Part shown: in pieces, positions 1 through 64,000 of the stretch | How the letters are laid out: the number at the start of each line of letters is the position of its first letter | Position numbering within the stretch: the first letter of the stretch is position 1 | Source of the DNA: Rhynchopus sp. YZ270_cl-10 | Lineage: Eukaryota | DNA: 64,000 nucleotides | Assembly: GCA_964035575.1 (NCBI GenBank) | Contig: OZ037835.1 | Coordinates: forward strand, 620,001 to 684,000 | Reading direction: 5' to 3' | Position numbers and translations under genes: made by a program | The notes under the pieces: model-generated | What the model saw: only the letters and a program-made list of their open reading frames with translations | Database searches by the model: none | Told to the model about the DNA's origin: nothing

Positions 1-725
1 AAAAGAGGGGGAGGAGGGAATCGGGCGAGATTAATACCATCGAACGAACGTGTGTTTTTTATTTTCATAATATTATTTGTAAAAATAATCATTCGATCCG
101 AAAAGACTGAACCTATTCAGTGATCTCAATAACCTCCACACAGACTTTACAATGTCTTAGGGAATCCCCTTTTGCGTTTTGCAGCCATGAAAACTGATTT
201 TATTTCCCAACCCAACAACAACAATATAGCGTGAAGACAATAAATAAAATCAAAGCGATCACAGCAAACAGGTGTGAGGGAGAAGAAAAGAAAGTGAACA
301 AAAACGAAAAAACAATGTTTTTCTGAAATGTGATGTTGTTGGGGGTGGGGAGAATAAAACAGTTCCAAGAAAAGCTCCTGCGTCGGTTTTCTTTTGGTTA
401 CAAAAAAAGTTGACCATTTTTTTTTTTTTTTTTCAATATGACCCACCATTGCAACAGCCCCTGCTTTCTGGAAGACGCATTGAGATTTGTGTAGCGGAGC
501 AGAAAAGAATGTCAGTTATAAAATAATAAACAGCGGAGGCACGGCAAAAATGCGCATTTTTGATATTTTTGATATTTTTGGCAGAATTTTTTGGGCGTTT
601 TTTGCGTTTTTTTTAGGGAAAAATAGTGAGGGGAGTTGGGTCCAGTCATAGGAAGTATAGAGAATTTTTGAAAAATTCTTCCATTGGAATAAGGGCTTGC
701 GGGCCTTGCCCTCTGAGGTGTTAGA

Positions 726-795
726 AGGTTTGCAGGTTTGCAGGTTTGCAGGTTTGCAGGTTTGCAGGTTTGCAGGTTTGCAGGTTTGCAGGTTT
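726..795. repeat. (GGTTTGCA)n octamer array, about 9 copies
   Basis: Perfect tandem repeat read directly. Confidence 0.95.
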
Positions 796-1816
796 AAGGA
801 GGCGAATCTGTGTGGATGAGGGTTGAGGGTGCTTAGATGGGGTATGATACTGAGGTGCTTAAATGGTGGTTTTGTAGGTTACATAGTCACGAGACTGCCC
901 TTGTATTAAAAGGGGGAAGAGGGGAGATGATAGGGGACAAGGCTACCAATCCGACTTAAACCGACTCAGTAGGGTCAGGTCGGACCGACCCAAACCTACC
1001 CAGCAAAAAGGTCAAAAAATAGATGTCAATTTTGAGACACTTTTTTTCCACTTTTTTCCTTAGGGATTTTTCCAGGTACTTAGCGAAGCGTTAGGGCGAC
1101 TTAAGTCCCTTGGCCCCAGCGCCCTATGGGGCGCCTCCTCGTCGGGCTGTTAGGGCCCTCCGGTGGCCAGGTTCTTTCTCTGGGCTTAGAGGCTCGAAGT
1201 TCCCCGTCAGATTGGAGCTGGTGTGCTTTATGAGGCTCGCTCGTCTAGATTGAGGCTCGCTCGTCCGGATTGGGCTAGCTCGTCCGCCTTCGGCTAGACC
1301 CTCCGCCTTTGGGTGGGCTCGTGGATCTCCGTTATGTACGTACGGGTTCGATACTCTGGTTGGAGTGTGACAGCACGCCATTTCTTGAGCACGTTGGTAA
1401 CACACGAAGTGCAATGGCGATAATGGAAAGATAGATGCCGGCATTGGTGAATTGCTGGAGTTCTGCACAGGAAGCTAGCATGACGTAGAATCACTGTGTG
1501 AACAAAATGACCGTATTTTGGTTGAAAATTTGACTTGAAAATTTTTTTCATAATTTGCCCAATCGAAGGTTTTCCTTGGATTTTTTGGGCCATTTTATGA
1601 CGTACCACGCCCGATTTTGGGCGAAAAAAAATATTTTTTTTTGGTCAAAAATCGCCTTGTATTACCACTGTATTGGTGTAGGCTTGTACACAGAAGTGTG
1701 TTTTGTGTAACCACAGATGGTCAAAACACCCGATTTTTGCATTTTTTTTGCATTTTTTGGTGCCCAAAGACCCACCTCAGTGGTCGAAATTTTCCCGAAA
1801 AAAAAATTTTTTTTTT

Positions 1817-4029
1817 GGGGAATAGTCAGTTATGCCCTACCCTTTTTTTGAAATGGTCAGAGATACCCGAAAATAAGTTCAGATATTGGTCAGAGATACC
1901 CGAAAATAAGTTCAGATATTGGTCAGAGATGCCCCATTTTCAAAAATAGGGCATAACTGACCAATATCTGAACTTATTTTCGGGTATTTCGGGTATCTCT
2001 GACTATTTCTCAACTTATTTTCGGGCATGTCTGACCATATCGCCAACTTTTTTCGGGTACCCCAAAAAAGTTGGTTTTCGGGTATACCCAGATACCCAGA
2101 TACCCAGATACCCAGATACCCAGATACCCAGATACCCAGATACCCAGATACCCAGATACCCAGATACCCAGATACCAGGTCCAGGTCCAGGTACCCAGGA
2201 ACAGGAAAAAAGTCGTGAAAGAGCAACCACAGCTCCACATGACAAACACAAAAGTGTCCAGTCACGTGGGGCATTCATGCACTGAGGAGATAATGATCCA
2301 ACAATTTACAAGAAAGATTACTTAACCTACTGCTGGAAATTGCCAGGTCGTAGTAACACACAAAGTGTGCCTCCGTTCGGGAAGACCGGATATTCTAGAG
2401 ACCAAAAAGGCCTCAAGAATATCTTCCGGTAGTCAAGGTAGAACCGAGTGAACGGCCCAAGACCCCCGTGGAGAAGTTAAATGTTGTAATGCTATCAGGT
2501 AGAAACTGCGAACACTGTCTTACCCTCCTCAATGCATGGTGGTTGATGTCTTCCACAACAAATTTCCTGTACCCAGGTACCCAGGTTTCCAGACCCACGC
2601 AGCACTACGTCGCAGTACTACGCAAAATTTACCACCAGACCCTGTCTTCGTGCACCTGAAGTACAACGCCGCAGACAGGCCAAACATGCGTTGGACTCAG
2701 AGGAATGCCCGCTGTGCAGGTATCATGAGAACCAACTCCCAGCAACAAGGGGCGCCTTTTGGCGGGCGTTGTTGAGGGTGTTTGGGGTGCAAAGTTTTCC
2801 ACAATTTTGATGCGCGGGTACAGAAGTGTTATCTTGTTCTTTCATCTCTAAGAAATGTAAATGTCAATCGCGTTTAACTACCACGAGGGCTTGTTCAGTG
2901 AACCCACGAGGGGTCGAAGGGGGTTGGTTATCCCATATCTATCAAAGGTTGTGTCGACCAGGCTAAACCACTATGTTACGCTGTACGTTGTTAAATCCGA
3001 AGAAATAACACTTTAGCAGCCGCAGGAAGTTTGCTAAAAAGAGTGCCTCACGCTACACAAACCACCACCCGCGATTGACTTAGATGTTATAACAAAGAGA
3101 ATTCAGAACAAAACAACACCCTGCCCCATACACACTAAATTGTCATGCTTCAAGAGCATGCCTGGGCCAAAATTACTGTGACAAAAAAGGCAACAAGACC
3201 ACCCACAAGGAGTGTGAAATGTGCACTGGTTTTCTGGGGGAACGCAATATTTTCTTGTGCCTCGTCCTCCGTAAGCAGAGGACAGACTTTCCGGAAGGTT
3301 TCCAAAGTCGAATTTCTTGCACTAGCTATGCTCCCTGGGTTAATGGCTATAGCAGTGACTGACAAAGTGTTCCCACCCCCAGGTCTTCGTCCACAAACAA
3401 ATCTAGAATAGATTGATTTGGGTGAAGCCTTGGATTTTGAGTTGTTGAATGTCGGAGAGCGGCGCTCATCGCAATCACGGATGCAGTTCAGATTTCACGA
3501 TCCTGTGATGAGTGTAAATGTGGGGTGTGATTAAGTTATGGTATACAAACGCAGTAGTCGGGAAGGGTGAGGTTAATGAAAAAAGTGGTAATAACTATGT
3601 ATTTCCGCGAAATAAGGTAGCCTTTTTTCACGCTACAGAGAGTTTCCTGCTGCACTAATGGTTCCCAAGCGAAGCGAGGGACCATGTATAAGGGTTTGCG
3701 GGTTTGCGGGTATTTACCCCCACTAAAAGTGGCTGTGTGTGGGGTAGAGGGGTGAAAATCATACCATGCTGCTTCAATACTGTCTCTGCTGTCGCATTCC
3801 CTCATGGTGGGTCACTCACCCACTGGGCAAAAAATCAAAGGGGGTACCCCCAAATAAGTGGGTACCCCAAATAAGTTCAGAGATACCCGAAAAAAGTTCA
3901 GATATACCCGAAAATAAGTTCAGATATAGTCAGTTATGCCCTATTTCTGGTTTTCGGGTATATCTGAACTTATTTTCGGGTATCTCTGACCATTTCAAAA
4001 AAAGGGTAGGGTATAACTGACTATTCCCC
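1817..4029. mobile_element. Non-autonomous Mutator-like TIR element
   Basis: About 70-bp TIRs (GGGGAATAGTCAGTTAT(G/A)CCCTACCC...; 1817-1886 vs 3960-4029, one mismatch); subterminal GATACCCGAAAATAAGTTCAGA repeats; T10 on both flanks fits a 9-10 bp TSD. Confidence 0.8.
2084..2175. repeat. (ACCCAGAT)n octamer array, about 11 copies
   Basis: Perfect tandem repeat that grades into CCAGGT/GGTACCCAGG at its right end. Confidence 0.95.
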
Positions 4030-4039
4030 TTTTTTTTTT

Positions 4040-4370
4040 GAGATTTTTCGATTTTTTGACAAGGCGCTGGCCCATACAAAGTGCATTGGCGGTACAGAAA
4101 ATGGCTGGGGAATAAACTCTAGATGCTCAAAACAGCCCAATTCATGCTTTTTTTGACTTTTTGGTCTCAGAAGGGTGCCTAGGGTGTAGTGAGCAGGCCT
4201 CAAAAACACTTGTGAAAAAAAAAAAATTTTTTTTTTTTTTTTGAGATTTTTCGATTTTTTGACAAGGCGCTGGCCCATACAAAGTGCACTGGCGGTACAG
4301 AAAATGGCTGGGGAATAAACTCTAGATGCTCAAAACAGCCCAATTCATGCTTTTTTTTCGATTTTTTGGA
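4040..4370. repeat. About 203-bp tandem repeat (1.6 copies), with a further partial copy at about 5345-5540
   Basis: GAGATTTTTCG...GACAAGGCGCTGGCCCATACAAA recurs at 4040, 4243 and about 5438. Confidence 0.85.
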
Positions 4371-4738
4371 TTTCTTACAATAGTTCTGTAACCTCTCTCT
4401 CTTTTACGGCAGGTAACCGGTTGAGGTGATACTTCCGGACTGAGGAAGGGCATTCTTTTACTTTTTTTATTTTGCCTGGACGGGGATGGGGGCGGCTTTG
4501 TCTAGATTGTTTTTATTTTGTAGTCTTTTGTTGGGTTAAGGGGATTGGCAGACAACACTGAGGACCTCCTTGGGCCACAGCTGTTGGCGTTGTCTAGCTC
4601 TACCCGGCTGTACACGGTCGGCCTGAAAACAGGTCCGAATCTAGGCTATGTGAACGAAATAAAAATAGCCAAAAAAGAAGGAGAAAGGGAAGAAGGGGGG
4701 GGGAGAGGGGAGAAAAAGTAAAAAGAAGTCTCTAAAGT

Positions 4739-5340
4739 CTATGCGGCGGAGCGAAGGCGCGTCTGCACAAGACTCCTCAGGCGATTGCACAGCGTCGACG
4801 CCTTCCTCAGCTCCTCCTGACTCAACATCGGCCTCACTGCAGTCCTCCACCGCCCACAGTACTCGAAAGCCTCCGCCGCCGTCATAGAGTCCCCGCCTTG
4901 GGAGCTGAAATGAGTGGTAGTGGGATAGAACAACCCCTCCCACTCATCAGCGGTCTCTGGAATAGGCAAGTCAAACCCGGGGCAGGGCGCTATGTCATTC
5001 CATACCGGCACAGGGTTCGGGAGGGCTGGTGGTGCGGATTGGTAGCCACTCTCCGATGGTGTGTCTGTGCTGGGGACCGAGGTTGCGCCAGGCAAGGGAA
5101 CTGCGTGCTGGGACCCGCCAAGGAGGTCCGCGGAGTACGCACTGTCTTGCGAGGCGACGTGTGGCTGCTCACTCGTGTCAGCGTGAGAGTGAGCTGCCTC
5201 AGAGGACGTGTATACGGGGAGGGCTGGGGTGGTGTTTGAATAGCCACTCTCCGTATGGGTCCTTGATGGCTGCGCCTGCGACGTAGCGACCTGCGGAACA
5301 GCGTGAGGCTGCTCTCTCGTGCTGGTGGATGAGGGAACAG
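4739..5340 (-). pseudogene. GC-rich open frame of unknown origin inside the 535-5790 element; 5' end lost in repeat DNA
   Basis: About 200 open codons: an S/P/T/A-rich part with a duplicated ESGY motif, then a helical-looking C-terminus (AAEAFEYCGRWRTAVRPMLSQEELRKASTLCNRLR). No homology recognised. Confidence 0.35.
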
Positions 5341-5655
5341 CCACTTTTTTTGACTTTTTGGTCCCAGAAGGGTGCCTAGGGTGTAGTGAGCAGGCCTCAA
5401 AAACACTTGTGAAAAAAAAAAAAATTTTTTTTTTTTTGAGATTCTTCGATTTTTTTTGACAAGGCGCTGGCCCATACAAACTGTACAGGGTGGGTATTTT
5501 ATACACAAAATAGCCGTGGAATAAATTCTAGATGCTCAAAACATCAAAATTCTGGCTTTATTTGCATTTTTGGTGCAGACATGTGCAAAAAAAAAAATTT
5601 TTTTTTTGTGGGAAAAATTTTGTGATGTCGAAAAAAAAAATTTTTTTTCTTGAAA

Positions 5656-5789
5656 GAGGCACGGCACTTTTGTGGAATTTTGTGGAATTTTGTGGAATTT
5701 TTTATAAGGGGAAAAAGTAGAAGTCGAGTTTTTGAAATTCCACAAAATTCCACAAAATTCCACAAAATTCCACAAAAGTGCCGTGCCTC
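5656..5789. repeat. Hairpin of about 45-bp arms containing (TTTTGTGGAA)n repeats
   Basis: GAGGCACGGCACTTTTGTGGAA... is paired with ...TTCCACAAAAGTGCCGTGCCTC. Confidence 0.85.
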
Positions 5790-6019
5790 CAGCTCGCCGT
5801 ATTAAATTGGCACGTTGCTACCCACATCAAATTTGGGCCATCTATGATCGTCTCCGTGAGACACGCAACAGGCTGTGAGAGCCTGTGAGATTACTGAAAA
5901 ATTGAAAAAAAATGTCTCTCTGTTCATAGAATCTATTAGATGGCCCATAAATTATTGAAATACGCAAGAAGGGAAACCCCTTCGAAATACAGCAACAAGA
6001 AGAGAGAGGTGAGTGCACA

Positions 6020-6240
6020 AGAAATTGAAACCGCGCTCCTACTTTTCCTTTTTATGTTTTTCCCCCCACCCCCCGCAAACAATAAAGACATAAAAACAAT
6101 AAAGACAAAAAAGGGAGAGGTTGTGGTGAAACACACACATCTCGACTTGTCGGTGAAATGTGGCTCTACTCCAACCCGCCCCAGAAAGGGAAAAAAGGAA
6201 GGGAGATGGGGAACGGTGTTCAATTTCCCTTTAGCATTGT
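6020..6240 (+). repeat. Dispersed repeat; other copies at about 9214-9430 and partial at 15175-15245
   Basis: Shared CCCCCCGCAAACAATAAA...GTCGGTGAAATGTGGCTCTACTCCAACCCGCCCCAGAAAGG...CAATTTCC. Confidence 0.8.
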
Positions 6241-6493
6241 ATGTAATCATACAAAATTTTTGCACAGGGAGTTTGAAAATGTTTTTTGTATGTTTTGAAA
6301 GTGCTTTGTGCTCTGTTTTAATTTTGCTTGATAGTTTTGTAGACGTGGAGTTGGAGAGGAAGGGCGCGTTACTTTGTATGAGATTACGACTTATCCTCTT
6401 TCTCAGCCACTGTTTTGTACAGGGAGGGAGGAGTGGGGGGGTTTTTTTTTTTGAAAAGTTTTTCCATTTTTTCACATTTTCCGCGAAATACTA

Positions 6494-7180
6494 CAGTGCG
6501 GCGCCATATTACGGTGGCGCAATATTACGGGGCGCATAATTATGGGTAAAAAATGGATTTACCCATAATTATGCGCCCCGTAATGAAACTTTTTTTTTTT
6601 TTTTAGAAAAATTGTTGTAATGGTAGTTGCCACCTGTGCAAGCTCCACTGTGCGTCGTAAAAACCTCGAAAATATTGCGCGTCGTGGCGAACATTTCAAC
6701 AATTGTGACATAAAAAGCAGGAGGCAACACGATTGGGTGAAGAGTCATCAATGTTACATCGACGAGGAAAGCCCCCAGTTGCACTTCCTATGGCAGTGTG
6801 GCAGATCTCTTGCCCCAGCACCGTGAATCCTTCGTGTGCCATCCGCCTTCACCATCAGGACGTCTGCTGAGAAGGACGAGAAGGCGAATCGGAAGCTTCT
6901 GCTGAGGGAGGAAATTGCCAGTTTGCTGTCCTTGGAGGATGGGCAAGCCACGAAGAGGCGCCGGTGTAGGAGTTGCGGTGGCAGAGGAGACAAGGTGGCA
7001 GAGTGTCAGACGCCTGGGTGGAGAGTGACATGTGTGAGGTCATCCACAATGGATTGTGAAGAAATTTTTTTTGAAAAAAAAAAGTTTTATTACGGGTGCG
7101 CAATATTACGGGGCGCATAATTATGGGTAAATATTGGAGTTACCCATAATTATGCGCCCCCGTAATATGGCGCCGCACTG
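6494..7180 (+). mobile_element. Internally deleted Tc1/pogo (Fot1-like) element with a zinc-knuckle remnant
   Basis: TA|CAGTGCGGCGCCATATTACGG...CCGTAATATGGCGCCGCACTG|TA; a subterminal palindrome at each end; internal frame TKRRRCRSCGGRGDKVAEC resembles the C-terminal CxxC-GH-C knuckle of Fot1/pogo transposases. Confidence 0.8.
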
Positions 7181-7291
7181 TAATAAAATGTCATGCAAAA
7201 CCTTAATGTACACACTCTGTTGATTCTAAAAGCAGGGGGTAGAAAAAAATCGCGAATGGAAAAATGGGGCACGAGAATTGTCTTTTATGTA

Positions 7292-9134
7292 CCGTTTTTT
7301 CCGGGTGTCGGTGGGCTGTAATTGGGTGTAATTGGGCTGTAACTGGGCGTAATTGGGTGAAATTGGGCAAAAATGCCGTTTTTTGCACCTTTGACTTGCT
7401 TTTCGGTCCCCACACCCCCAATTTTTCCCACTTCTGTGCTGTTTCCCTACAAATCCATATAAAATCGAAAACGGCGATGAAAAAGATGCCTTGGTAAATG
7501 GTCACAGATGTTGCACCTGCGCGGTTCCAATGCGAGAATGGAGGACACATGTACCGTTTCCCCCAATTGACCTGCAAGAAATGGCGTAAACCCGCTGCTT
7601 TTAAACACCGGCATTTGCATTTTCGGAATCCGTCCGGCCAGTGGTGGGATCAATTTGCCGAAATGGACAAGTTCTCGTTTTTTGGTCAATTTCCGCACAG
7701 TACACAGTACACAGTACACAGTACACAGTACACAGTACACAGTACACAGTACACAGTACACAGTACACAGTACACAGTACACAGTACACAGTACACAGTA
7801 CACAGTACACAGTACACAGTACACAGTACACAGTACACAGTACACAGTACACAGTACACAGTACACAGTACACAGTACACAGTACACAGTACACAGTACA
7901 CAGTACACAGTACACAGTACACAGTACACAGTACACAGTACACAGTACACAGTACACAGTACACAGTACACAGTACACAGTACACAGTACACAGTACACA
8001 GTACACAGTACACAGTACACAGTACACAGTACACAGTACACAGTACACAGTACACAGTACACAGTACACAGTACACAGTACACAGTACACAGTACACAGT
8101 ACACAGTACACAGTACACAGTACACAGTACACAGTACACAGTACACAGTACACAGTACACAGTACACAGTACACAGTACACAGTACACAGTACACAGTAC
8201 ACAGTACACAGTACACAGTACACAGTACACAGTACACAGTACACAGTACACAGTACACAGTACACAGTACACAGTACACAGTACACAGTACACAGTACAC
8301 AGTACACAGTACACAGTACACAGTACACAGTACACAGTACACAGTACACAGTACACAGTACACAGTACACAGTACACAGTACACAGTACACAGTACACAG
8401 TACACAGTACACAGTACACAGTACACAGTACACAGTACACAGTACACAGTATACAAACCACCTGATTGCCAACTTCCGAAAACCATCACCTGTACCGATA
8501 CACAAACTCCACGGTCAAAAATAGTGTTATTATTGGAGTAAACGCCAGGTGGTCTGAAGAGTGATCTGACCATATTCTCCAGGTATAACAAATGCTCAAA
8601 CAATGCATTGTCGAAGGAATATTGTACTTTCGACCACCACAGATTACATGTGTTTCTACCGGTTTTTTATGTGCTGATGTGTGCTGGGAAGCATGTCACC
8701 AGTGTTACAATTTTACAAGGTAAAAATGACCTATGTACGTATGTGAGGAAGAAGGCTGAGTGGGCATATAGTGCCACAAAATATATGGGAGGCATGCAGT
8801 CCCCTGTCCGGTTACCAAAACCCGCCCGTCATAGGCGTTCCCACTTTTCGGTGCCACACCTGAAAAGCGGGTGTCGTCACACCCTCTAGTTGAGTATCCC
8901 GTTTGACCCGCTCAGAGGCTGGACCTCACCGTGTGAGCAAGCAAAACAGGTCACCCCCTGGTAAGCCCCCCTCAAAAACACCTGAGTTGTACTAGTGGTG
9001 TGACTGGGTGTAATTGGTTGTAATTGGGCAAAATTGGGCTGTACTTGGGTTTTATTGGGTATAATTGGGCATAATTGACCCCAAGTGGGTCCAGATGGGC
9101 TCTGTTGGGTCCGGTTGGGTGGGTGAAAAAACGG
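7292..9134. mobile_element. Putative TA-target TIR element carrying the long CACAGTA array
   Basis: TA|CCGTTTTTTC ... GAAAAAACGG|TA; GGGTGTAATTGG-type subterminal repeats near both ends. TIR only 10 bp. Confidence 0.45.
7696..8451. repeat. (CACAGTA)108 heptamer array
   Basis: 756 bp that appears perfect; explains the six spurious YCVLCTV/HSTQYTV ORFs. Confidence 0.97.
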
Positions 9135-10185
9135 TACAATATTTTATGTACTAAAATATTTCCTAATATATGTCCCAAGACTCACTGGAAAGTGTCATGT
9201 CCCCGAATATAAGAATTGAAATCACTCCTACACCTACTTTTCCTTTTTGTTGTTTCCCCACCCCCCGCAAACAATAAAAACAATAAAACAATGAAGACAA
9301 AAGGGAGAGGCTATGGTGAAGTGCACACACCTAGACCTGTCGGTGAAATGTGGCTCTACTCCAACCCGCCCCAGAAAGGAAAAAAAGGAAGGGAGATGGG
9401 GAACGGTGTTCAATTTCCTTTTTAGCATTTGCGTGGAATCATAAAACAAAAAAACCTTTTATGGTGTGATTTTCCTAAGAATTAGGTGTAAATTGGGTAC
9501 TTCTTGGGTCCTTCTAGGGTATACACCCTAGCCCTATACAGCCACACCACTTTTGTTACATTTTTCCAGCGTTTTCTGCACAGTAGAATTCTTATTTTCT
9601 GTGTCGTGTAGGATTTTGCCTGGGTACCTAGGTACCTGGGCACCAGGTGCCTGGCACCCAGAATACCTGGGTACCAGAAAGCGATAGGTACTACAGTGTA
9701 CAGTGTATAAAACCATAAAACAGTGTATTTCTGTGATTCAAACACTGGAAAAATGTAACAAAGCACTGTTTTCCCCTCGAGAACAGCGGTTTTCTCTCGA
9801 GAAAAAATAGCTTTTTTTTTTTTTTTGAAAATTTGGTTGTATTAGTGTAGCCACCCTAGTCCAGGCTAGAGTGTGCTCCACTATATATTATTTTTTTTCC
9901 TTTCCCCAAAACGCCCAGAAATGGATGTCAAAGGAAAAGCCCTTTTGCCTGAAGTACAGGTGGTGAAGAGCACAGGGGAAAGAGGGGGGGGAAACAAGCC
10001 GGGGGAGGGGGATACGCAGAACGCGCAACTTTCCACGAGGGTCTCGAGCATTTTTGCCTAATACGATGCGTTCACTAGGATATGTCTAACTCTTTGTATT
10101 TGAATATCTGCTGAGATCTTCCACACTGCCGATCTCATTCTCACCTGCGTCAACGAAATGTTGTATTCTTGCGCCTTACAACCCC

Positions 10186-12684
10186 TTAGCAGTGGATGGG
10201 CACTGTGTCACCGGAAGCAGTGTTCAGGACACGCATGAGTGTTGCGTCGGCACCACACTGCGCTGTGATCTCTTTTTCCTCACCTGCGACGAACGCGGCC
10301 CAGTAGTCGGGACTCCAGCCCCACATTGCCTCTTCGTCTTCGTCGAAGTCGCGGTTGTCTACACAGACCTGGTGCACCGTCACAGAGGTGGTTCCTCGCA
10401 GGCGGCTCACGTCGCACTTTAGCACCGGTCGTATCACCGTCGAGTATGGGACGTCCGCCTGCAGTGAGCAGTACAGCGCAAACACATTCCGGCTCACGCT
10501 CTGGCGGAGGAGGTGTCCTGCCACACCCAGGCACGCGCCGATGCTTGTCATGAAGCGCTTCCCGGCTGTGCCCAGTGTGGCCGCGTACACCGTGCCTGTG
10601 CACAGCCCAACTAACACAGGGCTGTCCGTGTAAGCCCACATAGTCGATTTGTGAAGCAGCTTGCAGAAAACAAAGGAAGCCTGTGTGTGGTTCATGCTGC
10701 GACGCGAAATGTTCCAGCCCGCAACCACGTGAGACCCGAAGAGTGCTGTGACAGAGCCTTCCGTCCGTTCGAGCGAGCTGATCACCTTCCCCAGCTTCTC
10801 GTTTGCGCTGCCGATGGGGTCTGCTGACGTCTCACTGAAGCGCAGTTCGATGCGTGCGACTGTTGCTAGCTTTCCCTCGCAGTCTTGGTGTTGTGTGTGT
10901 TTGCGCTCCCTGATGGACGTGCGCACAGAGCCCGCGGAACACACTGACTGCTTTGGGGCATAGACAGCTTCAGAAGGACGCCGCAGTGCTTCCGTGACAG
11001 CCTTCTCACGCCACGGCATCGATGCGGGAATGACACACACCAAAGACACCTTCTGGCCCACACCCTTCAGCTCAATGTCTCCCATCGCAACGCTGAGCCC
11101 GCTGTCGCCGCACGCCGTCTTCCACTCGTCGTAGACTGCCTGTGGTGCTGCCACCGACCCAGCAACACAACGTGACTCAATGCGTGCTGCAACGTTCACC
11201 GTGGGGCCGAAGTAGTCTGCTCGCCCTGTGATGCCGTTGAACTCCACACGCACGTCGCCTGCATTCACACCGATGCGCAGCTGCATGCCGACCTTGCTCT
11301 CCTTCTCTGTCTTCGGTTGGGTGAAGTCCACCAACTCCTGCGGCCACGTGACCCCGTACATCCGCTCCTGCACAAGCACGCCAAAGCTGACTCCCTCCTG
11401 TGACGTGTCGAAGGACACCATGAAGGCATCCCCGATCGTCTTCACCTCGTACCCGTTCAGTTCAGCAATGCAGTCGCGGACGGCCTTGTTGTGCAGACGC
11501 ATGCCCTTCGCCATGCCCTCGGGACAGCCCTCCCACAGCTGCGTCGACGCCACAATGTCTGTGAACACGATGGCAGCACGGCCGTACACTGCACCGGGTG
11601 CGTCTGTGCGTGTCAGTGCGACCTGGTACGCATCCTCCTCAAGCACCTCCTCGCTGTCTTCCTTGAGCGACGCGAGGAAGGCTTCTGGGATGAACTGCTT
11701 GATGTCCCGCAGCAGGCCGATGATGCGCGCAAGCGACACCTGCACACGCGACCTTGGCTCGCGCTCCAGGTGCTCGAGGTTGTCCAGATCCATCACGGCG
11801 ATTGCGTCCATTGCCTCCTCCGCGTCTGCACGCACCTTCTCCATGTCTGCCACCAACCCTGACATGTAGTCCGTTACAAACATCCCGATCCACTTATCAA
11901 CAACACACAGCGTCAGACAGGTACGGTAATGCTGGTGCTCATTGAAGATGAAGGATCCTATGTTCATTGTGCTGAAGGCAGCAAACAGGAGGCACGCGAC
12001 CACGGCACCTGCAGGACTCACCCCGACGCACACACGCAGCGATGCGACACCACGCCTCAACTTCCACGTCTCCCAGAAGAAGCATGCGCACAGCACCAAC
12101 GAGAACACAGTGTTGTACCCCACAATGGAGATGCTGGCCATGGGCTTCACCTGCAGGAAGCACGTATTCGTTGCACTGATGTGCGCATCGACGTTGAACA
12201 ACAGGATCAACCCTACCACCAGGTACGGCACCATGAAGCCCATCATCAGCAACCAATGGCGGTCCTTCCACCTGGAGAGCGGGGCGTCACGCGAGGCGTC
12301 ACGCAGAATACGAAGCCGCTCCACCAACAGCGTCACCAGGGCAACCTTCCCACCTGCGTAGAAGACAGAGCAGGAGTACACTGCAAGGTGGCAGAGCCCC
12401 AGGTACGGCTTGTCCAGCGCAATAGCCGTCGAGGTGACCAGTACAAAGCAGAAAACAGCCAGGTACACCACCCACACCAGCACGCCCATATACGTTGTGC
12501 GGTCGCCGCTCGTCCCGGCAGCACGCTCGCCCATGAGGTACGCTGTCGTAGCCATCATCATCAGGTGCACCGTCTGCACAGCAGCGTCGGTCTCGCCACC
12601 TCGGTACAGCGACATCCCGATCGCAGAAAAGACAAGAGTCATCAGCGCACGGCGGAAGTACGCGTAGAACACAGCCGACGGCAT
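10186..12684 (-). CDS. 7TM GPCR-like receptor fused to a class III adenylate cyclase plus a degenerate second cyclase domain (832 aa)
   Basis: 7-8 hydrophobic segments in aa 1-275. Cyclase motifs AIVFTDIVASTQLWE, YEVKTIGDAFMV, LRIGVNAG and DYFGPTVNVAARIES keep both metal Asp, the ATP-specifying K/D and the N/R residues. The C-terminal cyclase-like repeat lacks them. Confidence 0.92.
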   Translation of the reverse strand: MPSAVFYAYFRRALMTLVFSAIGMSLYRGGETDAAVQTVHLMMMATTAYLMGERAAGTSGDRTTYMGVLVWVVYLAVFCFVLVTSTAIALDKPYLGLCHLAVYSCSVFYAGGKVALVTLLVERLRILRDASRDAPLSRWKDRHWLLMMGFMVPYLVVGLILLFNVDAHISATNTCFLQVKPMASISIVGYNTVFSLVLCACFFWETWKLRRGVASLRVCVGVSPAGAVVACLLFAAFSTMNIGSFIFNEHQHYRTCLTLCVVDKWIGMFVTDYMSGLVADMEKVRADAEEAMDAIAVMDLDNLEHLEREPRSRVQVSLARIIGLLRDIKQFIPEAFLASLKEDSEEVLEEDAYQVALTRTDAPGAVYGRAAIVFTDIVASTQLWEGCPEGMAKGMRLHNKAVRDCIAELNGYEVKTIGDAFMVSFDTSQEGVSFGVLVQERMYGVTWPQELVDFTQPKTEKESKVGMQLRIGVNAGDVRVEFNGITGRADYFGPTVNVAARIESRCVAGSVAAPQAVYDEWKTACGDSGLSVAMGDIELKGVGQKVSLVCVIPASMPWREKAVTEALRRPSEAVYAPKQSVCSAGSVRTSIRERKHTQHQDCEGKLATVARIELRFSETSADPIGSANEKLGKVISSLERTEGSVTALFGSHVVAGWNISRRSMNHTQASFVFCKLLHKSTMWAYTDSPVLVGLCTGTVYAATLGTAGKRFMTSIGACLGVAGHLLRQSVSRNVFALYCSLQADVPYSTVIRPVLKCDVSRLRGTTSVTVHQVCVDNRDFDEDEEAMWGWSPDYWAAFVAGEEKEITAQCGADATLMRVLNTASGDTVPIHC

Positions 12685-12796
12685 GGTGTTGTGTATCGTA
12701 TAGTGGTGGGTGGGGTGGGATTAAATCTGTTGATTCTAAAAACGGAGGAGGAGGGGATTTTCGATAAATAAATATTTTTTTCGAATAGATAAAAGC

Positions 12797-13671
12797 CAGG
12801 CCTTTTGCTAACCATCATGCCATCATGCCACGTTTTTGGGCGTTTTTTATTTTTTTTTCCATCATGCCACCATCATGCCACGGGGGGTGGTTGGGCAGGG
12901 CTTTCGCTCTGCATCACCTGGGGATTTCCCCCCCCCCCCAGATGGCATGATGGCATGATGGCATGATGGCATGATGGCATGATGGCATGATGGCATGATG
13001 GCATGATGGCATGATGGCATGATGGCATGATGGCATGATGGCATGATGGCATGATGGCATGATGGCATGATGGCATGATGGCATGATGGCATGATGGCAT
13101 GATGGCATGATGGCATGATGGCATGATGGCATGATGGCATGATGGCATGATGGCATGATGGCATGATGGCACCTTAAAATTTTTCTGCTCGCTGCGCTCG
13201 CGGAGGTATACCTCAAAAAAAAATCCCGCTCGCTTCGCTCGCGCTGTACGCTATTTTCTTCCTGCCTACGGTGCCATTTTACAATGTCTAAGGGGATTCC
13301 CTTGCATTTTGCAGCCAAAAATGAAACTTGACCCAAGCTGCAAAAATTTGACCATTGTTATTTCAAAGTGACCCAACCGTTGCAACAGCCCCTGCTTCTG
13401 GAAGACGTATTGATTTTGTACGGTTAGTGTACGTAAGGCGCAAGACCAAGCACCGTTAATAAAGGAATAGATTCCGTTTTTTTTTTTTGTTATCTCGCAA
13501 AGCTGACCCTTCGCCTCTCACCCTGTGGCTGGCAGGGAGGCGCGCGCGAAGCGCGCGACGACCGCTTTCACCAGGTGGGAAAGCTCGGAATGTACTTTTT
13601 TTCCAGGAAATTATTTTTTTTTGACCATCATGCCATTCAGGGGGAAAATCCCAAAGTTTGCAAAAGGCCTG
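12797..13671. mobile_element. hAT-like non-autonomous element with an internal GATGGCAT array
   Basis: TIR CAGGCCTTTTGC/GCAAAAGGCCTG; GATAAAAGC duplicated at 12788-12796 and 13672-13680; subterminal CCATCATGCCA motifs at both ends. Confidence 0.85.
12941..13171. repeat. (GATGGCAT)n octamer array, about 29 copies
   Basis: Perfect tandem repeat read directly. Confidence 0.97.
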
Positions 13672-13699
13672 GATAAAAGCAATAAATTACTTTTTATTT

Positions 13700-13851
13700 C
13701 ACAGCGGACTAGTCAGGGGGACTACTAGTGGAACTACTAGTCGTAACAACTAGTGCTAAACTGGTAGTGTTACTGGTGTAACACTAGTTGTAAAACACTA
13801 GTCATTTGGACCAGTAGCACTACTAGTAGTCCTCCTGACTAGTCCGCCGTG
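13700..13851. mobile_element. 152-bp MITE with CAC...GTG ends and a 2-bp TSD (CMC-like)
   Basis: TT|CACAGCGGACTAGTCAGG...CCTGACTAGTCCGCCGTG|TT; many internal ACTAGT motifs; termini resemble those of 58041-61521. Confidence 0.8.
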
Positions 13852-14184
13852 TTAAAACAAAGGAGGGGGGGGGGAATCGCGAATGGAAAAATGGGGGAAG
13901 AGATTGAAATTGCTGAACGCTTTCCTCACCCTCCTAACCCAGATCACACCTTGGTGGCAGACCATGGGTTTCTATCTGAAAGTGCGGAAGGAGAAAGGAG
14001 GAGGGGGGTCACACAAAATAATAAAAACACCCCCGTTCGTCTTTTGTTTAGTTGGTACGCTACCTCTGTAAACCCTTAGCCTGAAGTACAGATATGAGGT
14101 GAGTGCACAATAAAGGAGGAGGGAGAAATAAAAAAGTCTCAGACGAGATTTGAATTTAATATTTCTCCAGCGAATGTGCACGTA

Positions 14185-15140
14185 CAGTCCCGCCTATAAT
14201 TAATAGCGTTTTATTTTATAAAATCCTAATTAGTGACGTTCTAATTTATAAAGTCGTGAATTAATTTATTTTTCGGGGGGGAATACTAAGTTATCGAATT
14301 TATTTTCCCCGGCGGAGCCGAAAAATTTTTTTTTGCCTGCACAAGTGACGACGGGTTTGTGCGGGTTCTGTTGGAGGAATATGTGGAAAAGGAGGTGTGT
14401 AATCAGTGATACACGGAGGTAAAAAACGGTGCGGTCGGTGGTGGCTGTGCGGACGCGCATGCCGTTCACCTCCATGGTCTATTTCGCCCACGAGATGAAA
14501 AGACCTGGCACCAGGAGTCGGTTACACCGAGGCGTGTCCCGCCTCGTCTTCACCACCATCCCCCTCGCAAGCGACGCAAATCGGTTGGCTGTTGAACTTG
14601 CGGGTCATCCCCGTAAGGTTGAGAAACCTCTTCAGCTCCTCGGGGTTCAAAAGAGCCTTGGGTGAAGTACGAACCGCTCTCTTTTTGTGGGTTTTGTACT
14701 TGGAGATGGTGGGAACAGAAATATGGCGTCCTGGGTGAGCGTCATTCCACCACGCCATCACATCAGCGTGCGGTCTGTCATCAGTGCCTGCGTCCGCCGA
14801 TGAACGGTGAGGCTGGCACTTTCAACTTCTCTGTCATCCGCCATGGCGTTGTCTGTGATGGTGACAATCTCCGGGGCGGTGAGGACAGCCTGCTCGACGA
14901 TGGTCACATCTTCGGCATATTTCTTCATTTTTTCCGTTCATTCCGTGGTGGAGACAGACATGATGGTCGGAGAGAAAGATGCAGATAGTCTTGTAGAGAT
15001 TCAGACTGGGATTTGGGTGGACAAGCTGTAATTTATAAAATCTTAATTAGTGACGTTCTAATTTATAAAGTCGCTAATTAAATATTTTCAGATTTGGTCG
15101 AATTTATAAATTAGAAATTCACTAATTAGAGGCGGGACTG
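14185..15140 (-). mobile_element. Tc1/pogo-like element with a decayed internal ORF
   Basis: TA|CAGTCCCGCCT(A/C)TAATTA...TAATTAGAGGCGGGACTG|TA; repeated TAATTAGTGACGTTCTAATTTATAAAGTCG; minus-strand remnant VMAWWNDAHPGRHISVPTISKYK weakly resembles a CENP-B/pogo N-terminal HTH. Confidence 0.75.
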
Positions 15141-15257
15141 TAAGTGCAAAATCGTGATAAGATGAAAACGGAACAAAATTGAGCACCGCGCTCCGACTTT
15201 TCCTTTTTTGTGTTTCCCCACCCCCGCAAAACAATAAAGACCATGAAATATTGCCTC

Positions 15258-15924
15258 CAGCGTAGTCCCTGAGATTTCCAAAAAAATAAAAAAGCTAGTG
15301 CCATGCACTACCACTTTTTTGCAAATAAAAAAAATAATAAAAACCCTAGGTTCAAAACTCGGTCGAGCCCGGCCCAGCTCAAATTCGGGGCCCCGGCGGA
15401 ATGTGAGAATCCCTCGGGTATCCAACTGCGGAGTTCAACTTCATTGATATTTGCACCAGACACGAATTATCAGTAACCTCAGTACATGTACAAAAAGAAA
15501 CGGTGGTCATAGCATCAAGGTTCCTGGCGAAGCCAGGGTACTTGCGTAATAATTCAAAAAACTGCGCTTAAAATTGTACATTTTTACAGCCATACGATGT
15601 CATGGGAAGGTGGGTTGCAAATTTGCGCCGCAGGCGCACGGTACGCTACTTTTATTATTTCGCCATGCTGCATGTTTCCTTTTCCTTCGGCGTTTGATCA
15701 ATTGAGTCGCGCTTTGGCTGTGACGGGGTCACTTTGTTCATGAGGCCAGTTCTGGTCACTCTCAGAGGCTTATGTCTCTGCGTGTCTGGCAAGTGTAAAC
15801 TTTCTGAAAAAAGAAAAAAAAAAGTGCTAGTGCCAGTGGTAGTGCCCGGCACTAGCAAGAAAATTTTCAAAATTAAATAGGTAGTGCCGATGCACTAGCA
15901 GTTTGGTCAAGCTAGACTACACTG
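15258..15924. mobile_element. hAT-like MITE
   Basis: TIR CAG(C/T)GTAGTC; 8-bp TSD ATTGCCTC at 15250-15257 and 15925-15932; subterminal TAGTGCC motifs. Confidence 0.85.
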
Positions 15925-15953
15925 ATTGCCTCTGTCATATCAAATGACAATTA

Positions 15954-17839
15954 GGGTACTCTCACTTTTTCTTTTGTTTCTTGTCCCCGCCCGCTCGGAT
16001 TTTTCAGGGAGGAAAAAAAAAAAAAGTGCAGGGTTTCCGCCAAGGGGGACCGGGGGGGACCATGGTCCCCCCCAATATTTTTCCCAGAAAAATCCGGATT
16101 TTTACAGGGGTTTGGGGGGGACCATGGACCCCCCCAAGAAAAATGGGGTTTTGGAGGTTGTAGATGACCCCCCGTGGTCATGCGACCCCACCGTGCCGAG
16201 CATTTGGCTCGCTGTGTCAAAAGAAGTGGAAGAAAAGGGGGGTGGTGCAATCTTTTTAAAAAAGGGTAAAAGTAGCGTACCGTGCGCCTGCGGCGCTGTG
16301 TTGCTAGCTATGTGATATTGATATACTTCCATCGATACTTCCGTGCATTGCCCCTTTTTCTAAGGAGGCTTCGGTGCAAGCGACGGGTAGTTATTACATG
16401 TTCCCACTGCAGCACTGTAATGACTGTAGCACCATACAATAGAAAAAGCAAACACCATCACCCTCCACTCTCACAAGACCCCTTACCTTGTTAAGCTTCC
16501 ACCCCCGACCTCCGAACGAACCACCTCTACCAGACACACAGCTGTGAAGCTTGACATGGCTGCTATCAAACCTGGTGCACCCTTCGCCTCTCCACTCTGT
16601 GGTCTGCAGGGAGGCGCGCGCGGAAGCGCGCGACGACCGCTTTTGCGGGGAGAAAAAATTTTTTTTGGGGGGTCTTTTTGATGGTCCCCCCCAATTCCTG
16701 AAACCCCAAATCCTGGCGGAAACCCTGTAAGTGGGCAAAAAAAAAAAAGTGTACAGGGTTTCCACCAAGGTGGACCGGGGTGGGACCATGTCCACCCCAT
16801 TATTTTTTCCAGAAAACTCCGGATTTTCACAGGGTTCTACATGGTGACCCCCGAGAAAAATGGGGTTTGGAGGTTGATGACCCCCCGTGGTCATGCGACC
16901 AGAGCATTTGGCACGTTGTAGCTGGGCAAGTAGTGGAGTTCATCCTCGGGTGTCTACACTAATACAACCAAGTTTTCAAAAAAGGAAAAAGTAGCGTACC
17001 GTGCGCCTGCGGCGCTGTGTTGCTGACTACTGCAACATCCCCACAAGGTAGAGAACTGCACGCTCCAATCTGAGCCCCACGGCGGAGAGCAATCGGCTCG
17101 TGCAATCAAAAGAAAATGGCACGAGTAAAAAAAGTTGGTAAAGTGCGCCTGCGGCGCTGCCTTTTTTCTATCAGTTCTACAGGCGAACACTCGGCTCCCC
17201 TTTACCTTACACTGACGGGTTTTGACCAAAACCAAAAACTTGTCCATTTTGGAAAATTGACCCCACCACACAACGGACGGATTCCGGAAATGCAAATGCC
17301 GGTGTTTTCGGGCACTTTCGTATTTTGACGCCGAGGATCAGGGAGAGAAAATCTGGATTTGGGATTTCCCTACATGGATTTTGACCAAAACCAAGAATTT
17401 GGCCATTTCGGTAAAGTGACCCCACCCTGGCCACCACAGCGCGGACGGGTTCCGGAAATGCCACCCGTGGTACGTGAACACCCACTTTTTTCAGGGGAAA
17501 AAATTGCTTCCAAATGTCGGAATTTTCCGAATTTTCCGGAAAATTTCCAGAATTAGACTGAAAATGACCCTTGTTTACGAGTATGGGTTCATATTTTGCA
17601 AAAATTTAAGTCACTGAAATTTTGTCCATTTTTCCGAATATCCCCCACCACAAGCCGGGATTGGCTCGGAACTGCAACAAAACGCCCTCTTGGGCGGAAA
17701 AATACCGCACAGGTTTTTTTTCCCCCTTCACTTTTTTCCTCCACTTTTTTTTTTTTGCTTCACTTTTTTTTTCCCGCCCGCCCGCTCGGATTTTTAGGAA
17801 ACCCAAGGACAAGAAACAAAAGAAAAAGTGTGAGTACCC
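15954..17839. mobile_element. PIF/Harbinger-like non-autonomous element
   Basis: TTA|GGGTACTC(T/A)CACTTTTTCTTTTGTTTCTTGTCC TIR of about 33 bp ...AGTACCC|TTA; 3-bp TTA TSD. Confidence 0.85.
16029..16727. mobile_element. hAT-like MITE nested in 15954-17839, followed by a diverged partial copy at about 16754-17025
   Basis: TIR CAGGGTTTCCGCCA/TGGCGGAAACCCTG; TSD not clean. Confidence 0.7.
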
Positions 17840-20099
17840 TTACCCAGAAAAAACACGGGTCAGGAAAGATCTTTTGTCTTTTTTCGAGAATCTCGGGAGA
17901 AAAAAAAAAAAATCAAGATTTTCAGGATTTTTGTCTTTTTTTTTTCAGGATCTCTCGAGATCTTTGAGATCTTTGAAAAATCCTGAAAAATCTTAACGTA
18001 CACTCTCTGTTGATTCTAAAACGGGGGAGGGTAAAAAAGCGCGAAAGGTAAATTGGGGAAGAGGTTGAAAAGTTGGAACGCTTCCTCACCCCAGATCACA
18101 CTACAATACAAAGGTTTGGGTTTGAATAGGGTGGGTTCTTCTGACGATGAAACCTACTCCTTTCTAAACTTCTTCTTCTTTCCTCTTTTTTTTTTTTTTT
18201 TTTTTTTGAATAAATAAATAAAACTCCTCTCGAATTTGTTCAAGATGGAACTGAGAGAAAGAAGAAACCCCAAACCCTCCCAGACCAAACGGTCTAACCT
18301 GTTGTATTGACATAGTGTGGGGGAGAATGAGGAGCACAAGAATCGTCTTCGCGCATACTAAAAGATTTCCTACGATATGTCACAAGTGTCATGTCACCGA
18401 AAAATCTTAACGTACACTCTCTGTTGATTCTAAAACGGGGGAGGGTAAAAAAGCGCGAAAGGTAAATTGGGGAAGAGGTTGAAAAGTTGGAACGCTTCCT
18501 CACCCCAGATCACACCCAGGACCCTTGGGACCCTCAAGGGACGCTACGCGAAAAAACTCTCTGGCCCGAAATTGTTCTCTGCGGCCGCAATAAATAGAGT
18601 AACTGCGTAACTGTCTCCTTTCGATGTAAGGATTGACAAAAAATTGTAATGACCCGAAGTCGCACGTGCTTTGTCACTCTTCTTAGATATGTTTTTACAA
18701 TGCAGCAACTGCATAGGATCCCACAAGGGCATTGTTCAGATGATGTAATTTTACCCCTGACAGAAAATTTAGGCACCTACGTTGTAGTGTTCGTGTAAAG
18801 CGGGTGCGTGAGAGAGTGGTCGATGGTCGTAGTCTATGAGTCCGGGTGCGTCAATGGATCGAAGGCCCCTGAGGAGGAATGGCGTATGCGGGGAATGGGT
18901 ACTGGACCCCAAAAAACTTGCAGGGCCGTTGAAGATTGTTGAGATAATTTTTGTAGGATGAGGTCTTCATAAGACGCGGCTCGTCGGTGGATCTTAAAAC
19001 CCCCTCTCTTACCTATCGATTTGGCGAAGATCCCAAAACTAACTGGGTGGTGCTTAAAAACGGTCTGTGTGCAGGCCACGTCACCCATTTCAAGTCAGGC
19101 AAACTTCAAAGATAATTACGTGTAGTACGTGGCAATAGTGGGACGTCCAAGAAGTAGGCAATCATATGTGGATATGTGGAAGGGCCGCTACGTACTTGGT
19201 GAATAAGAACCAAAGAAGGGCGATGTTACCTTTAGTCTTTAAAATGAGACTAGCTTTAAATAGCACGCACCATGTATTCCCTGTAAACAAGTGTGTTCTG
19301 TCACCAGTTGCCTCTCTTGGAAGACTACAGTCCAGGTTGCCTCTATTTAGCTATGGTTAAGAAGCTTGCCTAGTTCTGCAAACGGCGTCGAGTAGTCGCT
19401 GTTGTGCGTCGGGTGCGCTTCCTCGGGAGCGGTTCGTCTACTATTTCGATGTTCCTGCGCGGTGGAGCAGAGGGCTCTCTCTCTCGTCTTCTTGTTGCTT
19501 CCTGCTGACCTTGCTGTTGTACAGCGTCGGGGCACTCCGCGAACCGCCCCCAGCTTTGACATCTTCTTTAGACACTGTTGTCTTCCACCTCACCCTGCGT
19601 ATCAATCTTCAGGCCTTCAAACAATGGAAGTCTCTCTCGGAGGGCTTTCAATAATTGACTCTTCCTGAGGACTTCAGACAAAAGGTTGCCTCGTATCGAG
19701 GAAATTACGGCACTGTTCCGGTCAACAAAAAGTTTCCTCAGTTTGAATAGTGGCTTCTTATGGGGGACGTCAGTCAAATAATTACAGCATCGGCAGTAGG
19801 GTCACCACAAGTATGTACCCCGCATTTAACGTAACGTGCTTGTATCCTCCAGCCACGGGGAGGTCCTCGAAGGCGTCGGCCGTGGTCGCGTGCAGGTTGA
19901 CGCCTCTGGATATCACTGAAGTAGGTGGGCTCTTGTGGAGCCGTTGCTGTTGGTGTCGATGATGTGCACGGAGGCAGATAAGCGGCCCCCGCAACTGAGT
20001 GGGAAGGTGTAGTGCCTGGTAATTTCATGTTGCAGACACCGTCGGAGTGCTCACCCCCGTTTTCATGCATGTCTGTGTAGTAATGGTAGTATAGTTGTC

Positions 20100-20765
20100 T
20101 CCAAAAGGTGCTCTGTTGCAGAAGAGGCGGTTGTGCTTGTTCGGTGACTTGGGCAGACCCTGGCGGTCAGACACCTCGGTGATGGTCTCACGGAAACGAC
20201 GCAACGGGCTCGTTGATCTACCACTTGGCACAGCCAAGTAGTCTTCCCGAATATCCTTCAGGCAGATTTCCCGACTCCTCAATCGAGCACTGCAGAAGCG
20301 GGTCGGACTTCGACAGACGCTGCAGTCCCTCAACAAACTTGGGTAGGTCGGCATGGGATCCCTCCACAGCGACACGCACAACGGGCGACACACTGTACTT
20401 CAAGTCCTTCAGGGGGTAGCACTCAGCCTCCTTCTCGTCGGTGATGGTCGCCGTCTTCACCATGAAGTTCTCTACTCCTACAAGACCCACAACGTTACCA
20501 CAGGGCACGTCCTCAAAACGGCCTCCTGGTAACATCCCATCATGAGCAGGGTACGCTGGATGTTCTTCACAGCCACGTCCTTCTTGGTTCCTGTACTCGT
20601 AGTATGGTCTCATGATGCGTGCCTTCTGTACGGCCTTGATCTTACCAGAGAAGACCCGTCCGAAAAAACGACGAAACGCCCCTTGTCTACCGCAGGAAAC
20701 ATCTTCGAACGTACATGATCAGGGGTGCGGCGGGGTCGCAGTTCTTTAGTCCCTGGAAGTAGTTG
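20100..20765 (-). pseudogene. EEF2: Frameshifted fragment of translation elongation factor 2 (about domains II-III, into IV)
   Basis: Across frames: YFQGLKNCDPAAPLIMYV, KMFPAVDKGRF, GRVFSGKI, EDVPCGNVVGLVGV, KTATITD, KYSVSPVVRVAVE, DLPKFVEGLQRLSKSDPLLQCSIEESG, EICLKDIREDY, FRETITE, KSPNKHNRLFC. These match conserved eEF2 motifs; several frameshifts. Confidence 0.93.
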
Positions 20766-21433
20766 TTGTTTTTCGGCTTGAAACACCAGAGCCCTCCTCG
20801 GTCTCAAACACTCCGGTTTTCAGCTGGTCCGCACGGTAGAAGGTGCAGAAAATTTTTGACATTCGTACACCTCTTGGAACTTCGATGCACGTGGAATAGG
20901 TCCCAACAACCGCTTGCCATCATCGTTGAAGGAATGTTGAAGCACACTGTCTCGTGAAGTCGATGTTGTAGTTTGGGATGGGAAGAACGTAATTTCCTGT
21001 CGTCTCGTGTCGAAGAACCCTAACGATGGTGCCGAAAAAGATGATGCCGAGACATCTTTGTGTTGAATCCATCTGGGCAGTAAGGCCTGTTGATGCTTGT
21101 CACCGGTGGCCACGCAGGGCAGTCTAGAGGATGTCGCCTTGGAAGTCGAGGGCGGTACCTCCGCAGGCACCTGTTCACCCACAGGATCAGCTCTACGTTG
21201 TTGTTTGCGGGTGTCACGTTCTGTGTACTTGAGTGGGTTTGAGTGGTCAGAAGGGGTGGTTGGAAAAACGGGCGCTGGCTGTCCCCTCTAGGTACTGCGA
21301 GACAAGTGACGGCTCCTCTGGGTGCGGGTGATAGTGATGTACTGTGTCATTGTCGGAAATTTCGATCTGGATAGCACACTTAGGCATCTCCGCGTATCTG
21401 CTGGTCCTCTCGTAAAATGGCTGAAATGGCTGA

Positions 21434-22631
21434 GAAAGTGGTTCATATACCACATATGCCCCATATGACTGCTAAAAGTGGTTCTTATTCCCCATATGTC
21501 TGCGAAAAGTGGATCTTATACCACATATGCCTGCGAAAAGTGGATCTTATACCCCATATGTCTGCGAAAAGTGGATCTTATACCCCATATGCCTGCGAAA
21601 AGTGGTTCTTATACCACATATGCCTGCGAAAAGTGGTTCTTATACCACATATGCCTGCGAAAAGTGGTTCTTATACCACATAGGCCTGCGAAAAGTGGAT
21701 CTTATACCCCATATGCCTGCGAAAAGTGGTTCTTATACCACATATGCCTGCGAAAAGTGGTTCTTATACCACATATGCCTGCGAAAAGTGGTTCTTATAC
21801 CACATATGCCTGCGAAAAGTGGATCTTATACCCCATATGCCTGCGAAAAGTGGATCTTATACCCCATATGTCTGCGAAAAGTGGTTCTTATACCACATAT
21901 GCCTGCGAAAAGTGGATCTTATACCACATATGCCTGCGAAAAGTGGATCTTATACCCCATATGTCTGCGAAAAGTGGTTCTTATACCACATATGCCTGCG
22001 AAAAATGGATCTTATACCCCATATGCCTGCGAAAAGTGGATCTTATACCCCATATGTCTGCGAAAAGTGGTTCTTATACCCCATATGCCTGCGAAAAGTG
22101 GATCTTATACCCCATATGCCTGCGAAAAGTGGTTCTTATACCCCATATGTCTGCGAAAAGTGGTTCTTATACCACATATGCCTGCGAAAAGTGGATCTTA
22201 TACCCCATATGCCTGCGAAAAGTGGATCTTATACCACATATGCCTGCGAAAAGTGGATCTTATACCCCATATGTCTGCGAAAAGTGGTTCTTATACCACA
22301 TATGCCTGCGAAAAGTGGATCTTATACCCCATATGCCTGCGAAAAGTGGTTCTTATACCACATATGCCTGCGAAAAGTGGATCTTATACCCCATATGTCT
22401 GCGAAAAGTGGTTCTTATACCACATATGCCTGCGAAAAGTGGATCTTATACCACATATGCCTGCGAAAAGTGGTTCTTATACCACATATGCCTGCGAAAA
22501 GTGGTTCTTATACCACATATGCCTGCGAAAAGTGGATCTTATACTCCATATGCCTGCGAAAAATGGATCTTATACCCCATATGCCTGCGAAAAGTGGATC
22601 TTATACCCCATATGCCACATATGCCTGCGAA
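21434..22631. repeat. 31-bp minisatellite, about 37 copies
   Basis: Unit GCGAAAAGTGG(A/T)TCTTATACC(A/C)CATATG(C/T)CT, head to tail with no spacers. Confidence 0.96.
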
Positions 22632-23481
22632 TCACGGCGTTCTTCTTCGTCGCGTCCCTCGTGTCGCGTTCACCCCTCCGAGCAAGCTCGAGAAGTGGCC
22701 CATCACCTCCCTCCTCAGCATGGACGGCTACACCCCGCGGAACTCCTTGCGTACGAGAAATGCGCGCTTTCGGATGGCTGTGTGCCTACAAGCCGAAGCC
22801 TACGGCACCAGCCCCCTCACCATCATCGATGTCCCGAAGTCGGCGTTCAAGGATATTGACCTGGACACGCTTCTCGCTGCATCGCAGCAGACGGTGTACC
22901 GTCTGGAGCAAGACGGGGGTATTGTGTTCCGGATCCGTTCCCATCTTCTCACTTCGTAACATGTCCTGTACTTCATTTTTTTTTTTTTTTTTTTTTTTTT
23001 TGAATAAATAAATAAAACTCCTCTCGAATTTGTTCAAGATGGAACTGAGAGAAAGAAGAAACCCCAAACCCTCCCAGACCAAACGGTCTAACCTGTTGTA
23101 TTGACATAGTGTGGGGGAGAATGAGGAGCACAAGAATCGTCTTCGCGCATACTAAAAGATTTCCTACGATATGTCACAAGTGTCATGTCACCGAAAAAAA
23201 AAGGAAAAAAAAGGGAAAAAAGAGAAAAAAAGATGAAAAAGATCTTGAAAATCTTTTTTTTCTCAAAAAAAAGATAAAAAAGATTTTTGGGATTTTGAAA
23301 AATCTTTTTGGGGAAAAAAAAAAAAAAGATTTTGAAAATCTTTTTTTTTTTTTTCAAAGATTTCTCAAGATCTCGAGATTTTTCATGAAATTTCATGGAT
23401 TTTTCCAGGATTTTTCAGGATTTTTTCAGGATTTTCCCAGGATTTTCAAATCTTTTCTCTTTTTTTTTTTCTCCCAAAAAT

Positions 23482-24229
23482 CAGGGCGTTCGCTATCGCC
23501 ATCGTTTTTTCCTGATCGTGGCGAAATGCCAAAAACCCCGAAATTTTCGTTTTTTTACTAGTGCTTAAAATAGGTCAAAAAAAATTTTCCCGCCGGAGAG
23601 AAGTTAGTTCGTGGGGTGAATCCCTGGTACTGAATGGTCAAAAAAAATTTGCGATTTGCGCGTGATCCCTTCCCCAGCACAAGTGATATTACAGCTGAAC
23701 TTTCCTGAAACTAAAACCAGCAAAACGATGGAGAATTTCATCAATCCCCCCTCACTGAGGGTCTCTTTGTGTTGTTTAATCAAACAGATGTACAAGAGAG
23801 GCATCTGTCATATGAGACTTCATCCTTATTTTGATTATTTTCAACTCTCTGCCGTTGAAAGTAGAGTTGACACGAGCAGTGACACCTTCTATAACAGGGG
23901 GTACGGTACACCTTCAGCAGACTGCAGGATTGAGGAGCGAGCGGGAGTGCTGGGGAAACTTCCTCTCACGGCAGGCGGGTTTGCGGATGATTTTGAGTAC
24001 AGTGGACACCCCTCTACGACCCCCCCTCCGGGGGGGTCTACAGGGTGGTGGGGAGAAATCTCTCTCTCTCTTTTTTTTTTTTTTTTCCCCCTTTTTTTAT
24101 TTATTTATTTATTTATACAGGGTTTCGCCCCGGTGGGGCGAAGCCCTGGGGCGAAATAAAATGTCATTTTTTCAGGAAAAGATTTTTTTAACGAAAAAAA
24201 ATATTTTTCGCCCCGGGGCGAACGCCCTG
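23482..24229. mobile_element. hAT-like non-autonomous element
   Basis: TIR CAGGGCGTTCGC/GCGAACGCCCTG; 8-bp TSD CCAAAAAT; the empty site CTCCCAAAAATCTT is present in the 25917-26420 copy. Confidence 0.9.
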
Positions 24230-24461
24230 CCAAAAATCTTTTTTTTTTTTTTTTTTTTCGGGAGAAGAGGATTTTTTTTCTCGAAAAAAAAAAAAAAAAA
24301 AAAGATCTTTCCCGACCCGTGAAAAAAAGAAAAGTTGAAAGTGAAAACTGAAAAATAATTGACTTGGAATACCTTCTCTCGTACAGTGTACGGAGGTGGA
24401 CCTCAACCCTACAGTCCTACATCCATTTCGTGGTTTACATCTGAAAAAATTATTTCATATA

Positions 24462-24598
24462 TGGTGCTCCTGAAAACCCCATTTTGCGTACTTGTTGCGT
24501 ACTTTGTGCACGAGAAAAAAAAATACAGGAATACCCTATATTGCGTACTTGTTCCGTACTTGTTGCGTACTTGGTATTTTTTTATTTCAGGAGCACCA
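24462..24598. mobile_element. 137-bp MITE with TG...CA ends
   Basis: TIR TGGTGCTCCTGAAA; ATATA flanks; internal TTGCGTACTTG repeats; inverted second copy at 62553-62680. Confidence 0.8.
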
Positions 24599-25916
24599 AT
24601 ATACTTTCTTTTCTAAACGAAAAGAAGCAAGCGAAAAATGTACCTGAAAAAGAAACCTTAGGGGTAATGACACACACGGTACGGCAGGAATGCGTCGTGT
24701 ATGTGTCTGGGCCAGGCACGTCTCCAGAATGAGGATGGGGAGTGATCTCAAGAGCGCGTCAAACGCTTTCAGGAAAGTCTGGCAGCGTCCTCAACTGGGT
24801 TTATTACATGAACCCAACAAGCACATATGTGCATCCTCAGTCCTTCAACAAACATGATCGAGCGACTCGTTACTCTTTGCTTGTTGCTTAAAAGACTATG
24901 AAACGGGGAGGGAAAAAATGAGGTTGTTTGTTGCTCGCTTCATGTGTTTTTTTTTTTTTTGCTTCAGACAAATTGGTGTTAGGAAATACCGCCCTAGGAA
25001 TGATTCTGGGGCGAAAACCATTTTGGGACAGAAATATTCTGAGGCGGAACAAAAACTGGGACAATCGAGGGGGGGGGGGGGGTAGGGGGTCCGACTCCCT
25101 AGTAAATGACCGTACAAAAAACTCATTATTAAACTTCTGGTCATCTCCAAGGCAACTGCGGGTGAAAAACACCCTCAGAGTGGGTCACAGGGGGCCTGTG
25201 GGTCGAAAAACGACCCAGAAGCCACCCCAGAATACCAAAAAATGGAAAAAAATAGTGAAAAAACGGCTTTTTTCAGGTTTTGGCCATGTTGGGCAAAACA
25301 GCGATTTTTCAAGAAAAAAACCAAAAAACGGCACATTTTTTGACATCACAAAGCCTCCTTTGGCACAAATATACCCCAAAAGTGGCCTGTGAGTCCATTC
25401 CAACCTGTTTTGGACATATTTGACACTTTTGGAAGTGTTTTTTTGGTGTTTTCACGCTGAAAAACACCCCCAAAAAATCCTTGGACGGTCCTTGGACAGC
25501 ACTGCCACCATTGCTCCGACCACATTCTCGGCCATATTTTTGCTTAAAACCCCCGAAAAAGGGCCCCCGGAACCCCAATCTTTCCAAATTTCCACCTCAT
25601 CCCCACCCAAACACCGCAAAAACACGACAGAAAATCGTCTTAAAAAACACACTTTTTTCAAAAAGGTCGTCAGGCAGGTTCCATAATGGACTTTTTAAAA
25701 AAAGTGTGTTTTTTAAGACGATTTTCTGTGGTGTTTTTGCGGTGTTTGGGTGGGGATGAGGTGGAAATTTGGAAAGATTGGGGTTCCGGGGGCCCTTTTT
25801 CGGGGGTTTTAAGCAAAAATATGGCCGAGAATGTGGTCGGAGCAATGGTGGCAGTGCTGTCCAAGGACCGTCCAAGGATTTTTTGGGGGTGTTTTTCAGC
25901 GTGAAAACACCAAAAA

Positions 25917-26420
25917 CACGGGTCGGGAAAGATCTTTTTTTTTTTTTTTTTTTTTCGAGAAAAAAAATCCTCTTCTCCCGAAAAAAAAAAAAAAAAAAAG
26001 ATTTTTGGGAGAAAAAAAAAAAGAGAAAAGATTTGAAAATCCTGGGAAAATCCTGAAAAAATCCTGAAAAATCCTGGAAAAATCCATGAAATTTCATGAA
26101 AAATCTCGAGATCTTGAGAAATCTTTGAAAAAAAAAAAAAAGATTTTCAAAATCTTTTTTTTTTTTTTCCCAAAAAGATTTTTCAAAATCCCAAAAATCT
26201 TTTTTATCTTTTTTTTGAAAAAAAAAAAGATTTTCAAGATCTTTTTCATCTTTTTTTCTCTTTTTTTCCTTTTTTTCCTTTTTTTTTCAGGATTTTTCAA
26301 AGATCTCAAAGATCTCGAGAGATCCTGAAAAAAAAAGACAAAAATCCTGAAAATCTTGATTTTTTTTTTTTTTCTCTCGAAAAAAGACAAAAAAAGACAA
26401 AAGATCTTTCCTAACCCGTG
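25917..26420. mobile_element. 504-bp AT-rich MITE (intact copy of the 17854-24321 family)
   Basis: TIR CACGGGT(C/T)(G/A)GGAAAGATCTTTT; 6-bp TSD CAAAAA, confirmed against the uninterrupted left arm of the palindrome. Confidence 0.9.
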
Positions 26421-26793
26421 CAAAAAAACACTTCCAAAAGTGTCAAATATGTCCAAAACAGGTTGGAATGGACTCACAGGCCACTTTTGGGGTATATTTG
26501 TGCCAAAGGAGGCTTTGTGATGTCAAAAAATGTGCCGTTTTTTGGTTTTTTTCTTGAAAAATCGCTGTTTTGCCCAACATGGCCAAAACCTGAAAAAAGC
26601 CGTTTTTTCACTATTTTTTTCCATTTTTTGGTATTCTGGGGTGGCTTCTGGGTCGTTTTTCGACCCACAGGCCCCCTGTGACCCACTCTGAGGGTGTTTT
26701 TCACCCGCAGTTGCCTTGGAGATGGCCAGAAATTTAAAAATGAGTTTTTTGTACGTTGGGTCCCAGCCAAAAACGGCTGAGTCGGACCCCCTA

Positions 26794-27032
26794 GGCATAG
26801 TGTGCAGACGAACAAAATGTTCGTCGATGTTCGTCGTGGGGGGGAAAAAAAATATTGTTCGTCGATGTTCGTCGTTGTTCGTCGATGTTCGTCGTTGTTC
26901 GTCGTGGGTTGCCCTTGTGGCAGGGACCTGTTCGTCGATGTTCGTCGATGTTCGTCGACGAACATCGACGAACAAAACCGACGAACATTTTGTTCGTCGA
27001 CGAACCAAAAATGTTCGTCTGCACACTATGCC
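26794..27032. mobile_element. MITE with (GTTCGTCGAT)n internal repeats
   Basis: TIR GGCATAGTGTGCAGACGAACA; flanked by TA (or CTAG). Confidence 0.85.
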
Positions 27033-27833
27033 TAGGGGGGGGGGGGGGGGGGGGGTTTTTTTTGGAGGTGTTTTGTTCCGTCCCAGAATAGTTCCTGGTA
27101 CGGTAATGCAATCCGAGAGGAGGCTTTTTTTTTTTTTTGGATCGAATGATCAGGGTATTAGGGTGAAAATCCAAAATTCCGGAAAAAACTGGTTTTTCTG
27201 GTTTTCTCTCCTGGGTGGCGAAAACTAGTTTTTCCGGCGAAAACCTCCACCGTTGACGGACACAGTCACCTTTTTCGGGTTTTTCGGGGGTGGGGTCCGT
27301 GTCTTATCCAGGAATCCAGATTTCAAGATTGGGGAGGTCAGCTTGTTTTTTGCTCAAAATATTTTTCGGCGCTGCTGACCATTGGGAACATAGGGACGGT
27401 ATATTTTTTTGCGGAGCAAAAATATAATATAAAATGGCGCCGCAGGCGAAAAATTTTGAGGGTACGTGTAAAAATGTAGCTTTTTACACCACAGAGCCAC
27501 TCAACGAACCCTTTTTTGCGGAGCAAAAAATGAAAAATGGCGCCGCAGGCAAAAAAAAAATCAAGGAACAGCCATTTCACAAATGCACTCCCGTGGTTCA
27601 ACCACGGTTCTACCAGGCGGGGAAAAAATGCAGGGAAAAAAATCGAGTCCGCCCTAATCTGGAAACGACATTTACAGAAAGGCCTGGTGAAAAGTGTCGG
27701 TTTTTTTTTCCCCTCCAGATTTCTCTGTTTTTTTTCAACTTACCTTCCTTCACCCCCCTGTAAGGGTAACCGTAGGTGAAGTAAGGTATAGTATTGAAAT
27801 CGATGTGGGGGGGGAGTAAAGGGTCAATATTAT

Positions 27834-28926
27834 GGGGCGTCCCGGGCACGGCGTAATTCAGGTGTAATGGGGTGTAATGGAGTGTAATGGAGGGAATTTA
27901 AACTTTTTGCTTTTTTTGCGCTTTCCCCCCGTTTTTTCAACACGAAAAGTCCAAAAAAGGTGACAACAAAAATTTTTTGGGCGAGTGGAGCAAAAAAAAA
28001 TTTGCCTGGCTGACCATTGCCGAAGGAATTTTGCACTTTTGACCACCACAGATTACACGTTGTTTTACGATTTTTTCTATGCACTTATGCGTACAGTGCC
28101 ACCGGTGTTAAATTTTTACTGGCGTGGCTACATAACCGATTCCCCATGTTTCTACCGTGTTTCTACACAGTACACAGTACACAGTACACAGTACACAGTA
28201 CACAGTACACAGTACACAGTACACAGTACACAGTACACAGTACACAGTACACAGTACACAGTACACAGTACACAGTACACAGTACACAGTACACAGTACA
28301 CAGTACACAGTACACAGTACACAGTACACAGTACACAGTACACAGTACACAGTACACAGTACACAGTACACAGTACACAGTACACAGTACACAGTACACA
28401 GTACACAGTACACAGTACACAGTACACAGTACACAGTACACAGTACACAGTACACAGTACACAGTACACAGTACACAGTACACAGTACACAGTACACAGT
28501 ACACAGTACACAGTACACAGTACACAGTACACAGTACACAGTACACAGTACACAGTACACAGCACTGTACAAGGCAAAAATGACCAAAACAGCTGATGTT
28601 TTGGCCGAATGCCACCCTATCAGGAATATTTTCATGTTTTCACACAAATTTTTTCTGGCCTCAATACCCCCAAACTACACGATTTTCGGTTCCGGCAAAT
28701 TTTTGGAGCACCAAATATCGCGAAAAAATTCAATTTTTTTGGTGTCGTCCGCACATCCCTTTAGCAAAGACCAAAACACCAAGGCGTTGTAATTCATGTG
28801 TAATGGGGTGTAATGGGGCGTAATGGGGTGTAAGTGGGTGTAAGTGGGTGTAAGTGGGTGTAATTCGGTGAAATGGGGTGAAAGTGTGCGTAAGTGGGTG
28901 TTAGTGTGGTACCGCCGGGACACCCC
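27834..28926. mobile_element. Putative nested TIR element carrying the second CACAGTA array
   Basis: GGGGCGTCCCGG vs CCGGGACACCCC; flanks ATATTAT/ATATTAC; TAATGGGGTG-type subterminal repeats; internal similarity to about 8605-8732. Confidence 0.55.
28164..28562. repeat. (CACAGTA)57 heptamer array
   Basis: 399-bp perfect tandem repeat. Confidence 0.97.
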
Positions 28927-29827
28927 ATATTACAAACCCGGATTTTGAGGAAAATTTTGGCCGAAAATGGGCCCCACGTATAAGCAACCGGGCTCATATT
29001 TCTCAAAATTTAAGTGGTCAAAAAATTGTCCAATTTTCGAGATTGACCCCACCACTGCACGGGCGGATCCCAAAAACGCAAATAAGGACCCTTTTTAATT
29101 TGTTCTCTTGAAATGTGTAATTTCAAGTTTTCTAGAAAAAAATAACAACTGATCCTACAAGGGTTGAAGGAAGGTGTGTGGAAAACAACAAAACAAGGAA
29201 TTGCTAAGAAAAAGAACGAGGTGTGCTGAGGGAAACTCCGCGCGATTTTCGAAACCAACATAGCAGCCTGGCGCTTTGCTGGGTGGTGCTGATGCGCATG
29301 GTGTGATCGACGACAGTTCGTCGTCTGTGTTCCTTGCGCACTCCTCCTCCGGCGACGATGAGTGGGAGGCTGTGGACGACAACGAGGTGGAACACGCCGA
29401 CCATCGATCGAGCAAATGGTGCTGGACGAAGAGGGGTCTGAGGATGACAGCCCCCGTTCTTGAACGTTTCAAGTGCAGGCGTCCCAGTGGTTGTGGCAGC
29501 GTTTTCGCATACCTGCAGAAGAGCAGAGTGTAGATTATTTCTACAGGGCAGTGTTCAGGAGTGTGTAACCACAGCACACCCCGTTTTTTTTCCGATAGCA
29601 ATTACTTGTTTTTTTTTGAAAACCAGTTTTTGGAAAAACTGGTTTTCAAAACCAGTTTTTTTAACCACCCTAATACCCTGGAATGATGGAATAACTGTGT
29701 GTAATTCGGAAATACATACTGTCTCTCTCTCTCTTTTCTGTTACTGTCCATTGTCTCTTTGCGACCGAAGAAAGGGGAGGGAAATAAACAAAGATCCCAG
29801 AGGGAAAAGAGCTTCCACTCCTCTGAC

Positions 29828-31966
29828 CTAGTACACACTGTCCCTGGCTGTGAGGGGGGCCACTTCGTAAAGGCCGGATCTGCCTTTGATCGGTTTGGTC
29901 ACGTTTTGGAGTGTGACCGGCAGTGTGGCGTGCTGTGGGGGCTCGTACAGACACCGCACACCCACACGAACCGCCTCGTCGCACAGCGCGGAGCTCCGGT
30001 GCACGGTCGCCCCCATGACAGTCACAAAGCGCTGCTTGCGTGCCCCGACCGTACCGTGCTGCACAGTGCCACTCACCACCGCCATCCCTGCAAGCGGAAC
30101 CCCAGACAGCGCACGCTGCGCAAAGCGGATCGCGTTCTCTGTGTGCGCCGGGGCAGACCGGGTGAGGTTCCACCCTACGTGGACACGGTTCCCTAGCATG
30201 GCGACAACAGTTCCACAACTCTGATCCAAGGCGACCGTGAGGGTGGAGAGGGCGTTGCTCATTGTCTGCATGACCGCAGTGTTGCCTTCTTCACCCACAT
30301 CCACCTCAAGCACCCCTAAGGTCGCTTCAAAGCACCGTGCAGGGGTGAGGGGGAAGCACGCAGACTCCGCTAGGGGAACCCCACCAAGGGAGTTGGTCGA
30401 GCTCGCCCGCGACGCGTTGCCTACAGAACTGCAGTTGGATATGTTGCGAGGCAGTTCAATGTTCAGTGTGTTGGCTGCCACCAGAGGGCGCTGCTTGCGC
30501 CCTGCCAGGGACAGCGGCCACACACAGCATACAAAGGTCGTCCCCGATACACCCTTCAAATCTAGAGCCTCAGAGGCACCTACAACAGCAGAGATCGCAC
30601 CGCACTCTGCAGACCATAGGTCTGTGCGTACTGCCACTGCGCCTGGTGTGCAGATGCTCTCAAGGCGTGACGCAACGTTGACAGTGTGTCCGAAGTAGTC
30701 GATTCTCCCGGTCAGTGTGCTCGAATCTATCGAGACCGGTCCGGAGTTGACACCAATGCGAACGGTGAGGCCGCACCACAGTGCGCCCTGCTTTGCGCAG
30801 ATCGGTGCGTTTTCGAGGAGAGAGGCGGGCCAGTCTGCTTCACGTAGAAGTTCGTGTACACGAAGGCCAAATTCGATACCGTGCTGGGTGGAGGAGAAGG
30901 CGACCATGAAGGCGTCGCCGATGGTTTTGACCTCATACCCGCCGAAGGAGAGCATGGTAGCGCGCATGATGGTATTGTGGATGCGGAGTGCTGCGTGCAT
31001 ACCGTCGGGGGCGTGCTGCCAGATCCATGTGGAGGAACGGATGTCCGTGAACACCACCGTCGCCACCTCGCTCACAACCCCCGGCGCGACTGACATATTC
31101 TGCGCTGTCTGTGTGTCCGCTTCATCAGCCTCCTCAAACAGCGCAGCAGGGAGGTACGGACGGTACTTCCTCAGGTTTCTCTCCATCTGTTTGAGAGATG
31201 CATGCATGCCCTGTGGAAGCTGTGTCTCCGAATCAAGCATGCGCGCCACACCCTCCACGTCGTACCCCGCAAGCAGACCCGCAATCTCCTGCACAACGTT
31301 GATGGTCCGCTCCATTGATGCCTGCTCTGCCGCAGCGTCGCGAGCAAAGCCTCGGGTGACAAGAAAGTCTATCGTCAGCATGGAGCACGATGAGATGAAG
31401 CTCTCCGGAAAGTCCACTGCGCATGGCAGCTCTTCGCAGTCCGTCAGCGCATCGAAGTACGCACGACGTCCATACTCACCCCCCTGCGGCCGCAGCCCAG
31501 GCAGATCCAACAAACCAAATCGAAACGTCTCTTCACATGCCATGATTGCAAACCAGATCACAGTGCAAACAACTACTGCAACAGGGTACATGGACGGCAC
31601 GTCCATGACAAGCATTAAGTCCAAAATGGCGACCTGGAGAGGCCAGTTCGGGGTCAGCACAGTACGCCCATTCAGGTCTGCAACGAGAACCACAAAGCTT
31701 AGAAGCATGAGCGAGTTTGCAACGAAGGCGGGTGGGAGAGCGCGTTTGCACAGCACCATGATGATGACCGTTGGGTAGAAGAATAAGATGCCCACATACC
31801 CGACAAGCATGATCTGCGACTCCATCTGCTGCTGCAACGTCAAGACCGTGCCAGAAAGGACAAACGGCAGCGCGACCACTGCGAAAAAAAAGAAGATGGT
31901 CCGTCGCTGCTGTGCCTTCTTCCCAAGCGTGTTGTCCATGGACAAAGCATCGTGTAGATACCCCAT
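29828..31966 (-). CDS. Multi-pass membrane adenylate cyclase with a degenerate second cyclase domain (712 aa)
   Basis: About 6 TM segments; motifs VVFTDIRSSTWIW, YEVKTIGDAFMV, VRIGVNSG and DYFGHTVNVASRLES are intact. Confidence 0.93.
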   Translation of the reverse strand: MGYLHDALSMDNTLGKKAQQRRTIFFFFAVVALPFVLSGTVLTLQQQMESQIMLVGYVGILFFYPTVIIMVLCKRALPPAFVANSLMLLSFVVLVADLNGRTVLTPNWPLQVAILDLMLVMDVPSMYPVAVVVCTVIWFAIMACEETFRFGLLDLPGLRPQGGEYGRRAYFDALTDCEELPCAVDFPESFISSCSMLTIDFLVTRGFARDAAAEQASMERTINVVQEIAGLLAGYDVEGVARMLDSETQLPQGMHASLKQMERNLRKYRPYLPAALFEEADEADTQTAQNMSVAPGVVSEVATVVFTDIRSSTWIWQHAPDGMHAALRIHNTIMRATMLSFGGYEVKTIGDAFMVAFSSTQHGIEFGLRVHELLREADWPASLLENAPICAKQGALWCGLTVRIGVNSGPVSIDSSTLTGRIDYFGHTVNVASRLESICTPGAVAVRTDLWSAECGAISAVVGASEALDLKGVSGTTFVCCVWPLSLAGRKQRPLVAANTLNIELPRNISNCSSVGNASRASSTNSLGGVPLAESACFPLTPARCFEATLGVLEVDVGEEGNTAVMQTMSNALSTLTVALDQSCGTVVAMLGNRVHVGWNLTRSAPAHTENAIRFAQRALSGVPLAGMAVVSGTVQHGTVGARKQRFVTVMGATVHRSSALCDEAVRVGVRCLYEPPQHATLPVTLQNVTKPIKGRSGLYEVAPLTARDSVY

Positions 31967-34270
31967 TGGTTCTGTGAGGGGTGGTGTTTATGTTTTGGGT
32001 ACGGGGCGGGAGAATAAAATCTGTTCGATAAAAGAAACGCAAGCTTTTTTGCTTTATCTTGTTCAGGGAGAAGTGAGGAGCGTCACAAGTGTCATGTCCC
32101 CGAAAAAAATAAGTCGATGTAAGTGCAAATGCTCGTGTACCAATTGCTCCGCAGGTTATCGAACCGCGGAGAGATTGAAAAGACCGTGTACAGAATTGTG
32201 CGAAACAGCAAATGGATTGAATCACCGTACACTGCCGCCAAACACCTAACAAAAAAAAATGAGAATGCACTATCCAGAAAAACTGCTGCTCATCGTCGTG
32301 GGTTCGTTTACAGCTACGGCTTGTTAGATCAAAAAGCACGTCAACATCGAAACTCATTATCGCAAACTTTCCCTTTCACCTTCACACAAACGTCATCATC
32401 CACGCCGAGGCTGGGGCGGCGCAGAGGGGTTGTGTTGCGAGAACAGTGAGTTCTCTCCTCCGCAGGTGAGTCTGCTGACACCGTTCGTGTGCATGTATCG
32501 TTGGTTATTGGAGGGACGTTTTTGATGATGGGTGTGCCGGAGTTGCATACTGCACTTGACTGGGAGCACAGTAGCTCGCCAGGTGCTTGATGTGGCTGCG
32601 CCCTGCACATATGACTGCCACTGCTCGTCGGACTCAAGCTGCGACACATGCAGTGGTGCACCTACCGACAAGCTGCGCGCCGAGCCCTGCACCGGCGACA
32701 CCTTCACACACGACAGCACCTGCGGGGATGGCAGTCCCTACATACTGTCGAACCACTCCTGCTGGGTGAAGGACGACTGCTCGGAGATCGACCTGACGTC
32801 CCCGCACACCCACAAGACCGATGGCAGTGTCAAGACCACGATAGGTGCGGTGGTGCTGTCGCCGTGCGTCTTTGTGTATTCTTTGTTGGGCATCTTTTGT
32901 GGGATGTCGTGAAGCGGTGCGCTGTGTCTTGTCCAGACTGTGGGCTTTGTGAGTGGCTTGGGTCCTGTTGGCGTGGACGGTGTAGCGGTGGTGGTGGTGG
33001 TGGTGGGGGCTTGCACACCAGGACGAAGCCTTCCGAAGCTACAACACCAACGGGTACGAAGACGTCGAACACAGTGCCGAGGCTTCAGCACCACCCGTAC
33101 ACCAGCGGGCCACCACACAAAGATCACCAGAGCATACCATCCTGCGTCTTTTAACACATCCGACATCTTTTCAAAAAAAAAAAAAAGCTGTGTGTTTTAT
33201 CAGAAATTGTGTGAAAGATTAAAGTGAAAGAGTTGGGGTGGAGCAGACACAAAGTTTTATTGTTCACTTTGTCAAAATCTCTTTGTTTTTCTCTTTGTCT
33301 ATTTTTCCTGCATTTTTTATTCTCTTCTTTGTACTTTCTTTTGTTTTGGTTGTTGTTAGATAAGCTCAATCGCCTATCGAGTTCTGTGAATAGCACGGAA
33401 CTCCTTTTCATGTGTATCCATGGAAATCAGTATCATATGTGATACCGGGGTCAGAGAAAAATAAAGGGTGCGGAGGGTGGGAAAATTTTTGAAAAAAGGT
33501 GTCGTTTGAGAAAAAACAAACAAACGGATGCGCTGTGTGAAAAACGAGTGTTTCTCTGCGCGTGATATTTTGTGGGGAAGAATAAAACATTATGAAAAAA
33601 GCTCGTTGCGTTCCCACTATCGTTTCCGCTGCGCTCTCACTAGTGTTCCCACTCCATTCGGTTTTCTCTTACTTAACAAAAAAATAGTGAGTTTCAAGGT
33701 GTTCTCGGTTTAAAATTATTATGCATCCACTTGCCGTTTGGATAAACAAAACAAAGGCGAAAGGGGGTTTGGGGGGAAGAGTTTAATTCTTGAACGCAAT
33801 CCCCACACTCAGTCACAACACATTTCAAAATTCTGGCGTTAATGGATCGCTAGGGTGGGTAAACTACCCAATCCAAAAATTATCGACCCTATTTTCTTAC
33901 AACCTGGTATGGTCATTTCACACCCTCAGCCAACATCACACAAAAAGATCACGTTTTCAAAAACGGATACTCGCATTTGAAGGTACAAATAAGGCTCCAC
34001 TCGGTTCAAAACGTGCATTTTTGAACCGAACGACAACCCTCTCTGAACTCACGGCATTATTTTCTACCCGATTAGTGGAGTAGATATTTGTTATCATCCT
34101 CTGGACGCATTTTCAAAAGAATGGGCGTAAAAAATAAAACCTGAACACTCCATCACACGTGGACACATCGCCTAAGCACCGGGCAGTGTGAATACCTATA
34201 AGAGCAGTAAAAAAAAAAATCGCTGTTATGAACCATAATGACTGGTTCAGATAGCTTCTCCTGTCGCTCT

Positions 34271-35641
34271 TTACGAAACACTGCAGCAAGGCAAGGCTGC
34301 TTTCGTCTGGTCTCTGCCACGTGTCGGAGGTGTGTCAACCACATACTTCTTCAGCTCGCCTTCACGCACTCGACTGGACACAACACTGCTGCAGCCGGCA
34401 AGGCGGATGCTCCTCAACGAAGTGTAGTTGCCAGCAGGTACATCACCCATGTGCGTAACCTTGCGGAGTGGTGATAGGTCTAGTTCTGTGAGGCTGCTGC
34501 AGTTGGAAAGAAAGTTTGTGCCAATGTGTGTAACATTGCGAAGTGGTGATAAGTCCACTGTTGTGAGGCTGCTGCAGTTGGAAAGAAAGCCCCCGCTAAT
34601 GTGAGCAAGGCTGCAGTCGGAAAGAAAGCTTGTACTAATGTGTGTAACATTGCTGAGTGATGATAAGTCCACTGCTATGAGGCCGCTGCAACTGTCAAGA
34701 AAGCCTGCGCTAATGTGTGTAACATTGCTGAGTGATGATAAGTCCACTGCTGTGAGGCTGCTGCATCTGGAAAGAAAGTTTGTCTTAATGTGTGTAACAT
34801 TGCGAAGTGGTGATAAGTCTACTGATGTGAGGCTGCTGCAGCGGGCAAGAAAGCTTGTACTAATGTGTGTAACGCTGCTGAGTGGAGATAAGTCCACTGC
34901 TGTGAGGCCGCTGCATTTGTAAAGAAAGCTTGAACTAATGTGTGTAACACTGCGAAGTGGTGATAAGTCCACTGATGTGAGGCCACTGCAGTTGTAAAGA
35001 AAGCTTGAACTGATGTGTGTAACACTGCGGAACAGTGATAAGTCTAGTTCTGTGAGGCATCTGCAGTTGTAAAGAAAGCTTGTACTAATGTGAGTAACAT
35101 TGCGAAGTGGTGATAAGTCTACTGCTGTGAGGCTGCTGCAGTCGGCAAGAAAGTAGGTACCAATCCGCGTGAGACGTGTCAACCCAGACAGGTCGATGCT
35201 TGCCAACGTTGTACACCCGTGAAGGAAACAGTCGGAAATTTCCGTCACGCACGACACAGCACTCAGATCAAGTCTCGTTATCGATGAACGCGACAAGAAT
35301 CCTTTCGGAATGACAGTCGCAACCTCCGCCTGCAGAAGCAAACACGCAACCTCAGGATCCTCCACAGTCTCCAGCCTCTCTGCTCTGATGTCCCTTTCAC
35401 CCAACGCACGAAGTGCTGCTCTGGCTAAGAACTTCTTACTTTCCGTCAGGATGATTGTGTCACCAGCACTCAGCTGCGTGATGTCGTCTCCTTCGTCCTT
35501 CCCTCCGAAGCCCATGTGGAAGCTGTCCTCAGCCAACCCCACTGCAGACGCCACCTTCTGCCGCATCGTCTCCGTTGTGTCATCCACACCCACCTCCATC
35601 ACATACGAGTTGTCCGCGAAGTCCTTGATAACTACTTCCAT
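34271..35641 (-). CDS. Ubiquitin-like domain + BspA/TpLRR-type leucine-rich repeat protein with a C-terminal CaaX-like motif (456 aa)
   Basis: N-terminus MEVVIKDF...MEVGVDDTTETMRQKVA...LSAGDTIIL has a Ubl pattern; about 11 repeats of 25 aa (LTAVDLSPLRNVTHISTSFLYNC); ends CCSVS. Confidence 0.9.
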   Translation of the reverse strand: MEVVIKDFADNSYVMEVGVDDTTETMRQKVASAVGLAEDSFHMGFGGKDEGDDITQLSAGDTIILTESKKFLARAALRALGERDIRAERLETVEDPEVACLLLQAEVATVIPKGFLSRSSITRLDLSAVSCVTEISDCFLHGCTTLASIDLSGLTRLTRIGTYFLADCSSLTAVDLSPLRNVTHISTSFLYNCRCLTELDLSLFRSVTHISSSFLYNCSGLTSVDLSPLRSVTHISSSFLYKCSGLTAVDLSPLSSVTHISTSFLARCSSLTSVDLSPLRNVTHIKTNFLSRCSSLTAVDLSSLSNVTHISAGFLDSCSGLIAVDLSSLSNVTHISTSFLSDCSLAHISGGFLSNCSSLTTVDLSPLRNVTHIGTNFLSNCSSLTELDLSPLRKVTHMGDVPAGNYTSLRSIRLAGCSSVVSSRVREGELKKYVVDTPPTRGRDQTKAALPCCSVS

Positions 35642-36902
35642 TTTGTCTTCTATTCTTTGTGTTGCTCTGTGGTGTGGTGGGGTTGTGGGAGTTGGGGCTG
35701 AAGGGGGTGAACATGGTGAAAGAAAAAGAACACCTCACCAAAGACGCTTCCTTTGTAGGTAGCCGTACACATTGAGGAGCACTCATGCGGACTACGCCAC
35801 TTTGTGTCAAAGTGCTCTTTACGTCTTTTCCTTCTGTAGTATAAAAGGATTCGGCCAACATTGAGTACAGACCCTCTTCTGGGTACTTAGGCGAGTTGTC
35901 CAAGGATCAAAGCCCGCGAGGTTGCTACGAAGTACATTAGCAAAGGCACGTTGCAGGTATCGTATCAGCTGCACGGCTTTGCACAAGGGTGGTGTTGGGG
36001 GCAATAGACAAGAGATCGCTTCGTATGAGATGTAGTTATTCTCGCGACTTGCACTACAGGGAAAACGTAACATAGCCTTTGTGTGATTTTATTTTTTTAA
36101 ATGAGTGCGAGTTGCTGACTTACATCCGCCTTCCACTCGCTGTTCTGGATGAACAAACAAAACATAGCATCCGAAACGATAGGAACTCGCGCGAGTATGC
36201 TTTTGAAGATATCTAAACCATGAATAAAAAATCATGAAAAACAACGCACAAAAAATCGCGCAAAAATTTAAAACAGAACCTGAACGACATTCTCTCTATA
36301 GCTGTGGAGGCTAAGAGGTGGTTGCATGCGAGATACCTAAGACTATGAGAAAATACTAAAAGAAATAAAACCTGAACCATCCATCACACGTGGACACTGC
36401 GTCTATGCACCTGGCAGTGTGAATGCCCATAGAGGGGCAACACTTTTCGCCTCATAGAACAACCAAGTTTTCAAAAGGAAGTCAGAAATGTGGTCACTAA
36501 AACTACTGTGCTAATAACAGAAACTATGCTTGAAAAACGCGTGGAGGCAAAAGCTACCTGTCAGCAGGCTTCGCCTGGTCATCGCGCTTCAAGAATGAAA
36601 AGGAGCAAGGTAAAATAACGGAAAGAGAAAAAGAGAAAGCCAGTAACAACTAAAGCCCTGTCAGGGGTCATAGTCCAAATGATGCAAAGCTTGGCTTGTA
36701 TGCCTTCAACAAATAGGTTCTCACAACACTCATGATGCGAGAGTACTTTGCAGGACTGCACCTAAGCCTCTCGCGTCTCGTCATCATAAAAAAGTTGAAA
36801 GATGAATGTGAAGTAAGCGTGCACAGTGTTAATCACTCGGGCACATGTTACTGAACAAAATGTACATGGACACTTCTCATCACAACAGCCACGTCCCCAC
36901 CC

Positions 36903-37556
36903 TCACACAACCCACTCCTCCCTGTGCAGACTCCCAAAGATGACTGCAGACATCAAGAGCAGCTTCTCCGCCTCGCTGACAGCCTCCTCTGAACGCATCT
37001 CGTAGACAGCAGGCTGGGACGCAGTCTGGTCTGCAAGGGTGAGCGCGCACCTCCTGCTGAGCGCACCCTCAAGCCTCACTTCATCCTTCCCGGACGTAGG
37101 GAGAGAGGTCTGTGTGTACGCCACCTTCCCAACAGGCTCCGCAGACGCGTTTGTGATCTGGCCCACACCTGAGCAGAACCCGAGAGGGGAAACTTCACCG
37201 ACGTACTCAGAGACGTTGCCACGCACAGCATACGCACGCAGCCGCCCCACACCACAGCACGACGCTGTGTGCTCAATGCTCGCCACCCTCTCCTCCCCAC
37301 CACCCTGCAGGTCAGTCACGTTCATCACAAACGACGGATACGTGCAGCACAGTGCAAGGTGCGCAAGTATGCTCGGCTCGTTCATCTCCGTCTCAAACCC
37401 AAGCAGCGCAGCACCGTCCTTGCCCTCACGTGCCTTGAAGGGCGACCTGGAGGTCCACCCGAAGACGTTCTGCCAGTGCATCGTGATCAGAGGGTGGTCA
37501 CGTGCAAGAGCATGCTTCGTTGGCACAGCGCACGAGAGTGCATCAAAGGCTGTCAT
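36903..37556 (-). CDS. Phospholipid scramblase/Tubby-C-like protein (217 aa)
   Basis: Paralog at 40713 conserves the frame; CC motifs, a beta-rich body and a terminal helix EKLLLMSAVIF resemble the PLSCR/LURP family. Family call from memory. Confidence 0.7.
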   Translation of the reverse strand: MTAFDALSCAVPTKHALARDHPLITMHWQNVFGWTSRSPFKAREGKDGAALLGFETEMNEPSILAHLALCCTYPSFVMNVTDLQGGGEERVASIEHTASCCGVGRLRAYAVRGNVSEYVGEVSPLGFCSGVGQITNASAEPVGKVAYTQTSLPTSGKDEVRLEGALSRRCALTLADQTASQPAVYEMRSEEAVSEAEKLLLMSAVIFGSLHREEWVV

Positions 37557-37960
37557 TGTGAAAGAGGGTGAAGAAGGAAGAGGGGGAGGGTGTTGTTTGT
37601 TCGGTTATAAAAACGCTGTTAGTTGTCGTGTGGTGGGTGGTGGGACACAATGCACATATTGACACTGAAGTGGCTAAAGAGACATGACTGGGCACTCCAT
37701 CTGCGCCTTCTGGAACTCTACAGCTTCGTCGGCATCTATTGGCACAGAAGTGGGAATCATGCTGGAGTGGACTAGAAGGTAACAGCGTACGTTCTGGTGT
37801 ACTGCTGATGCGCAGAAGCTCACATCTTCCTCTGCAGACATTCAAGACAAAGTATACGGGACCTTCTGGAGATGTGGTAAGAGCAAAAATGCCCGATAAA
37901 CCGTTCCTCTATGTTTGTTGCTCAAAAGACTATAAACAGGAGGGGGGGAAATATTGAAAA

Positions 37961-38012
37961 TCTTAACGTACACCCTCTGCTGATTCTATGTGTCACAAGT
38001 GTTCATGTCCCC
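37961..38012 (-). mobile_element. 52-bp minimal derivative of the split-repeat element (two ends only)
   Basis: GAAAA|TCTTAACGTACACCCTCTGCTGATTCTA joined to TGTGTCACAAGTGTTCATGTCCCC|GAAAAA. Confidence 0.7.
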
Positions 38013-38023
38013 GAAAAAATGTA

Positions 38024-38444
38024 CCGTCTTTTGAAAAAATATGGACCAGAAATAACATGGACCAGAATAATGATGGACCAGAACAATTATGGACCTTTTG
38101 GGATTTTTTTTTTTTATGGACCTATTTTTCTGGTCCGACACATGTGTGGGGTTTTTTTGTACTTGTCCAGAATTTTGACAGGGAGTCGCGCGCGCGAAGC
38201 GCGTGCGACGACCGCTTGTGTGGGGAGAAAGCTCGGAATGGGTCTACCGGGCCACATATAAGCCGAGATGCCCCGCCAACGTGCGGTACCGAAAGCTCGG
38301 AATGGGTCTGAAAATGGACAAGTTCAAAAAAAAGCCTAACACAGATGGACCAGAAATAACATGGACCAGAACAATTATGGACTTTTTGGGATTTTTTTTT
38401 TTTTATGGACCTATTTTTCTGGTCCATAATTTTTCAAAAGACGG
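38024..38444. mobile_element. Tc1/pogo-like MITE
   Basis: TA|CCGTCTTTTGAAAAA(A/T)TATGGACCAGAAA...AAAAGACGG|TA; repeated ATGGACCAGAA motifs. Confidence 0.87.
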
Positions 38445-40712
38445 TATATTGCTGTTCGCTTTCCACCATACTATGTGTTTACTATAAAAAGCGTACTTTC
38501 TTTTTCTTTGAGTTATACCTTCTGTGGAACACATAACAAGGGAAAAGGGAACGCACACGAATGAGAGAGCAAAATAGGTAGGGTTGGGAAATGGAGACAT
38601 CATCTACAATGAAATCTACACAGGCAGATCTGTTAGTGCGCACGGCCGCACGTACGCGTACGCCGCACGTACGCCGTGCGCACTTTCTGAAAATTTGCGG
38701 CGCACGGCACTCATTCAACGTAGGAAGCCTAGCTCCTGTACGTTGCCCTTTGTTGTACTGTACCAGCTCCTATGCGCAGGGGGTTATCCCGGATTACAGC
38801 GCACTTCGAGAAAGGCGGAGAAACGCGTCTCACCCTCCTCTGATAGACGTCATGCGTCGGTTGCCGCCGCGGGCGGAGTGCAACAGGTGCCCCAACGGGC
38901 CAAAGTCTCGGGGGTTTTGCCGGATATTTTTCCATCCTTCACAACTAGTACTGCCGTGCGCACTTTCTCAGAATTCGCTGCGCACGCGTGCGCGCAGCAT
39001 AGCCCTTGATGCCATACCTGATGGAACGCAAAATAAAATAAAATAAAACAACACTGAAAGAAACACACACACATCAAATGAAAGATAATAAAACCTACAT
39101 TCTTGAACTCTTCTATACGACGTGATTTTCATTGGACGCATCCCAGATTTATGTCTGAACTACACACACAATTCCAATCATTCGAACCGAAGACGCACAA
39201 ACATTTCGGTTTGTATTATTTCCTTACAACCGTACGCGTACCGTTTCGCATGTTTGTATACAAAAGAAAAGTTTATAAGATGATCCTAAGCCTCTCGTGA
39301 TTAGTCACCTTAGATAGAGCTCACAAAAATAAATAAATAAACAAAGCATCTAATCAACACTCTCAATGAACACATCAATGTACCGAGATCATCACATTTG
39401 CAGTTTGTCAAGAGAAAACAATCTGAAATATGTGATGAATATTTGCTTAATAGACGTGCTTCTGATAAAGGGGATGGGGACACTTCTGCACTGTACTGTC
39501 TGTGATTTGCCTCATACATTTGTTTGGTGCTCCCGAAACCTGAAAAATAGGTTACACCAGTTTGAGGGGGGGCAACACCTGACCTAAACAAACGACACAA
39601 ACGTCTGGTGTGAAGTAATCGAACTATAAACACCCCTCGCAGTCACCACCAGATTGGAAACATGGTCTCGACACGAAGGCGCCCCGCGTGGTGTGAAGCA
39701 CAAACAGGGGGGGAGAGGGTCGAGGGCATGTTGGCTGTGCGAGGTGGGTGCAAAGAGTTAGCCACAGACAGCACGCAGCATGTTTGTTGCAAAGACAGTA
39801 GACCCGGCAACGAGGTGGGATCGTACTGTGCTCAAAGAAGTGATGGGATTGGAAGCAAAAGACTACAAGAAAAGCTACTCTTAGAAAGTTGAGGGGAGAG
39901 AAATTTGTGTTTGCAAAAAAAAAAAAAAAAATTGACCAAAACGAAACAAGCAGGGATACTCTGTGAAGTAATGTGACAACGGCCCACCCCTCACCAAGCA
40001 GACAAAGGGTGCTCCGTTCATTTGACACAACAAGCGCTTCCCGCAGTCTTTTTTGACCAGACAAAATATTCCTGGCACACCGAACCTGATGGATCAATGC
40101 ACATCACAAACAGAAAGGACAAGGTGGGATAATGCCACTTGACATGTGGCATCTGGCTGCAGAGCAAAGGTTACATGAATAAATATAAACAAAGCACGGA
40201 GTTGGAGAAGCCAATTGACCTCAGGAGCGAGAACCACTGTGCACCCAGATTAGGGAGGTGACCACACCGTGTGAAGGCGGCCACAGCTACCCTAATGAGC
40301 ACACAACCTGAGGTGCGAACCTTTCCGCAAAAAACAAAGATACAATGAAAAAGGGGAAAGGGAAAGGCGGGGTGGGGCACCACATGCGGCAGCATGGGGT
40401 AGAGAGCAAGGTGCTTGCCGATGCACAACACTGGCATCGACGTTATAACCAACAGATCTGCGATGAGGGTACAGAGATGATCAAGTGAACTAAAGCCCTG
40501 TCAGGGGTCATAGTCCAAATGATGCAAAGCTTGGCTTGTATGCCTTCAACAAATAGGTTCTCACAACACTCATGATGCGAGAGTACTTTGCAGGACTGCA
40601 CCTAAGCCTCTCGTGTTTCGTCACCGTAAAAAAAGATTAAAGATGAATGTGCACATGTTACTGAACAAAATGTACATGGACACTTCTCATCACAACAGCC
40701 ACGTCCCCACCC

Positions 40713-41357
40713 TCACACAACCCACTCCTCCCTGTGCAGACTCCCAAAGATGACTGCAGACATCAAGAGCAGCTTCTCCGCCTCGCTGACAGCCTCCTCT
40801 GAACGCATCTCGTAGACAGCAGGCTGGGACGCAGTCTGGGCAAGGGTGAGCGCGCACCTCCTGCTGAGCGCACCCCCAAGCCTCATGGCATCCCTCCCGC
40901 AGATGGAGGTCTGTGTGTATGTCACCTTCCCAACAGGCTCCGCAGACGCGTTCGTTATGTGGCTCACATCGGAACAAAAGCCGAGAGGGGAAACTTCACC
41001 GACGTACTCAGAGACGTTGCCACGCACAGCATACGCACGCAGCCGCCCCACACCACAGCACGATGCTGTGTGCTCAATGCTCGCCACCCTCTCCTCCCCA
41101 CCACCCTGCAGGTCAGTCACGTTCATCACAAACGACGGATACGTGCAGCACAGTGCAAGGTGCGCAAGCATGCTCGGCTCGTTCATCTCCGTCTCAAACC
41201 CAAGCAGCGCAGCACCGTCCTTGCCCTCACGTGCCTTGAAGGGCGACCTGGAAGTCCACCCGAAGACGTCCTGCCAGTGCATCGTGATCAGAGGGTGGTC
41301 ACGTGCAAGAGCATGCTTCGTTGGCACAGCGCACGAGAGTGCATCAAAGGCTGTCAT
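40713..41357 (-). CDS. Phospholipid scramblase/Tubby-C-like protein, paralog 2 (214 aa)
   Basis: Near-identical to 36903-37556 with in-frame indels only; part of a duplicated block about 36648-37620 / 40488-41420. Confidence 0.7.
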   Translation of the reverse strand: MTAFDALSCAVPTKHALARDHPLITMHWQDVFGWTSRSPFKAREGKDGAALLGFETEMNEPSMLAHLALCCTYPSFVMNVTDLQGGGEERVASIEHTASCCGVGRLRAYAVRGNVSEYVGEVSPLGFCSDVSHITNASAEPVGKVTYTQTSICGRDAMRLGGALSRRCALTLAQTASQPAVYEMRSEEAVSEAEKLLLMSAVIFGSLHREEWVV

Positions 41358-41653
41358 TGTGAAAGAGGGTGAAGAAGGAAGAGGGGGAGGGTGTTGTTTG
41401 TTCGGTTATAACAACGCTGTCGTGGTGGGTGGTGGGTGGTGAATGGGAAACGGTACACAACACAACTGGAGTATACATCTGTTTAGTCTTCCCTCCTTTC
41501 TCCACATCATCTTCATGACACTGTGATGTGGAAGTCTCTCACACACTGAACTACGTTCTGGAGCCTTGGAAAAGCACTCCAGTCGCCACCACCTAAAAAC
41601 AGAAACTTAAAAAAGCAGAAAACAGCAAACGTTGTGTCAAAAAGTTATTTTTT

Positions 41654-43522
41654 TTAGTATTTTTGTGTATTACCCCGCAGGAAGCCTGAATGAGGTACGT
41701 CCTCCAAGTCTTTCCCACGTCCACGTGAGAGAATGGAATCTGAGAACGTGTCGTAACACTCACCTGTTAAGGCTGCATATTGACACTCTGTTCCCTCACG
41801 CAACGGTCGTGCCAAGGCCACACTCAGAAGACCTCCCTTGACTGTCGAGGGATGCACGTTCAAAGGGCTCCGTTCACAAGGACAGCCCTGTGCAGCCTCT
41901 TCAACCGCTGCTGCAGACGCATCGCCCTTCAGGTACTTCCGTACTGTTGTGTTGTAGTTATCCCACTCACTGCTCTTCCCGATCTGGTACATCCATTCTT
42001 CAGCAGGGTGGCCAGAAGCGGCGATGTTAAGCAGAAGCTCGGCAGCCACTTCAGGTGTGTCAGAGGTTGCAGACACTTCCACCCTGCACGGAATCAGGCG
42101 CATCTCGTGTTCGCACTCAGCGTCGCTGAAGCACATACGGTTGCAGAGCACGTCGCAGCCAAGGATCAGTCCTGCACGTTCCATCCCATGCACGTCACGC
42201 ACGAGTGTGCCCACCATGCTGAAGCGACGCATCACTTCACACCCCATGTCACCACGCAGCACCTTCCCGGTTGCAACACCAATGTTTACCTGCGACGGCT
42301 GCGACCCCCTGAACAGCATCGCTGCAGTGTGCAGTGCAGAGGAGGCGTGGTTTGCACACTGCCTTGACGTGTTGAACGAGCAGTGCACCCTGTCACCGAT
42401 GAACACGTCCACCATCCCACGCCATGTTTCTATTGACTTTAACGTCTTCAGAAGAAGAGTTGTGAAGAAGGAGGAGAAGTATGCACTGTCCTGCTCCACC
42501 AGACGCAACGTGTCTTTGATGTTCACCGTCAGCAGAGTCGCCTTCACAGACGACAGCACAAAGGGAACGCAACGAAAGCTTTTCGGAATGCTTCCACTTG
42601 AACAACGTGACGACAGTGAAGGCTCAGACACGTCTGCACTGCACTCCTCTTCATTGTGTTTTTCACCTTCATCCCCAAGCAAACACGTCTGTGGCAGGTA
42701 CGCTTTGTACGACCGCAGGTTCTTCTCCAACGCACGCAGTGCCACCGTCATCCCCTGAGGCAGCTCATGTTCATGCTCCTCCAGCAGCTCCGCCACCTTC
42801 TCCACGTCGTAGCCAGCCAGGAGCGAGGCAATCTCTTGCACAGCGTTGATCGTCCGCTCCATTGCTGCCTGCTCCTTCAGCACCTCGCTTGCGAAGCCAC
42901 GCGTCACGATGAAGTCCAGCACAAAGACACTAGTTGCAGTAAACAGGCGGCTCGAAGGGAACGGTATTGGGCAGGGTGGCGTCTCGCAGGCAAGCTTCTC
43001 CTCCAAATAATACAGCCGTCCGTGCTTACCCTCCTGTGGCGCCAACCAGGGCAGGTCGAACAGACCAAACCTGAAGCTCTCCTCAACACTCAGCACCACC
43101 AACCATATCATGACAAAACAGACAAGACCCAGACTGTACACCTTGGGCACCTGCATCACAAGCAGCATGTCGATGATGAGCACAAGGAGAGGCCATTGCT
43201 CCATCGAGACAGCTCGTGAATTCAAATCCCACAAAAGCAACCCAAATGTCACCACGTACAGCGTGCCCACCACCACCCTTGTTGTCAACGGAACCCTGCA
43301 CAGCACTGCACAGATCGCAATGCCAAGCCCAAGCAGCGCCACCAGTGTTCCCACAAAGAAGACGGGGTTTCTTTGCTGCGCTTCCAACGTCAAGACCATA
43401 GTGACAACCATAGCACACCAACCCACACAAGCAAAGATGAAGAACTGTGTGCGCAGCTCCTTCCTTTTGGTGCTCAGTGTCCCGTCCAAGGAGAGCACGC
43501 CGTTGAGACACTGCATCCCCAT
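41654..43522 (-). CDS. Multi-pass membrane protein with a catalytically degenerate class III cyclase domain (622 aa)
   Basis: TM region and linker homologous to 29828-31966; the cyclase fold reads ATLLTVNI, VDVFIGDRV, IGVATG, VGTLVRDVHGMER (first Asp, Lys, Asn and Arg lost). Confidence 0.88.
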   Translation of the reverse strand: MGMQCLNGVLSLDGTLSTKRKELRTQFFIFACVGWCAMVVTMVLTLEAQQRNPVFFVGTLVALLGLGIAICAVLCRVPLTTRVVVGTLYVVTFGLLLWDLNSRAVSMEQWPLLVLIIDMLLVMQVPKVYSLGLVCFVMIWLVVLSVEESFRFGLFDLPWLAPQEGKHGRLYYLEEKLACETPPCPIPFPSSRLFTATSVFVLDFIVTRGFASEVLKEQAAMERTINAVQEIASLLAGYDVEKVAELLEEHEHELPQGMTVALRALEKNLRSYKAYLPQTCLLGDEGEKHNEEECSADVSEPSLSSRCSSGSIPKSFRCVPFVLSSVKATLLTVNIKDTLRLVEQDSAYFSSFFTTLLLKTLKSIETWRGMVDVFIGDRVHCSFNTSRQCANHASSALHTAAMLFRGSQPSQVNIGVATGKVLRGDMGCEVMRRFSMVGTLVRDVHGMERAGLILGCDVLCNRMCFSDAECEHEMRLIPCRVEVSATSDTPEVAAELLLNIAASGHPAEEWMYQIGKSSEWDNYNTTVRKYLKGDASAAAVEEAAQGCPCERSPLNVHPSTVKGGLLSVALARPLREGTECQYAALTGECYDTFSDSILSRGRGKDLEDVPHSGFLRGNTQKY

Positions 43523-44109
43523 CTCCCCTCCCGTCAGGTATCTATCTGTGTTCTTGTGGAGGTGTTGTGTGTACAGTGTCTCGCAGAATTAATGGCACTT
43601 GACCACAATTAAAACAAAAAGGGCAAAATTTGACAAAGGGAAGGCCCATTATTCCAATCCATGTTACAATGTTCCTGAAACACACACTGAACGACGTTCC
43701 GGAGCCTTGGAAAAGCACTCCAGTCGCCACCAATTTGAAAAACGCAGAAACTTAACAATTTCCCTGGGAGGCAATAGCCACCGACAACGACACCGGCTAC
43801 GAAATTTTACGATCGTCGGCAACCCGTGATGAACAAAGGAGAAACCAGCAAACGTTCTCTCAAAAAGTTATTTTTCTGTTATTTTAGCATTGGACCTGGT
43901 GGAGAAGAAAACAATTTCCGATAAAACGTGTCTGTGTCGGTTTTCTCTTTCACACAAACAAAGACGGGCGAATAAAGTCGCAAAAATTTACTCTCCACGG
44001 GTACGCAAAGTGGCCCTGATCGTAACAAAGTAGACCACAACGGCGCCGTCCCTTCACCTTCAGTAAGCAGACCCAGTGAACAACTCAGACACCCGCATGA
44101 GCCAGTGTC

Positions 44110-45948
44110 TCAATGAGTAACGTCCTTCAAGCCTTTCCCACGTCCACGTGAGAGAATGGAATCGGACAACGTGTCGTAACACTCACCTGTTAAGGCTGCA
44201 TATTGACACTCTGTTCCCTCACGCAACGGTCGTGCCAAGGCCACACTCAGAAGACCTCCCTTGACTATCGAGGGATGCACGTTCAAAGGGCTCCGTTCAC
44301 AAGGACAGCCCTGTGCAGCCTCTTCAACCGCTGCTGCAGACACATCGCCCTTCAGGTACTTCCGTACTGTTGTGTTGTAGTTCTCCCACTCACTGTTCTT
44401 CCCGATCTGGTACATCCATTCTTCAGCAGGGTGGCCAGAAGCGGCGATGTTAAGCAGAAGCTCGGCAGCCACTTCAGGTGTGTCAGAGGTTGCAGACACT
44501 TCCACCTTGCACGGAATCAGGCGCATCTCGTGTTCGCACTCAGTTTCGGTAAAGCAAAGGCGGTTGCAGAGCACGTCGCAGCCAAGGATCAGTCCTGCAC
44601 GTTCCATCCCATGCACGTCACGCACAAGTGTGCCCACCATGCTGAAGCGGCGCATCACTTCACACCCCATTTCACCACGCAGCACCTTCCCAGTTGCAAC
44701 ACCAATGTTTACCTGCGACGGCTGCGACCCCCTGAACAGCATCGCTGCAGTGTGCAGTGCAGAGGAGGCGTGGTTTGCACACTGCCTTGACGTGTTGAAC
44801 GAGCAGTGCACCCTGTCACCGATGAACACGTCCACCATCCCACGCCGTGTTTCTATTGACTTTAACGTCTTCAGAAGAAGAGTTGTGAAGAAGGAGGAGA
44901 AGTATGCACTGTCCTGCTCCACCAGACGCAACGTGTCTTTGATGTTCACTGTCAGCAGAGTCGCCTTCACAGACGACAGCACAAAGGGAACGCAACGAAC
45001 GCTTTTTGCCAGAATGCTTCCACTTGAACAACGTGACGACAGTGAAGGCTCAGACACGTCTGCACTGCACTCCTCTTCATTGTGTTTTTCACCTTCATCC
45101 CCAAGCAAACACGTCTGTGGCAGGTACGCTTTGTACGACCGCAGGTTCTTCTCCAACGCACGCAGTGCCACCGTCATCCCCTGAGGCAGCTCATGTTCAT
45201 GCTCCTCCAGCAGCTCCGCCACCTTCTCCACGTCGTAGCCAGCCAGGAGCGAGGCAATCTCTTGCACAGCGTTGATCGTCCGCTCCATTGCTGCCTGCTC
45301 TTTCAGCACCTCGCTTGCGAAGCCACGCGTCACGATGAAGTCCAACGCAAAGACAGCTGTTGCAGTAAACAGGCGGTTCGAAGGGAACGGTATTGGGCAG
45401 GGTGGCGTCTCGCAGACAAACTTCTCTTCCAAGTAATACAGCCGTCCGTACTTACCCTCTTGTGGCGCCAACCAGGGCAGGTCGAACAGACCAAACCTGA
45501 AGCTCTCCTCAACACTCAGCACCACCAACCATACGATCACAAAACAGACAAGACCTTGACTGTACACCTTGGGCACCTGCATCACAAGCAGCATGTCAAT
45601 GATGAGCACAAGGAGAGGCCACTGCTCTATTGAGATAGTTCGTCCATTCAAATCCCACATCAGCATTCCACATGTGATCGTGTACAGCGTGCCCACCACC
45701 ACCCTTGTTGTCAACGGAACCCTGCACAGCACTGCACAGATCGCAATACTGAGCCCAAGCAGCGCCACCAGTGTTCCCACAAAGAAGACGGGGTTTCTTC
45801 TCTGCTCTTCCAACGTCAAGACCATAGTGACAACCACAGTCCACCAACCCACACAGGCAAAGATGAAGTACTGTGTGCGCAGCTCCTTCCTTTTGGTGCT
45901 CAGTGTCCCGTCCAAGGAGAGCACGCCATTGAGACACTGCATCCCCAT
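44110..45948 (-). CDS. Multi-pass membrane pseudo-cyclase, paralog 2 (612 aa)
   Basis: Tandem near-identical paralog of 41654-43522. Confidence 0.88.
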   Translation of the reverse strand: MGMQCLNGVLSLDGTLSTKRKELRTQYFIFACVGWWTVVVTMVLTLEEQRRNPVFFVGTLVALLGLSIAICAVLCRVPLTTRVVVGTLYTITCGMLMWDLNGRTISIEQWPLLVLIIDMLLVMQVPKVYSQGLVCFVIVWLVVLSVEESFRFGLFDLPWLAPQEGKYGRLYYLEEKFVCETPPCPIPFPSNRLFTATAVFALDFIVTRGFASEVLKEQAAMERTINAVQEIASLLAGYDVEKVAELLEEHEHELPQGMTVALRALEKNLRSYKAYLPQTCLLGDEGEKHNEEECSADVSEPSLSSRCSSGSILAKSVRCVPFVLSSVKATLLTVNIKDTLRLVEQDSAYFSSFFTTLLLKTLKSIETRRGMVDVFIGDRVHCSFNTSRQCANHASSALHTAAMLFRGSQPSQVNIGVATGKVLRGEMGCEVMRRFSMVGTLVRDVHGMERAGLILGCDVLCNRLCFTETECEHEMRLIPCKVEVSATSDTPEVAAELLLNIAASGHPAEEWMYQIGKNSEWENYNTTVRKYLKGDVSAAAVEEAAQGCPCERSPLNVHPSIVKGGLLSVALARPLREGTECQYAALTGECYDTLSDSILSRGRGKGLKDVTH

Positions 45949-46239
45949 CTCCCCTCCCGTCAGGTCCCTGTATTCTTGGAGGTGTTGTGTATACGATACG
46001 TGGGTCGCGTCCTACGAAGGAAAGGGGTGCAGGGGTTTGCGGGGATGAGGTAATCCTTTTATTTCTGGATACCATTTTCTCTAACTCTAAACACAAATAT
46101 AGGTGACATGCTTCTCTTGCACGTCTCTTCTCTTCCATTTAACACACAGTTAACGACGATGAAAGGCAAAACAAATAAATAATTGCAACAAACCCACACA
46201 CAACGACTCTAGTTATCCCCGAAAATGACCTCGCCCCTC

Positions 46240-46525
46240 TTGAGGCTTTCGTCCTCTTCCTCCCCCACCCTAAAGTCTTCCTCCGACACCGTTGTAATGG
46301 ATGGGAGTGAGTGCAGCTCTGCTGTCGACGGGACGGAGAACCCTGTATACGCAAACGGTGCCTGGAAGGCGGCAGCACGACGGCGCTCGGCAATGAGACG
46401 CTGTTGCAGCTCTAGTTCCGTCTCTGCGATCACAGAAGTGTCCAATAGCCGAGGCAAGCGTTTGCGGGTTGGAAGCAAAGAGGGCAAGTATGTCCGCAAG
46501 CCTGCCTGGGTCTTCCTGAAAGACC
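46240..46525 (-). pseudogene. Truncated, internally deleted copy of the 51491-52195 gene
   Basis: VFQEDPGRLADILALFASNPQTLASAI is joined, across a short unrelated linker, to AETELELQQRLIAERRRAAAF...; no 5' half. Confidence 0.8.
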
Positions 46526-47027
46526 TTTCTCTTTCGCAAACAATAAAGCAATGAAGACGGGGGAATAAAGTCACAAAAATTTCCAAAGTGGCCCTGATCG
46601 TAACAAAGTAGACCACAACGGCGCCGTCCCTTCACCTTCAGTAAGCAGACCCAGTGAACAACTCAGACACCCGAATGAGCCCGTGTCTCAATGAGCTGTG
46701 GAGGTGTTGTGTATATGATACATGGCTCGCGCCCTATGAAGGAGAGTGGTGCAGGGGTTTGCGGGGATAAGATACTCATTTTATTTCTGCCATTCACTCT
46801 AACTCTAAATACAAACATTTTATTTCCCAACCCAACAATAACGATAAAGAGCGAAGACAATAGATAAAAGCAAAGAAGTAACTTTAGGTTTTGTGAGGCA
46901 CCCAAACGAGTGTGCCGGCTCTGTGGCGTCACGGAGCCACCAACACTCCCCAGTCATTTTCCCCTGCGCATCCAGGAAAACTCGCAGTATGGCGACCAAG
47001 AAAAGCTCCTGCGTCGGTGTTCTTTTT

Positions 47028-47145
47028 GAAAAAAAATCTTAACGTACACTCTCTGTTGATTCTAAAACGGGGGAGGTAAAAAAGCGCGAAAGGTAAATTG
47101 GGGAAGAGGTTGAAAAGTTGAAACGCTTCCTCACCCCCAGATCAC
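47028..47145 (-). repeat. Solo copy of repeat A of the split-repeat element
   Basis: Near-identical to 17985-18099. Confidence 0.85.
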
Positions 47146-47830
47146 TTTGTTACTGCTTTTAAAAGACGATCGTGTGAGGATAGAATACTTGCATAGTACT
47201 GTACATTGCCAGAAGGTCAATGTACTGAAAAAAGGAGGCTTACTAGTGACGTCCGTGCTTTTACCCCAAAAAGCACCCAAAGGTGCTACGAAATAATGGG
47301 GGATTTTAGAGTACCGTTATCGGAAAAATTATCGACCGCAATAAAGTTCGTTTTCCTTTTCAGGATTTGGAAGTTCAACCTTTTTTTACGGTCGAACACT
47401 ATTCAGATTACGGTAATGAGTAAAGGGGGGAATCCAGCACACTTTCGCCAGCCTAATATTGTAGAACCCATGCCACCTTACTGGAAAGGGGGTGGCAATG
47501 TGGAAACGCATAACACCCTGCTCTGCCTTTTCCTTTATATCTTTATATTCTTTTGTGATTATTTTTGTAGTATACTTTGGGTGTTTCGAGCCACACCAAT
47601 TATGGTCCTCCGGTTCAGTAGTGTTCGTCTTTGCGGGTGGATAATCTCAGTATGTCACCTTTTACTGAAGGAGGGAGTGGGTACGGGTATGTACGCATGC
47701 ACCGTTGACGGCACCCAACGTTACGCCGGCCCATTCACCTGTGAAGACATGTGTACATACAACGAAGATGAAGTGCAGCAGCTGCAATGACAGTGCCTCA
47801 CTCAAATTCCCTCCCCCACCCCAAAGCCTT

Positions 47831-49600
47831 CTACTCACAGTTGTCCTTTCCCACAGCAGTTGTGTATGACAAGGCCACACTCAGAAGCCCGCCCTTGACT
47901 GTCGAGGGATGCACGTTCAAAGGGTTCCGTTCACAAGGACAGCCCTGTGCAGCCTCTTCAACCGCTGCTGCAGACGCATCGCCCTTCAGGTACTTCCGTA
48001 CTGTTGTGTTGTAGTTCTCCCACTCACTGCTCTTCCCGATCTGGTACATCCATTCTTCAGCAGGGTGGCCAGAAGCGGCGATGTTAAGCAGAAGCTCGGC
48101 AGCCACTTCAGGTGTGTCAGAGGTTGCAGACACTTCCACCCTGCACGGAATCAGGCGCATCTCGTGTTCGCACTCAGCGTCGCTGAAGCACATACGGTTG
48201 CAGAGCACGTCGCAGCCAAGGATCAGTCCTGCACGTTCCATCCCATGCACGTCACGCACGAGTGTGCCCACCATGCTGAAGCGGCGCATCACTTCACACC
48301 CCATGTCACCACGCAGCACCTTCCCGGTTGCAACACCGATGTTGATGTGGGGTGCGGCATTGCTTGCTTTGCCCATCAGTGTGGATGCAGAGTGCAGTGC
48401 TGAGGTGGCGTGGTTTGCACACTGCCTTGACGTGTTGAACGAGCAGTGCACCCTGTCACCCACGAACACGTCCACCATCCCACGGTATGACTCTGTTGCC
48501 TTCAACGTCTTCAGAAGAAGAGTTGTGAAGAGCTGCGAGAAGCCGGCCACATCCTCTTCCAGGAAGCACAGGGTGTCTTTGATGTTCACCATCAGCAGCG
48601 TTGCCTTCACCGAGGCCAGACCCAGAGCCGGTGCCTTTGCTAGGATATTGGGCATTGTCGACGTCGATCCACTCATCTGCATCGAATGTGCACTCCTTTC
48701 CTTCGACGACACAGAGACACTCTCAGCCTCCTCCGCCTCAACCAGCTCCTCAAACGGCAGACACGTCTGTGGCAGGTACGCTTTGTACGACCGCAGGTTC
48801 TTCTCCAACGCACGCAGTGCCACCGTCATCCCCTGAGGCAGCTCATGTTCATGCTCCTCCAGCAGCTCCGCCACCTGCTCCACGTCGTAGCCAGCCAGGA
48901 GCGAGGCAATCTCCTGCACAGCGTTGATCGTCCGCTCCATTGCTGCCTGCTCCTTCAGCACCTCGCTTGCGAAGCCACGCGTCATGATGAAGTCCAGAGC
49001 AAAGACAGCTGTTGCAGTAAACAGGCGGTCCGAAGGAAACGGTATTGGGCAGGGTGGCGTCTCGCAGGCAAACTTCAGCTCCAAATAATACAGCCGTCCG
49101 TACTTACCCTCCTGCGGGGACAACCAGGGCAGGTCGAACAGACCAAACCTGAAGCTCTCCTCAACACTCAGCACCACCAACCACGTGATGACAAAACAGA
49201 CAAGACCCAGACTGTACACCTTGGGCACCTGCATCACAAGCAGCATGTCGATGATGAGCACAAGGAGAGGCCATTGCTCTGACGAGACAGCTCGTGCATT
49301 CAAATCCCACAAAAGTAACCCAAATGTCGCCACGTACAGCGTGCCCACCACTATCCTTGTTGTCAACGGAACCCTGCACAGCACTGCACAGATCGCAATA
49401 CTGAGCCCAAGCAGCACCACCAGCGTTCCCGCAAAGAAGACGGGGTTTCTTAGCTGCGCTTCCAGCGTCATCACCAGAGTAACAACCATAGTCCACCAAC
49501 CCGCACAGGCAAAGATGAAGAACTGTGTGCGCAGCTCCTTCCTTTTGGTGCTCAGTGTCCCGTCCAAGGAGAGCACGCCGTTGAGACACTGCATCCCCAT
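47831..49600 (-). CDS. Multi-pass membrane pseudo-cyclase, paralog 3 (589 aa)
   Basis: Paralog of the two above, with a divergent central segment and a different C-terminus. Confidence 0.88.
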   Translation of the reverse strand: MGMQCLNGVLSLDGTLSTKRKELRTQFFIFACAGWWTMVVTLVMTLEAQLRNPVFFAGTLVVLLGLSIAICAVLCRVPLTTRIVVGTLYVATFGLLLWDLNARAVSSEQWPLLVLIIDMLLVMQVPKVYSLGLVCFVITWLVVLSVEESFRFGLFDLPWLSPQEGKYGRLYYLELKFACETPPCPIPFPSDRLFTATAVFALDFIMTRGFASEVLKEQAAMERTINAVQEIASLLAGYDVEQVAELLEEHEHELPQGMTVALRALEKNLRSYKAYLPQTCLPFEELVEAEEAESVSVSSKERSAHSMQMSGSTSTMPNILAKAPALGLASVKATLLMVNIKDTLCFLEEDVAGFSQLFTTLLLKTLKATESYRGMVDVFVGDRVHCSFNTSRQCANHATSALHSASTLMGKASNAAPHINIGVATGKVLRGDMGCEVMRRFSMVGTLVRDVHGMERAGLILGCDVLCNRMCFSDAECEHEMRLIPCRVEVSATSDTPEVAAELLLNIAASGHPAEEWMYQIGKSSEWENYNTTVRKYLKGDASAAAVEEAAQGCPCERNPLNVHPSTVKGGLLSVALSYTTAVGKDNCE

Positions 49601-49812
49601 CTCCCCTCCCGTCAGGTATCTATCTGTGTTGGAGGAGTGGTTTGTAAGAAATGATACGTGGCTCGCGCCCTATGAAGGCAAGGGGTGCAGGGGGTTTGCG
49701 GGGATAAGACGGCGGGGTTCTTTTATTTCTACCATTCACTCTAACTCTACAAACATGGGTGACACGCTTCTCTTGCACGTCTCTTCTCTTCCTTTTAACA
49801 CACAGTAACGAC

Positions 49813-50506
49813 CAGGGCCTTCAACGTGTCGAAGTTAAGCCTTAACTTCGACAACTTTTTTTTTTTGGTTTTTTTTTTTTGTCGAAGTTCGACAAATCTA
49901 AAAAAAAAATATGGGATTTTGGCAAAATCCTTTTATCTCTGACCGAGTTGCAGGGTAGTCCACGGGAGAAACTCGGTTCAGGGTTTTAACTTTAACATTC
50001 TCCTGTGATCCACTGTGACCATTTGGACAGAGCTCGTAGAACCCAACGAGGAGTGAGCCAGGCAAAAGTAGCGTACCGTGCGCCTGCGGCGCAAGCAGGC
50101 ATCCCACCCTTCCCATGACATAGTTTGGCTGTAAATAAATCGCTATGGTATGCGCAATATTTGAAATGTTGCGTACCGTGGTTTCGCCAGGGACCTTTGT
50201 TGTTATAAATGTACTGAGCTCACTGATAAGACAGCTGTGATACCCACTACGGCTTGTGGATCACCAGTGGCTACAAAGCTACCAATGCTGCTTGTGTTGA
50301 AATACACGTGTGTGGGACAGGCGGAGTTTTTTGGCTGACCGAGTTTTCAAAAATGACCAAAACCTGTATAAACCCCTGAGAGCTTCTCCCTGTGATTTGC
50401 TGCACCTGCGCGCGCGAAGCGCGCGCGGGCTCGGGGAGGTCAATTTTTTTTTTTTTTAAACTTCGACAAAACTGTGGACAGACTTTGTCGATGGTTGAAG
50501 GCCCTG
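49813..50506. mobile_element. hAT-like non-autonomous element
   Basis: TIR CAGGGCCTTCAAC/GTTGAAGGCCCTG; 8-bp TSD GTAACGAC; empty paralogous site CACAGTTAACGACGATGAAA at about 46145-46164. Confidence 0.92.
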
Positions 50507-50534
50507 GTAACGACGATGAAAAACAAAAACAATA

Positions 50535-51257
50535 GCTATTTATTCGTCTGAGGAAATATTCACTTTTCCTCACACGAGTGTACCTTTCAGAAACGAGTGG
50601 CATTTTACCCCACGAGCGAAGCGAGTGGGGTAATAGACTTTATCTCACGAGCGAAGCGAGTGGGATAAAGTCAGCCACGAGTTTCTGAAAGGGCACGAGT
50701 GGAGGGAAAGTGAATATTTCACCAGAATATAATAGTTTTCTCAACTGAAGGAAAAGTAGCTCTAAGCAAACCCCGTGGAAGAAGTGTGGGGTGAATATGC
50801 AGAAAAAAAAGACGATTTTTTGGTGGTAATATTTTTCACAGAAAATCGAATTTCACTATTAAGATTGGCTCTGCTCGACACCCAGTAAGGCTACTATGGG
50901 CCCCATGGGCCGAATACCAGGCCGTATTTTCAAAATATTGATAATCCCAGAATATGGTATAGCCCTGTGGTACCAAATTTTTGGCCGAAAAAATGGACCA
51001 AAAAATGGTCATGTTGGTCACGGTGACAAAATGTGAAGCAGAGATATCAAAATGACCCACTCTCCCACCCAATTTTTTTTCGACCCCCCCTCTACTTTTC
51101 CTCACACCAAAAAAAGCCTCACACATAGGCTTTTTTCTACACAAACCCCAGCCAATAATTATTGCTACTTTTCCAAATTGAGTGAGGAAAAGTGAATTTA
51201 TCCTCACACTTCTTCCACGGGGTTTGCTCAGAGCTACTTTTCCTCAGTTGAGAAAAA
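50535..51257. mobile_element. Element made of two adjacent inverted-repeat pairs (possibly Crypton-like non-autonomous)
   Basis: IR pair 1 at about 50553-50601/50673-50720 encloses two CACGAGCGAAGCGAGTG hairpins; IR pair 2 at 50736-50790/51202-51256; no TSD seen. Confidence 0.55.
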
Positions 51258-51490
51258 TAAACAATTGCAACAAACTCAGTTACCTTGTTAACGTAAACCC
51301 CCTAACCACTTCAAGCAAGGAGTGCACACATCTCGAGATAAAACTATACGAGCTTATGAATCAATTACAGTAATCTACAGGAACTCTGTATCCCTATCTC
51401 CTAGCCCCCCTCTCCCTCCCCCTTTTTAAGGAACGCTCCTTTCTCCACCTCTTCTTCTCGCTAATATGAGGCTTTCGTCCTCTTCCTCCC

Positions 51491-52195
51491 CTAAAAGTCT
51501 TCCTCCGACACCGTTGTAATGGATGGGAGTGAGTGCAGCTCTGCTGTCGACGGGACGGAGAACCCTGTATACGCAAACGGTGCCTGGAAGGCGGCAGCAC
51601 GGCGGCGCTCGGCAATGAGACGCTGCTGCAGCTCTAGGTCCGTCTCTGCAAGGCTGCTCCCTCCGACCACTTCGCCCTTGGGTGCACTGTGCACACCCCC
51701 ACGCCCCACCCCAGCCCGGACGTCCCCTGCTGCACTCCTCGCAGCAACACGCTTCGTGACAACCTCCTCCCGCCCGTAAGGGTACATTGCAGTAAGCATA
51801 GGCGGTGCGGAGCCCCAAAAGGATTGTACACTGCGGAGGATGTCGGGTGTGAGGTGGCGTGCTGCCTCGGTGATCTGCGCGGTGTTTGCACAGTCAATCG
51901 CGGAGGCAAGCGTTTGCGGGTTGGAAGCAAAGAGGGCAAGTATGTCCGCAAGCCTGCCTGGGTCTTCCTGAAAGACCTGCATAGCCTCTGCAATCGCAGC
52001 AGTGTCCACTGCGAGGCAGTCCCCCGCAGGTACCGCAACAAGCTCGGCCACATCGACGGCCCGCATCTGTGCCACCACCTCTGCGCGTCGTGGCTGCACC
52101 TCCCCGACGGCAAGCTGTGTTTTCCTGTATCCTCCTAACAGAGGCACATCACCTTCAGAGTTGAACCCACCTGAGGTAGACCGTGCAGTGGTCAT
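51491..52195 (-). CDS. Hypothetical protein (about 234 aa from MTTARST...)
   Basis: GC-rich open frame with codon usage like neighbouring genes; pyrimidine-rich tract upstream on the minus strand; partial duplicate at 46240-46525. The ORF-track extension to 52480 is AT-rich and probably non-coding. Confidence 0.65.
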   Translation of the reverse strand: MTTARSTSGGFNSEGDVPLLGGYRKTQLAVGEVQPRRAEVVAQMRAVDVAELVAVPAGDCLAVDTAAIAEAMQVFQEDPGRLADILALFASNPQTLASAIDCANTAQITEAARHLTPDILRSVQSFWGSAPPMLTAMYPYGREEVVTKRVAARSAAGDVRAGVGRGGVHSAPKGEVVGGSSLAETDLELQQRLIAERRRAAAFQAPFAYTGFSVPSTAELHSLPSITTVSEEDF

Positions 52196-52515
52196 ATGGG
52201 GGGAGGGGGGGAGGGAAACACTGTATGTGAAGTTTCTTCGTATAATTGGTGGAGAGGTCAGGTGGTGAGGGAGGGGGAAGGGAAGGGAAGGTTTTAAAAA
52301 GGCATGTTTTTTATTATATTGTCGTTTCGTATTCTGTGGGTTATTCAGCAACTCTGACTTCAAGTCTGTGGGGGGTTGTTTAGAGGTTTCTAAGTCAGTA
52401 GGATACACAACGTATTTTCTGTTTTTCGGTCGGGGGGTGGTTTTGTGCGACATGAAAGCGTAAAAAGCGCCATTTTTCAATTTGATTCGCAGACCGATTT
52501 CTCAGGGACAAAGTT

Positions 52516-52821
52516 GCAAAATGCTCGAGAGACTCGTTCCTCTTTGCTTGTTGCTCAAAAGACTATACACGGGGAGGGGGGAAAATAAAGGTTGTGTGTT
52601 GTTCGCTTCCACACCACTTCTGTACTTCTGATTCAGATTCAAGTCTATTGGCTGTCCTTACAAGCACCTGCCAAAACGCTCGCCTGGGTGTGAAATTTTC
52701 TCTCTCTCTCTCTTTTCTCTCTTCGACTTGAGAACGGTAAACATGCAAATTTTCGGAAAAAATATGCGGGAAGGTGGATACGCAGACGCACGGCTTTTCA
52801 CGAGGGTCTCGAGCATTTTGC
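52516..52821. mobile_element. About 300-bp inverted-repeat element of a dispersed family
   Basis: GCAAAATGCTCGAGA..CTCG / CGAGGGTCTCGAGCATTTTGC; left-end motif CTCTTTGCTTGTTGCT.AAAAGACTAT also at about 24873, 37905 and 53146; right-end motif also at about 10005-10075. Confidence 0.6.
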
Positions 52822-53572
52822 CTAATACGATGTGTTAACTAAAATAGAATCTTCACTGCACTTCAGGACATGACGATGTGAATAAAATGAAATACCCCCC
52901 CTTCTTTATTTATTCGTTGTTTGTTGTTTGTTGATCGCATCCATCCCCAGTTTTTTTCAAACCCCAAAAGTCCCGAAAACCCCGAAAAACCCGCGTCCTG
53001 AAGTACGGTGGAGAGGTGGAGCACAAGGGGGGAAGGGGAAAACGGTAAAACTCATGGCAATCGACGAGCGCGCCTTTCATTTCCAGACGTATTGCATACT
53101 CGTACAAAAGAAACAAAGAGGGAAGATGCTCGAGACCCTCATTCCTCTTTGCTTGTTGCCTAAAAGACTATAAACGGGGAGGGGGAAAAAAACAAAGTCT
53201 ATTTGTTGTTCGCTCTGCAAAATTTCGTCCATAATGACATTTGTTGCATTTTCTATTCAAAACTTCACACACAACGCTTTTTGGTTTTTTGGGAGACACA
53301 CAAGGTGCCAAGGTTCTATGATATGCACGGAACCACCCTGCACCTGTTTGTCATGTTGTTTCCCGTGCAATACATGGAGAAACGTTTCGCACTCGAAACT
53401 AGGAATGCATGCGAACATGAGTTGTGCGAGGTGGTTGTTGTGGCACTTGAAGGTCAACCAATTTTACAACCCCTTCCTCACTCGACTCTTTCCTCTCTTG
53501 CCAAATGCACATAACAAAACCCCCCCTCCCATCCCTTTTACGGGGTTCATTTCTCTCTTGAGGCACACAGCC

Positions 53573-54490
53573 TCAGAGACATACACATTGACACCTGACA
53601 TCGTCCTTTTTGAAGATGTTTTCCGACAAAACGGCGCTCGATCCGTCTACGTTGATGCTGATTGCACGGAGCTTGCATTTTTTGAAGCACCCTCTTCCGG
53701 TTGCCTCCACACTCGCCCACCCAGAGAGGTCGACTTCTGTCAACGCTGTGCATCCCCACAGGAAGCCGTATTCAATGTCTGTGACATTGCTCCACCCAGC
53801 CAGATGCAGTGTGGTCAATGAGGAGCACAAGGCGAGAAAGTAATCCTTAATGGACACAACACTGTGCCACCCAGACATATCTAGTGTAGTGAGCGCACGG
53901 CAGTTGTTGAGGAAGGAGTGTCCGATCTCTCTGACGCTGCTCCAGCCAGACAAATCCAGTGCGGTCAATACACGGCAGCCGCAGATGAAGCTGCTCTGGA
54001 TAACAGACACGCTGGTCCACCCAGACAAGTTTGATGCTCTCAGTGCAGTGCAGTCGTAGAGGAAGCCCTCGCAGATTGTTGTAACAACTGGGACAGTGTT
54101 GAGATCAAGTTCCTCCAACGTGGACTCTCTCAAGAAGTCAAATGGGATCTTAGTAACGACTTCTGCCTGCAGAAACAAATGAACCAGCTTGGGATCTTCC
54201 AGACCTTTGAACCGTTCTGCTGTCAGAGTTGTCTCGCCCAATGCACGAAGAGCTGCAATGGCACCGTCCTTCTGCGACAGCGTCTTCGTCAGAACAACTG
54301 TGTCCCCAGCACTCAGCTGCGTCGTGTTGTCTCCTTCGACCATCACCTTCCCTCCGAAGCTAATGTCAAATCCGTCTTCGCGCAACTCTGCTGCAGACGC
54401 CACCTTCCGCCGTATGTCCGCAGTTGTATCATCCACACCCACCTCGACTGTGTACTTCTCTCCGTCAAAGCTCTCCACACATATTTCCAT
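53573..54490 (-). CDS. Ubiquitin-like domain + BspA/TpLRR-type LRR protein with a CaaX-like end (305 aa)
   Basis: Paralog of 34271-35641: Ubl N-terminus, 25-aa repeats (LTALDLSGWSSVREIGHSFLNNC), ends CQCVCL. Confidence 0.9.
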   Translation of the reverse strand: MEICVESFDGEKYTVEVGVDDTTADIRRKVASAAELREDGFDISFGGKVMVEGDNTTQLSAGDTVVLTKTLSQKDGAIAALRALGETTLTAERFKGLEDPKLVHLFLQAEVVTKIPFDFLRESTLEELDLNTVPVVTTICEGFLYDCTALRASNLSGWTSVSVIQSSFICGCRVLTALDLSGWSSVREIGHSFLNNCRALTTLDMSGWHSVVSIKDYFLALCSSLTTLHLAGWSNVTDIEYGFLWGCTALTEVDLSGWASVEATGRGCFKKCKLRAISINVDGSSAVLSENIFKKDDVRCQCVCL

Positions 54491-56201
54491 ATCTTGGTGT
54501 TTTTGGAGTACGTTTCTGAGATATCATGTCTTGTCATTTTTGGGGGGCTGGGGGTACACCCATGGTGGAGGTAACAAGGTTGGGGGGAGTAAAAAAAAGC
54601 ACTGCCTCAAATCACGTTCTTCTTGTTGTTCATACGTTGTGGGTTCTTCCACACTATGACTTTAGGTCAGTGGGGGGTTTCTTTTGTTTCCTTTTGTTTA
54701 GGTTCGTGTGTGGATAGTTTCTTAGTCAGTTGGACCAAGTTTTTTAATATGTTTTTCAAGTTTTTGAAAACTTGAAAATATAAAAAAAAACTTGGAAAAA
54801 ATCACGTGTAGCAACAGAATGCATCGGCTCCACGCCCATCCTCCCAGCTTACTTCCATTGGGGTGTGGTTTCGCAAAATTCGGTGGAATTTTTGAAATCC
54901 TGTACACGCTCTGTAGATTCTAAAAACGGGGGGGTTGCGAAACGGGAAACAGGGGGTTATTTTAAGGTTTTTGGGAGGAAATAAGCTCAAAAAACCTCAA
55001 AAAATATCTCAAAAACTGCCCGCCGCCCCCAACCCGATTTTCCAATCGGAGAGGGTGACACACCACTACACCACTTGTATCAAAACCTAGGTGAGCAACA
55101 GTAAGAAAAGTATATAAGATGAACCTAAGCGTGTGCTTGGTCACCTTGTTGGGAGCAAAATACAAGAGTACGCACTGAGTGACGGGGTGCTGTGGAAAAA
55201 AAAAGGTGACGAGCTAAACCAGCCAATGAAGGGGTCCCGAGATAACTACTGATCTAAGAAAACATCTGGTGGTGTGGCTGAGTCCAAAAAAGGTCACTTG
55301 ATCAGGACTTGGTCAGGGTGCGTTTTTGGATTTTTCAGCCACACCGTTGGAGGGGTAAATAATATTTTTGGTTATATAGACAGAGCGTGTGTCCTGACAC
55401 TGGATAAATAAAAAATCATGATGAAAGTAAAAGTTGCAAGATAAATATGCCTCACGCAGATGTGCATACACTTCTAAAAAACTAGTGGATATTGGATTTC
55501 AAAAAAAACGGGGGATGTGACCCCCCCTCTGCTGCGGTAATACGTGACTACCCCCACGTGTGCGCGTATTATGCGTTACAATACGTACACCATATTCGTA
55601 CATCCAATTATCGACCGTAAAAAAGGTCGAACTTCCAGAAAAATCGTGAAAAGGTCGAATCTTATTACGGTTTGTACGAGTGCGGATATGCATAGGTCGG
55701 ATACATATAACAAAAACCGCCACGTATCACGTATATTATGCATTTGCCACTCCACCTCAGATGAGGGGTTTCACGGTTGACATCACGGCCAAGGGGCAAA
55801 AACTACGGGAGGGGGTACAAAAAAAATAGGGGGTTTTTTGGGATTTTATTTCAAGCCCGACTAGGTCTGTTTTGACATAAAATAACTCTTTTTTTCTACC
55901 CAAAACTGCTCAGAAATGTCAAAAACAAAAAACCCCTTGTAAAGGATTTTGACCTGACGCACAGAAATGAGGGTGAGTGCACAACACGAGGGGAGGGAGG
56001 GGATAAACAGAAAAAGCCTCAGATGTGACTACTCCATTCGTTTTCTCTTGTGTACAAAAAGGACAAAAAAAATCAATGTTCAAAATGTTGAGATTGACAA
56101 AGCCCATGGGCGAACCCTGGTCTGTCACCAGCTAACATACCAACAGAGAGAGAGAGAGAGCACTGGGAGGATATAGGGATGTATACCGGTACAAGTATGC
56201 C

Positions 56202-56457
56202 TGGTGGTTGTATTGTGATAACTGCTCATCATAATACATAACACACATCACAATACAGCTGTATTGTGATGTGTATTACCGTATTCGTACAAATTATCGA
56301 CCGTAAAAATGTTCGACCTTTTCAGGATTTTTCTGGAAGTTCGACCTGTTTTTACGGTCGATAATTTGTACGAATACGGTAATACACATCACAATACAGC
56401 TGTATTGTGATGTGTGTTATGTATTATGATGGGCAATTTATCACAAAACGGCCACCA
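56202..56457. repeat. Long palindrome (about 120-bp arms), MITE-like
   Basis: Arms contain the internal palindrome ACACATCACAATACAGCTGTATTGTGATGTGT; core AATTATCGACCGTAAAA family also at about 55590-55690 and 47325-47415. Confidence 0.85.
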
Positions 56458-58040
56458 CTACCCGTGTCCCCGACGTGCAAAGTGCCGGATATTCGGCCGA
56501 ACCCTGGTTCAGAATTCCTATCTCGGCCTTGCAAAAAGTGCTTTTAAAATATCGGGTCTTTGTTTGTGTGCTAAAGCGGTGTAACAAAAAGGTGGAAAAA
56601 AAAAAAGTGTGAACTGAAATTGGTGTTGGTGCTTTGTAAATCGAAGTGAATCAAATAAAACAGACAATTGCAAAAAGCAAGCTTTTTTGTTTTCTGTTTT
56701 GTTTGCCCAATCATTTTAGTACTGACAACTAAAAAGATGTGGTTATGTGGAACAAAATAAAGGACAATAAAAAATAACTTTCGCACGAAAAAAAAGTTGA
56801 CATAAAATACAAACTGTGGTTGATGCAAACAACTCCAACTGACACACGTACGATGCCAGCCATCTGGCCTACAACAGTAAATATAAAAAGGAAACCTAAT
56901 GACTTGCCCGTACGCACAAGAGAATACAAATCCCTCTCCTGGCAGTAGGGTGCATGCAACGTACCCAAACTATTTATTTTCTTTAGGTGGATTGTTCGTT
57001 TCTGATAAGGGGTCCAAATAATAGCAGTTTTATCAAATAACCTTTTTTTCGCCGCTTTTTAGTTCAAAGTTACGAACACAGTTTCCACGTAACTTTTTCT
57101 GTTTCACCGCTGCGATTTTTGGCTTTTCAAAGTGACCGAATAATAAAGTTATTTGGACCCCCCTTTAAGATAAACCTAAGTCCTCTCGTGCTTTGTCATC
57201 ATGAAAAAAAAACTTGAGCGGATTCAGAAAAAAAAAGTCAAATGTTTTCAGATTTCGAGAGCAAAAAAAAACCCCTCCGAATATTTCATGATATCCAGAA
57301 TTGTGTTTCGGTGGGGGAGGGGACCCTTATATTCTGTCGCGCTACAAAATTTTTCAACAAAAAAACCATAAAATAATCAATACAAATCAAAAAGGGGGGG
57401 GGAAACGCACGTAGAGGGGTATCTAGGGGTATTGCACTTTGGGTTGGCTTTTTTTCTATCTCTTTTCTTGACGTTTTTGTCACCCCCCATTTCGCCCAGT
57501 TTTTCGTAACGAATTTGATGCGGGGATGAAAACTTTGGTAAACTGAGCCTACACCTCGCAGTGCTTACACGGCGACCAAATAGGTGATGACATGATACAT
57601 AACATGTTAAATGACGTGATACTGCATGGTGTTGTTATCCTGTCATTTGCACATGGTACGCAACACATCATCATGTGTACTTGGTCGGCCGTTAGTCATC
57701 CGAACAAAATAAAAAGGGAAAATCACCCGACACACCAGACACCACAGTGACGGGGTGGCAAGACTAAACTGTGGTAGCAAGAACGTTTCTTTCTTGTGCA
57801 ACAAACAAAATATGACAACACTGTGTGCCGTCAGAGCAAGGTGCAAACAATACATTGCGTGTGGAAGCGTTTCGGCGACACTAATACGGTGGGTCACTAA
57901 TAAGAACACAAAGAGACATGCTTATCTTATTACCTCAACAAGTAGAGCGGGTTTGCCAAGTGCTCTTCATTGGTGTCCACTGGAATAGGTATCCGATAGG
58001 TATATGGGTCAGTCCATAAACCACCCCCCCCAAAAGGTAA

Positions 58041-61000
58041 CACGACGGACTAGTTATGACCATGACAGGTGATCTTACTAGTAAAATGACAGGTGAAATT
58101 TTTTGACAGGTGGTACCTGTCATTTTGACAGGTACCACCTGTCAAAATACAGGCACCAGGTACCCAGGTGCCCAGGTACCCAGGTACCCAGGTACCCAGG
58201 TACCCAGGTACCCAGGTACCCAGGTACCCAGGTACCCAGGTACCCAGGTACCCAGGTACCCAGGTACCCAGGTACCCAAGTACCCCCAATGACATAACGA
58301 AGTATCGCTTGAAAGTACCGTTCAATAACCTTTCTTGGGTGTGCATGAAGTAGGACACAAGGTATATCAAACGATAAATCAATCAGATAAACGTTACATC
58401 ATCGGAAAATTGTTGGCACCGCCGCCCTGTCTTCGTATTTATTACGTCGACAGGCCAAACAGCGTTGGGCTCAGAAGAAGCAGTGCAAAACACTGGGGAT
58501 CAACATGAGAACCAACTCCCAACAACACAGGCTACCAAAGTAGCAGGTGGGGTGTTGCGGGTGTTTGGGGTGAAAGAAAATCGATTTTGGTAAGTTCCAG
58601 CAGAAAATTCTTAAGTTTGCACTAGTCGAGAGAGGCTTACCCGCTGCAGTGAAGCAGTGCACCCATTTAAGGATGGAGAAGCGTGACACGCACATACAAG
58701 TATGTACGTTACTTCAACAAAGGCTGAATTCTGGTAATTCTAAGGGATGTGAATTCAGCCACCACGCAGGTAGTGTTTTAAGGTTCCTCGCTTTGTTCTG
58801 CACAGCGGGCTTATGATACAAAGGAGTTGCCCCCGCTCTCTTTCGCGCAAACTTAAGAAAATTCTGAAGTAACTACAACCTGGCGTGCGGGTACAGATGC
58901 ATTGCTTTGTTCTTTCCTCAAAGTCATGTGTGATCTCTCGGGTCTGTACTAAAGTCAGTGTTTAGATAAGCATCCACTTGACTCGTTCTAACAACCGTTG
59001 AAATCTAGAACAAAACAACACACTGCCCCTTCTCACACCAAGCCGCCATGCTTCAAGAGCATGCCCTGGGCAAAAATTACTGTGACAAAAATTGGTTTCT
59101 GGGGGAACGCAATATTTTCTTGTGCCTAGTCCTCCGCAAGCAGAGGACAGACTTTCCGGATCCCGAAGTCGAATTTCTTGCACTAGCTATGCTCCCTGGG
59201 TTAAATGGCTATAGCAGTGACTGACTAAGAGTTTCATAATAATTGGGGTGGTCTCGGTCGCCACCTGATTTTGAAATATTTGCACCAGCTCGTCCGTCGG
59301 CACTGCTTCGCTGTCACAATGAAGGGTCGTCGGTTCGGGTACCTGTTAAGAGAAATTGAGGACAAAAGTGACGTTACTAACAAAAAAAAAGAAGTTGAGT
59401 CAATGACTTGAAATACAAAACCCTCTCGTGAACAGTGTACCTTGGTACATGACCGGCTGTACCGGGGCGGACACCCAACAAGAGATAGATAGAGGAGCAC
59501 AAATCTTGGTAGTCGCTAATTTGGGCGGGAAAAAATAGCTTCAATTTACATCCGGAGACGAGACGTACATCCAGAGCGGGACAATGTCGAAAAGGGGGAG
59601 CGGGGGTGGTGAAAACCGGGGGTTAAAAACATACCTCGCACTCGGTCCACTCTCCAGGTACGAGAACATCATTGGACGTACAAACCCACCACTGCGTCAG
59701 TAAATAGCTATTTCCCTCCCTCCCGCCAGGTTCGAGGGAGCACTTGAGGGAGGACAAAAAATGCCTGGTTCGCGCAGGTAGTTTTCTTACGGGAAAAATC
59801 TGGGGGGCCGGGCGGGGCCGTGTTGCTGAGAATAACTCGCACTCTGCCCGGTGTGAACAAGCCCACACCAAAGCAATGGCTGTACAAGTCGATTTTTGCA
59901 GGGGTGGGCGGGACCCGGGCTTTTTCCATTTTTTTGGATCGGGCACCAGGTTTTTTATAAGGATTTCAGGTGATTTTTGGATTTTTCTGAGAACACGCTG
60001 CCCCCCTGCCGAAACATGTTCTCGTTTTTCCCTTTTGGGGGGATTTTTGGCCTTTTTCGGGTTTTCCGAGCATCTCCGCAAACTTTTACCCTCACTGTAA
60101 CGGGGTCATTTTGAAAAAAATGGACAAGTTCTTGGCTGATACACGTTTTGGTCGAGTTACTTAGCGGGGTTAAATTGAACTACGATTCTGGACCCACTGT
60201 AACGTGAACCGCCCCCTCGAAATTCAAGAAGGGGTCCCAAACCCGGGCGCGCTACGTGCGGCGCCGCAGGCGAAAAAAAATTAGGGTACATTGTAAAAAA
60301 TGCAGCGGGATTTTTGATGAAGAATAGTGATTTTGTGCATAAAAGGTAAATACGTCCCGAGCCCGGCGCGCGTAGCGCGCCGGAAGTTCTGGGCCTCCGG
60401 CGGAGAAACTAGAATTCCTGGCCTAAAAAGGGTCCGAGCTTTCGCACGGTGGTGGGTGGGGTGGATCTTTATGATATTCAAAGAGATGCAGAAGCTCTGC
60501 GGACACCTCCTCACTGAGGTACTCGCGGGATGGTTCTTGGCATGCAAGAGTGCATCAAGGGGTTCGTCGACAACTTGTGAGCGGAGACGTGTCTTCACCA
60601 ACTTCAATCACGAAAATTCCCGCTCATCTTCGCAAGACGAAACAGGGGGTCAGAAGGCGAGTCGCACAAACTCGCATTATCCCGTACTCCTTCTTCAGTT
60701 GCGTCTTCATCTCCTCTCTGCTTGTCCCCGGCTTCGCCGGATCCACCAGGAGCTTCTCCCCACTCCTTGTCATCTCCGAGGTCGGGTTGCAACGGAAGGA
60801 AATAGTCGGCAGATGGCTCGGGCGAGGAGGCTGGGAGGAAGATGAAAGAGGTGGGCGGCCCTTCGGGCCCCACCCCACCTCTTCAATTTTTTTATTTGTA
60901 TTTTTATTTTTTTCCAATGAAGAATTCTTCATCGGATTCTTCAGCGCGGAAAGACTGATTATGGCTTAGTACCGCACTCCCGTGTATTTGGTGCACCCAG

Positions 61001-61521
61001 ATGGTCAAACACCCGATTTTTGCGTTTTTTTTTGCATTTTTTTGCATTTTTTCGCCCAGTATTGAGGACGTGTGGGGGTGAGGACCACCGAGGGCAATTT
61101 TGTGAATTTTTTTGGGGTCAAAAATTGACTTGTCTTTCGTAAATCCCACGAAAAATCGGGTGCGCAAAATCGCGTTATAGACCCCCATAGATGCTCAAAA
61201 GTGTCAAATTTTGCTTTTAATGGCCTCAAATCGTCGAAATTCGCCCTAAAAGGGGGCAAAAAAAAAAATTCGAGAGTCCCTTTCCCTGGGAGGCAATAGC
61301 CACCGGCAAAAACACCTGTCATATGACAGGTGGTACCTGTCATTTTGACAGGTACCACCTGTCATTTGACAGGTACCACCTGTCAAAATGACAGGTGCAC
61401 CTGTCATTTTACAGGTACCACCTGTCATATTACTAGTAATATTCAATTATCACCTGTCATATTTATAACTAGTAACACCACCTGTCATATCACCTGTCAT
61501 GGCCATAACTAGTCCGTCGTG
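58041..61521. mobile_element. CAC...GTG (CMC-like) non-autonomous element, 2-bp TSD AA
   Basis: 33-bp TIR CACGACGGACTAGTTATG(A/G)CCATGACAGGTGAT; many subterminal TGACAGGT/ACCTGTCA motifs; empty site GGTAACCTGG preserved in the host's other TIR. Confidence 0.9.
58156..58285. repeat. (CCAGGTAC)n octamer array, about 16 copies
   Basis: Near-perfect tandem repeat. Confidence 0.95.
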
Positions 61522-61778
61522 AACCTGGGGTCCTTATTTTTATTTCCTCTGGGTTCTACTGGGACTTTCTCCCCAATTTTTTTTTTAATGAACTCAGAGT
61601 TAAGTTTCTGGGTTCAATAAAAAAAACGACGAGCAAAAAGTCCAATTGGAAATTTGATGGATACCCCCCGAGAGCAAAATAAACCAACGGTAAAAATTGG
61701 TACCCTTGGTTTCCTATAGGTTCCTATAGGAAACCTACATTTTCCCATAATTTCCCACACAACTTACTTGACAACAGG

Positions 61779-62198
61779 ATGAAAACAAATACAAAAATGG
61801 CAAAAGTGAGTAAAACCGTGCAAGGGGCACTGGACTTTGCTAGGGCTCTGGGGGAAACGCAGTTCTCAGGGGAGAAGACTCGCAAGGAGGTTCTTGCCTA
61901 CGCGAAGGCACGCAGTTGTTACCGTAGGGGTTTCCGGGAAGACGTGTGGTTCAAAGCTTTATGGAAAGCGAGAGGAATATCCCTCATCCTTCACAGGAAG
62001 AACACCACCCGTGGGGGACGCGCGGTCCAACTGTATTTCTGCAGTAACCTGGATGAGTGTGTGGGTGTGCCATCAGAAGGTACGGAGGAGGAGGAGGATG
62101 AGGAGGAGGAGGAAGAGGAAGGTCTGCCTGATATTGTGCCAGGAAAGGAGCCGAAATGTCGTGATGTCGATTTGCTGAAGGAGTGGGTCCAAGCTTGA
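61779..62198 (+). CDS. Small hypothetical protein (139 aa, basic N-terminus, acidic tract) filling the long-TIR element
   Basis: ATG-to-stop frame occupying nearly all of the unique sequence between the TIRs; no homology recognised. Confidence 0.5.
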   Translation: MKTNTKMAKVSKTVQGALDFARALGETQFSGEKTRKEVLAYAKARSCYRRGFREDVWFKALWKARGISLILHRKNTTRGGRAVQLYFCSNLDECVGVPSEGTEEEEDEEEEEEEGLPDIVPGKEPKCRDVDLLKEWVQA

Positions 62199-62552
62199 TG
62201 AGTGCAGTGTTGGGGGATTTCTTGTTCCGGGTCGTGAACGTAACCCTCGCTTCCATATTCTCAACCCTTGGTTTCCTATAGGAACCTATAGGAAACCAAG
62301 GGTACCAATTTTTACCGTTGGTTTATTTTGCTCTCGGGGGGTATCCATCAAATTTCCAATTGGACTTTTTGCTCGTCGTTTTTTTTATTGAACCCAGAAA
62401 CTTAACTCTGAGTTCATTTAAAAAAAAATTGGGGAGAAAGTCCCAGTAGAACCCAGATGAAATAAAAATAAGGACCCCAGGTTACCTTTTGGGGGGGGGT
62501 GGTTTATGGACCGTGCCATATACAGGGTGGAGAAAATAAAAGAGAATGTAGA

Positions 62553-62680
62553 TGGTGCTCCTGAAATAAAAAATACCAAGTACGCAACAAGTACGCAATA
62601 GGGTATTCCTGCATTTTTTTTTTTTCTTTTGTGCACAAAGTGCGCAACAAGTACGCAAAGTGGGGTTTTCAGGAGCACCA
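62553..62680. mobile_element. MITE, inverted copy of 24462-24598
   Basis: Same TGGTGCTCCTGAAA TIRs; flanks GTAGA/GTAGG. Confidence 0.8.
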
Positions 62681-62750
62681 GTAGGGTATGCTTTCTGTAG
62701 CAACACACAGCACTGTGTAGTATTCTTCCGAATGAAAGAACACAGCAACC

Positions 62751-64000
62751 TCAGTGCAGGTGCACAACGTACGGTGCATAAGCCTTCTGCTCCACATAGC
62801 CGGCAAGCTCTTCGTACTGTGTGCGTTGGTCCTGAGCGACGGTGTCCAGCAGAGAAGACGCCTTCTCAAAGTCCTGTTTGATGATGTGCTCGAAGACCTC
62901 GTTCCACACTGCGTGCGGGTTGTTCACGGCAGACTCCAGCTGGTACATCCACTCCTCATCTGCGCTGCTGCACAGCCCACGTACGGTAAACACGGTCTGT
63001 GCCTTCTCGCTCAGCTTCTCGTACAGCATCGCACCAGCACAACGCAGTACCACCTGTCCCTCCGCCTCACGCGAAATGTTCTGGTCAACCACACCAGGAA
63101 AGTTACGCTCCTTGTTCCAACGCTCCATCACAACCACCCACGACATGGACTGCGAAAGAATCGACATCTTCTTCATCCCGTTGCAGCCCATGTTCCCGAC
63201 ACGTGCCTCGCCTGTCGTGCACCCGTACGAGATCTTGTGTGCATCCCCAAGTGCTGTTGCCACTTCGTGTGCAGCCTTCACACAGGCAGCACTGTGCGAC
63301 GGCTTCGGAACAAAGGCGTTGAAGGTGGCAAGCATCTTGTCCCCTGCGAACGTGTCGCACACACCTTTGTTGTGCTGCACTGATGACATGATGTGCTCCA
63401 TAATACCACCGTGTGCGGAGAGCACCTCTGCGTCCTTGTGCTTCTTGCAGAAGGCGTGCCACGACACGACGTTCATGTGTGCCAGCGACACCTTCTTCTT
63501 CTTCATCCCTTCCACACGCAGCAGTGCCTTCTGGTGCTGCAGCGTAACACCCGAATTGCGTGACACACGTGAACTCTGTGACCCATGGGAATCCCGGGAC
63601 TTGCCTGACTGCGACTTCATAGTCGAAGATTCCGTCTCTGACACGTACTCTTTCTCACTGTCGTTGACAAGCACACTCTGCGGCATGTAGTTCCGGTACT
63701 CCACCAGGTTCGCCACCATGGTAACAAAGCTGCGCTGCATCATCCCCACTTCACTCAGCTGCGACACTGCACGGCCCGTGTCCACAGCCTCCAGGTCCAT
63801 CACAGCCACACTTGCCATCTCACTCCCAAGCTTCAGCAGAGGGGACGTGATGTAGCGTGTGAACACAACAGCAATGGCCAGGAGTACCGTGATCGCAACA
63901 GCCGTGACAACCACCATCACAATAACCGCATCCTCCTTCTGTGCGTCTGCAGAGGACAGATCTGATGCCACCTTCGCACGGATTGCATTCGTCGACGCAT
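62751..64000 (-). CDS. TM-HAMP-degenerate class III cyclase protein, 5' part outside the window
   Basis: Frame open to the window edge; TM helix then ITSPLLKL...SEVGMMQRSFVTM (HAMP-like), EYRNYMP linker, CDTFAGDKMLATFN, YGCTTG, EEWMYQ as in the other pseudo-cyclases. Confidence 0.85.
   Translation of the reverse strand, partial: ASTNAIRAKVASDLSSADAQKEDAVIVMVVVTAVAITVLLAIAVVFTRYITSPLLKLGSEMASVAVMDLEAVDTGRAVSQLSEVGMMQRSFVTMVANLVEYRNYMPQSVLVNDSEKEYVSETESSTMKSQSGKSRDSHGSQSSRVSRNSGVTLQHQKALLRVEGMKKKKVSLAHMNVVSWHAFCKKHKDAEVLSAHGGIMEHIMSSVQHNKGVCDTFAGDKMLATFNAFVPKPSHSAACVKAAHEVATALGDAHKISYGCTTGEARVGNMGCNGMKKMSILSQSMSWVVVMERWNKERNFPGVVDQNISREAEGQVVLRCAGAMLYEKLSEKAQTVFTVRGLCSSADEEWMYQLESAVNNPHAVWNEVFEHIIKQDFEKASSLLDTVAQDQRTQYEELAGYVEQKAYAPYVVHLH

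Follow-up and report, generated by a model that had tools for sequence, protein, structure and literature searches.

In enzyme rhodopsins (Rh-GC and Rh-PDE), a cyclic-nucleotide enzyme is attached by a helical linker to an extra transmembrane helix (TM0) and seven further helices, both termini lie inside, and the membrane part has the microbial rhodopsin fold with its retinal lysine. Fusions of a GPCR to an adenylyl cyclase (GPCR-ACs), which an earlier note on the DNA studied here had rightly placed in oomycetes, are reported from oomycetes only in the accessible text of the study describing them, where they were selected by 5 to 9 predicted helices and not by fold (PMC5784254). A review of that group, in the portion available, describes direct GPCR-to-AC transfer as without precedent, and activity and regulation as not yet known (PMC6033456). 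Kinetoplastids are described in the available part of PMC6337498 as having neither GPCRs nor heterotrimeric G proteins, and the receptor cyclases of trypanosomatids, in that of PMC7719234, as having a large ectodomain and one membrane helix; the earlier note had likewise given a lack of heterotrimeric G proteins and single-pass cyclases. Several membrane helices and HAMP domains occur in the nucleotidyl cyclases of Euglena (PMC6366073, accessible text).

A literature search, with subscription journals mostly outside it, returned no description of a GPCR-cyclase fusion in Euglenozoa. The main text of the Diplonema genome paper (PMC10161547), taken apart from its supplements, contains none of the terms “cyclase,” “GPCR,” or “G protein,” and the available parts of four further papers (PMC3971589, PMC12716839, PMC8227486, and PMC3718340) do not decide whether diplonemids have G proteins.

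Gene, reading frame, and domain order

The window analyzed here, a stretch of 64,000 nucleotides, contains on its minus strand an open reading frame (ORF) that runs from ATG to stop over 832 amino acids (aa), free of stops and frameshifts. Its features are as follows.

10186..12684, minus strand: whole ORF, 832 aa, with TM0, seven-helix domain (7TM), HAMP-like linker, and cyclase domains C1 and C2
12601..12675, minus strand: TM0, extra N-terminal helix (aa 4-28), a helix of the model preceded by RR and followed by acidic residues
11860..12591, minus strand: seven-helix core (aa 32-275), predicted GPCR fold, from model, Foldseek, and profile match
12391..12393, minus strand: Cys98, outer end of TM3, invariant in the 112-row alignment
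12316..12321, minus strand: Glu122-Arg123, cytoplasmic end of TM3, presumed class A E/DRY register, from the 112-row alignment
12160..12162, minus strand: Cys175, loop-2 beta-hairpin, invariant in the 112-row alignment
11662..11856, minus strand: linker (aa 277-341), likely two-helix module ending in an xxP element (FIPE), from the linker profile
11056..11586, minus strand: class III cyclase domain C1 (aa 367-543), Pfam Guanylate_cyc E 5.4e-25
10375..10863, minus strand: degenerate class III cyclase domain C2 (about aa 608-770), from profile matches

The motifs that the earlier note had read in an intact ORF are all at the places it gave, LGLC at residues 95-98, LLVER at 119-123, NTC at 173-175, and CLTLCVVD at 256-263. 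Its order of linker and then cyclase also holds, but the intact cyclase is not the end of the protein, which continues into C2.

Contigs from three of the four runs match parts of the ORF with zero differences, no single piece spanning it in full, while deeper contigs that differ from it by several per cent point to additional copies of the gene in the same organism. Five relatives from other assemblies (71-85% identity over the N-terminal region) have the same domain order, and a Trinity transcript from Flectonema carries a near-identical architecture. Because such architectures recur in other assemblies and in a transcript, and because contigs match, the ORF is not a product of chance or assembly. 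The word-index searches for homologues reach close relatives only, and a search for longer homologues, which spanned only 1484-4235 aa, was uninformative.

Elsewhere in the window, two ORFs on the minus strand (34271-35641 and 53573-54490) encode BspA-type leucine-rich repeats, the second with an N-terminal ubiquitin-like domain. Four long, near-perfect tandem arrays create spurious ORFs: 7696-8455 (7-mer x109), 12941-13171 (8-mer x29, just upstream of the gene), 21455-22616 (31-mer x38), and 28164-28562 (7-mer x57).

The membrane domain and its relatives

An AlphaFold model of residues 1-285 (pLDDT 91.7, pTM 0.88) has an N-terminal helix at 4-28, then helices at 32-57, 65-89, 95-131, 142-163, 181-211, 224-247, and 253-275, and a beta-hairpin at 165-179 in loop 2. 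With this model, all 48 matches listed by Foldseek were class A or C GPCRs (best E 2.6e-4, TM-score 0.37-0.57, 10 at E<=1e-3, probability 1.00), with no rhodopsins or transporters among them; a poor earlier model from 7 sequences (pLDDT 53.5) had already given GPCRs in 49 of the 49 rows listed (E 0.012-0.041). The GPCR-like 7TM fold proposed in the earlier note is thus what the structure predictions return, and neither a non-GPCR fold nor fewer than seven helices emerged from them. At the sequence level, a Pfam search of the membrane part gave nothing significant and a PDB search nothing useful; opioid-receptor rows (E 4-8) were out of register and were disregarded.

Relatives were collected with a profile of 7 close N-terminal sequences, which retrieved 162 proteins (E<=1e-3) from 1.84 billion, 150 of them listed. 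Among the 149 new matches listed, 145 are without linker and cyclase-type domain and four have them; since the linker profile was itself built including those four fused proteins, only the absence in the other 145 is informative. Twenty of the 149 were looked up, 9 being fungal (genera of Mucoromycota, Basidiomycota, and Ascomycota) and 2 euglenozoan. Named stand-alone members come from Dichotomocladium, Cunninghamella, Tulasnella, Dendryphion, Periconia, and a dothideomycete, and one fungal member has the UniRef name [quoted passage not shown] A profile from 100 stand-alone members only matched aa 32-282 of our protein at E 6.5e-35, a value that is optimistic because these members were chosen by similarity to the query family. 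The likeness to fungal GPCR-like proteins that the earlier note had pointed out takes the form of profile homology over this core with an unclassified stand-alone family, present in fungi and further eukaryotes, whose named members are mostly fungal. That family shares the invariant C, C, K, E, and C of our protein but, unlike it, is mostly without TM0.

The stand-alone family (P0014-P0158) is widespread, with named members in three fungal phyla, and has no Pfam model. No member of the 7TM family reaches any curated Pfam 7TM cut-off. For an alignment, 112 rows were picked mainly for covering at least 190 profile positions, and these members matched 23 Pfam families at E<=0.1. None of the 23 is a marker of the fungal GPCR classes as given in the available parts of PMC13308352, PMC3664084, and PMC12842992, namely STE2, HlyIII, Bac_rhodopsin, Lung_7-TM_R, ABA_GPCR, DUF3112, Solute_trans_a, CFEM/fungal rhodopsin, 7tm_1, 7tm_3, and Frizzled for classes I-XVII, rows II-VII of the class table being only partly covered by the comparison. 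An ESM Atlas search with a fungal relative gave clusters at 0.91-0.92 and a DUF7703 lead at 0.87. Three members are joined to a WD40 (P0097), aldo-keto reductase (P0027), or weak F-box-like domain (P0084), single cases that may be merged gene models. Five paralogues (P0003-P0006 and P0008) look like mosaics of each other; their longest contigs are of equal length, and they possibly form one gene cluster.

Five residues, C98, C105, K113, E122, and C175, are invariant in 112/112 rows. Two of them are the cysteines noted earlier at the top of TM3 and in loop 2, and they lie in the elements where they would be expected; from alignment and model, Cys175, within the hairpin, is the likely disulfide partner of Cys98. 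The residue after Glu122 is K or R in 110/112 rows, and the Cys-to-Glu spacing is 24 in 110/112. At this spacing we take Glu122-Arg123 to stand in the class A E/DRY register at the end of TM3, with the tyrosine absent. Polar residues within helices (K113, N241, D263, and Y109) are invariant or nearly so, and the stand-alone family has further conserved cysteines (C105, C256, and C260) besides K113, N241, and D263 inside the bundle. The CWxP and NPxxY motifs are absent and none of the 112 members matches 7tm_1; the membrane domain is a predicted GPCR fold that is not of class A. Identity as a rhodopsin-cyclase was considered and rejected, as there is no conserved TM7 lysine (K264 in 3/112 rows) and no Bac_rhodopsin match.

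A different multi-helix sensor, with a bundle merely resembling GPCRs, is suggested by the lack of a sequence match to GPCR families and by TM-scores near 0.5. Against this, the 48 Foldseek matches listed hold GPCRs only, and the Cys pair, the hairpin, and the TM3 register all fit GPCRs; we regard such a sensor as highly improbable and retain the GPCR fold.

A hydrophobic segment stands at the TM0 position in 12/12 rows of the fusion clade versus 5/100 stand-alone rows. TM0 is likely a membrane helix that places the N-terminus inside; its charge pattern fits this orientation, the alternative being a cleaved signal peptide. The predicted topology has eight helices with both termini inside. Seven helices after a leading hydrophobic segment, as the earlier note described them, are indeed found in the model, but the likely eight-helix topology had been missed.

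Among 6 close homologues, conservation is lowest in loop 2, TM4, TM5, and TM6 (0.66-0.73) and highest in intracellular loop 2 (0.99) and TM7 (0.92), as expected if paralogues differ in ligand and share their output, although gene conversion could have produced the same pattern. The high conservation of intracellular loop 2, together with the E-R/K kept at the end of TM3 and the occurrence of stand-alone relatives in fungi, which have G-alpha proteins (PMC3971589, accessible part), would also fit a receptor that couples to a G protein or arrestin-like partner, the fused cyclase being one output or controlled via that partner. However, packing against the linker could explain the loop-2 conservation just as well, TM7 leads on into a linker of dimer type and not a free tail, and the kinetoplastid branch is reported, in the available text of PMC6337498, to be without GPCRs and heterotrimeric G proteins. 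We consider coupling of this kind very unlikely.

Of the named homologues that have every domain, the nearest is a transcript of the diplonemid Flectonema neradi (P0011, EukProt), from which we take the host of our gene to be a diplonemid as well, as is likely. A second named fusion, from the euglenid Entosiphon sulcatum (P0026), has only 7TM, linker, and degenerate cyclase; its 7TM is much nearer to the stand-alone family (E 3e-55) than diplonemid-type 7TMs are, and it resembles an intermediate stage. No oomycete is found among the fused matches that carry names. In an approximate tree of the 112 rows, P0010 groups with the ten C1-bearing fusions in a single clade (support 0.99), and the Entosiphon protein falls near it with weak support (0.55 and 0.88) and two stand-alone rows interleaved. 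From these relationships, a single fusion event in early Euglenozoa is possible. The earlier interpretation, sound as to GPCR-like fold, fungal kinship, Cys pair, and intact cyclase, had overlooked that the fusion recurs.

The linker and the two cyclase domains

In the model, the helix goes on past TM7 (253-275, then 277-284) into the linker. A profile of the linker matches all five other cyclase-type ORFs of the window (E 6.5e-9 to 3.5e-7, in a database of 5). The Pfam HAMP model does not match the query linker directly and reaches a sub-threshold E of 0.0071 over the homologous segment of one paralogue; by sequence, the linker is likely a HAMP-derived module. The earlier note had described a helical linker; its HAMP-like character and its sharing with five other window genes had gone unnoticed. 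At its end, P333 of FIPE is invariant in 13/13 rows. From the motif and from descriptions of the element (PMC5995499), we take FIPE to be a cyclase transducer element, which it resembles. Class III cyclases are dimers regulated via an N-terminal transducer element (PMC5995499, available part). The five window ORFs with the same linker are the following.

29828..31966, minus strand: paralogue of 712 aa in which another kind of multi-helix membrane domain precedes the same linker; its C1 is intact (Pfam E 1.4e-23) and its C2 dead
41654..43522, 44110..45948, and 47831..49600, minus strand: three membrane proteins in tandem, each with this linker and a degenerate cyclase domain only, possible inactive partners of active cyclases
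62751..63917, minus strand: HAMP-like segment (Pfam E 0.0071) and degenerate cyclase only; this ORF is possibly truncated by an intron or by the end of the window

The membrane domain of the ORF at 41654 is unrelated to the 7TM domain (hhalign probability 0.2%), and none of the five paralogues is among the matches listed for the profile of stand-alone 7TM members. Because this one linker connects cyclase domains with membrane domains of no mutual kinship, it acts like an exchangeable cassette between sensor and cyclase. The presence of unrelated membrane domains on one linker and cyclase could also speak for a GPCR-derived anchor, that is, a scaffold for dimerization or targeting, with a cyclase that is constitutive or regulated from the cytosol, outside ligands playing no part; none of the 7TM relatives has a known ligand. 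The invariant outer cysteines and the polar in-helix residues (K113, N241, D263, and Y109), however, exceed the needs of an anchor, and the outer half is the most variable among paralogues. We judge an anchor decidedly unlikely and continue with a sensing role.

C1 keeps all seven catalytic residues (D376, K415, D419, D490, N497, R501, and K540), in agreement with the intact cyclase of the earlier note, and K415 and D490 are the adenine-selecting Lys/Asp. Of the others, D376 and D419 are the metal aspartates, N497 and R501 the transition-state pair, and K540 the phosphate lysine. Its best PDB matches are the trypanosome GRESAG 4.1 and 4.3 (E 2e-17). Across 12 fused rows, the residues read DKDDNRK in 8 and DKDDNRR (Arg for the last Lys) in 3, the remaining one (Entosiphon) having no C1. 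By these residues, C1 would be an adenylate-type class III cyclase, and cAMP synthesis is predicted.

C2 of the query alone has no Pfam match and no direct profile match to C1, and a profile of C2 with the five window paralogues matches 33/33 class III cyclases of the PDB (best E 1.7e-6). It is without the metal aspartates and without the Lys, Asp, Asn, and Arg of catalysis, and yet it is retained in all C1-bearing fused rows and in the ORF at 29828. Active sites of class III cyclases take residues from both partner domains. Neither site of a C1-C2 pair would work, and C1 domains of two chains would therefore have to pair for activity.

The retention of a domain with no catalytic residues, and the occurrence of linker plus dead domain only in four window ORFs and the Entosiphon protein, could be explained if C1 at rest were sequestered in an unproductive pseudo-heterodimer with the C2 of the same chain and activation freed it for C1 of a second chain, the paralogues with only a dead domain acting as dominant inhibitors. 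The C1-C2 contact is putative, however, and C2 is so divergent that it may no longer bind C1; we hold this exchange to be unlikely and prefer the dimer set out below.

Proposed signaling and comparison with known systems

With modest confidence, we favor a dimeric, one-component receptor adenylate cyclase that would turn an outside signal into cAMP within one protein. The GPCR-fold membrane domain would bind an outside ligand in the outer half of its bundle, and the change would pass from TM7 through the HAMP-like linker and the transducer element to C1. Two chains would pair through the linker and, since TM7 runs directly into it, a shift of TM7 could re-register the four-helix bundle and the transducer element. 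Active sites would form between two C1 domains; C2, which cannot complete a site because its metal-binding and substrate-binding residues are lost, may serve as regulator or brake. A G protein would not be needed, though none is excluded. The G-protein independence put forward in the earlier note is putative, as the reported absence of G proteins concerns kinetoplastids, the nearest named homologue comes from a diplonemid, and E-R is kept at the inner end of TM3. As to origin, we find it conceivable, if somewhat short of probable, that euglenozoans took up a receptor from an unclassified family of GPCR fold and connected it via an added TM0 and a HAMP-like transducer to a cyclase, as a ligand-gated, G-protein-free receptor with a pseudo-cyclase brake.

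If true, this would be a natural GPCR bundle that signals via TM7 and a dimeric coiled coil in place of a G-protein pocket, and its cAMP output would offer a convenient way to find ligands for an orphan receptor family of fungi. Direct switching of a fused enzyme by a GPCR domain could be put to the test with this protein, since cAMP production can be followed in E. coli or yeast and modular linkers control class III cyclases. The locus extends 7TM-cyclase fusions beyond oomycetes and places a protein of predicted GPCR fold in Euglenozoa, a group in which the kinetoplastids are reported to lack GPCRs. It also draws attention to a 7TM family that is widespread and has no Pfam model; chimeras with the linker and cyclase could report on the ligands of this family.

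The protein may work in a way analogous to the GPCR-AC bigrams of oomycetes or the receptor cyclases of trypanosomes, a putative likeness of function. With the oomycete bigrams, for which direct activation has been proposed, it shares a receptor domain of several passes that precedes an adenylyl cyclase in the same chain; compared by description and not by sequence, it differs in its likely euglenozoan host, modeled fold, HAMP-like linker, and dead second cyclase. Like ESAG4/GRESAG4 it is a one-component receptor cyclase, with a C1 nearest GRESAG 4.1/4.3 among solved structures, but it differs in its eight helices, its lack of an ectodomain, and its additional dead cyclase domain. It resembles the multi-TM/HAMP nucleotidyl cyclases of Euglena as a euglenozoan class III cyclase with several membrane helices and a HAMP-like module, and differs in its GPCR-fold sensor, “GPCR” being missing from the main text of PMC6366073. 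Although its matches are to GPCR folds and a TM7 lysine occurs in only 3/112 rows, its predicted build of TM0, seven helices, linker, and enzyme, with both termini inside, is that of Rh-GC and Rh-PDE.

Follow-up and report, generated by a model that had tools for sequence, protein, structure and literature searches.

Results

Within the window (the whole 64-kb stretch of DNA analysed), positions 17985..23198 hold an insertion of about 5.2 kb in which exact maximal matches delineate two pairs of direct repeats in the order A–spacer–B–A–body–B. Both copies of repeat A (17985..18101 and 18399..18515) agree at 117 of 117 letters. Repeat B consists of a T-run followed by 197 bp and agrees at 219 of 219 letters between its copies at 18186..18404 and 22976..23198 (the latter matching from 22980 to 23198), with T-runs of 22 and 26 letters, respectively; the pairings are far beyond chance (BLAST E values of 5e-56 and 2e-111). 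The first A copy, an 84-bp spacer (18102..18185) and the first B copy together form a unit of 420 bp, and the body (18516–22975) spans about 4.46 kb. On the minus strand, which is also that of the host genes, the insertion runs a1–body–b1–a2–spacer–b2, the A copies being b2 and b1 and the B copies a2 and a1 in order of coordinate. The earlier note had proposed this arrangement from the letters alone, and it was confirmed, the full layout being seen at a single locus.

The spacer shares at most 10 nt of exact sequence with the body, and its first part also adjoins A in other copies of the family (contig joints at 18106, 18113 and 18142). Because the spacer is no piece of the body, an origin by local duplication followed by deletion is ruled out. 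The inner boundary of A is sharp, with four copies diverging at CAGATCAC. On the minus strand, the first A copy contains a pyrimidine tract followed by AG, a motif chosen post hoc that is likely a trans-splice acceptor.

The body is a mosaic. Its segment at 18516..20087 is of unassigned origin and includes a coding-like remnant (19373–19801) that, with X placed at its one stop, has no homologue among 661 candidates of 252–2000 aa. It is followed by a decayed fragment of eEF2 (20088..20838, approximately amino acids 351–608) that lies on the minus strand, in the a1-to-b2 direction of the element, and carries frameshifts as well as stops, which number 5, 7 and 11 in its three minus-strand frames. 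A second segment of unassigned origin (20839..21454), for which related deeper contigs and joints at 20976–21044 and 21167–21270 were recovered, precedes a 31-bp minisatellite of 37.5 copies (21455..22616). Finally, a slice on the plus strand, antisense to the element (22642..22935), is 97% identical to codons 91–188 (98 codons) of a multi-copy 530-aa open reading frame (ORF) that, by its predicted fold, would encode a RAG1/Transib-like transposase.

No Pfam match to a reverse transcriptase (RT), RNase H, recombinase or transposase was found among the 86 stop-free body frames of at least 28 aa, nor to an RT, recombinase or transposase among 135 other window frames of at least 95 aa, a set from which 72 of 207 frames within known ORFs, arrays or the element had been left out. 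No Gag-like, tyrosine-recombinase (YR) or RT/RNase H ORF was recognized by Pfam among the 86 body frames, the body being cargo, and neither the body nor the other window frames yielded a Pfam-detectable YR, RT or Gag associated with these ends. The assertion that the element has no visible enzymes therefore holds for RT, RNase H and recombinase, yet it passed over the eEF2 fragment, the transposase slice and the array; these captured gene fragments, overlooked at first reading, are the most distinctive feature of the element. Terminal inverted repeats are lacking at its ends. Six end sequences fold no better than shuffled controls (z from −0.28 to +1.34), a weak imperfect palindrome lies at 23168–23189, and the best subterminal inverted 12-mer matches at 9 of 12 positions, a score equalled by 171 of 300 shuffles. 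Rfam returned nine matches, all far under the gathering score and with no ribozyme among them.

The hexamer GAAAAA occupies the junction of host and A (17985..17990), the inner B/A junction (18399..18404) and the junction of B and host (23193..23198). As the earlier note had stated, the inner junction reads GTCACC-GAAAAA-TCTTAAC and the outer ends read CCT-GAAAAA-TCTTAAC and GTCACC-GAAAAA-AAAAGG; the inner letters are identical to those expected at a circle junction. The insertion lies within a MITE with CACGGG terminal inverted repeats (17854..24321) that is further split by another insert at approximately 23483–24227. When joined with one GAAAAA retained, the two flanks align to an uninterrupted sister MITE on the minus strand (25917..26420), which reads CCTG-A9-GG at that point and contains a single core compared with three in the element, and its identification as the empty site is borne out. 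No true target duplication is evident; instead, a short core is common to the joined ends and the target, an assignment that is soft because the core lies within A-runs. A neighbouring MITE bears a 6-bp duplication.

On its own the hexamer carries little weight, occurring 137 times on the plus strand of the window, and A-runs in the MITEs differ in length. A target rule requiring G ahead of the A-run is not significant: G precedes three of the four scorable A starts against a background of 43% (278 of 653 A-runs of at least four letters). Arm symmetry around the core is also weak (6 of 13, P approximately 0.09).

Six further loci carry relatives of these ends. The smallest (37952..38018, minus strand) lies between G-A4 and G-A6 and consists of 32 bp from the A start fused to roughly 30 bp from the B end. 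A third near-full A copy (47032..47145, minus strand, 97% identical) follows G-A8 with no B end detected nearby, and an older A…B unit (7197..9207, minus strand), in which A is about 82% alike, has been enlarged by a nested repeat. Old A-like pieces occupy 12726..13949 on the minus strand, and the first of them stops roughly 50 nt before the initial ATG of a cyclase ORF (10186–12720), on its upstream side. The remaining two, likewise on the minus strand, are an internally deleted remnant of the B end that precedes G-A7 (32067..32106) and a diverged A-start remnant (54900..54940). All seven family loci in the window point the same way, their a1-to-b2 direction matching that of the host genes (P = 0.016, two-sided), and this shared orientation yields the canonical split-repeat order; the count leaves out four weak nhmmer hits, two per strand, whose E values exceeded 1.

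The family is mixed. The three other B ends of the window have CCCCG where both copies of the element have CACCG, and 757 records of sequencing run X1 comprise 331 that are at least 99% alike, 264 at 95–99% and 162 at 90–95%. Short A…B units with varied interiors are abundant, accounting for 10 joint rows within 18021–18401; their spacers and B lengths vary, B copies are cut at many inner points, and no intact solo A–spacer–B unit was phased. Against this background, the paired repeats show no differences in 308 bp at this one locus, where 2.4–4.8 would be expected from the 20 mismatches in 2,543 letters between the body and X1 contigs (probability of none, 0.008–0.09). Exact motifs for the A start and B end had zero matches in two metagenome-contig scans.

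The body itself is continuous in contigs of four runs, and three public proteins on three contigs (P0121, P0123 and P0124) all share the element-specific chimeric end RSHLLTS. Contig depth over the body is 2.6–6.8 times that of single short-variant joints (four runs from two studies), which, together with the three proteins, suggests a multi-copy body of perhaps 3–7 copies. The ratio draws on 4 of 11 listed runs, with four small-share runs left out, and takes as its yardstick the best-supported joints (best 15 of 33 rows); the best run may equal the source of the window itself. Four more divergent, deeper contigs (X1 record 5, X2 records 13 and 14, and X4 record 28) were dropped and likely derive from host eEF2 or its relatives. 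A and B outnumber the body tens of times over, many of them in short A…B units.

Discussion

We interpret the insertion, with a probability of about 0.65, as a non-autonomous YR retroelement of the VIPER/TATE/Ngaro kind that carries captured gene pieces and is mobilized in trans. The earlier note had likewise proposed a young non-autonomous YR retroelement, and its layout, shared core and non-autonomy are supported by the absence of paired-repeat differences in a heterogeneous family, a spacer that is not body-derived and the indication of several body copies. It had compared the element with PAT/Ngaro and TOC1; the split-repeat layout stands, whereas for a host that is likely a diplonemid the nearest models are the euglenozoan VIPER/TATE elements and SIRE, not PAT/TOC1.

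VIPER of Trypanosoma cruzi (PMC6681497, PMC12278014) shares with the element the A1…B1–A2–B2 order, 100% identical repeat pairs of similar size (A of 173 bp and B of 219 bp compared with 219 and 117 bp here), a euglenozoan host and the lack of a true target duplication, and SIRE, composed of A2, about 30 bp and B2 (PMC6681497), exists alone at high copy number; the 420-bp A–spacer–B unit is its parallel here. The likeness concerns layout and sizes. Unlike VIPER, the element has a likely diplonemid host and lacks Gag, YR and RT/RH ORFs, its body holding captured eEF2 sequence, part of a transposase ORF and a minisatellite. TATE of Leishmania also has split direct repeats, and a TATE orthogroup of 281 genes in Diplonema papillatum indicates that diplonemids possess machinery of this kind; in L. 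braziliensis TATE is directed at telomeric repeats, whereas the target here is a G–A-run within a MITE and a coding region is lacking. The A1–[body]–B1A2B2 layout recurs in Ngaro elements of Cafeteria (PMC8547959) and in PAT/Toc elements (PMC4157794). The Cafeteria elements encode RT/RH/YR, their isolated AB units are dispersed in the genome, with the short A…B units here as a possible counterpart, and captured host gene pieces are not described in the accessible part of that paper. Gene fragments moved in trans between mobile ends are also carried by LARDs, Pack-MULEs and Helitrons (PMC6431247), which use long terminal repeats, inverted repeats or rolling-circle ends in place of split direct repeats and a shared core.

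Under the retroelement reading, the element would have exchanged its own genes for captured pieces, be transcribed along the minus-strand gene cluster of the host and be reverse transcribed in trans by the RT of a partner; it is not an autonomous YR member and would behave as one if such a partner exists. The inner b1/a2 junction would template the joined ends, and the partner recombinase would cross the GAAAAA core of the resulting circle with a genomic G–A-run, leaving one core at each end, as in the published DIRS/YR integration model (PMC7192593). The abundant short A…B units could then arise when paired repeats, or the cores, recombine with each other, an origin also proposed for SIRE and for the solo AB repeats of Ngaro. 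Cargo may have been acquired stepwise, the eEF2 fragment being old and the antisense transposase slice recent, and the sense direction of eEF2 would fit template switching onto an abundant mRNA. Set against an RNA step, the 60-bp unit at 37952–38018 and the B copies cut inside show that ends persist alone, which also fits a DNA element requiring only its tips, and neither the antisense slice nor the minisatellite requires an RNA intermediate.

The main rival, which we hold to be improbable, is a tandem of two A…B members of a target-specific, Crypton-like family of DNA elements, moved by a tyrosine recombinase with no RNA step: a short unit would have regenerated GAAAAA on insertion, and a long cargo unit would have entered at that site. 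Short A…B units are indeed abundant (the 10 joint rows and the 60-bp unit), the target would be regenerated at every insertion, and published work describes 4–6-bp direct repeats of Cryptons that mirror target identity (PMC13465315), a feature present here, and CryptonF ends in CACCG that recombine with a like target (10.1101/2022.05.23.493040). Long split repeats, no trait of Cryptons, are present here if this is one element and absent if it is two in tandem. Yet in a tandem the two units would have to share the same haplotypes of A and of B across 308 bp in a mixed family, the outcome would have to coincide with the exact published split-repeat order, along host transcription, and the sharp inner boundary of A in four copies is expected of a defined repeat.

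A Helentron/HINE-type rolling-circle element, inserting at T-runs, capturing genes, containing central tandem repeats and forming head-to-tail tandems, is less probable still. Its minus-strand T-run target, its cargo mosaic in two orientations and its central minisatellite recall the T-run target, central tandem repeats and gene fragments of HINEs (PMC4067079), and D. papillatum is reported to have Helitron ORFs, but the expected 11–15-bp subterminal inverted repeat and terminal stem-loop are both missing. We regard as very unlikely either cut-and-paste movement by the carried RAG1/Transib-fold transposase with a 6-bp target duplication, suggested by the 97% match of the slice to a multi-copy ORF and by the duplication at the neighbouring MITE yet largely refuted by the absence of inverted ends (on which ground this transposase is rejected as mobilizer) and leaving the inner GAAAAA unexplained, or a local rearrangement or assembly artefact, against which stand the continuity of the body in four runs and the recurrence of the chimeric end in three public proteins. 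Penelope-like elements can form partial tandems of a pseudo-LTR and a body-copied tail and carry a hammerhead ribozyme; that class is rejected here, the spacer not being body-derived and the nine weak Rfam matches including no ribozyme.

Trypanosomatids are known to carry split-repeat YR retroelements. In the literature covered, which excludes Repbase and subscription papers (Goodwin and Poulter 2004 among them), neither the ends, targets or non-autonomous forms of such elements in diplonemids nor gene capture by split-repeat YR retroelements is described. An integration step that has never been measured becomes testable with this young copy, its sharp 6-bp core and its empty sister site, and the element bears on the question, raised in PMC6681497, of whether SIRE-like units move by themselves or are remnants. 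If cargo transport is true, it would add a route for the shuffling of gene pieces in a highly abundant group of marine protists. More tentatively, and with the odds against it, the element may represent an actively amplifying 'Pack-YR' family of non-autonomous YR retrotransposons that picks up pieces of host and transposon genes and spreads them in diplonemids; with its three identical GAAAAA cores, the recombinase itself would be able to excise SIRE-like A–spacer–B circles, seeding short repeats with putative splice acceptors along gene clusters; if so, the origin of SIRE would be explained.

Split-repeat layout and empty site

The insertion at 17985-23198 is built from two pairs of direct repeats that exact matching shows to be identical, A at 17985-18101 and 18399-18515 (117/117 letters) and B at 18186-18404 and 22980-23198 (219/219, including 22 T). 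Their plus-strand order is A, an 84-bp spacer, B, A, a body of ~4.46 kb and B; read on the minus strand, along the host genes, this becomes a1-body-b1-a2-spacer-b2, with the B copies as a1 and a2 and the A copies as b1 and b2. GAAAAA occurs three times, at the left end, the inner B/A junction and the right end. The element interrupts a MITE, and the sequences on either side of the element, joined with one GAAAAA, align to an uninterrupted sister copy at 25917-26420, where the empty site reads CCTG-A9-GG. Repeats, order, junctions and empty site are therefore as the earlier note had described them. The 6-mer alone is weak evidence, because it occurs 137 times on the plus strand of the window, within A-runs; its copy at the inner junction does count, since target duplication would not yield one there. 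We put at roughly two in three the probability that the insertion is a genuine and recent split-repeat retroelement that is likely non-autonomous and has captured pieces of genes.

One element or two

The same layout may be two very young units in tandem, the only arrangement under which Crypton-type short repeats, as described in PMC13465315 and 10.1101/2022.05.23.493040, would fit. Against a tandem, the paired repeats show 0 differences in 308 bp despite belonging to a mixed family, where independent drift would give 2.4-4.8 (P of none 0.008-0.09); the body differs from contigs of X1, one of four sequencing runs compared, at 20 of 2,543 letters. The start of the spacer also follows A in other copies, and the spacer does not derive from the body. 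Together these observations favour a single element whose repeats would be made equal again at every copying round. A spacer formed as a deleted duplicate of the body is ruled out, as the longest stretch the two share is 10 letters at most.

Body content and the transposase source

None of the 86 stop-free body frames matched an RT, RNase H or recombinase family, in agreement with the absence of visible enzymes noted earlier. The body holds an eEF2 piece (20088-20838, minus strand, residues ~351-608) broken by frameshifts and stops, a 31-bp minisatellite array of 37.5 copies, and a transposase slice (22642-22935, plus strand) matching codons 91-188 of a 530-aa ORF at 97%; the remainder gave no identification. 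The top single-domain matches of the eEF2 piece are 64-67% identical, the named one being from Diplonema papillatum, and kinetoplastids score lower. By eye, the piece and a divergent eEF2 paralogue, P0009, have derived-looking residues in common; the contig of P0009 equals that of P0124, described below, in length.

The 530-aa ORF, which has no Pfam match, is predicted to adopt a RAG1/Transib transposase-like fold (pLDDT 90.5; Foldseek E 7.5e-8; Z 16.6, r.m.s.d. 4.4 over 397 residues), its model scoring Z 14.6 against HzTransib and 13.6 against the P element. Conserved positions are D118, D196, H263-D264, H380, H384, E399 and E402, and the slice includes only the first of the acidic ones. The ORF (proteins P0122, P0125-P0128 and P0129-P0181) has 42 relatives in a 50% library, near-identical copies lie on four Mb-size contigs, and homologues are present in a Rhynchopus euleeides transcriptome; our literature search found no account of such a RAG1/Transib-fold family in Euglenozoa. 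MITEs with CACGGG terminal inverted repeats lie in A-runs at 17854-24321 and 25917-26420, the latter with a 6-bp duplication, CAAAAA, relative to an empty partner at 25425-25460. The RAG-fold transposase might mobilise these MITEs.

Family members within and beyond the window

BLAST and nhmmer located six further loci with A-like or B-like ends in the window: a 97% A copy at 47032, an older A...B unit (7197-9207), a 60-bp unit (37952-38018), a B end (32067-32106) and A remnants at 12726/13856 and at 54900. Leaving out four matches with E above 1, orientation is identical at 7/7 loci, the element included (P 0.016). Host-flanked A starts are preceded by G-A5, G-A4, G-A8 and C-A4, and host-flanked B ends are followed by G-A9, G-A7, G-A6 and G-A2. 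Within the window, the flank tabulation proposed for GAAAA(A) makes an A-run target clear; a requirement for G is not significant. Four A copies diverge from one another at CAGATCAC, which gives A a sharp inner edge.

A search with the plus-strand piece recovered 2 clusters among 180 candidates. P0121 and P0123 combine array and slice and end in RSHLLTS, where the element departs from transposase sequence; P0124 ends likewise, begins at a more upstream position of the transposase and shows no array. Their contigs measure 1.72, 0.63 and 1.54 Mb (P0121, P0123 and P0124, respectively) and are not necessarily of one assembly; none of the three equals the window translation. Of 11 listed read runs, 4 from 2 studies were compared, the best of them being possibly the one from which the window itself derives; in each, contigs cover 30/30 bins of 17700-21400. 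Contigs 99% alike span the broken eEF2, so its decay preceded spread. Median body depth is 3.2, 2.8, 6.8 and 2.6 times that of single short A...B variant joints, a rough ratio, as summed depth is not copy number, joints are the 15 best-supported of 33 and the comparison excludes four divergent contigs; the body is likely present in several copies. Across the four runs, A and B reach ~24-160 times and the spacer ~13-40 times body depth, similarly rough figures. At least 10 joints among the best 15 of 33 connect A or the spacer start to differing inner points of B, which indicates that short A...B units make up most of the family.

Relation to known elements

In T. cruzi, VIPER is described as A1...B1-A2-B2, its paired repeats measuring 173 and 219 bp and being 100% identical, and SIRE as A2, ~30 bp and B2, of origin left open (PMC6681497, PMC12278014). 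The layout is also shared with PAT and Toc elements (PMC4157794) and Ngaro (PMC9210276). One row in one of 7 supplement files lists a D. papillatum orthogroup of 281 TATE-annotated genes. Structural tests of VIPER/TATE-type membership came out positive and the coding test negative, so the element would work like that type given a partner, on which class membership depends. The proposal of a non-autonomous YR retroelement mobilised in trans is partly supported, by the layout, the cores and the lack of mobility ORFs; movement in trans would require such a partner. Target, array and cargo resemble Helentrons (PMC4067079), but the element lacks their subterminal inverted repeats and stem-loop. Cargo carriers named in a review are LTR derivatives, Pack-MULEs and Helitrons (PMC6431247). 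Searches of freely accessible papers, which covered listings apart from the papers cited here, yielded neither a split-repeat element from diplonemids nor a YR retroelement with gene capture.

Genomic setting and possible mechanism

The four Pfam-supported host ORFs, together with the other long gene-like ORFs picked, are on the minus strand, similar to the one-way gene clusters of D. papillatum (PMC10161547). This arrangement and the eEF2 matches make a diplonemid the likely host. The minus-strand ORFs include membrane adenylate/guanylate cyclase-like ones at 10186-12720, 29828-31987 and 41654-49669 (two with PF00211, and three tandem relatives without Pfam assignment) and ubiquitin-like/LRR ones (34271-35734, 53573-54523). 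Long 7- and 8-bp arrays occur at 7696-8455 and 28164-28562, 12941-13171 and 58156-58285. The 7-bp array is present twice, flanked by similar 10-bp repeats, and its copies are likely a separate satellite-bearing mobile family. A ~1-kb element bounded by inverted repeats (14171-15154) contains a short ORF on the minus strand that matched nothing in Pfam.

By analogy with published models, the element would be transcribed along the host gene cluster and reverse-transcribed in trans, with end joining templated by the inner junction; the recombinase would then exchange strands between the core at the joined ends and a target resembling it, which would leave one core per end, as in the DIRS model of crossover at a core shared with the target (PMC7192593). 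That source calls YR specificity untested and DIRS-1 cDNA chiefly linear. The arms flanking the core are only weakly symmetrical. Recombination between repeats, the origin proposed for the solo AB repeats of Ngaro (PMC8547959), would produce short A...B units; we suggest that recombinase acting between the three cores could do so as well.

On the host strand, A contains a pyrimidine tract ending in AG. SIRE is said to supply splice acceptors. A motif like that of A, with a pattern chosen post hoc, occurs nine times on the minus strand of the window, including 12726-12751, 24896, 37930 and 53168, and zero times on the plus strand. For the cyclase ORF at 10186-12720, the ATG follows the end of one such copy by ~50 nt, and this copy may serve as the ORF's trans-splice acceptor.

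What the first reader, a model, noticed from the sequence alone, without database searches (positions are those of the whole stretch)
20100..20765. Captured eEF2 fragment inside the split-repeat element
Seen: about 220 codons of intron-free, frameshifted eEF2 lie between unrelated sequences in the element body, in the element's inferred sense orientation. Inference: an abundant host mRNA was captured, for example by RT template switching, making this a cargo-carrying YR element. The fragment is heavily decayed while the terminal repeats look identical, so capture probably predates the latest jump.
Basis: partly seen in the sequence, partly recalled or inferred. Interest (0 to 1): 0.75.

Follow-up and report, generated by a model that had tools for sequence, protein, structure and literature searches.

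The report
Jumping element carrying dead eEF2 piece
A dead 742-base piece of the gene for translation factor eEF2, likely the host's own, rides inside a 5.2-kb mobile element of a marine protist and recurs with the same breaks elsewhere; it was likely picked up once and then spread by a tyrosine-recombinase retrotransposon, and it shows no sign of protein function.

Summary
Largely confirmed. The fragment runs 20838→20097 (minus strand; eEF2 residues 351–608 of 857), with 8 frameshifts, 1 stop and a 13-codon deletion. It decays without selection and groups with a diplonemid eEF2 that is probably the host's (100/99, 86% identical).

It lies in an element with identical split repeats (A1–body–B1–A2–B2). 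One six-base core stands at both ends, at the inner junction, and once in an empty paralogue of the target. That is the integration pattern proposed for tyrosine-recombinase (YR) elements. No recombinase or reverse transcriptase was found in it.

It is not a one-off. A sister ORF on another contig shares two frameshifts, and contigs over the body and both junctions run at 3.3–3.7 times baseline depth.

Corrections: 'intron-free' proves nothing, because the donor-type gene has no intron there. A second insert, from another multicopy gene, lies on the opposite strand. RNA capture is likely but unproven. I found no paper on cargo in YR elements and no earlier scan note.

The parts
17985..23198 (-). 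Whole non-autonomous split-direct-repeat element, 5.2 kb (A1-body-B1-A2-spacer-B2 read on the minus strand)
22980..23198 (-). Terminal repeat A1 (219 bp, ends in poly(A) on the minus strand); identical to A2
22642..22935 (+). Second insert: residues 91-188 of a 530-aa multicopy ORF (P0160), 95 of 98 residues identical, opposite strand to eEF2; transposase-like by recalled motifs only
21455..22616 (.). Tandem array, 31-bp unit x 37.5; also upstream of the same ORF in sisters P0155 and P0157
20839..21454 (.). Body, origin unknown; shared by sister contigs
20097..20838 (-). Decayed eEF2 fragment, residues 351-608 of 857; 8 frameshifts (near 20786, 20709, 20665, 20592, 20515, 20268, 20230, 20196), stop near 20218, 13-codon deletion at 20268
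18516..20096 (.). Body, origin unknown; no Pfam hit in six frames, no relative for one frame among 1.84 billion representatives
18399..18515 (-). Internal repeat B1 (117 bp); identical to B2
18186..18404 (-). Internal repeat A2 (219 bp); shares the six-base core 18399-18404 with B1
18102..18185 (-). 84-bp spacer; A2 + spacer + B2 (about 420 bp) has the layout of SIRE in T. cruzi
   Evidence: PMC6681497 passage
17985..18101 (-). Terminal repeat B2 (117 bp), with the six-base core at 17985-17990
17854..17990 (.). Left part of the interrupted target repeat (92% identical to the empty paralogue)
23193..23482 (.). Right part of the interrupted target repeat (98% identical to the empty paralogue); core at 23193-23198
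26000..26420 (-). Uninterrupted paralogue of the target repeat, with the core once (26283-26288); stands in for the empty site

Best explanation
A 742-bp piece of an eEF2 coding exon, likely the host's own, sits as dead cargo in a non-autonomous split-direct-repeat element of a diplonemid; it was likely captured once by a reverse-transcriptase template switch onto eEF2 mRNA and was then likely copied by the RT and tyrosine recombinase of a VIPER/TATE-type partner. Shown: the fragment and its neutral decay, its place in one diplonemid eEF2 lineage, the repeat architecture, the shared junction core, and a sister ORF with the same frameshifts on another contig. Inferred, in order: (1) capture during reverse transcription (about 0.65 against a DNA-level event); (2) decay and splitting into subfamilies, one about 12% apart; (3) recent spread of this subfamily to about four copies, each cycle renewing A1=A2 and B1=B2 and integrating by crossover in the six-base core (about 0.75); (4) the enzymes come in trans from an autonomous relative that I could not see. 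The opposite-strand insert is likely a separate event.
For: ARCHITECTURE: A1..B1 A2 B2 with fully identical pairs, as described for VIPER and TATE (PMC6681497 passages). CORE: present at the left, inner and right junctions and once in the empty paralogue. [quoted passage not shown] SISTERS: P0163 is 114/117 identical, carries the same out-of-frame stretch, heads a cluster of 3, and lies on a 1,722,895-bp contig. The array+ORF end recurs on contigs of 1,722,895 and 631,829 bp, and a variant on one of 1,539,504 bp; the window's contig is 1,020,051 bp. DEPTH: median of 6 body contigs over 8 baseline contigs is 3.4, 3.4, 3.7 and 3.3 in four runs; in X1, contigs bridge both eEF2 junctions at depth 322 and 346 against a baseline of about 102. 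TREE: 100/99 with P0121/P0123/P0125 and P0009 inside diplonemids; 207/241 identical to P0121. NO SELECTION: 22/129 invariant columns changed against 12/112 variable ones; three intact relatives changed 0/129, 0/129 and 4/133. FORM: a partial mRNA piece cut at both ends, without poly(A) or target duplication, then re-mobilised, is what LTR template-switch retrocopies look like (PMC5131818 passages). PARTNER CLASS: an orthogroup annotated as TATE has 281 members in D. papillatum and 3 in R. humris (PMC10161547 supplement row).
Against: No YR, RT or Gag sequence was found in this copy, and no autonomous partner was seen (no genome held). The captured span has no intron in the donor-type gene, so RNA origin is not marked. 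The second insert is antisense to the inferred RNA. Orientation comes from architecture alone; read on the plus strand the repeat order is also A..B A..B. The flanks of the sister copies were not seen. The tool warns that contig depth is no copy number. The core is A-rich and occurs 18 times, both strands counted, in the 421-bp target repeat, so the match is less special than six bases suggests. Identical termini are only modest evidence of a fresh jump: P = 0.006-0.07 at 0.77% divergence from sister contigs. The fragment's 96/80 pairing with the decaying paralogue P0009 rests on one clear shared change.
Confidence: 0.55

Rival explanations
1. The element is mobile as described, but the eEF2 piece entered as DNA: by break repair copying from one of the several eEF2 genes, or inside a nested DNA transposon whose remains are the opposite-strand ORF piece and the tandem array.
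For: The donor exon is unbroken for over 2 kb, so a DNA piece would also lack introns. There are at least four eEF2 loci of this lineage, one of them decaying. The second insert is on the other strand, and its donor is a near-identical multicopy ORF on 4 contigs whose motifs recall a DDE transposase (recalled, not confirmed).
Against: No inverted repeat better than E 0.7 (at most 18 bp) was found in the body, array-to-array matches left out. No target duplication flanks the piece. A random DNA piece is far less likely to be eEF2 than a random mRNA is (general knowledge of eEF2 expression; rough, and conserved genes are noticed more easily).
Confidence: 0.3
2. One old insertion was multiplied passively, by segmental duplication or inside the roughly 420-bp target repeat, and not by the element's own ends.
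For: Sister flanks were not seen. The target repeat is itself very abundant (bins over 17808-17943 far above baseline). Duplication of dead elements is discussed for trypanosomatids (PMC12278014 passage).
Against: The termini are 336/336 identical while the body differs from sister contigs at 19 of 2457 sites and by a 13-nt gap. A related copy of one repeat in the window is only 97% identical, so identity is not the family default. Diverged variants keep body and cargo together (records 5 and 24).
Confidence: 0.1
3. The ends belong to another class (a Penelope-like partial tandem, or two elements side by side), or the fragment is a lone processed pseudogene that landed here.
For: A poly(A) run ends A1 and A2. 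Penelope-like elements make partial tandems and can hold tandem arrays (PMC8557442 passages).
Against: A partial tandem gives one repeat pair, not two crossed identical pairs with a shared junction core. No hammerhead or other Rfam family reached its cut-off. A lone pseudogene is excluded by the sister ORF and the bridging contigs and by the lack of poly(A) or target duplication.
Confidence: 0.05

Closest known systems
VIPER / TATE (VIPER-like YR retrotransposons of kinetoplastids) and SIRE; PMC6681497, PMC12278014 (passages)
   Same: A1 at one end and B1, A2, B2 at the other; repeat pairs up to 100% identical; similar sizes (T. cruzi A 173 and B 219 bp; here 219 and 117 bp); A2+spacer+B2 is a unit of about 420 bp like SIRE; no ordinary target duplication; euglenozoan host.
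   Different: No Gag, YR or RT/RH found; the body is a mosaic of a host-type gene piece, a piece of another multicopy ORF, a tandem array and unknown DNA; diplonemid host. Sequence likeness of the termini to VIPER or SIRE was not tested.
Ngaro-like and PAT-like elements; PMC4157794, PMC7192593 (passages)
   Same: Split direct repeats; a short junction core at both ends after integration (proposed there for DIRS elements).
   Different: The core is six bases here, three in the DIRS examples; subgroup cannot be told without the enzymes.
LTR-mediated retroposition by template switch (Bs1 of maize; Drosophila retrocopies); PMC5131818 (passages)
   Same: Partial host coding sequence cut at both ends, in place of the element's ORFs, without poly(A); further rounds as a non-autonomous element; more than one donor in one body.
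   Different: The carrier has split direct repeats, not LTRs; intron loss and junction microsimilarity could not be shown; one insert is antisense.
Pack-MULE / Pack-CACTA / Helitron gene-fragment capture; PMC13317346 (passages)
   Same: Non-autonomous element with decaying host gene fragments from several donors.
   Different: No terminal inverted repeats or target duplication of that kind; the ends are of YR type.

Membership tests
YR retrotransposon with split direct repeats (VIPER-, Ngaro-, PAT-like) | Repeat order A1-body-B1-A2-B2 with identical pairs | tested here: met
   219/219 and 117/117
YR retrotransposon with split direct repeats (VIPER-, Ngaro-, PAT-like) | Integration by crossover in a short core shared by element junction and target; core once in the empty site | tested here: met
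   the empty site is a paralogue (26000-26420), not the orthologous locus, and the core is common in that repeat
YR retrotransposon with split direct repeats (VIPER-, Ngaro-, PAT-like) | Encodes Gag, YR and RT/RH | tested here: not met
   18 frames of the non-eEF2, non-array body, no such family; one frame, no hit. It is at most a non-autonomous derivative.
YR retrotransposon with split direct repeats (VIPER-, Ngaro-, PAT-like) | Autonomous partner with the same termini in the genome | not testable with these tools
   no genome held; TATE-annotated proteins exist in other diplonemids
VIPER-like subgroup specifically | RT groups with VIPER/TATE; termini related to SIRE | not tested
   no RT in this copy; no VIPER or SIRE sequence was fetched
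VIPER-like subgroup specifically | Short solo unit made of A2+B2 (SIRE) | tested here: inconclusive
   termini and spacer show depths of order 100-400 times baseline in X1 against 3-4 for the body (summed short contigs at 80% likeness); no whole solo unit elsewhere in the window
Template-switch retrocopy in a retroelement | Partial coding sequence cut at both ends, no poly(A), no target duplication | tested here: met
Template-switch retrocopy in a retroelement | Loss of parental introns | tested here: inconclusive
   genomic ORFs of 4 of 4 closest genes are unbroken over the span
Template-switch retrocopy in a retroelement | Microsimilarity between mRNA and element at both junctions | not testable with these tools
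   no host nucleotide sequence and no cargo-free parent; no joint skipping the cargo among the 15 of 44 joints shown
Template-switch retrocopy in a retroelement | Further rounds of mobilisation with the cargo | tested here: met
   sister ORF with shared frameshifts on another contig; depth ratio 3.3-3.7; sister flanks not seen
LINE-made processed pseudogene | Poly(A) tail and own target duplication, single locus | tested here: not met
Penelope-like element | One pseudo-LTR pair from a partial tandem, often with a hammerhead ribozyme | tested here: not met
   two crossed repeat pairs; no Rfam match at cut-off. Some clades lack hammerheads, so the ribozyme test alone is weak.

The most novel reading that the evidence does not exclude
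Diplonemids harbour a 'Pack-YR' class: non-autonomous split-repeat elements that keep only their ends and use tyrosine-recombinase retrotransposon machinery to pick up and shuffle pieces of host mRNAs and of other mobile elements. With termini about a hundred times more common than this body, many different cargos may ride on the same ends. A piece of an essential gene such as eEF2 could shield the element from RNA silencing, or feed small RNAs against the host gene.
Probability: 0.3. Interest if true: 0.65.

Novelty: new variant of a known kind. Interest (0 to 1): 0.45.

Why it matters
Gene-fragment capture is well described for LTR elements, Pack-type DNA transposons and Helitrons. My four searches (open-licence papers only) listed no paper on it in split-repeat YR elements. 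If the RNA route holds, template switching onto host mRNA also occurs in YR retroelements, whose replication is poorly tested. The locus also gives a clean filled-versus-empty comparison for how such an element integrates, in a protist group where the papers I read describe no such termini. The cargo itself is dead as a protein, which limits the stakes.

Tried and rejected
FAILED OR EMPTY SEARCHES
- No RNA holder listed.
- Metagenome scans with a terminus pattern and with P0160 found nothing usable.
- Rfam over 17500-24000: 20 weak matches, none near a cut-off. A hammerhead-like string that I noticed in the spacer got no support.
- Pfam of 18 body frames: no family above cut-off. phmmer of 1 of 6 frames of 18521-20098: 0 hits.
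- The protein atlas gave no answer.
- Scan notes: none for this genome; 8 listed by words, none on this subject.
- PMC15765 and PMC6431247 could not be read.

THE SECOND INSERT'S DONOR
The identity of P0160 stays open: Pfam 0, PDB sequences nothing below E 0.75, single-sequence fold pLDDT 35, fold search no match at E<=0.001 (uninformative). Its likeness to Chapaev/Transib-type DDE transposases is from recalled motifs only.

REJECTED
- Foreign eEF2.
- Lone insertion.
- Selected or functional protein.
- Descent from the decaying paralogue P0009 is neither accepted nor excluded: one clear shared change, plus one that is an alignment slip.

Full report
Observation. The minus-strand ORF 20221-20715 matches solved eEF2 chains at E 4e-32. 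A frameshift-aware alignment to three diplonemid eEF2 proteins places the fragment at 20838 to 20097 (742 bp; residues 351-608 of 857), with 8 frameshifts, one stop and a 13-codon deletion. It has no poly(A), and the longest direct repeat around it is 4 bp. Changes fall on invariant columns at least as often as on variable ones (22/129 against 12/112, Fisher P 0.19). Three intact relatives changed 0/129, 0/129 and 4/133 invariant columns. The protein is dead and shows no purifying selection.

Origin of the cargo. The best single-domain hits are diplonemid (names). I built a tree of the fragment and 38 proteins chosen from the 147 then in hand: 16 diplonemid or diplonemid-clustered sequences plus a spread of others. 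The fragment falls in a 100/99 clade with P0121, P0123, P0125 (identical over the span, on three ENA contigs) and P0009. It is 207/241 identical to P0121 and shares four residues found in none of nine other references. P0009 lies on a contig of 1,539,504 bp, the same length as the contig that bears a variant of this element's other ORF. That ties this eEF2 lineage to the element's genome by inference. The 96/80 pairing with P0009 rests on one clear shared change and is not firm. All four genomic ORFs run without a break across the captured span and drift into apparent intron sequence only far outside it. The missing introns are therefore no evidence of an mRNA origin.

The carrier. Two repeat pairs are fully identical: 219 bp (22980-23198, 18186-18404) and 117 bp (18399-18515, 17985-18101). 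Read on the minus strand this is A1-body-B1-A2-spacer-B2, the order given for VIPER and TATE, where SIRE equals A2+B2 (PMC6681497, passages; PMC12278014, passages). On the plus strand the order is formally the same, with the long part after the inner junction. 'Sense' is thus inferred from where VIPER and Ngaro keep their ORFs; PAT elements vary in this (PMC4157794, passages). The flanks 17854-17990 and 23193-23482 match two adjoining parts of one uninterrupted 421-bp repeat at 26000-26420 (92% and 98%). The same six bases stand at the left end, the inner B1/A2 junction, the right end and once in that empty paralogue. This is the outcome proposed for YR integration: one core from the element, one from the target (PMC7192593, passages). 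The core is A-rich and occurs 18 times in the target repeat, both strands counted, so the match is suggestive, not unique. No Gag, YR or RT was found in 18 frames of the rest of the body, array excluded. One frame had no relative among 1.84 billion representatives. TATE-annotated proteins exist in other diplonemids (PMC10161547, passages and one supplement row).

Is the cargo part of a family? Yes. P0163 is 114/117 identical to the window ORF, with the same out-of-frame stretch between two frameshifts. It heads a cluster of 3 whose other members I could not list (one may be the window's own), and lies on a contig of 1,722,895 bp. The array-plus-ORF end of the body recurs on contigs of 1,722,895 and 631,829 bp, and a variant on one of 1,539,504 bp; the window's contig is 1,020,051 bp. 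I laid contigs from 4 of the 8 listed runs. The median depth of 6 of the 7 listed body contigs per run (the 12%-diverged one left out), over the 8 listed baseline contigs, was 3.4, 3.4, 3.7 and 3.3. In X1, contigs bridge the two eEF2 junctions at depth 322 and 346 against a baseline near 102. The tool warns that depth is no copy number, but it agrees with the contig count. P0163 keeps two ancestral residues that the window copy has lost, and its different ending fits the 13 extra bases seen in the bridging contigs, so copies have diverged since capture. All four runs also hold a variant about 12% different that joins eEF2 to the upstream body. One X4 contig joins a less decayed 3' end to the downstream body (records 5 and 24). 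A contig with intact eEF2 letters at about five times baseline in X1 and X2 appears to stop at the 20097 boundary and may be the host genes; I could not prove that. None of the 15 joints shown, of 44, skips the cargo.

Timing. The body differs from sister contigs at 19 of 2457 sites, yet 336 bp of paired repeats show no difference (P 0.006-0.07). The cargo is 14% diverged from the donor-type protein. Gene conversion or assembly polishing could also have equalised the repeats.

A second insert. Positions 22642-22935 on the plus strand are residues 91-188 of P0160, a 530-aa ORF whose cluster spans 4 contigs. It is cut at both ends and lies antisense to the eEF2 piece. Its motifs recall a Chapaev/Transib-type DDE transposase, but that is from memory: Pfam, PDB and a low-confidence fold gave nothing. 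The body is a mosaic, and not every piece is in the inferred sense orientation.

Mechanism. A template switch onto eEF2 mRNA is my preferred route (about 0.65). The piece is purely coding, cut at both ends, without tail or duplication, in the inferred sense orientation and re-mobilised, as in LTR-mediated retrocopies (PMC5131818, passages). eEF2 is also a far larger share of mRNA than of DNA (general knowledge). A DNA-level entry remains open. Spread by RT and YR supplied in trans is about 0.75; passive duplication cannot be excluded without sister flanks. A Penelope-like partial tandem does not explain two crossed repeat pairs (PMC8557442, passages; Rfam blank).

Novelty and limits. Fragment capture is known for LTR, Pack-type and Helitron elements (PMC13317346, passages). 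Searches, seen as listings, showed no paper on cargo in split-repeat YR elements; most subscription papers, the original Ngaro and SIRE papers included, are outside this library or were not held. The supplements of PMC6681497 were not looked at; those of PMC10161547 were searched for six terms only, and either may describe such elements. I file this as a new variant of a known kind: it works like a non-autonomous VIPER/Ngaro-type element with cargo, but membership of a named YR subgroup is not established. Interest 0.45.

Noticed in passing
window 47032-47145; weaker at 7197-7269, 13850-13931, 37957-37988, 54902-54949: Further copies of the 117-bp repeat: one 97% identical and also starting at an A-rich core, but followed by different sequence and with no 219-bp partner in the window.
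   Followed up: partly
window 24851-24941, 52518-52609, 53123-53214, 37884-37957: A second family of short repeats that resembles the 117-bp repeat by eye; the pair at 52518 and 53123 brackets a stretch at very high depth and may be another split-repeat or SIRE-like unit.
   Followed up: no
window 25111-26755: Nested near-perfect inverted repeats (335 bp and 229 bp, 99%) that enclose the 421-bp target repeat.
   Followed up: no
P0009 (ENA contig of 1,539,504 bp): Near full-length eEF2 copy, 93.6% identical to P0123, with changes at conserved sites: a likely decaying genomic duplicate.
   Followed up: partly
P0160 and its cluster (4 ENA contigs): Near-identical multicopy 530-aa ORF with no family match; possibly the transposase of a young DNA transposon (recalled motifs only).
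   Followed up: partly
window 10186-12720, 29828-31987, 41654-49669, 34271-35734, 53573-54523: A membrane-type cyclase gene (Pfam hit for the first; the second and the three tandem paralogues judged by eye) and leucine-rich-repeat genes (Pfam hit for 34271-35734).
   Followed up: no
window 7696-8455 and 28164-28562: Two long, near-perfect arrays of the same 7-bp unit with similar short-repeat flanks, probably one repeat family.
   Followed up: no
window 20839-21100, plus strand: One frame reads like a decayed protein-coding stretch; no Pfam support. It could be a third insert.
   Followed up: no
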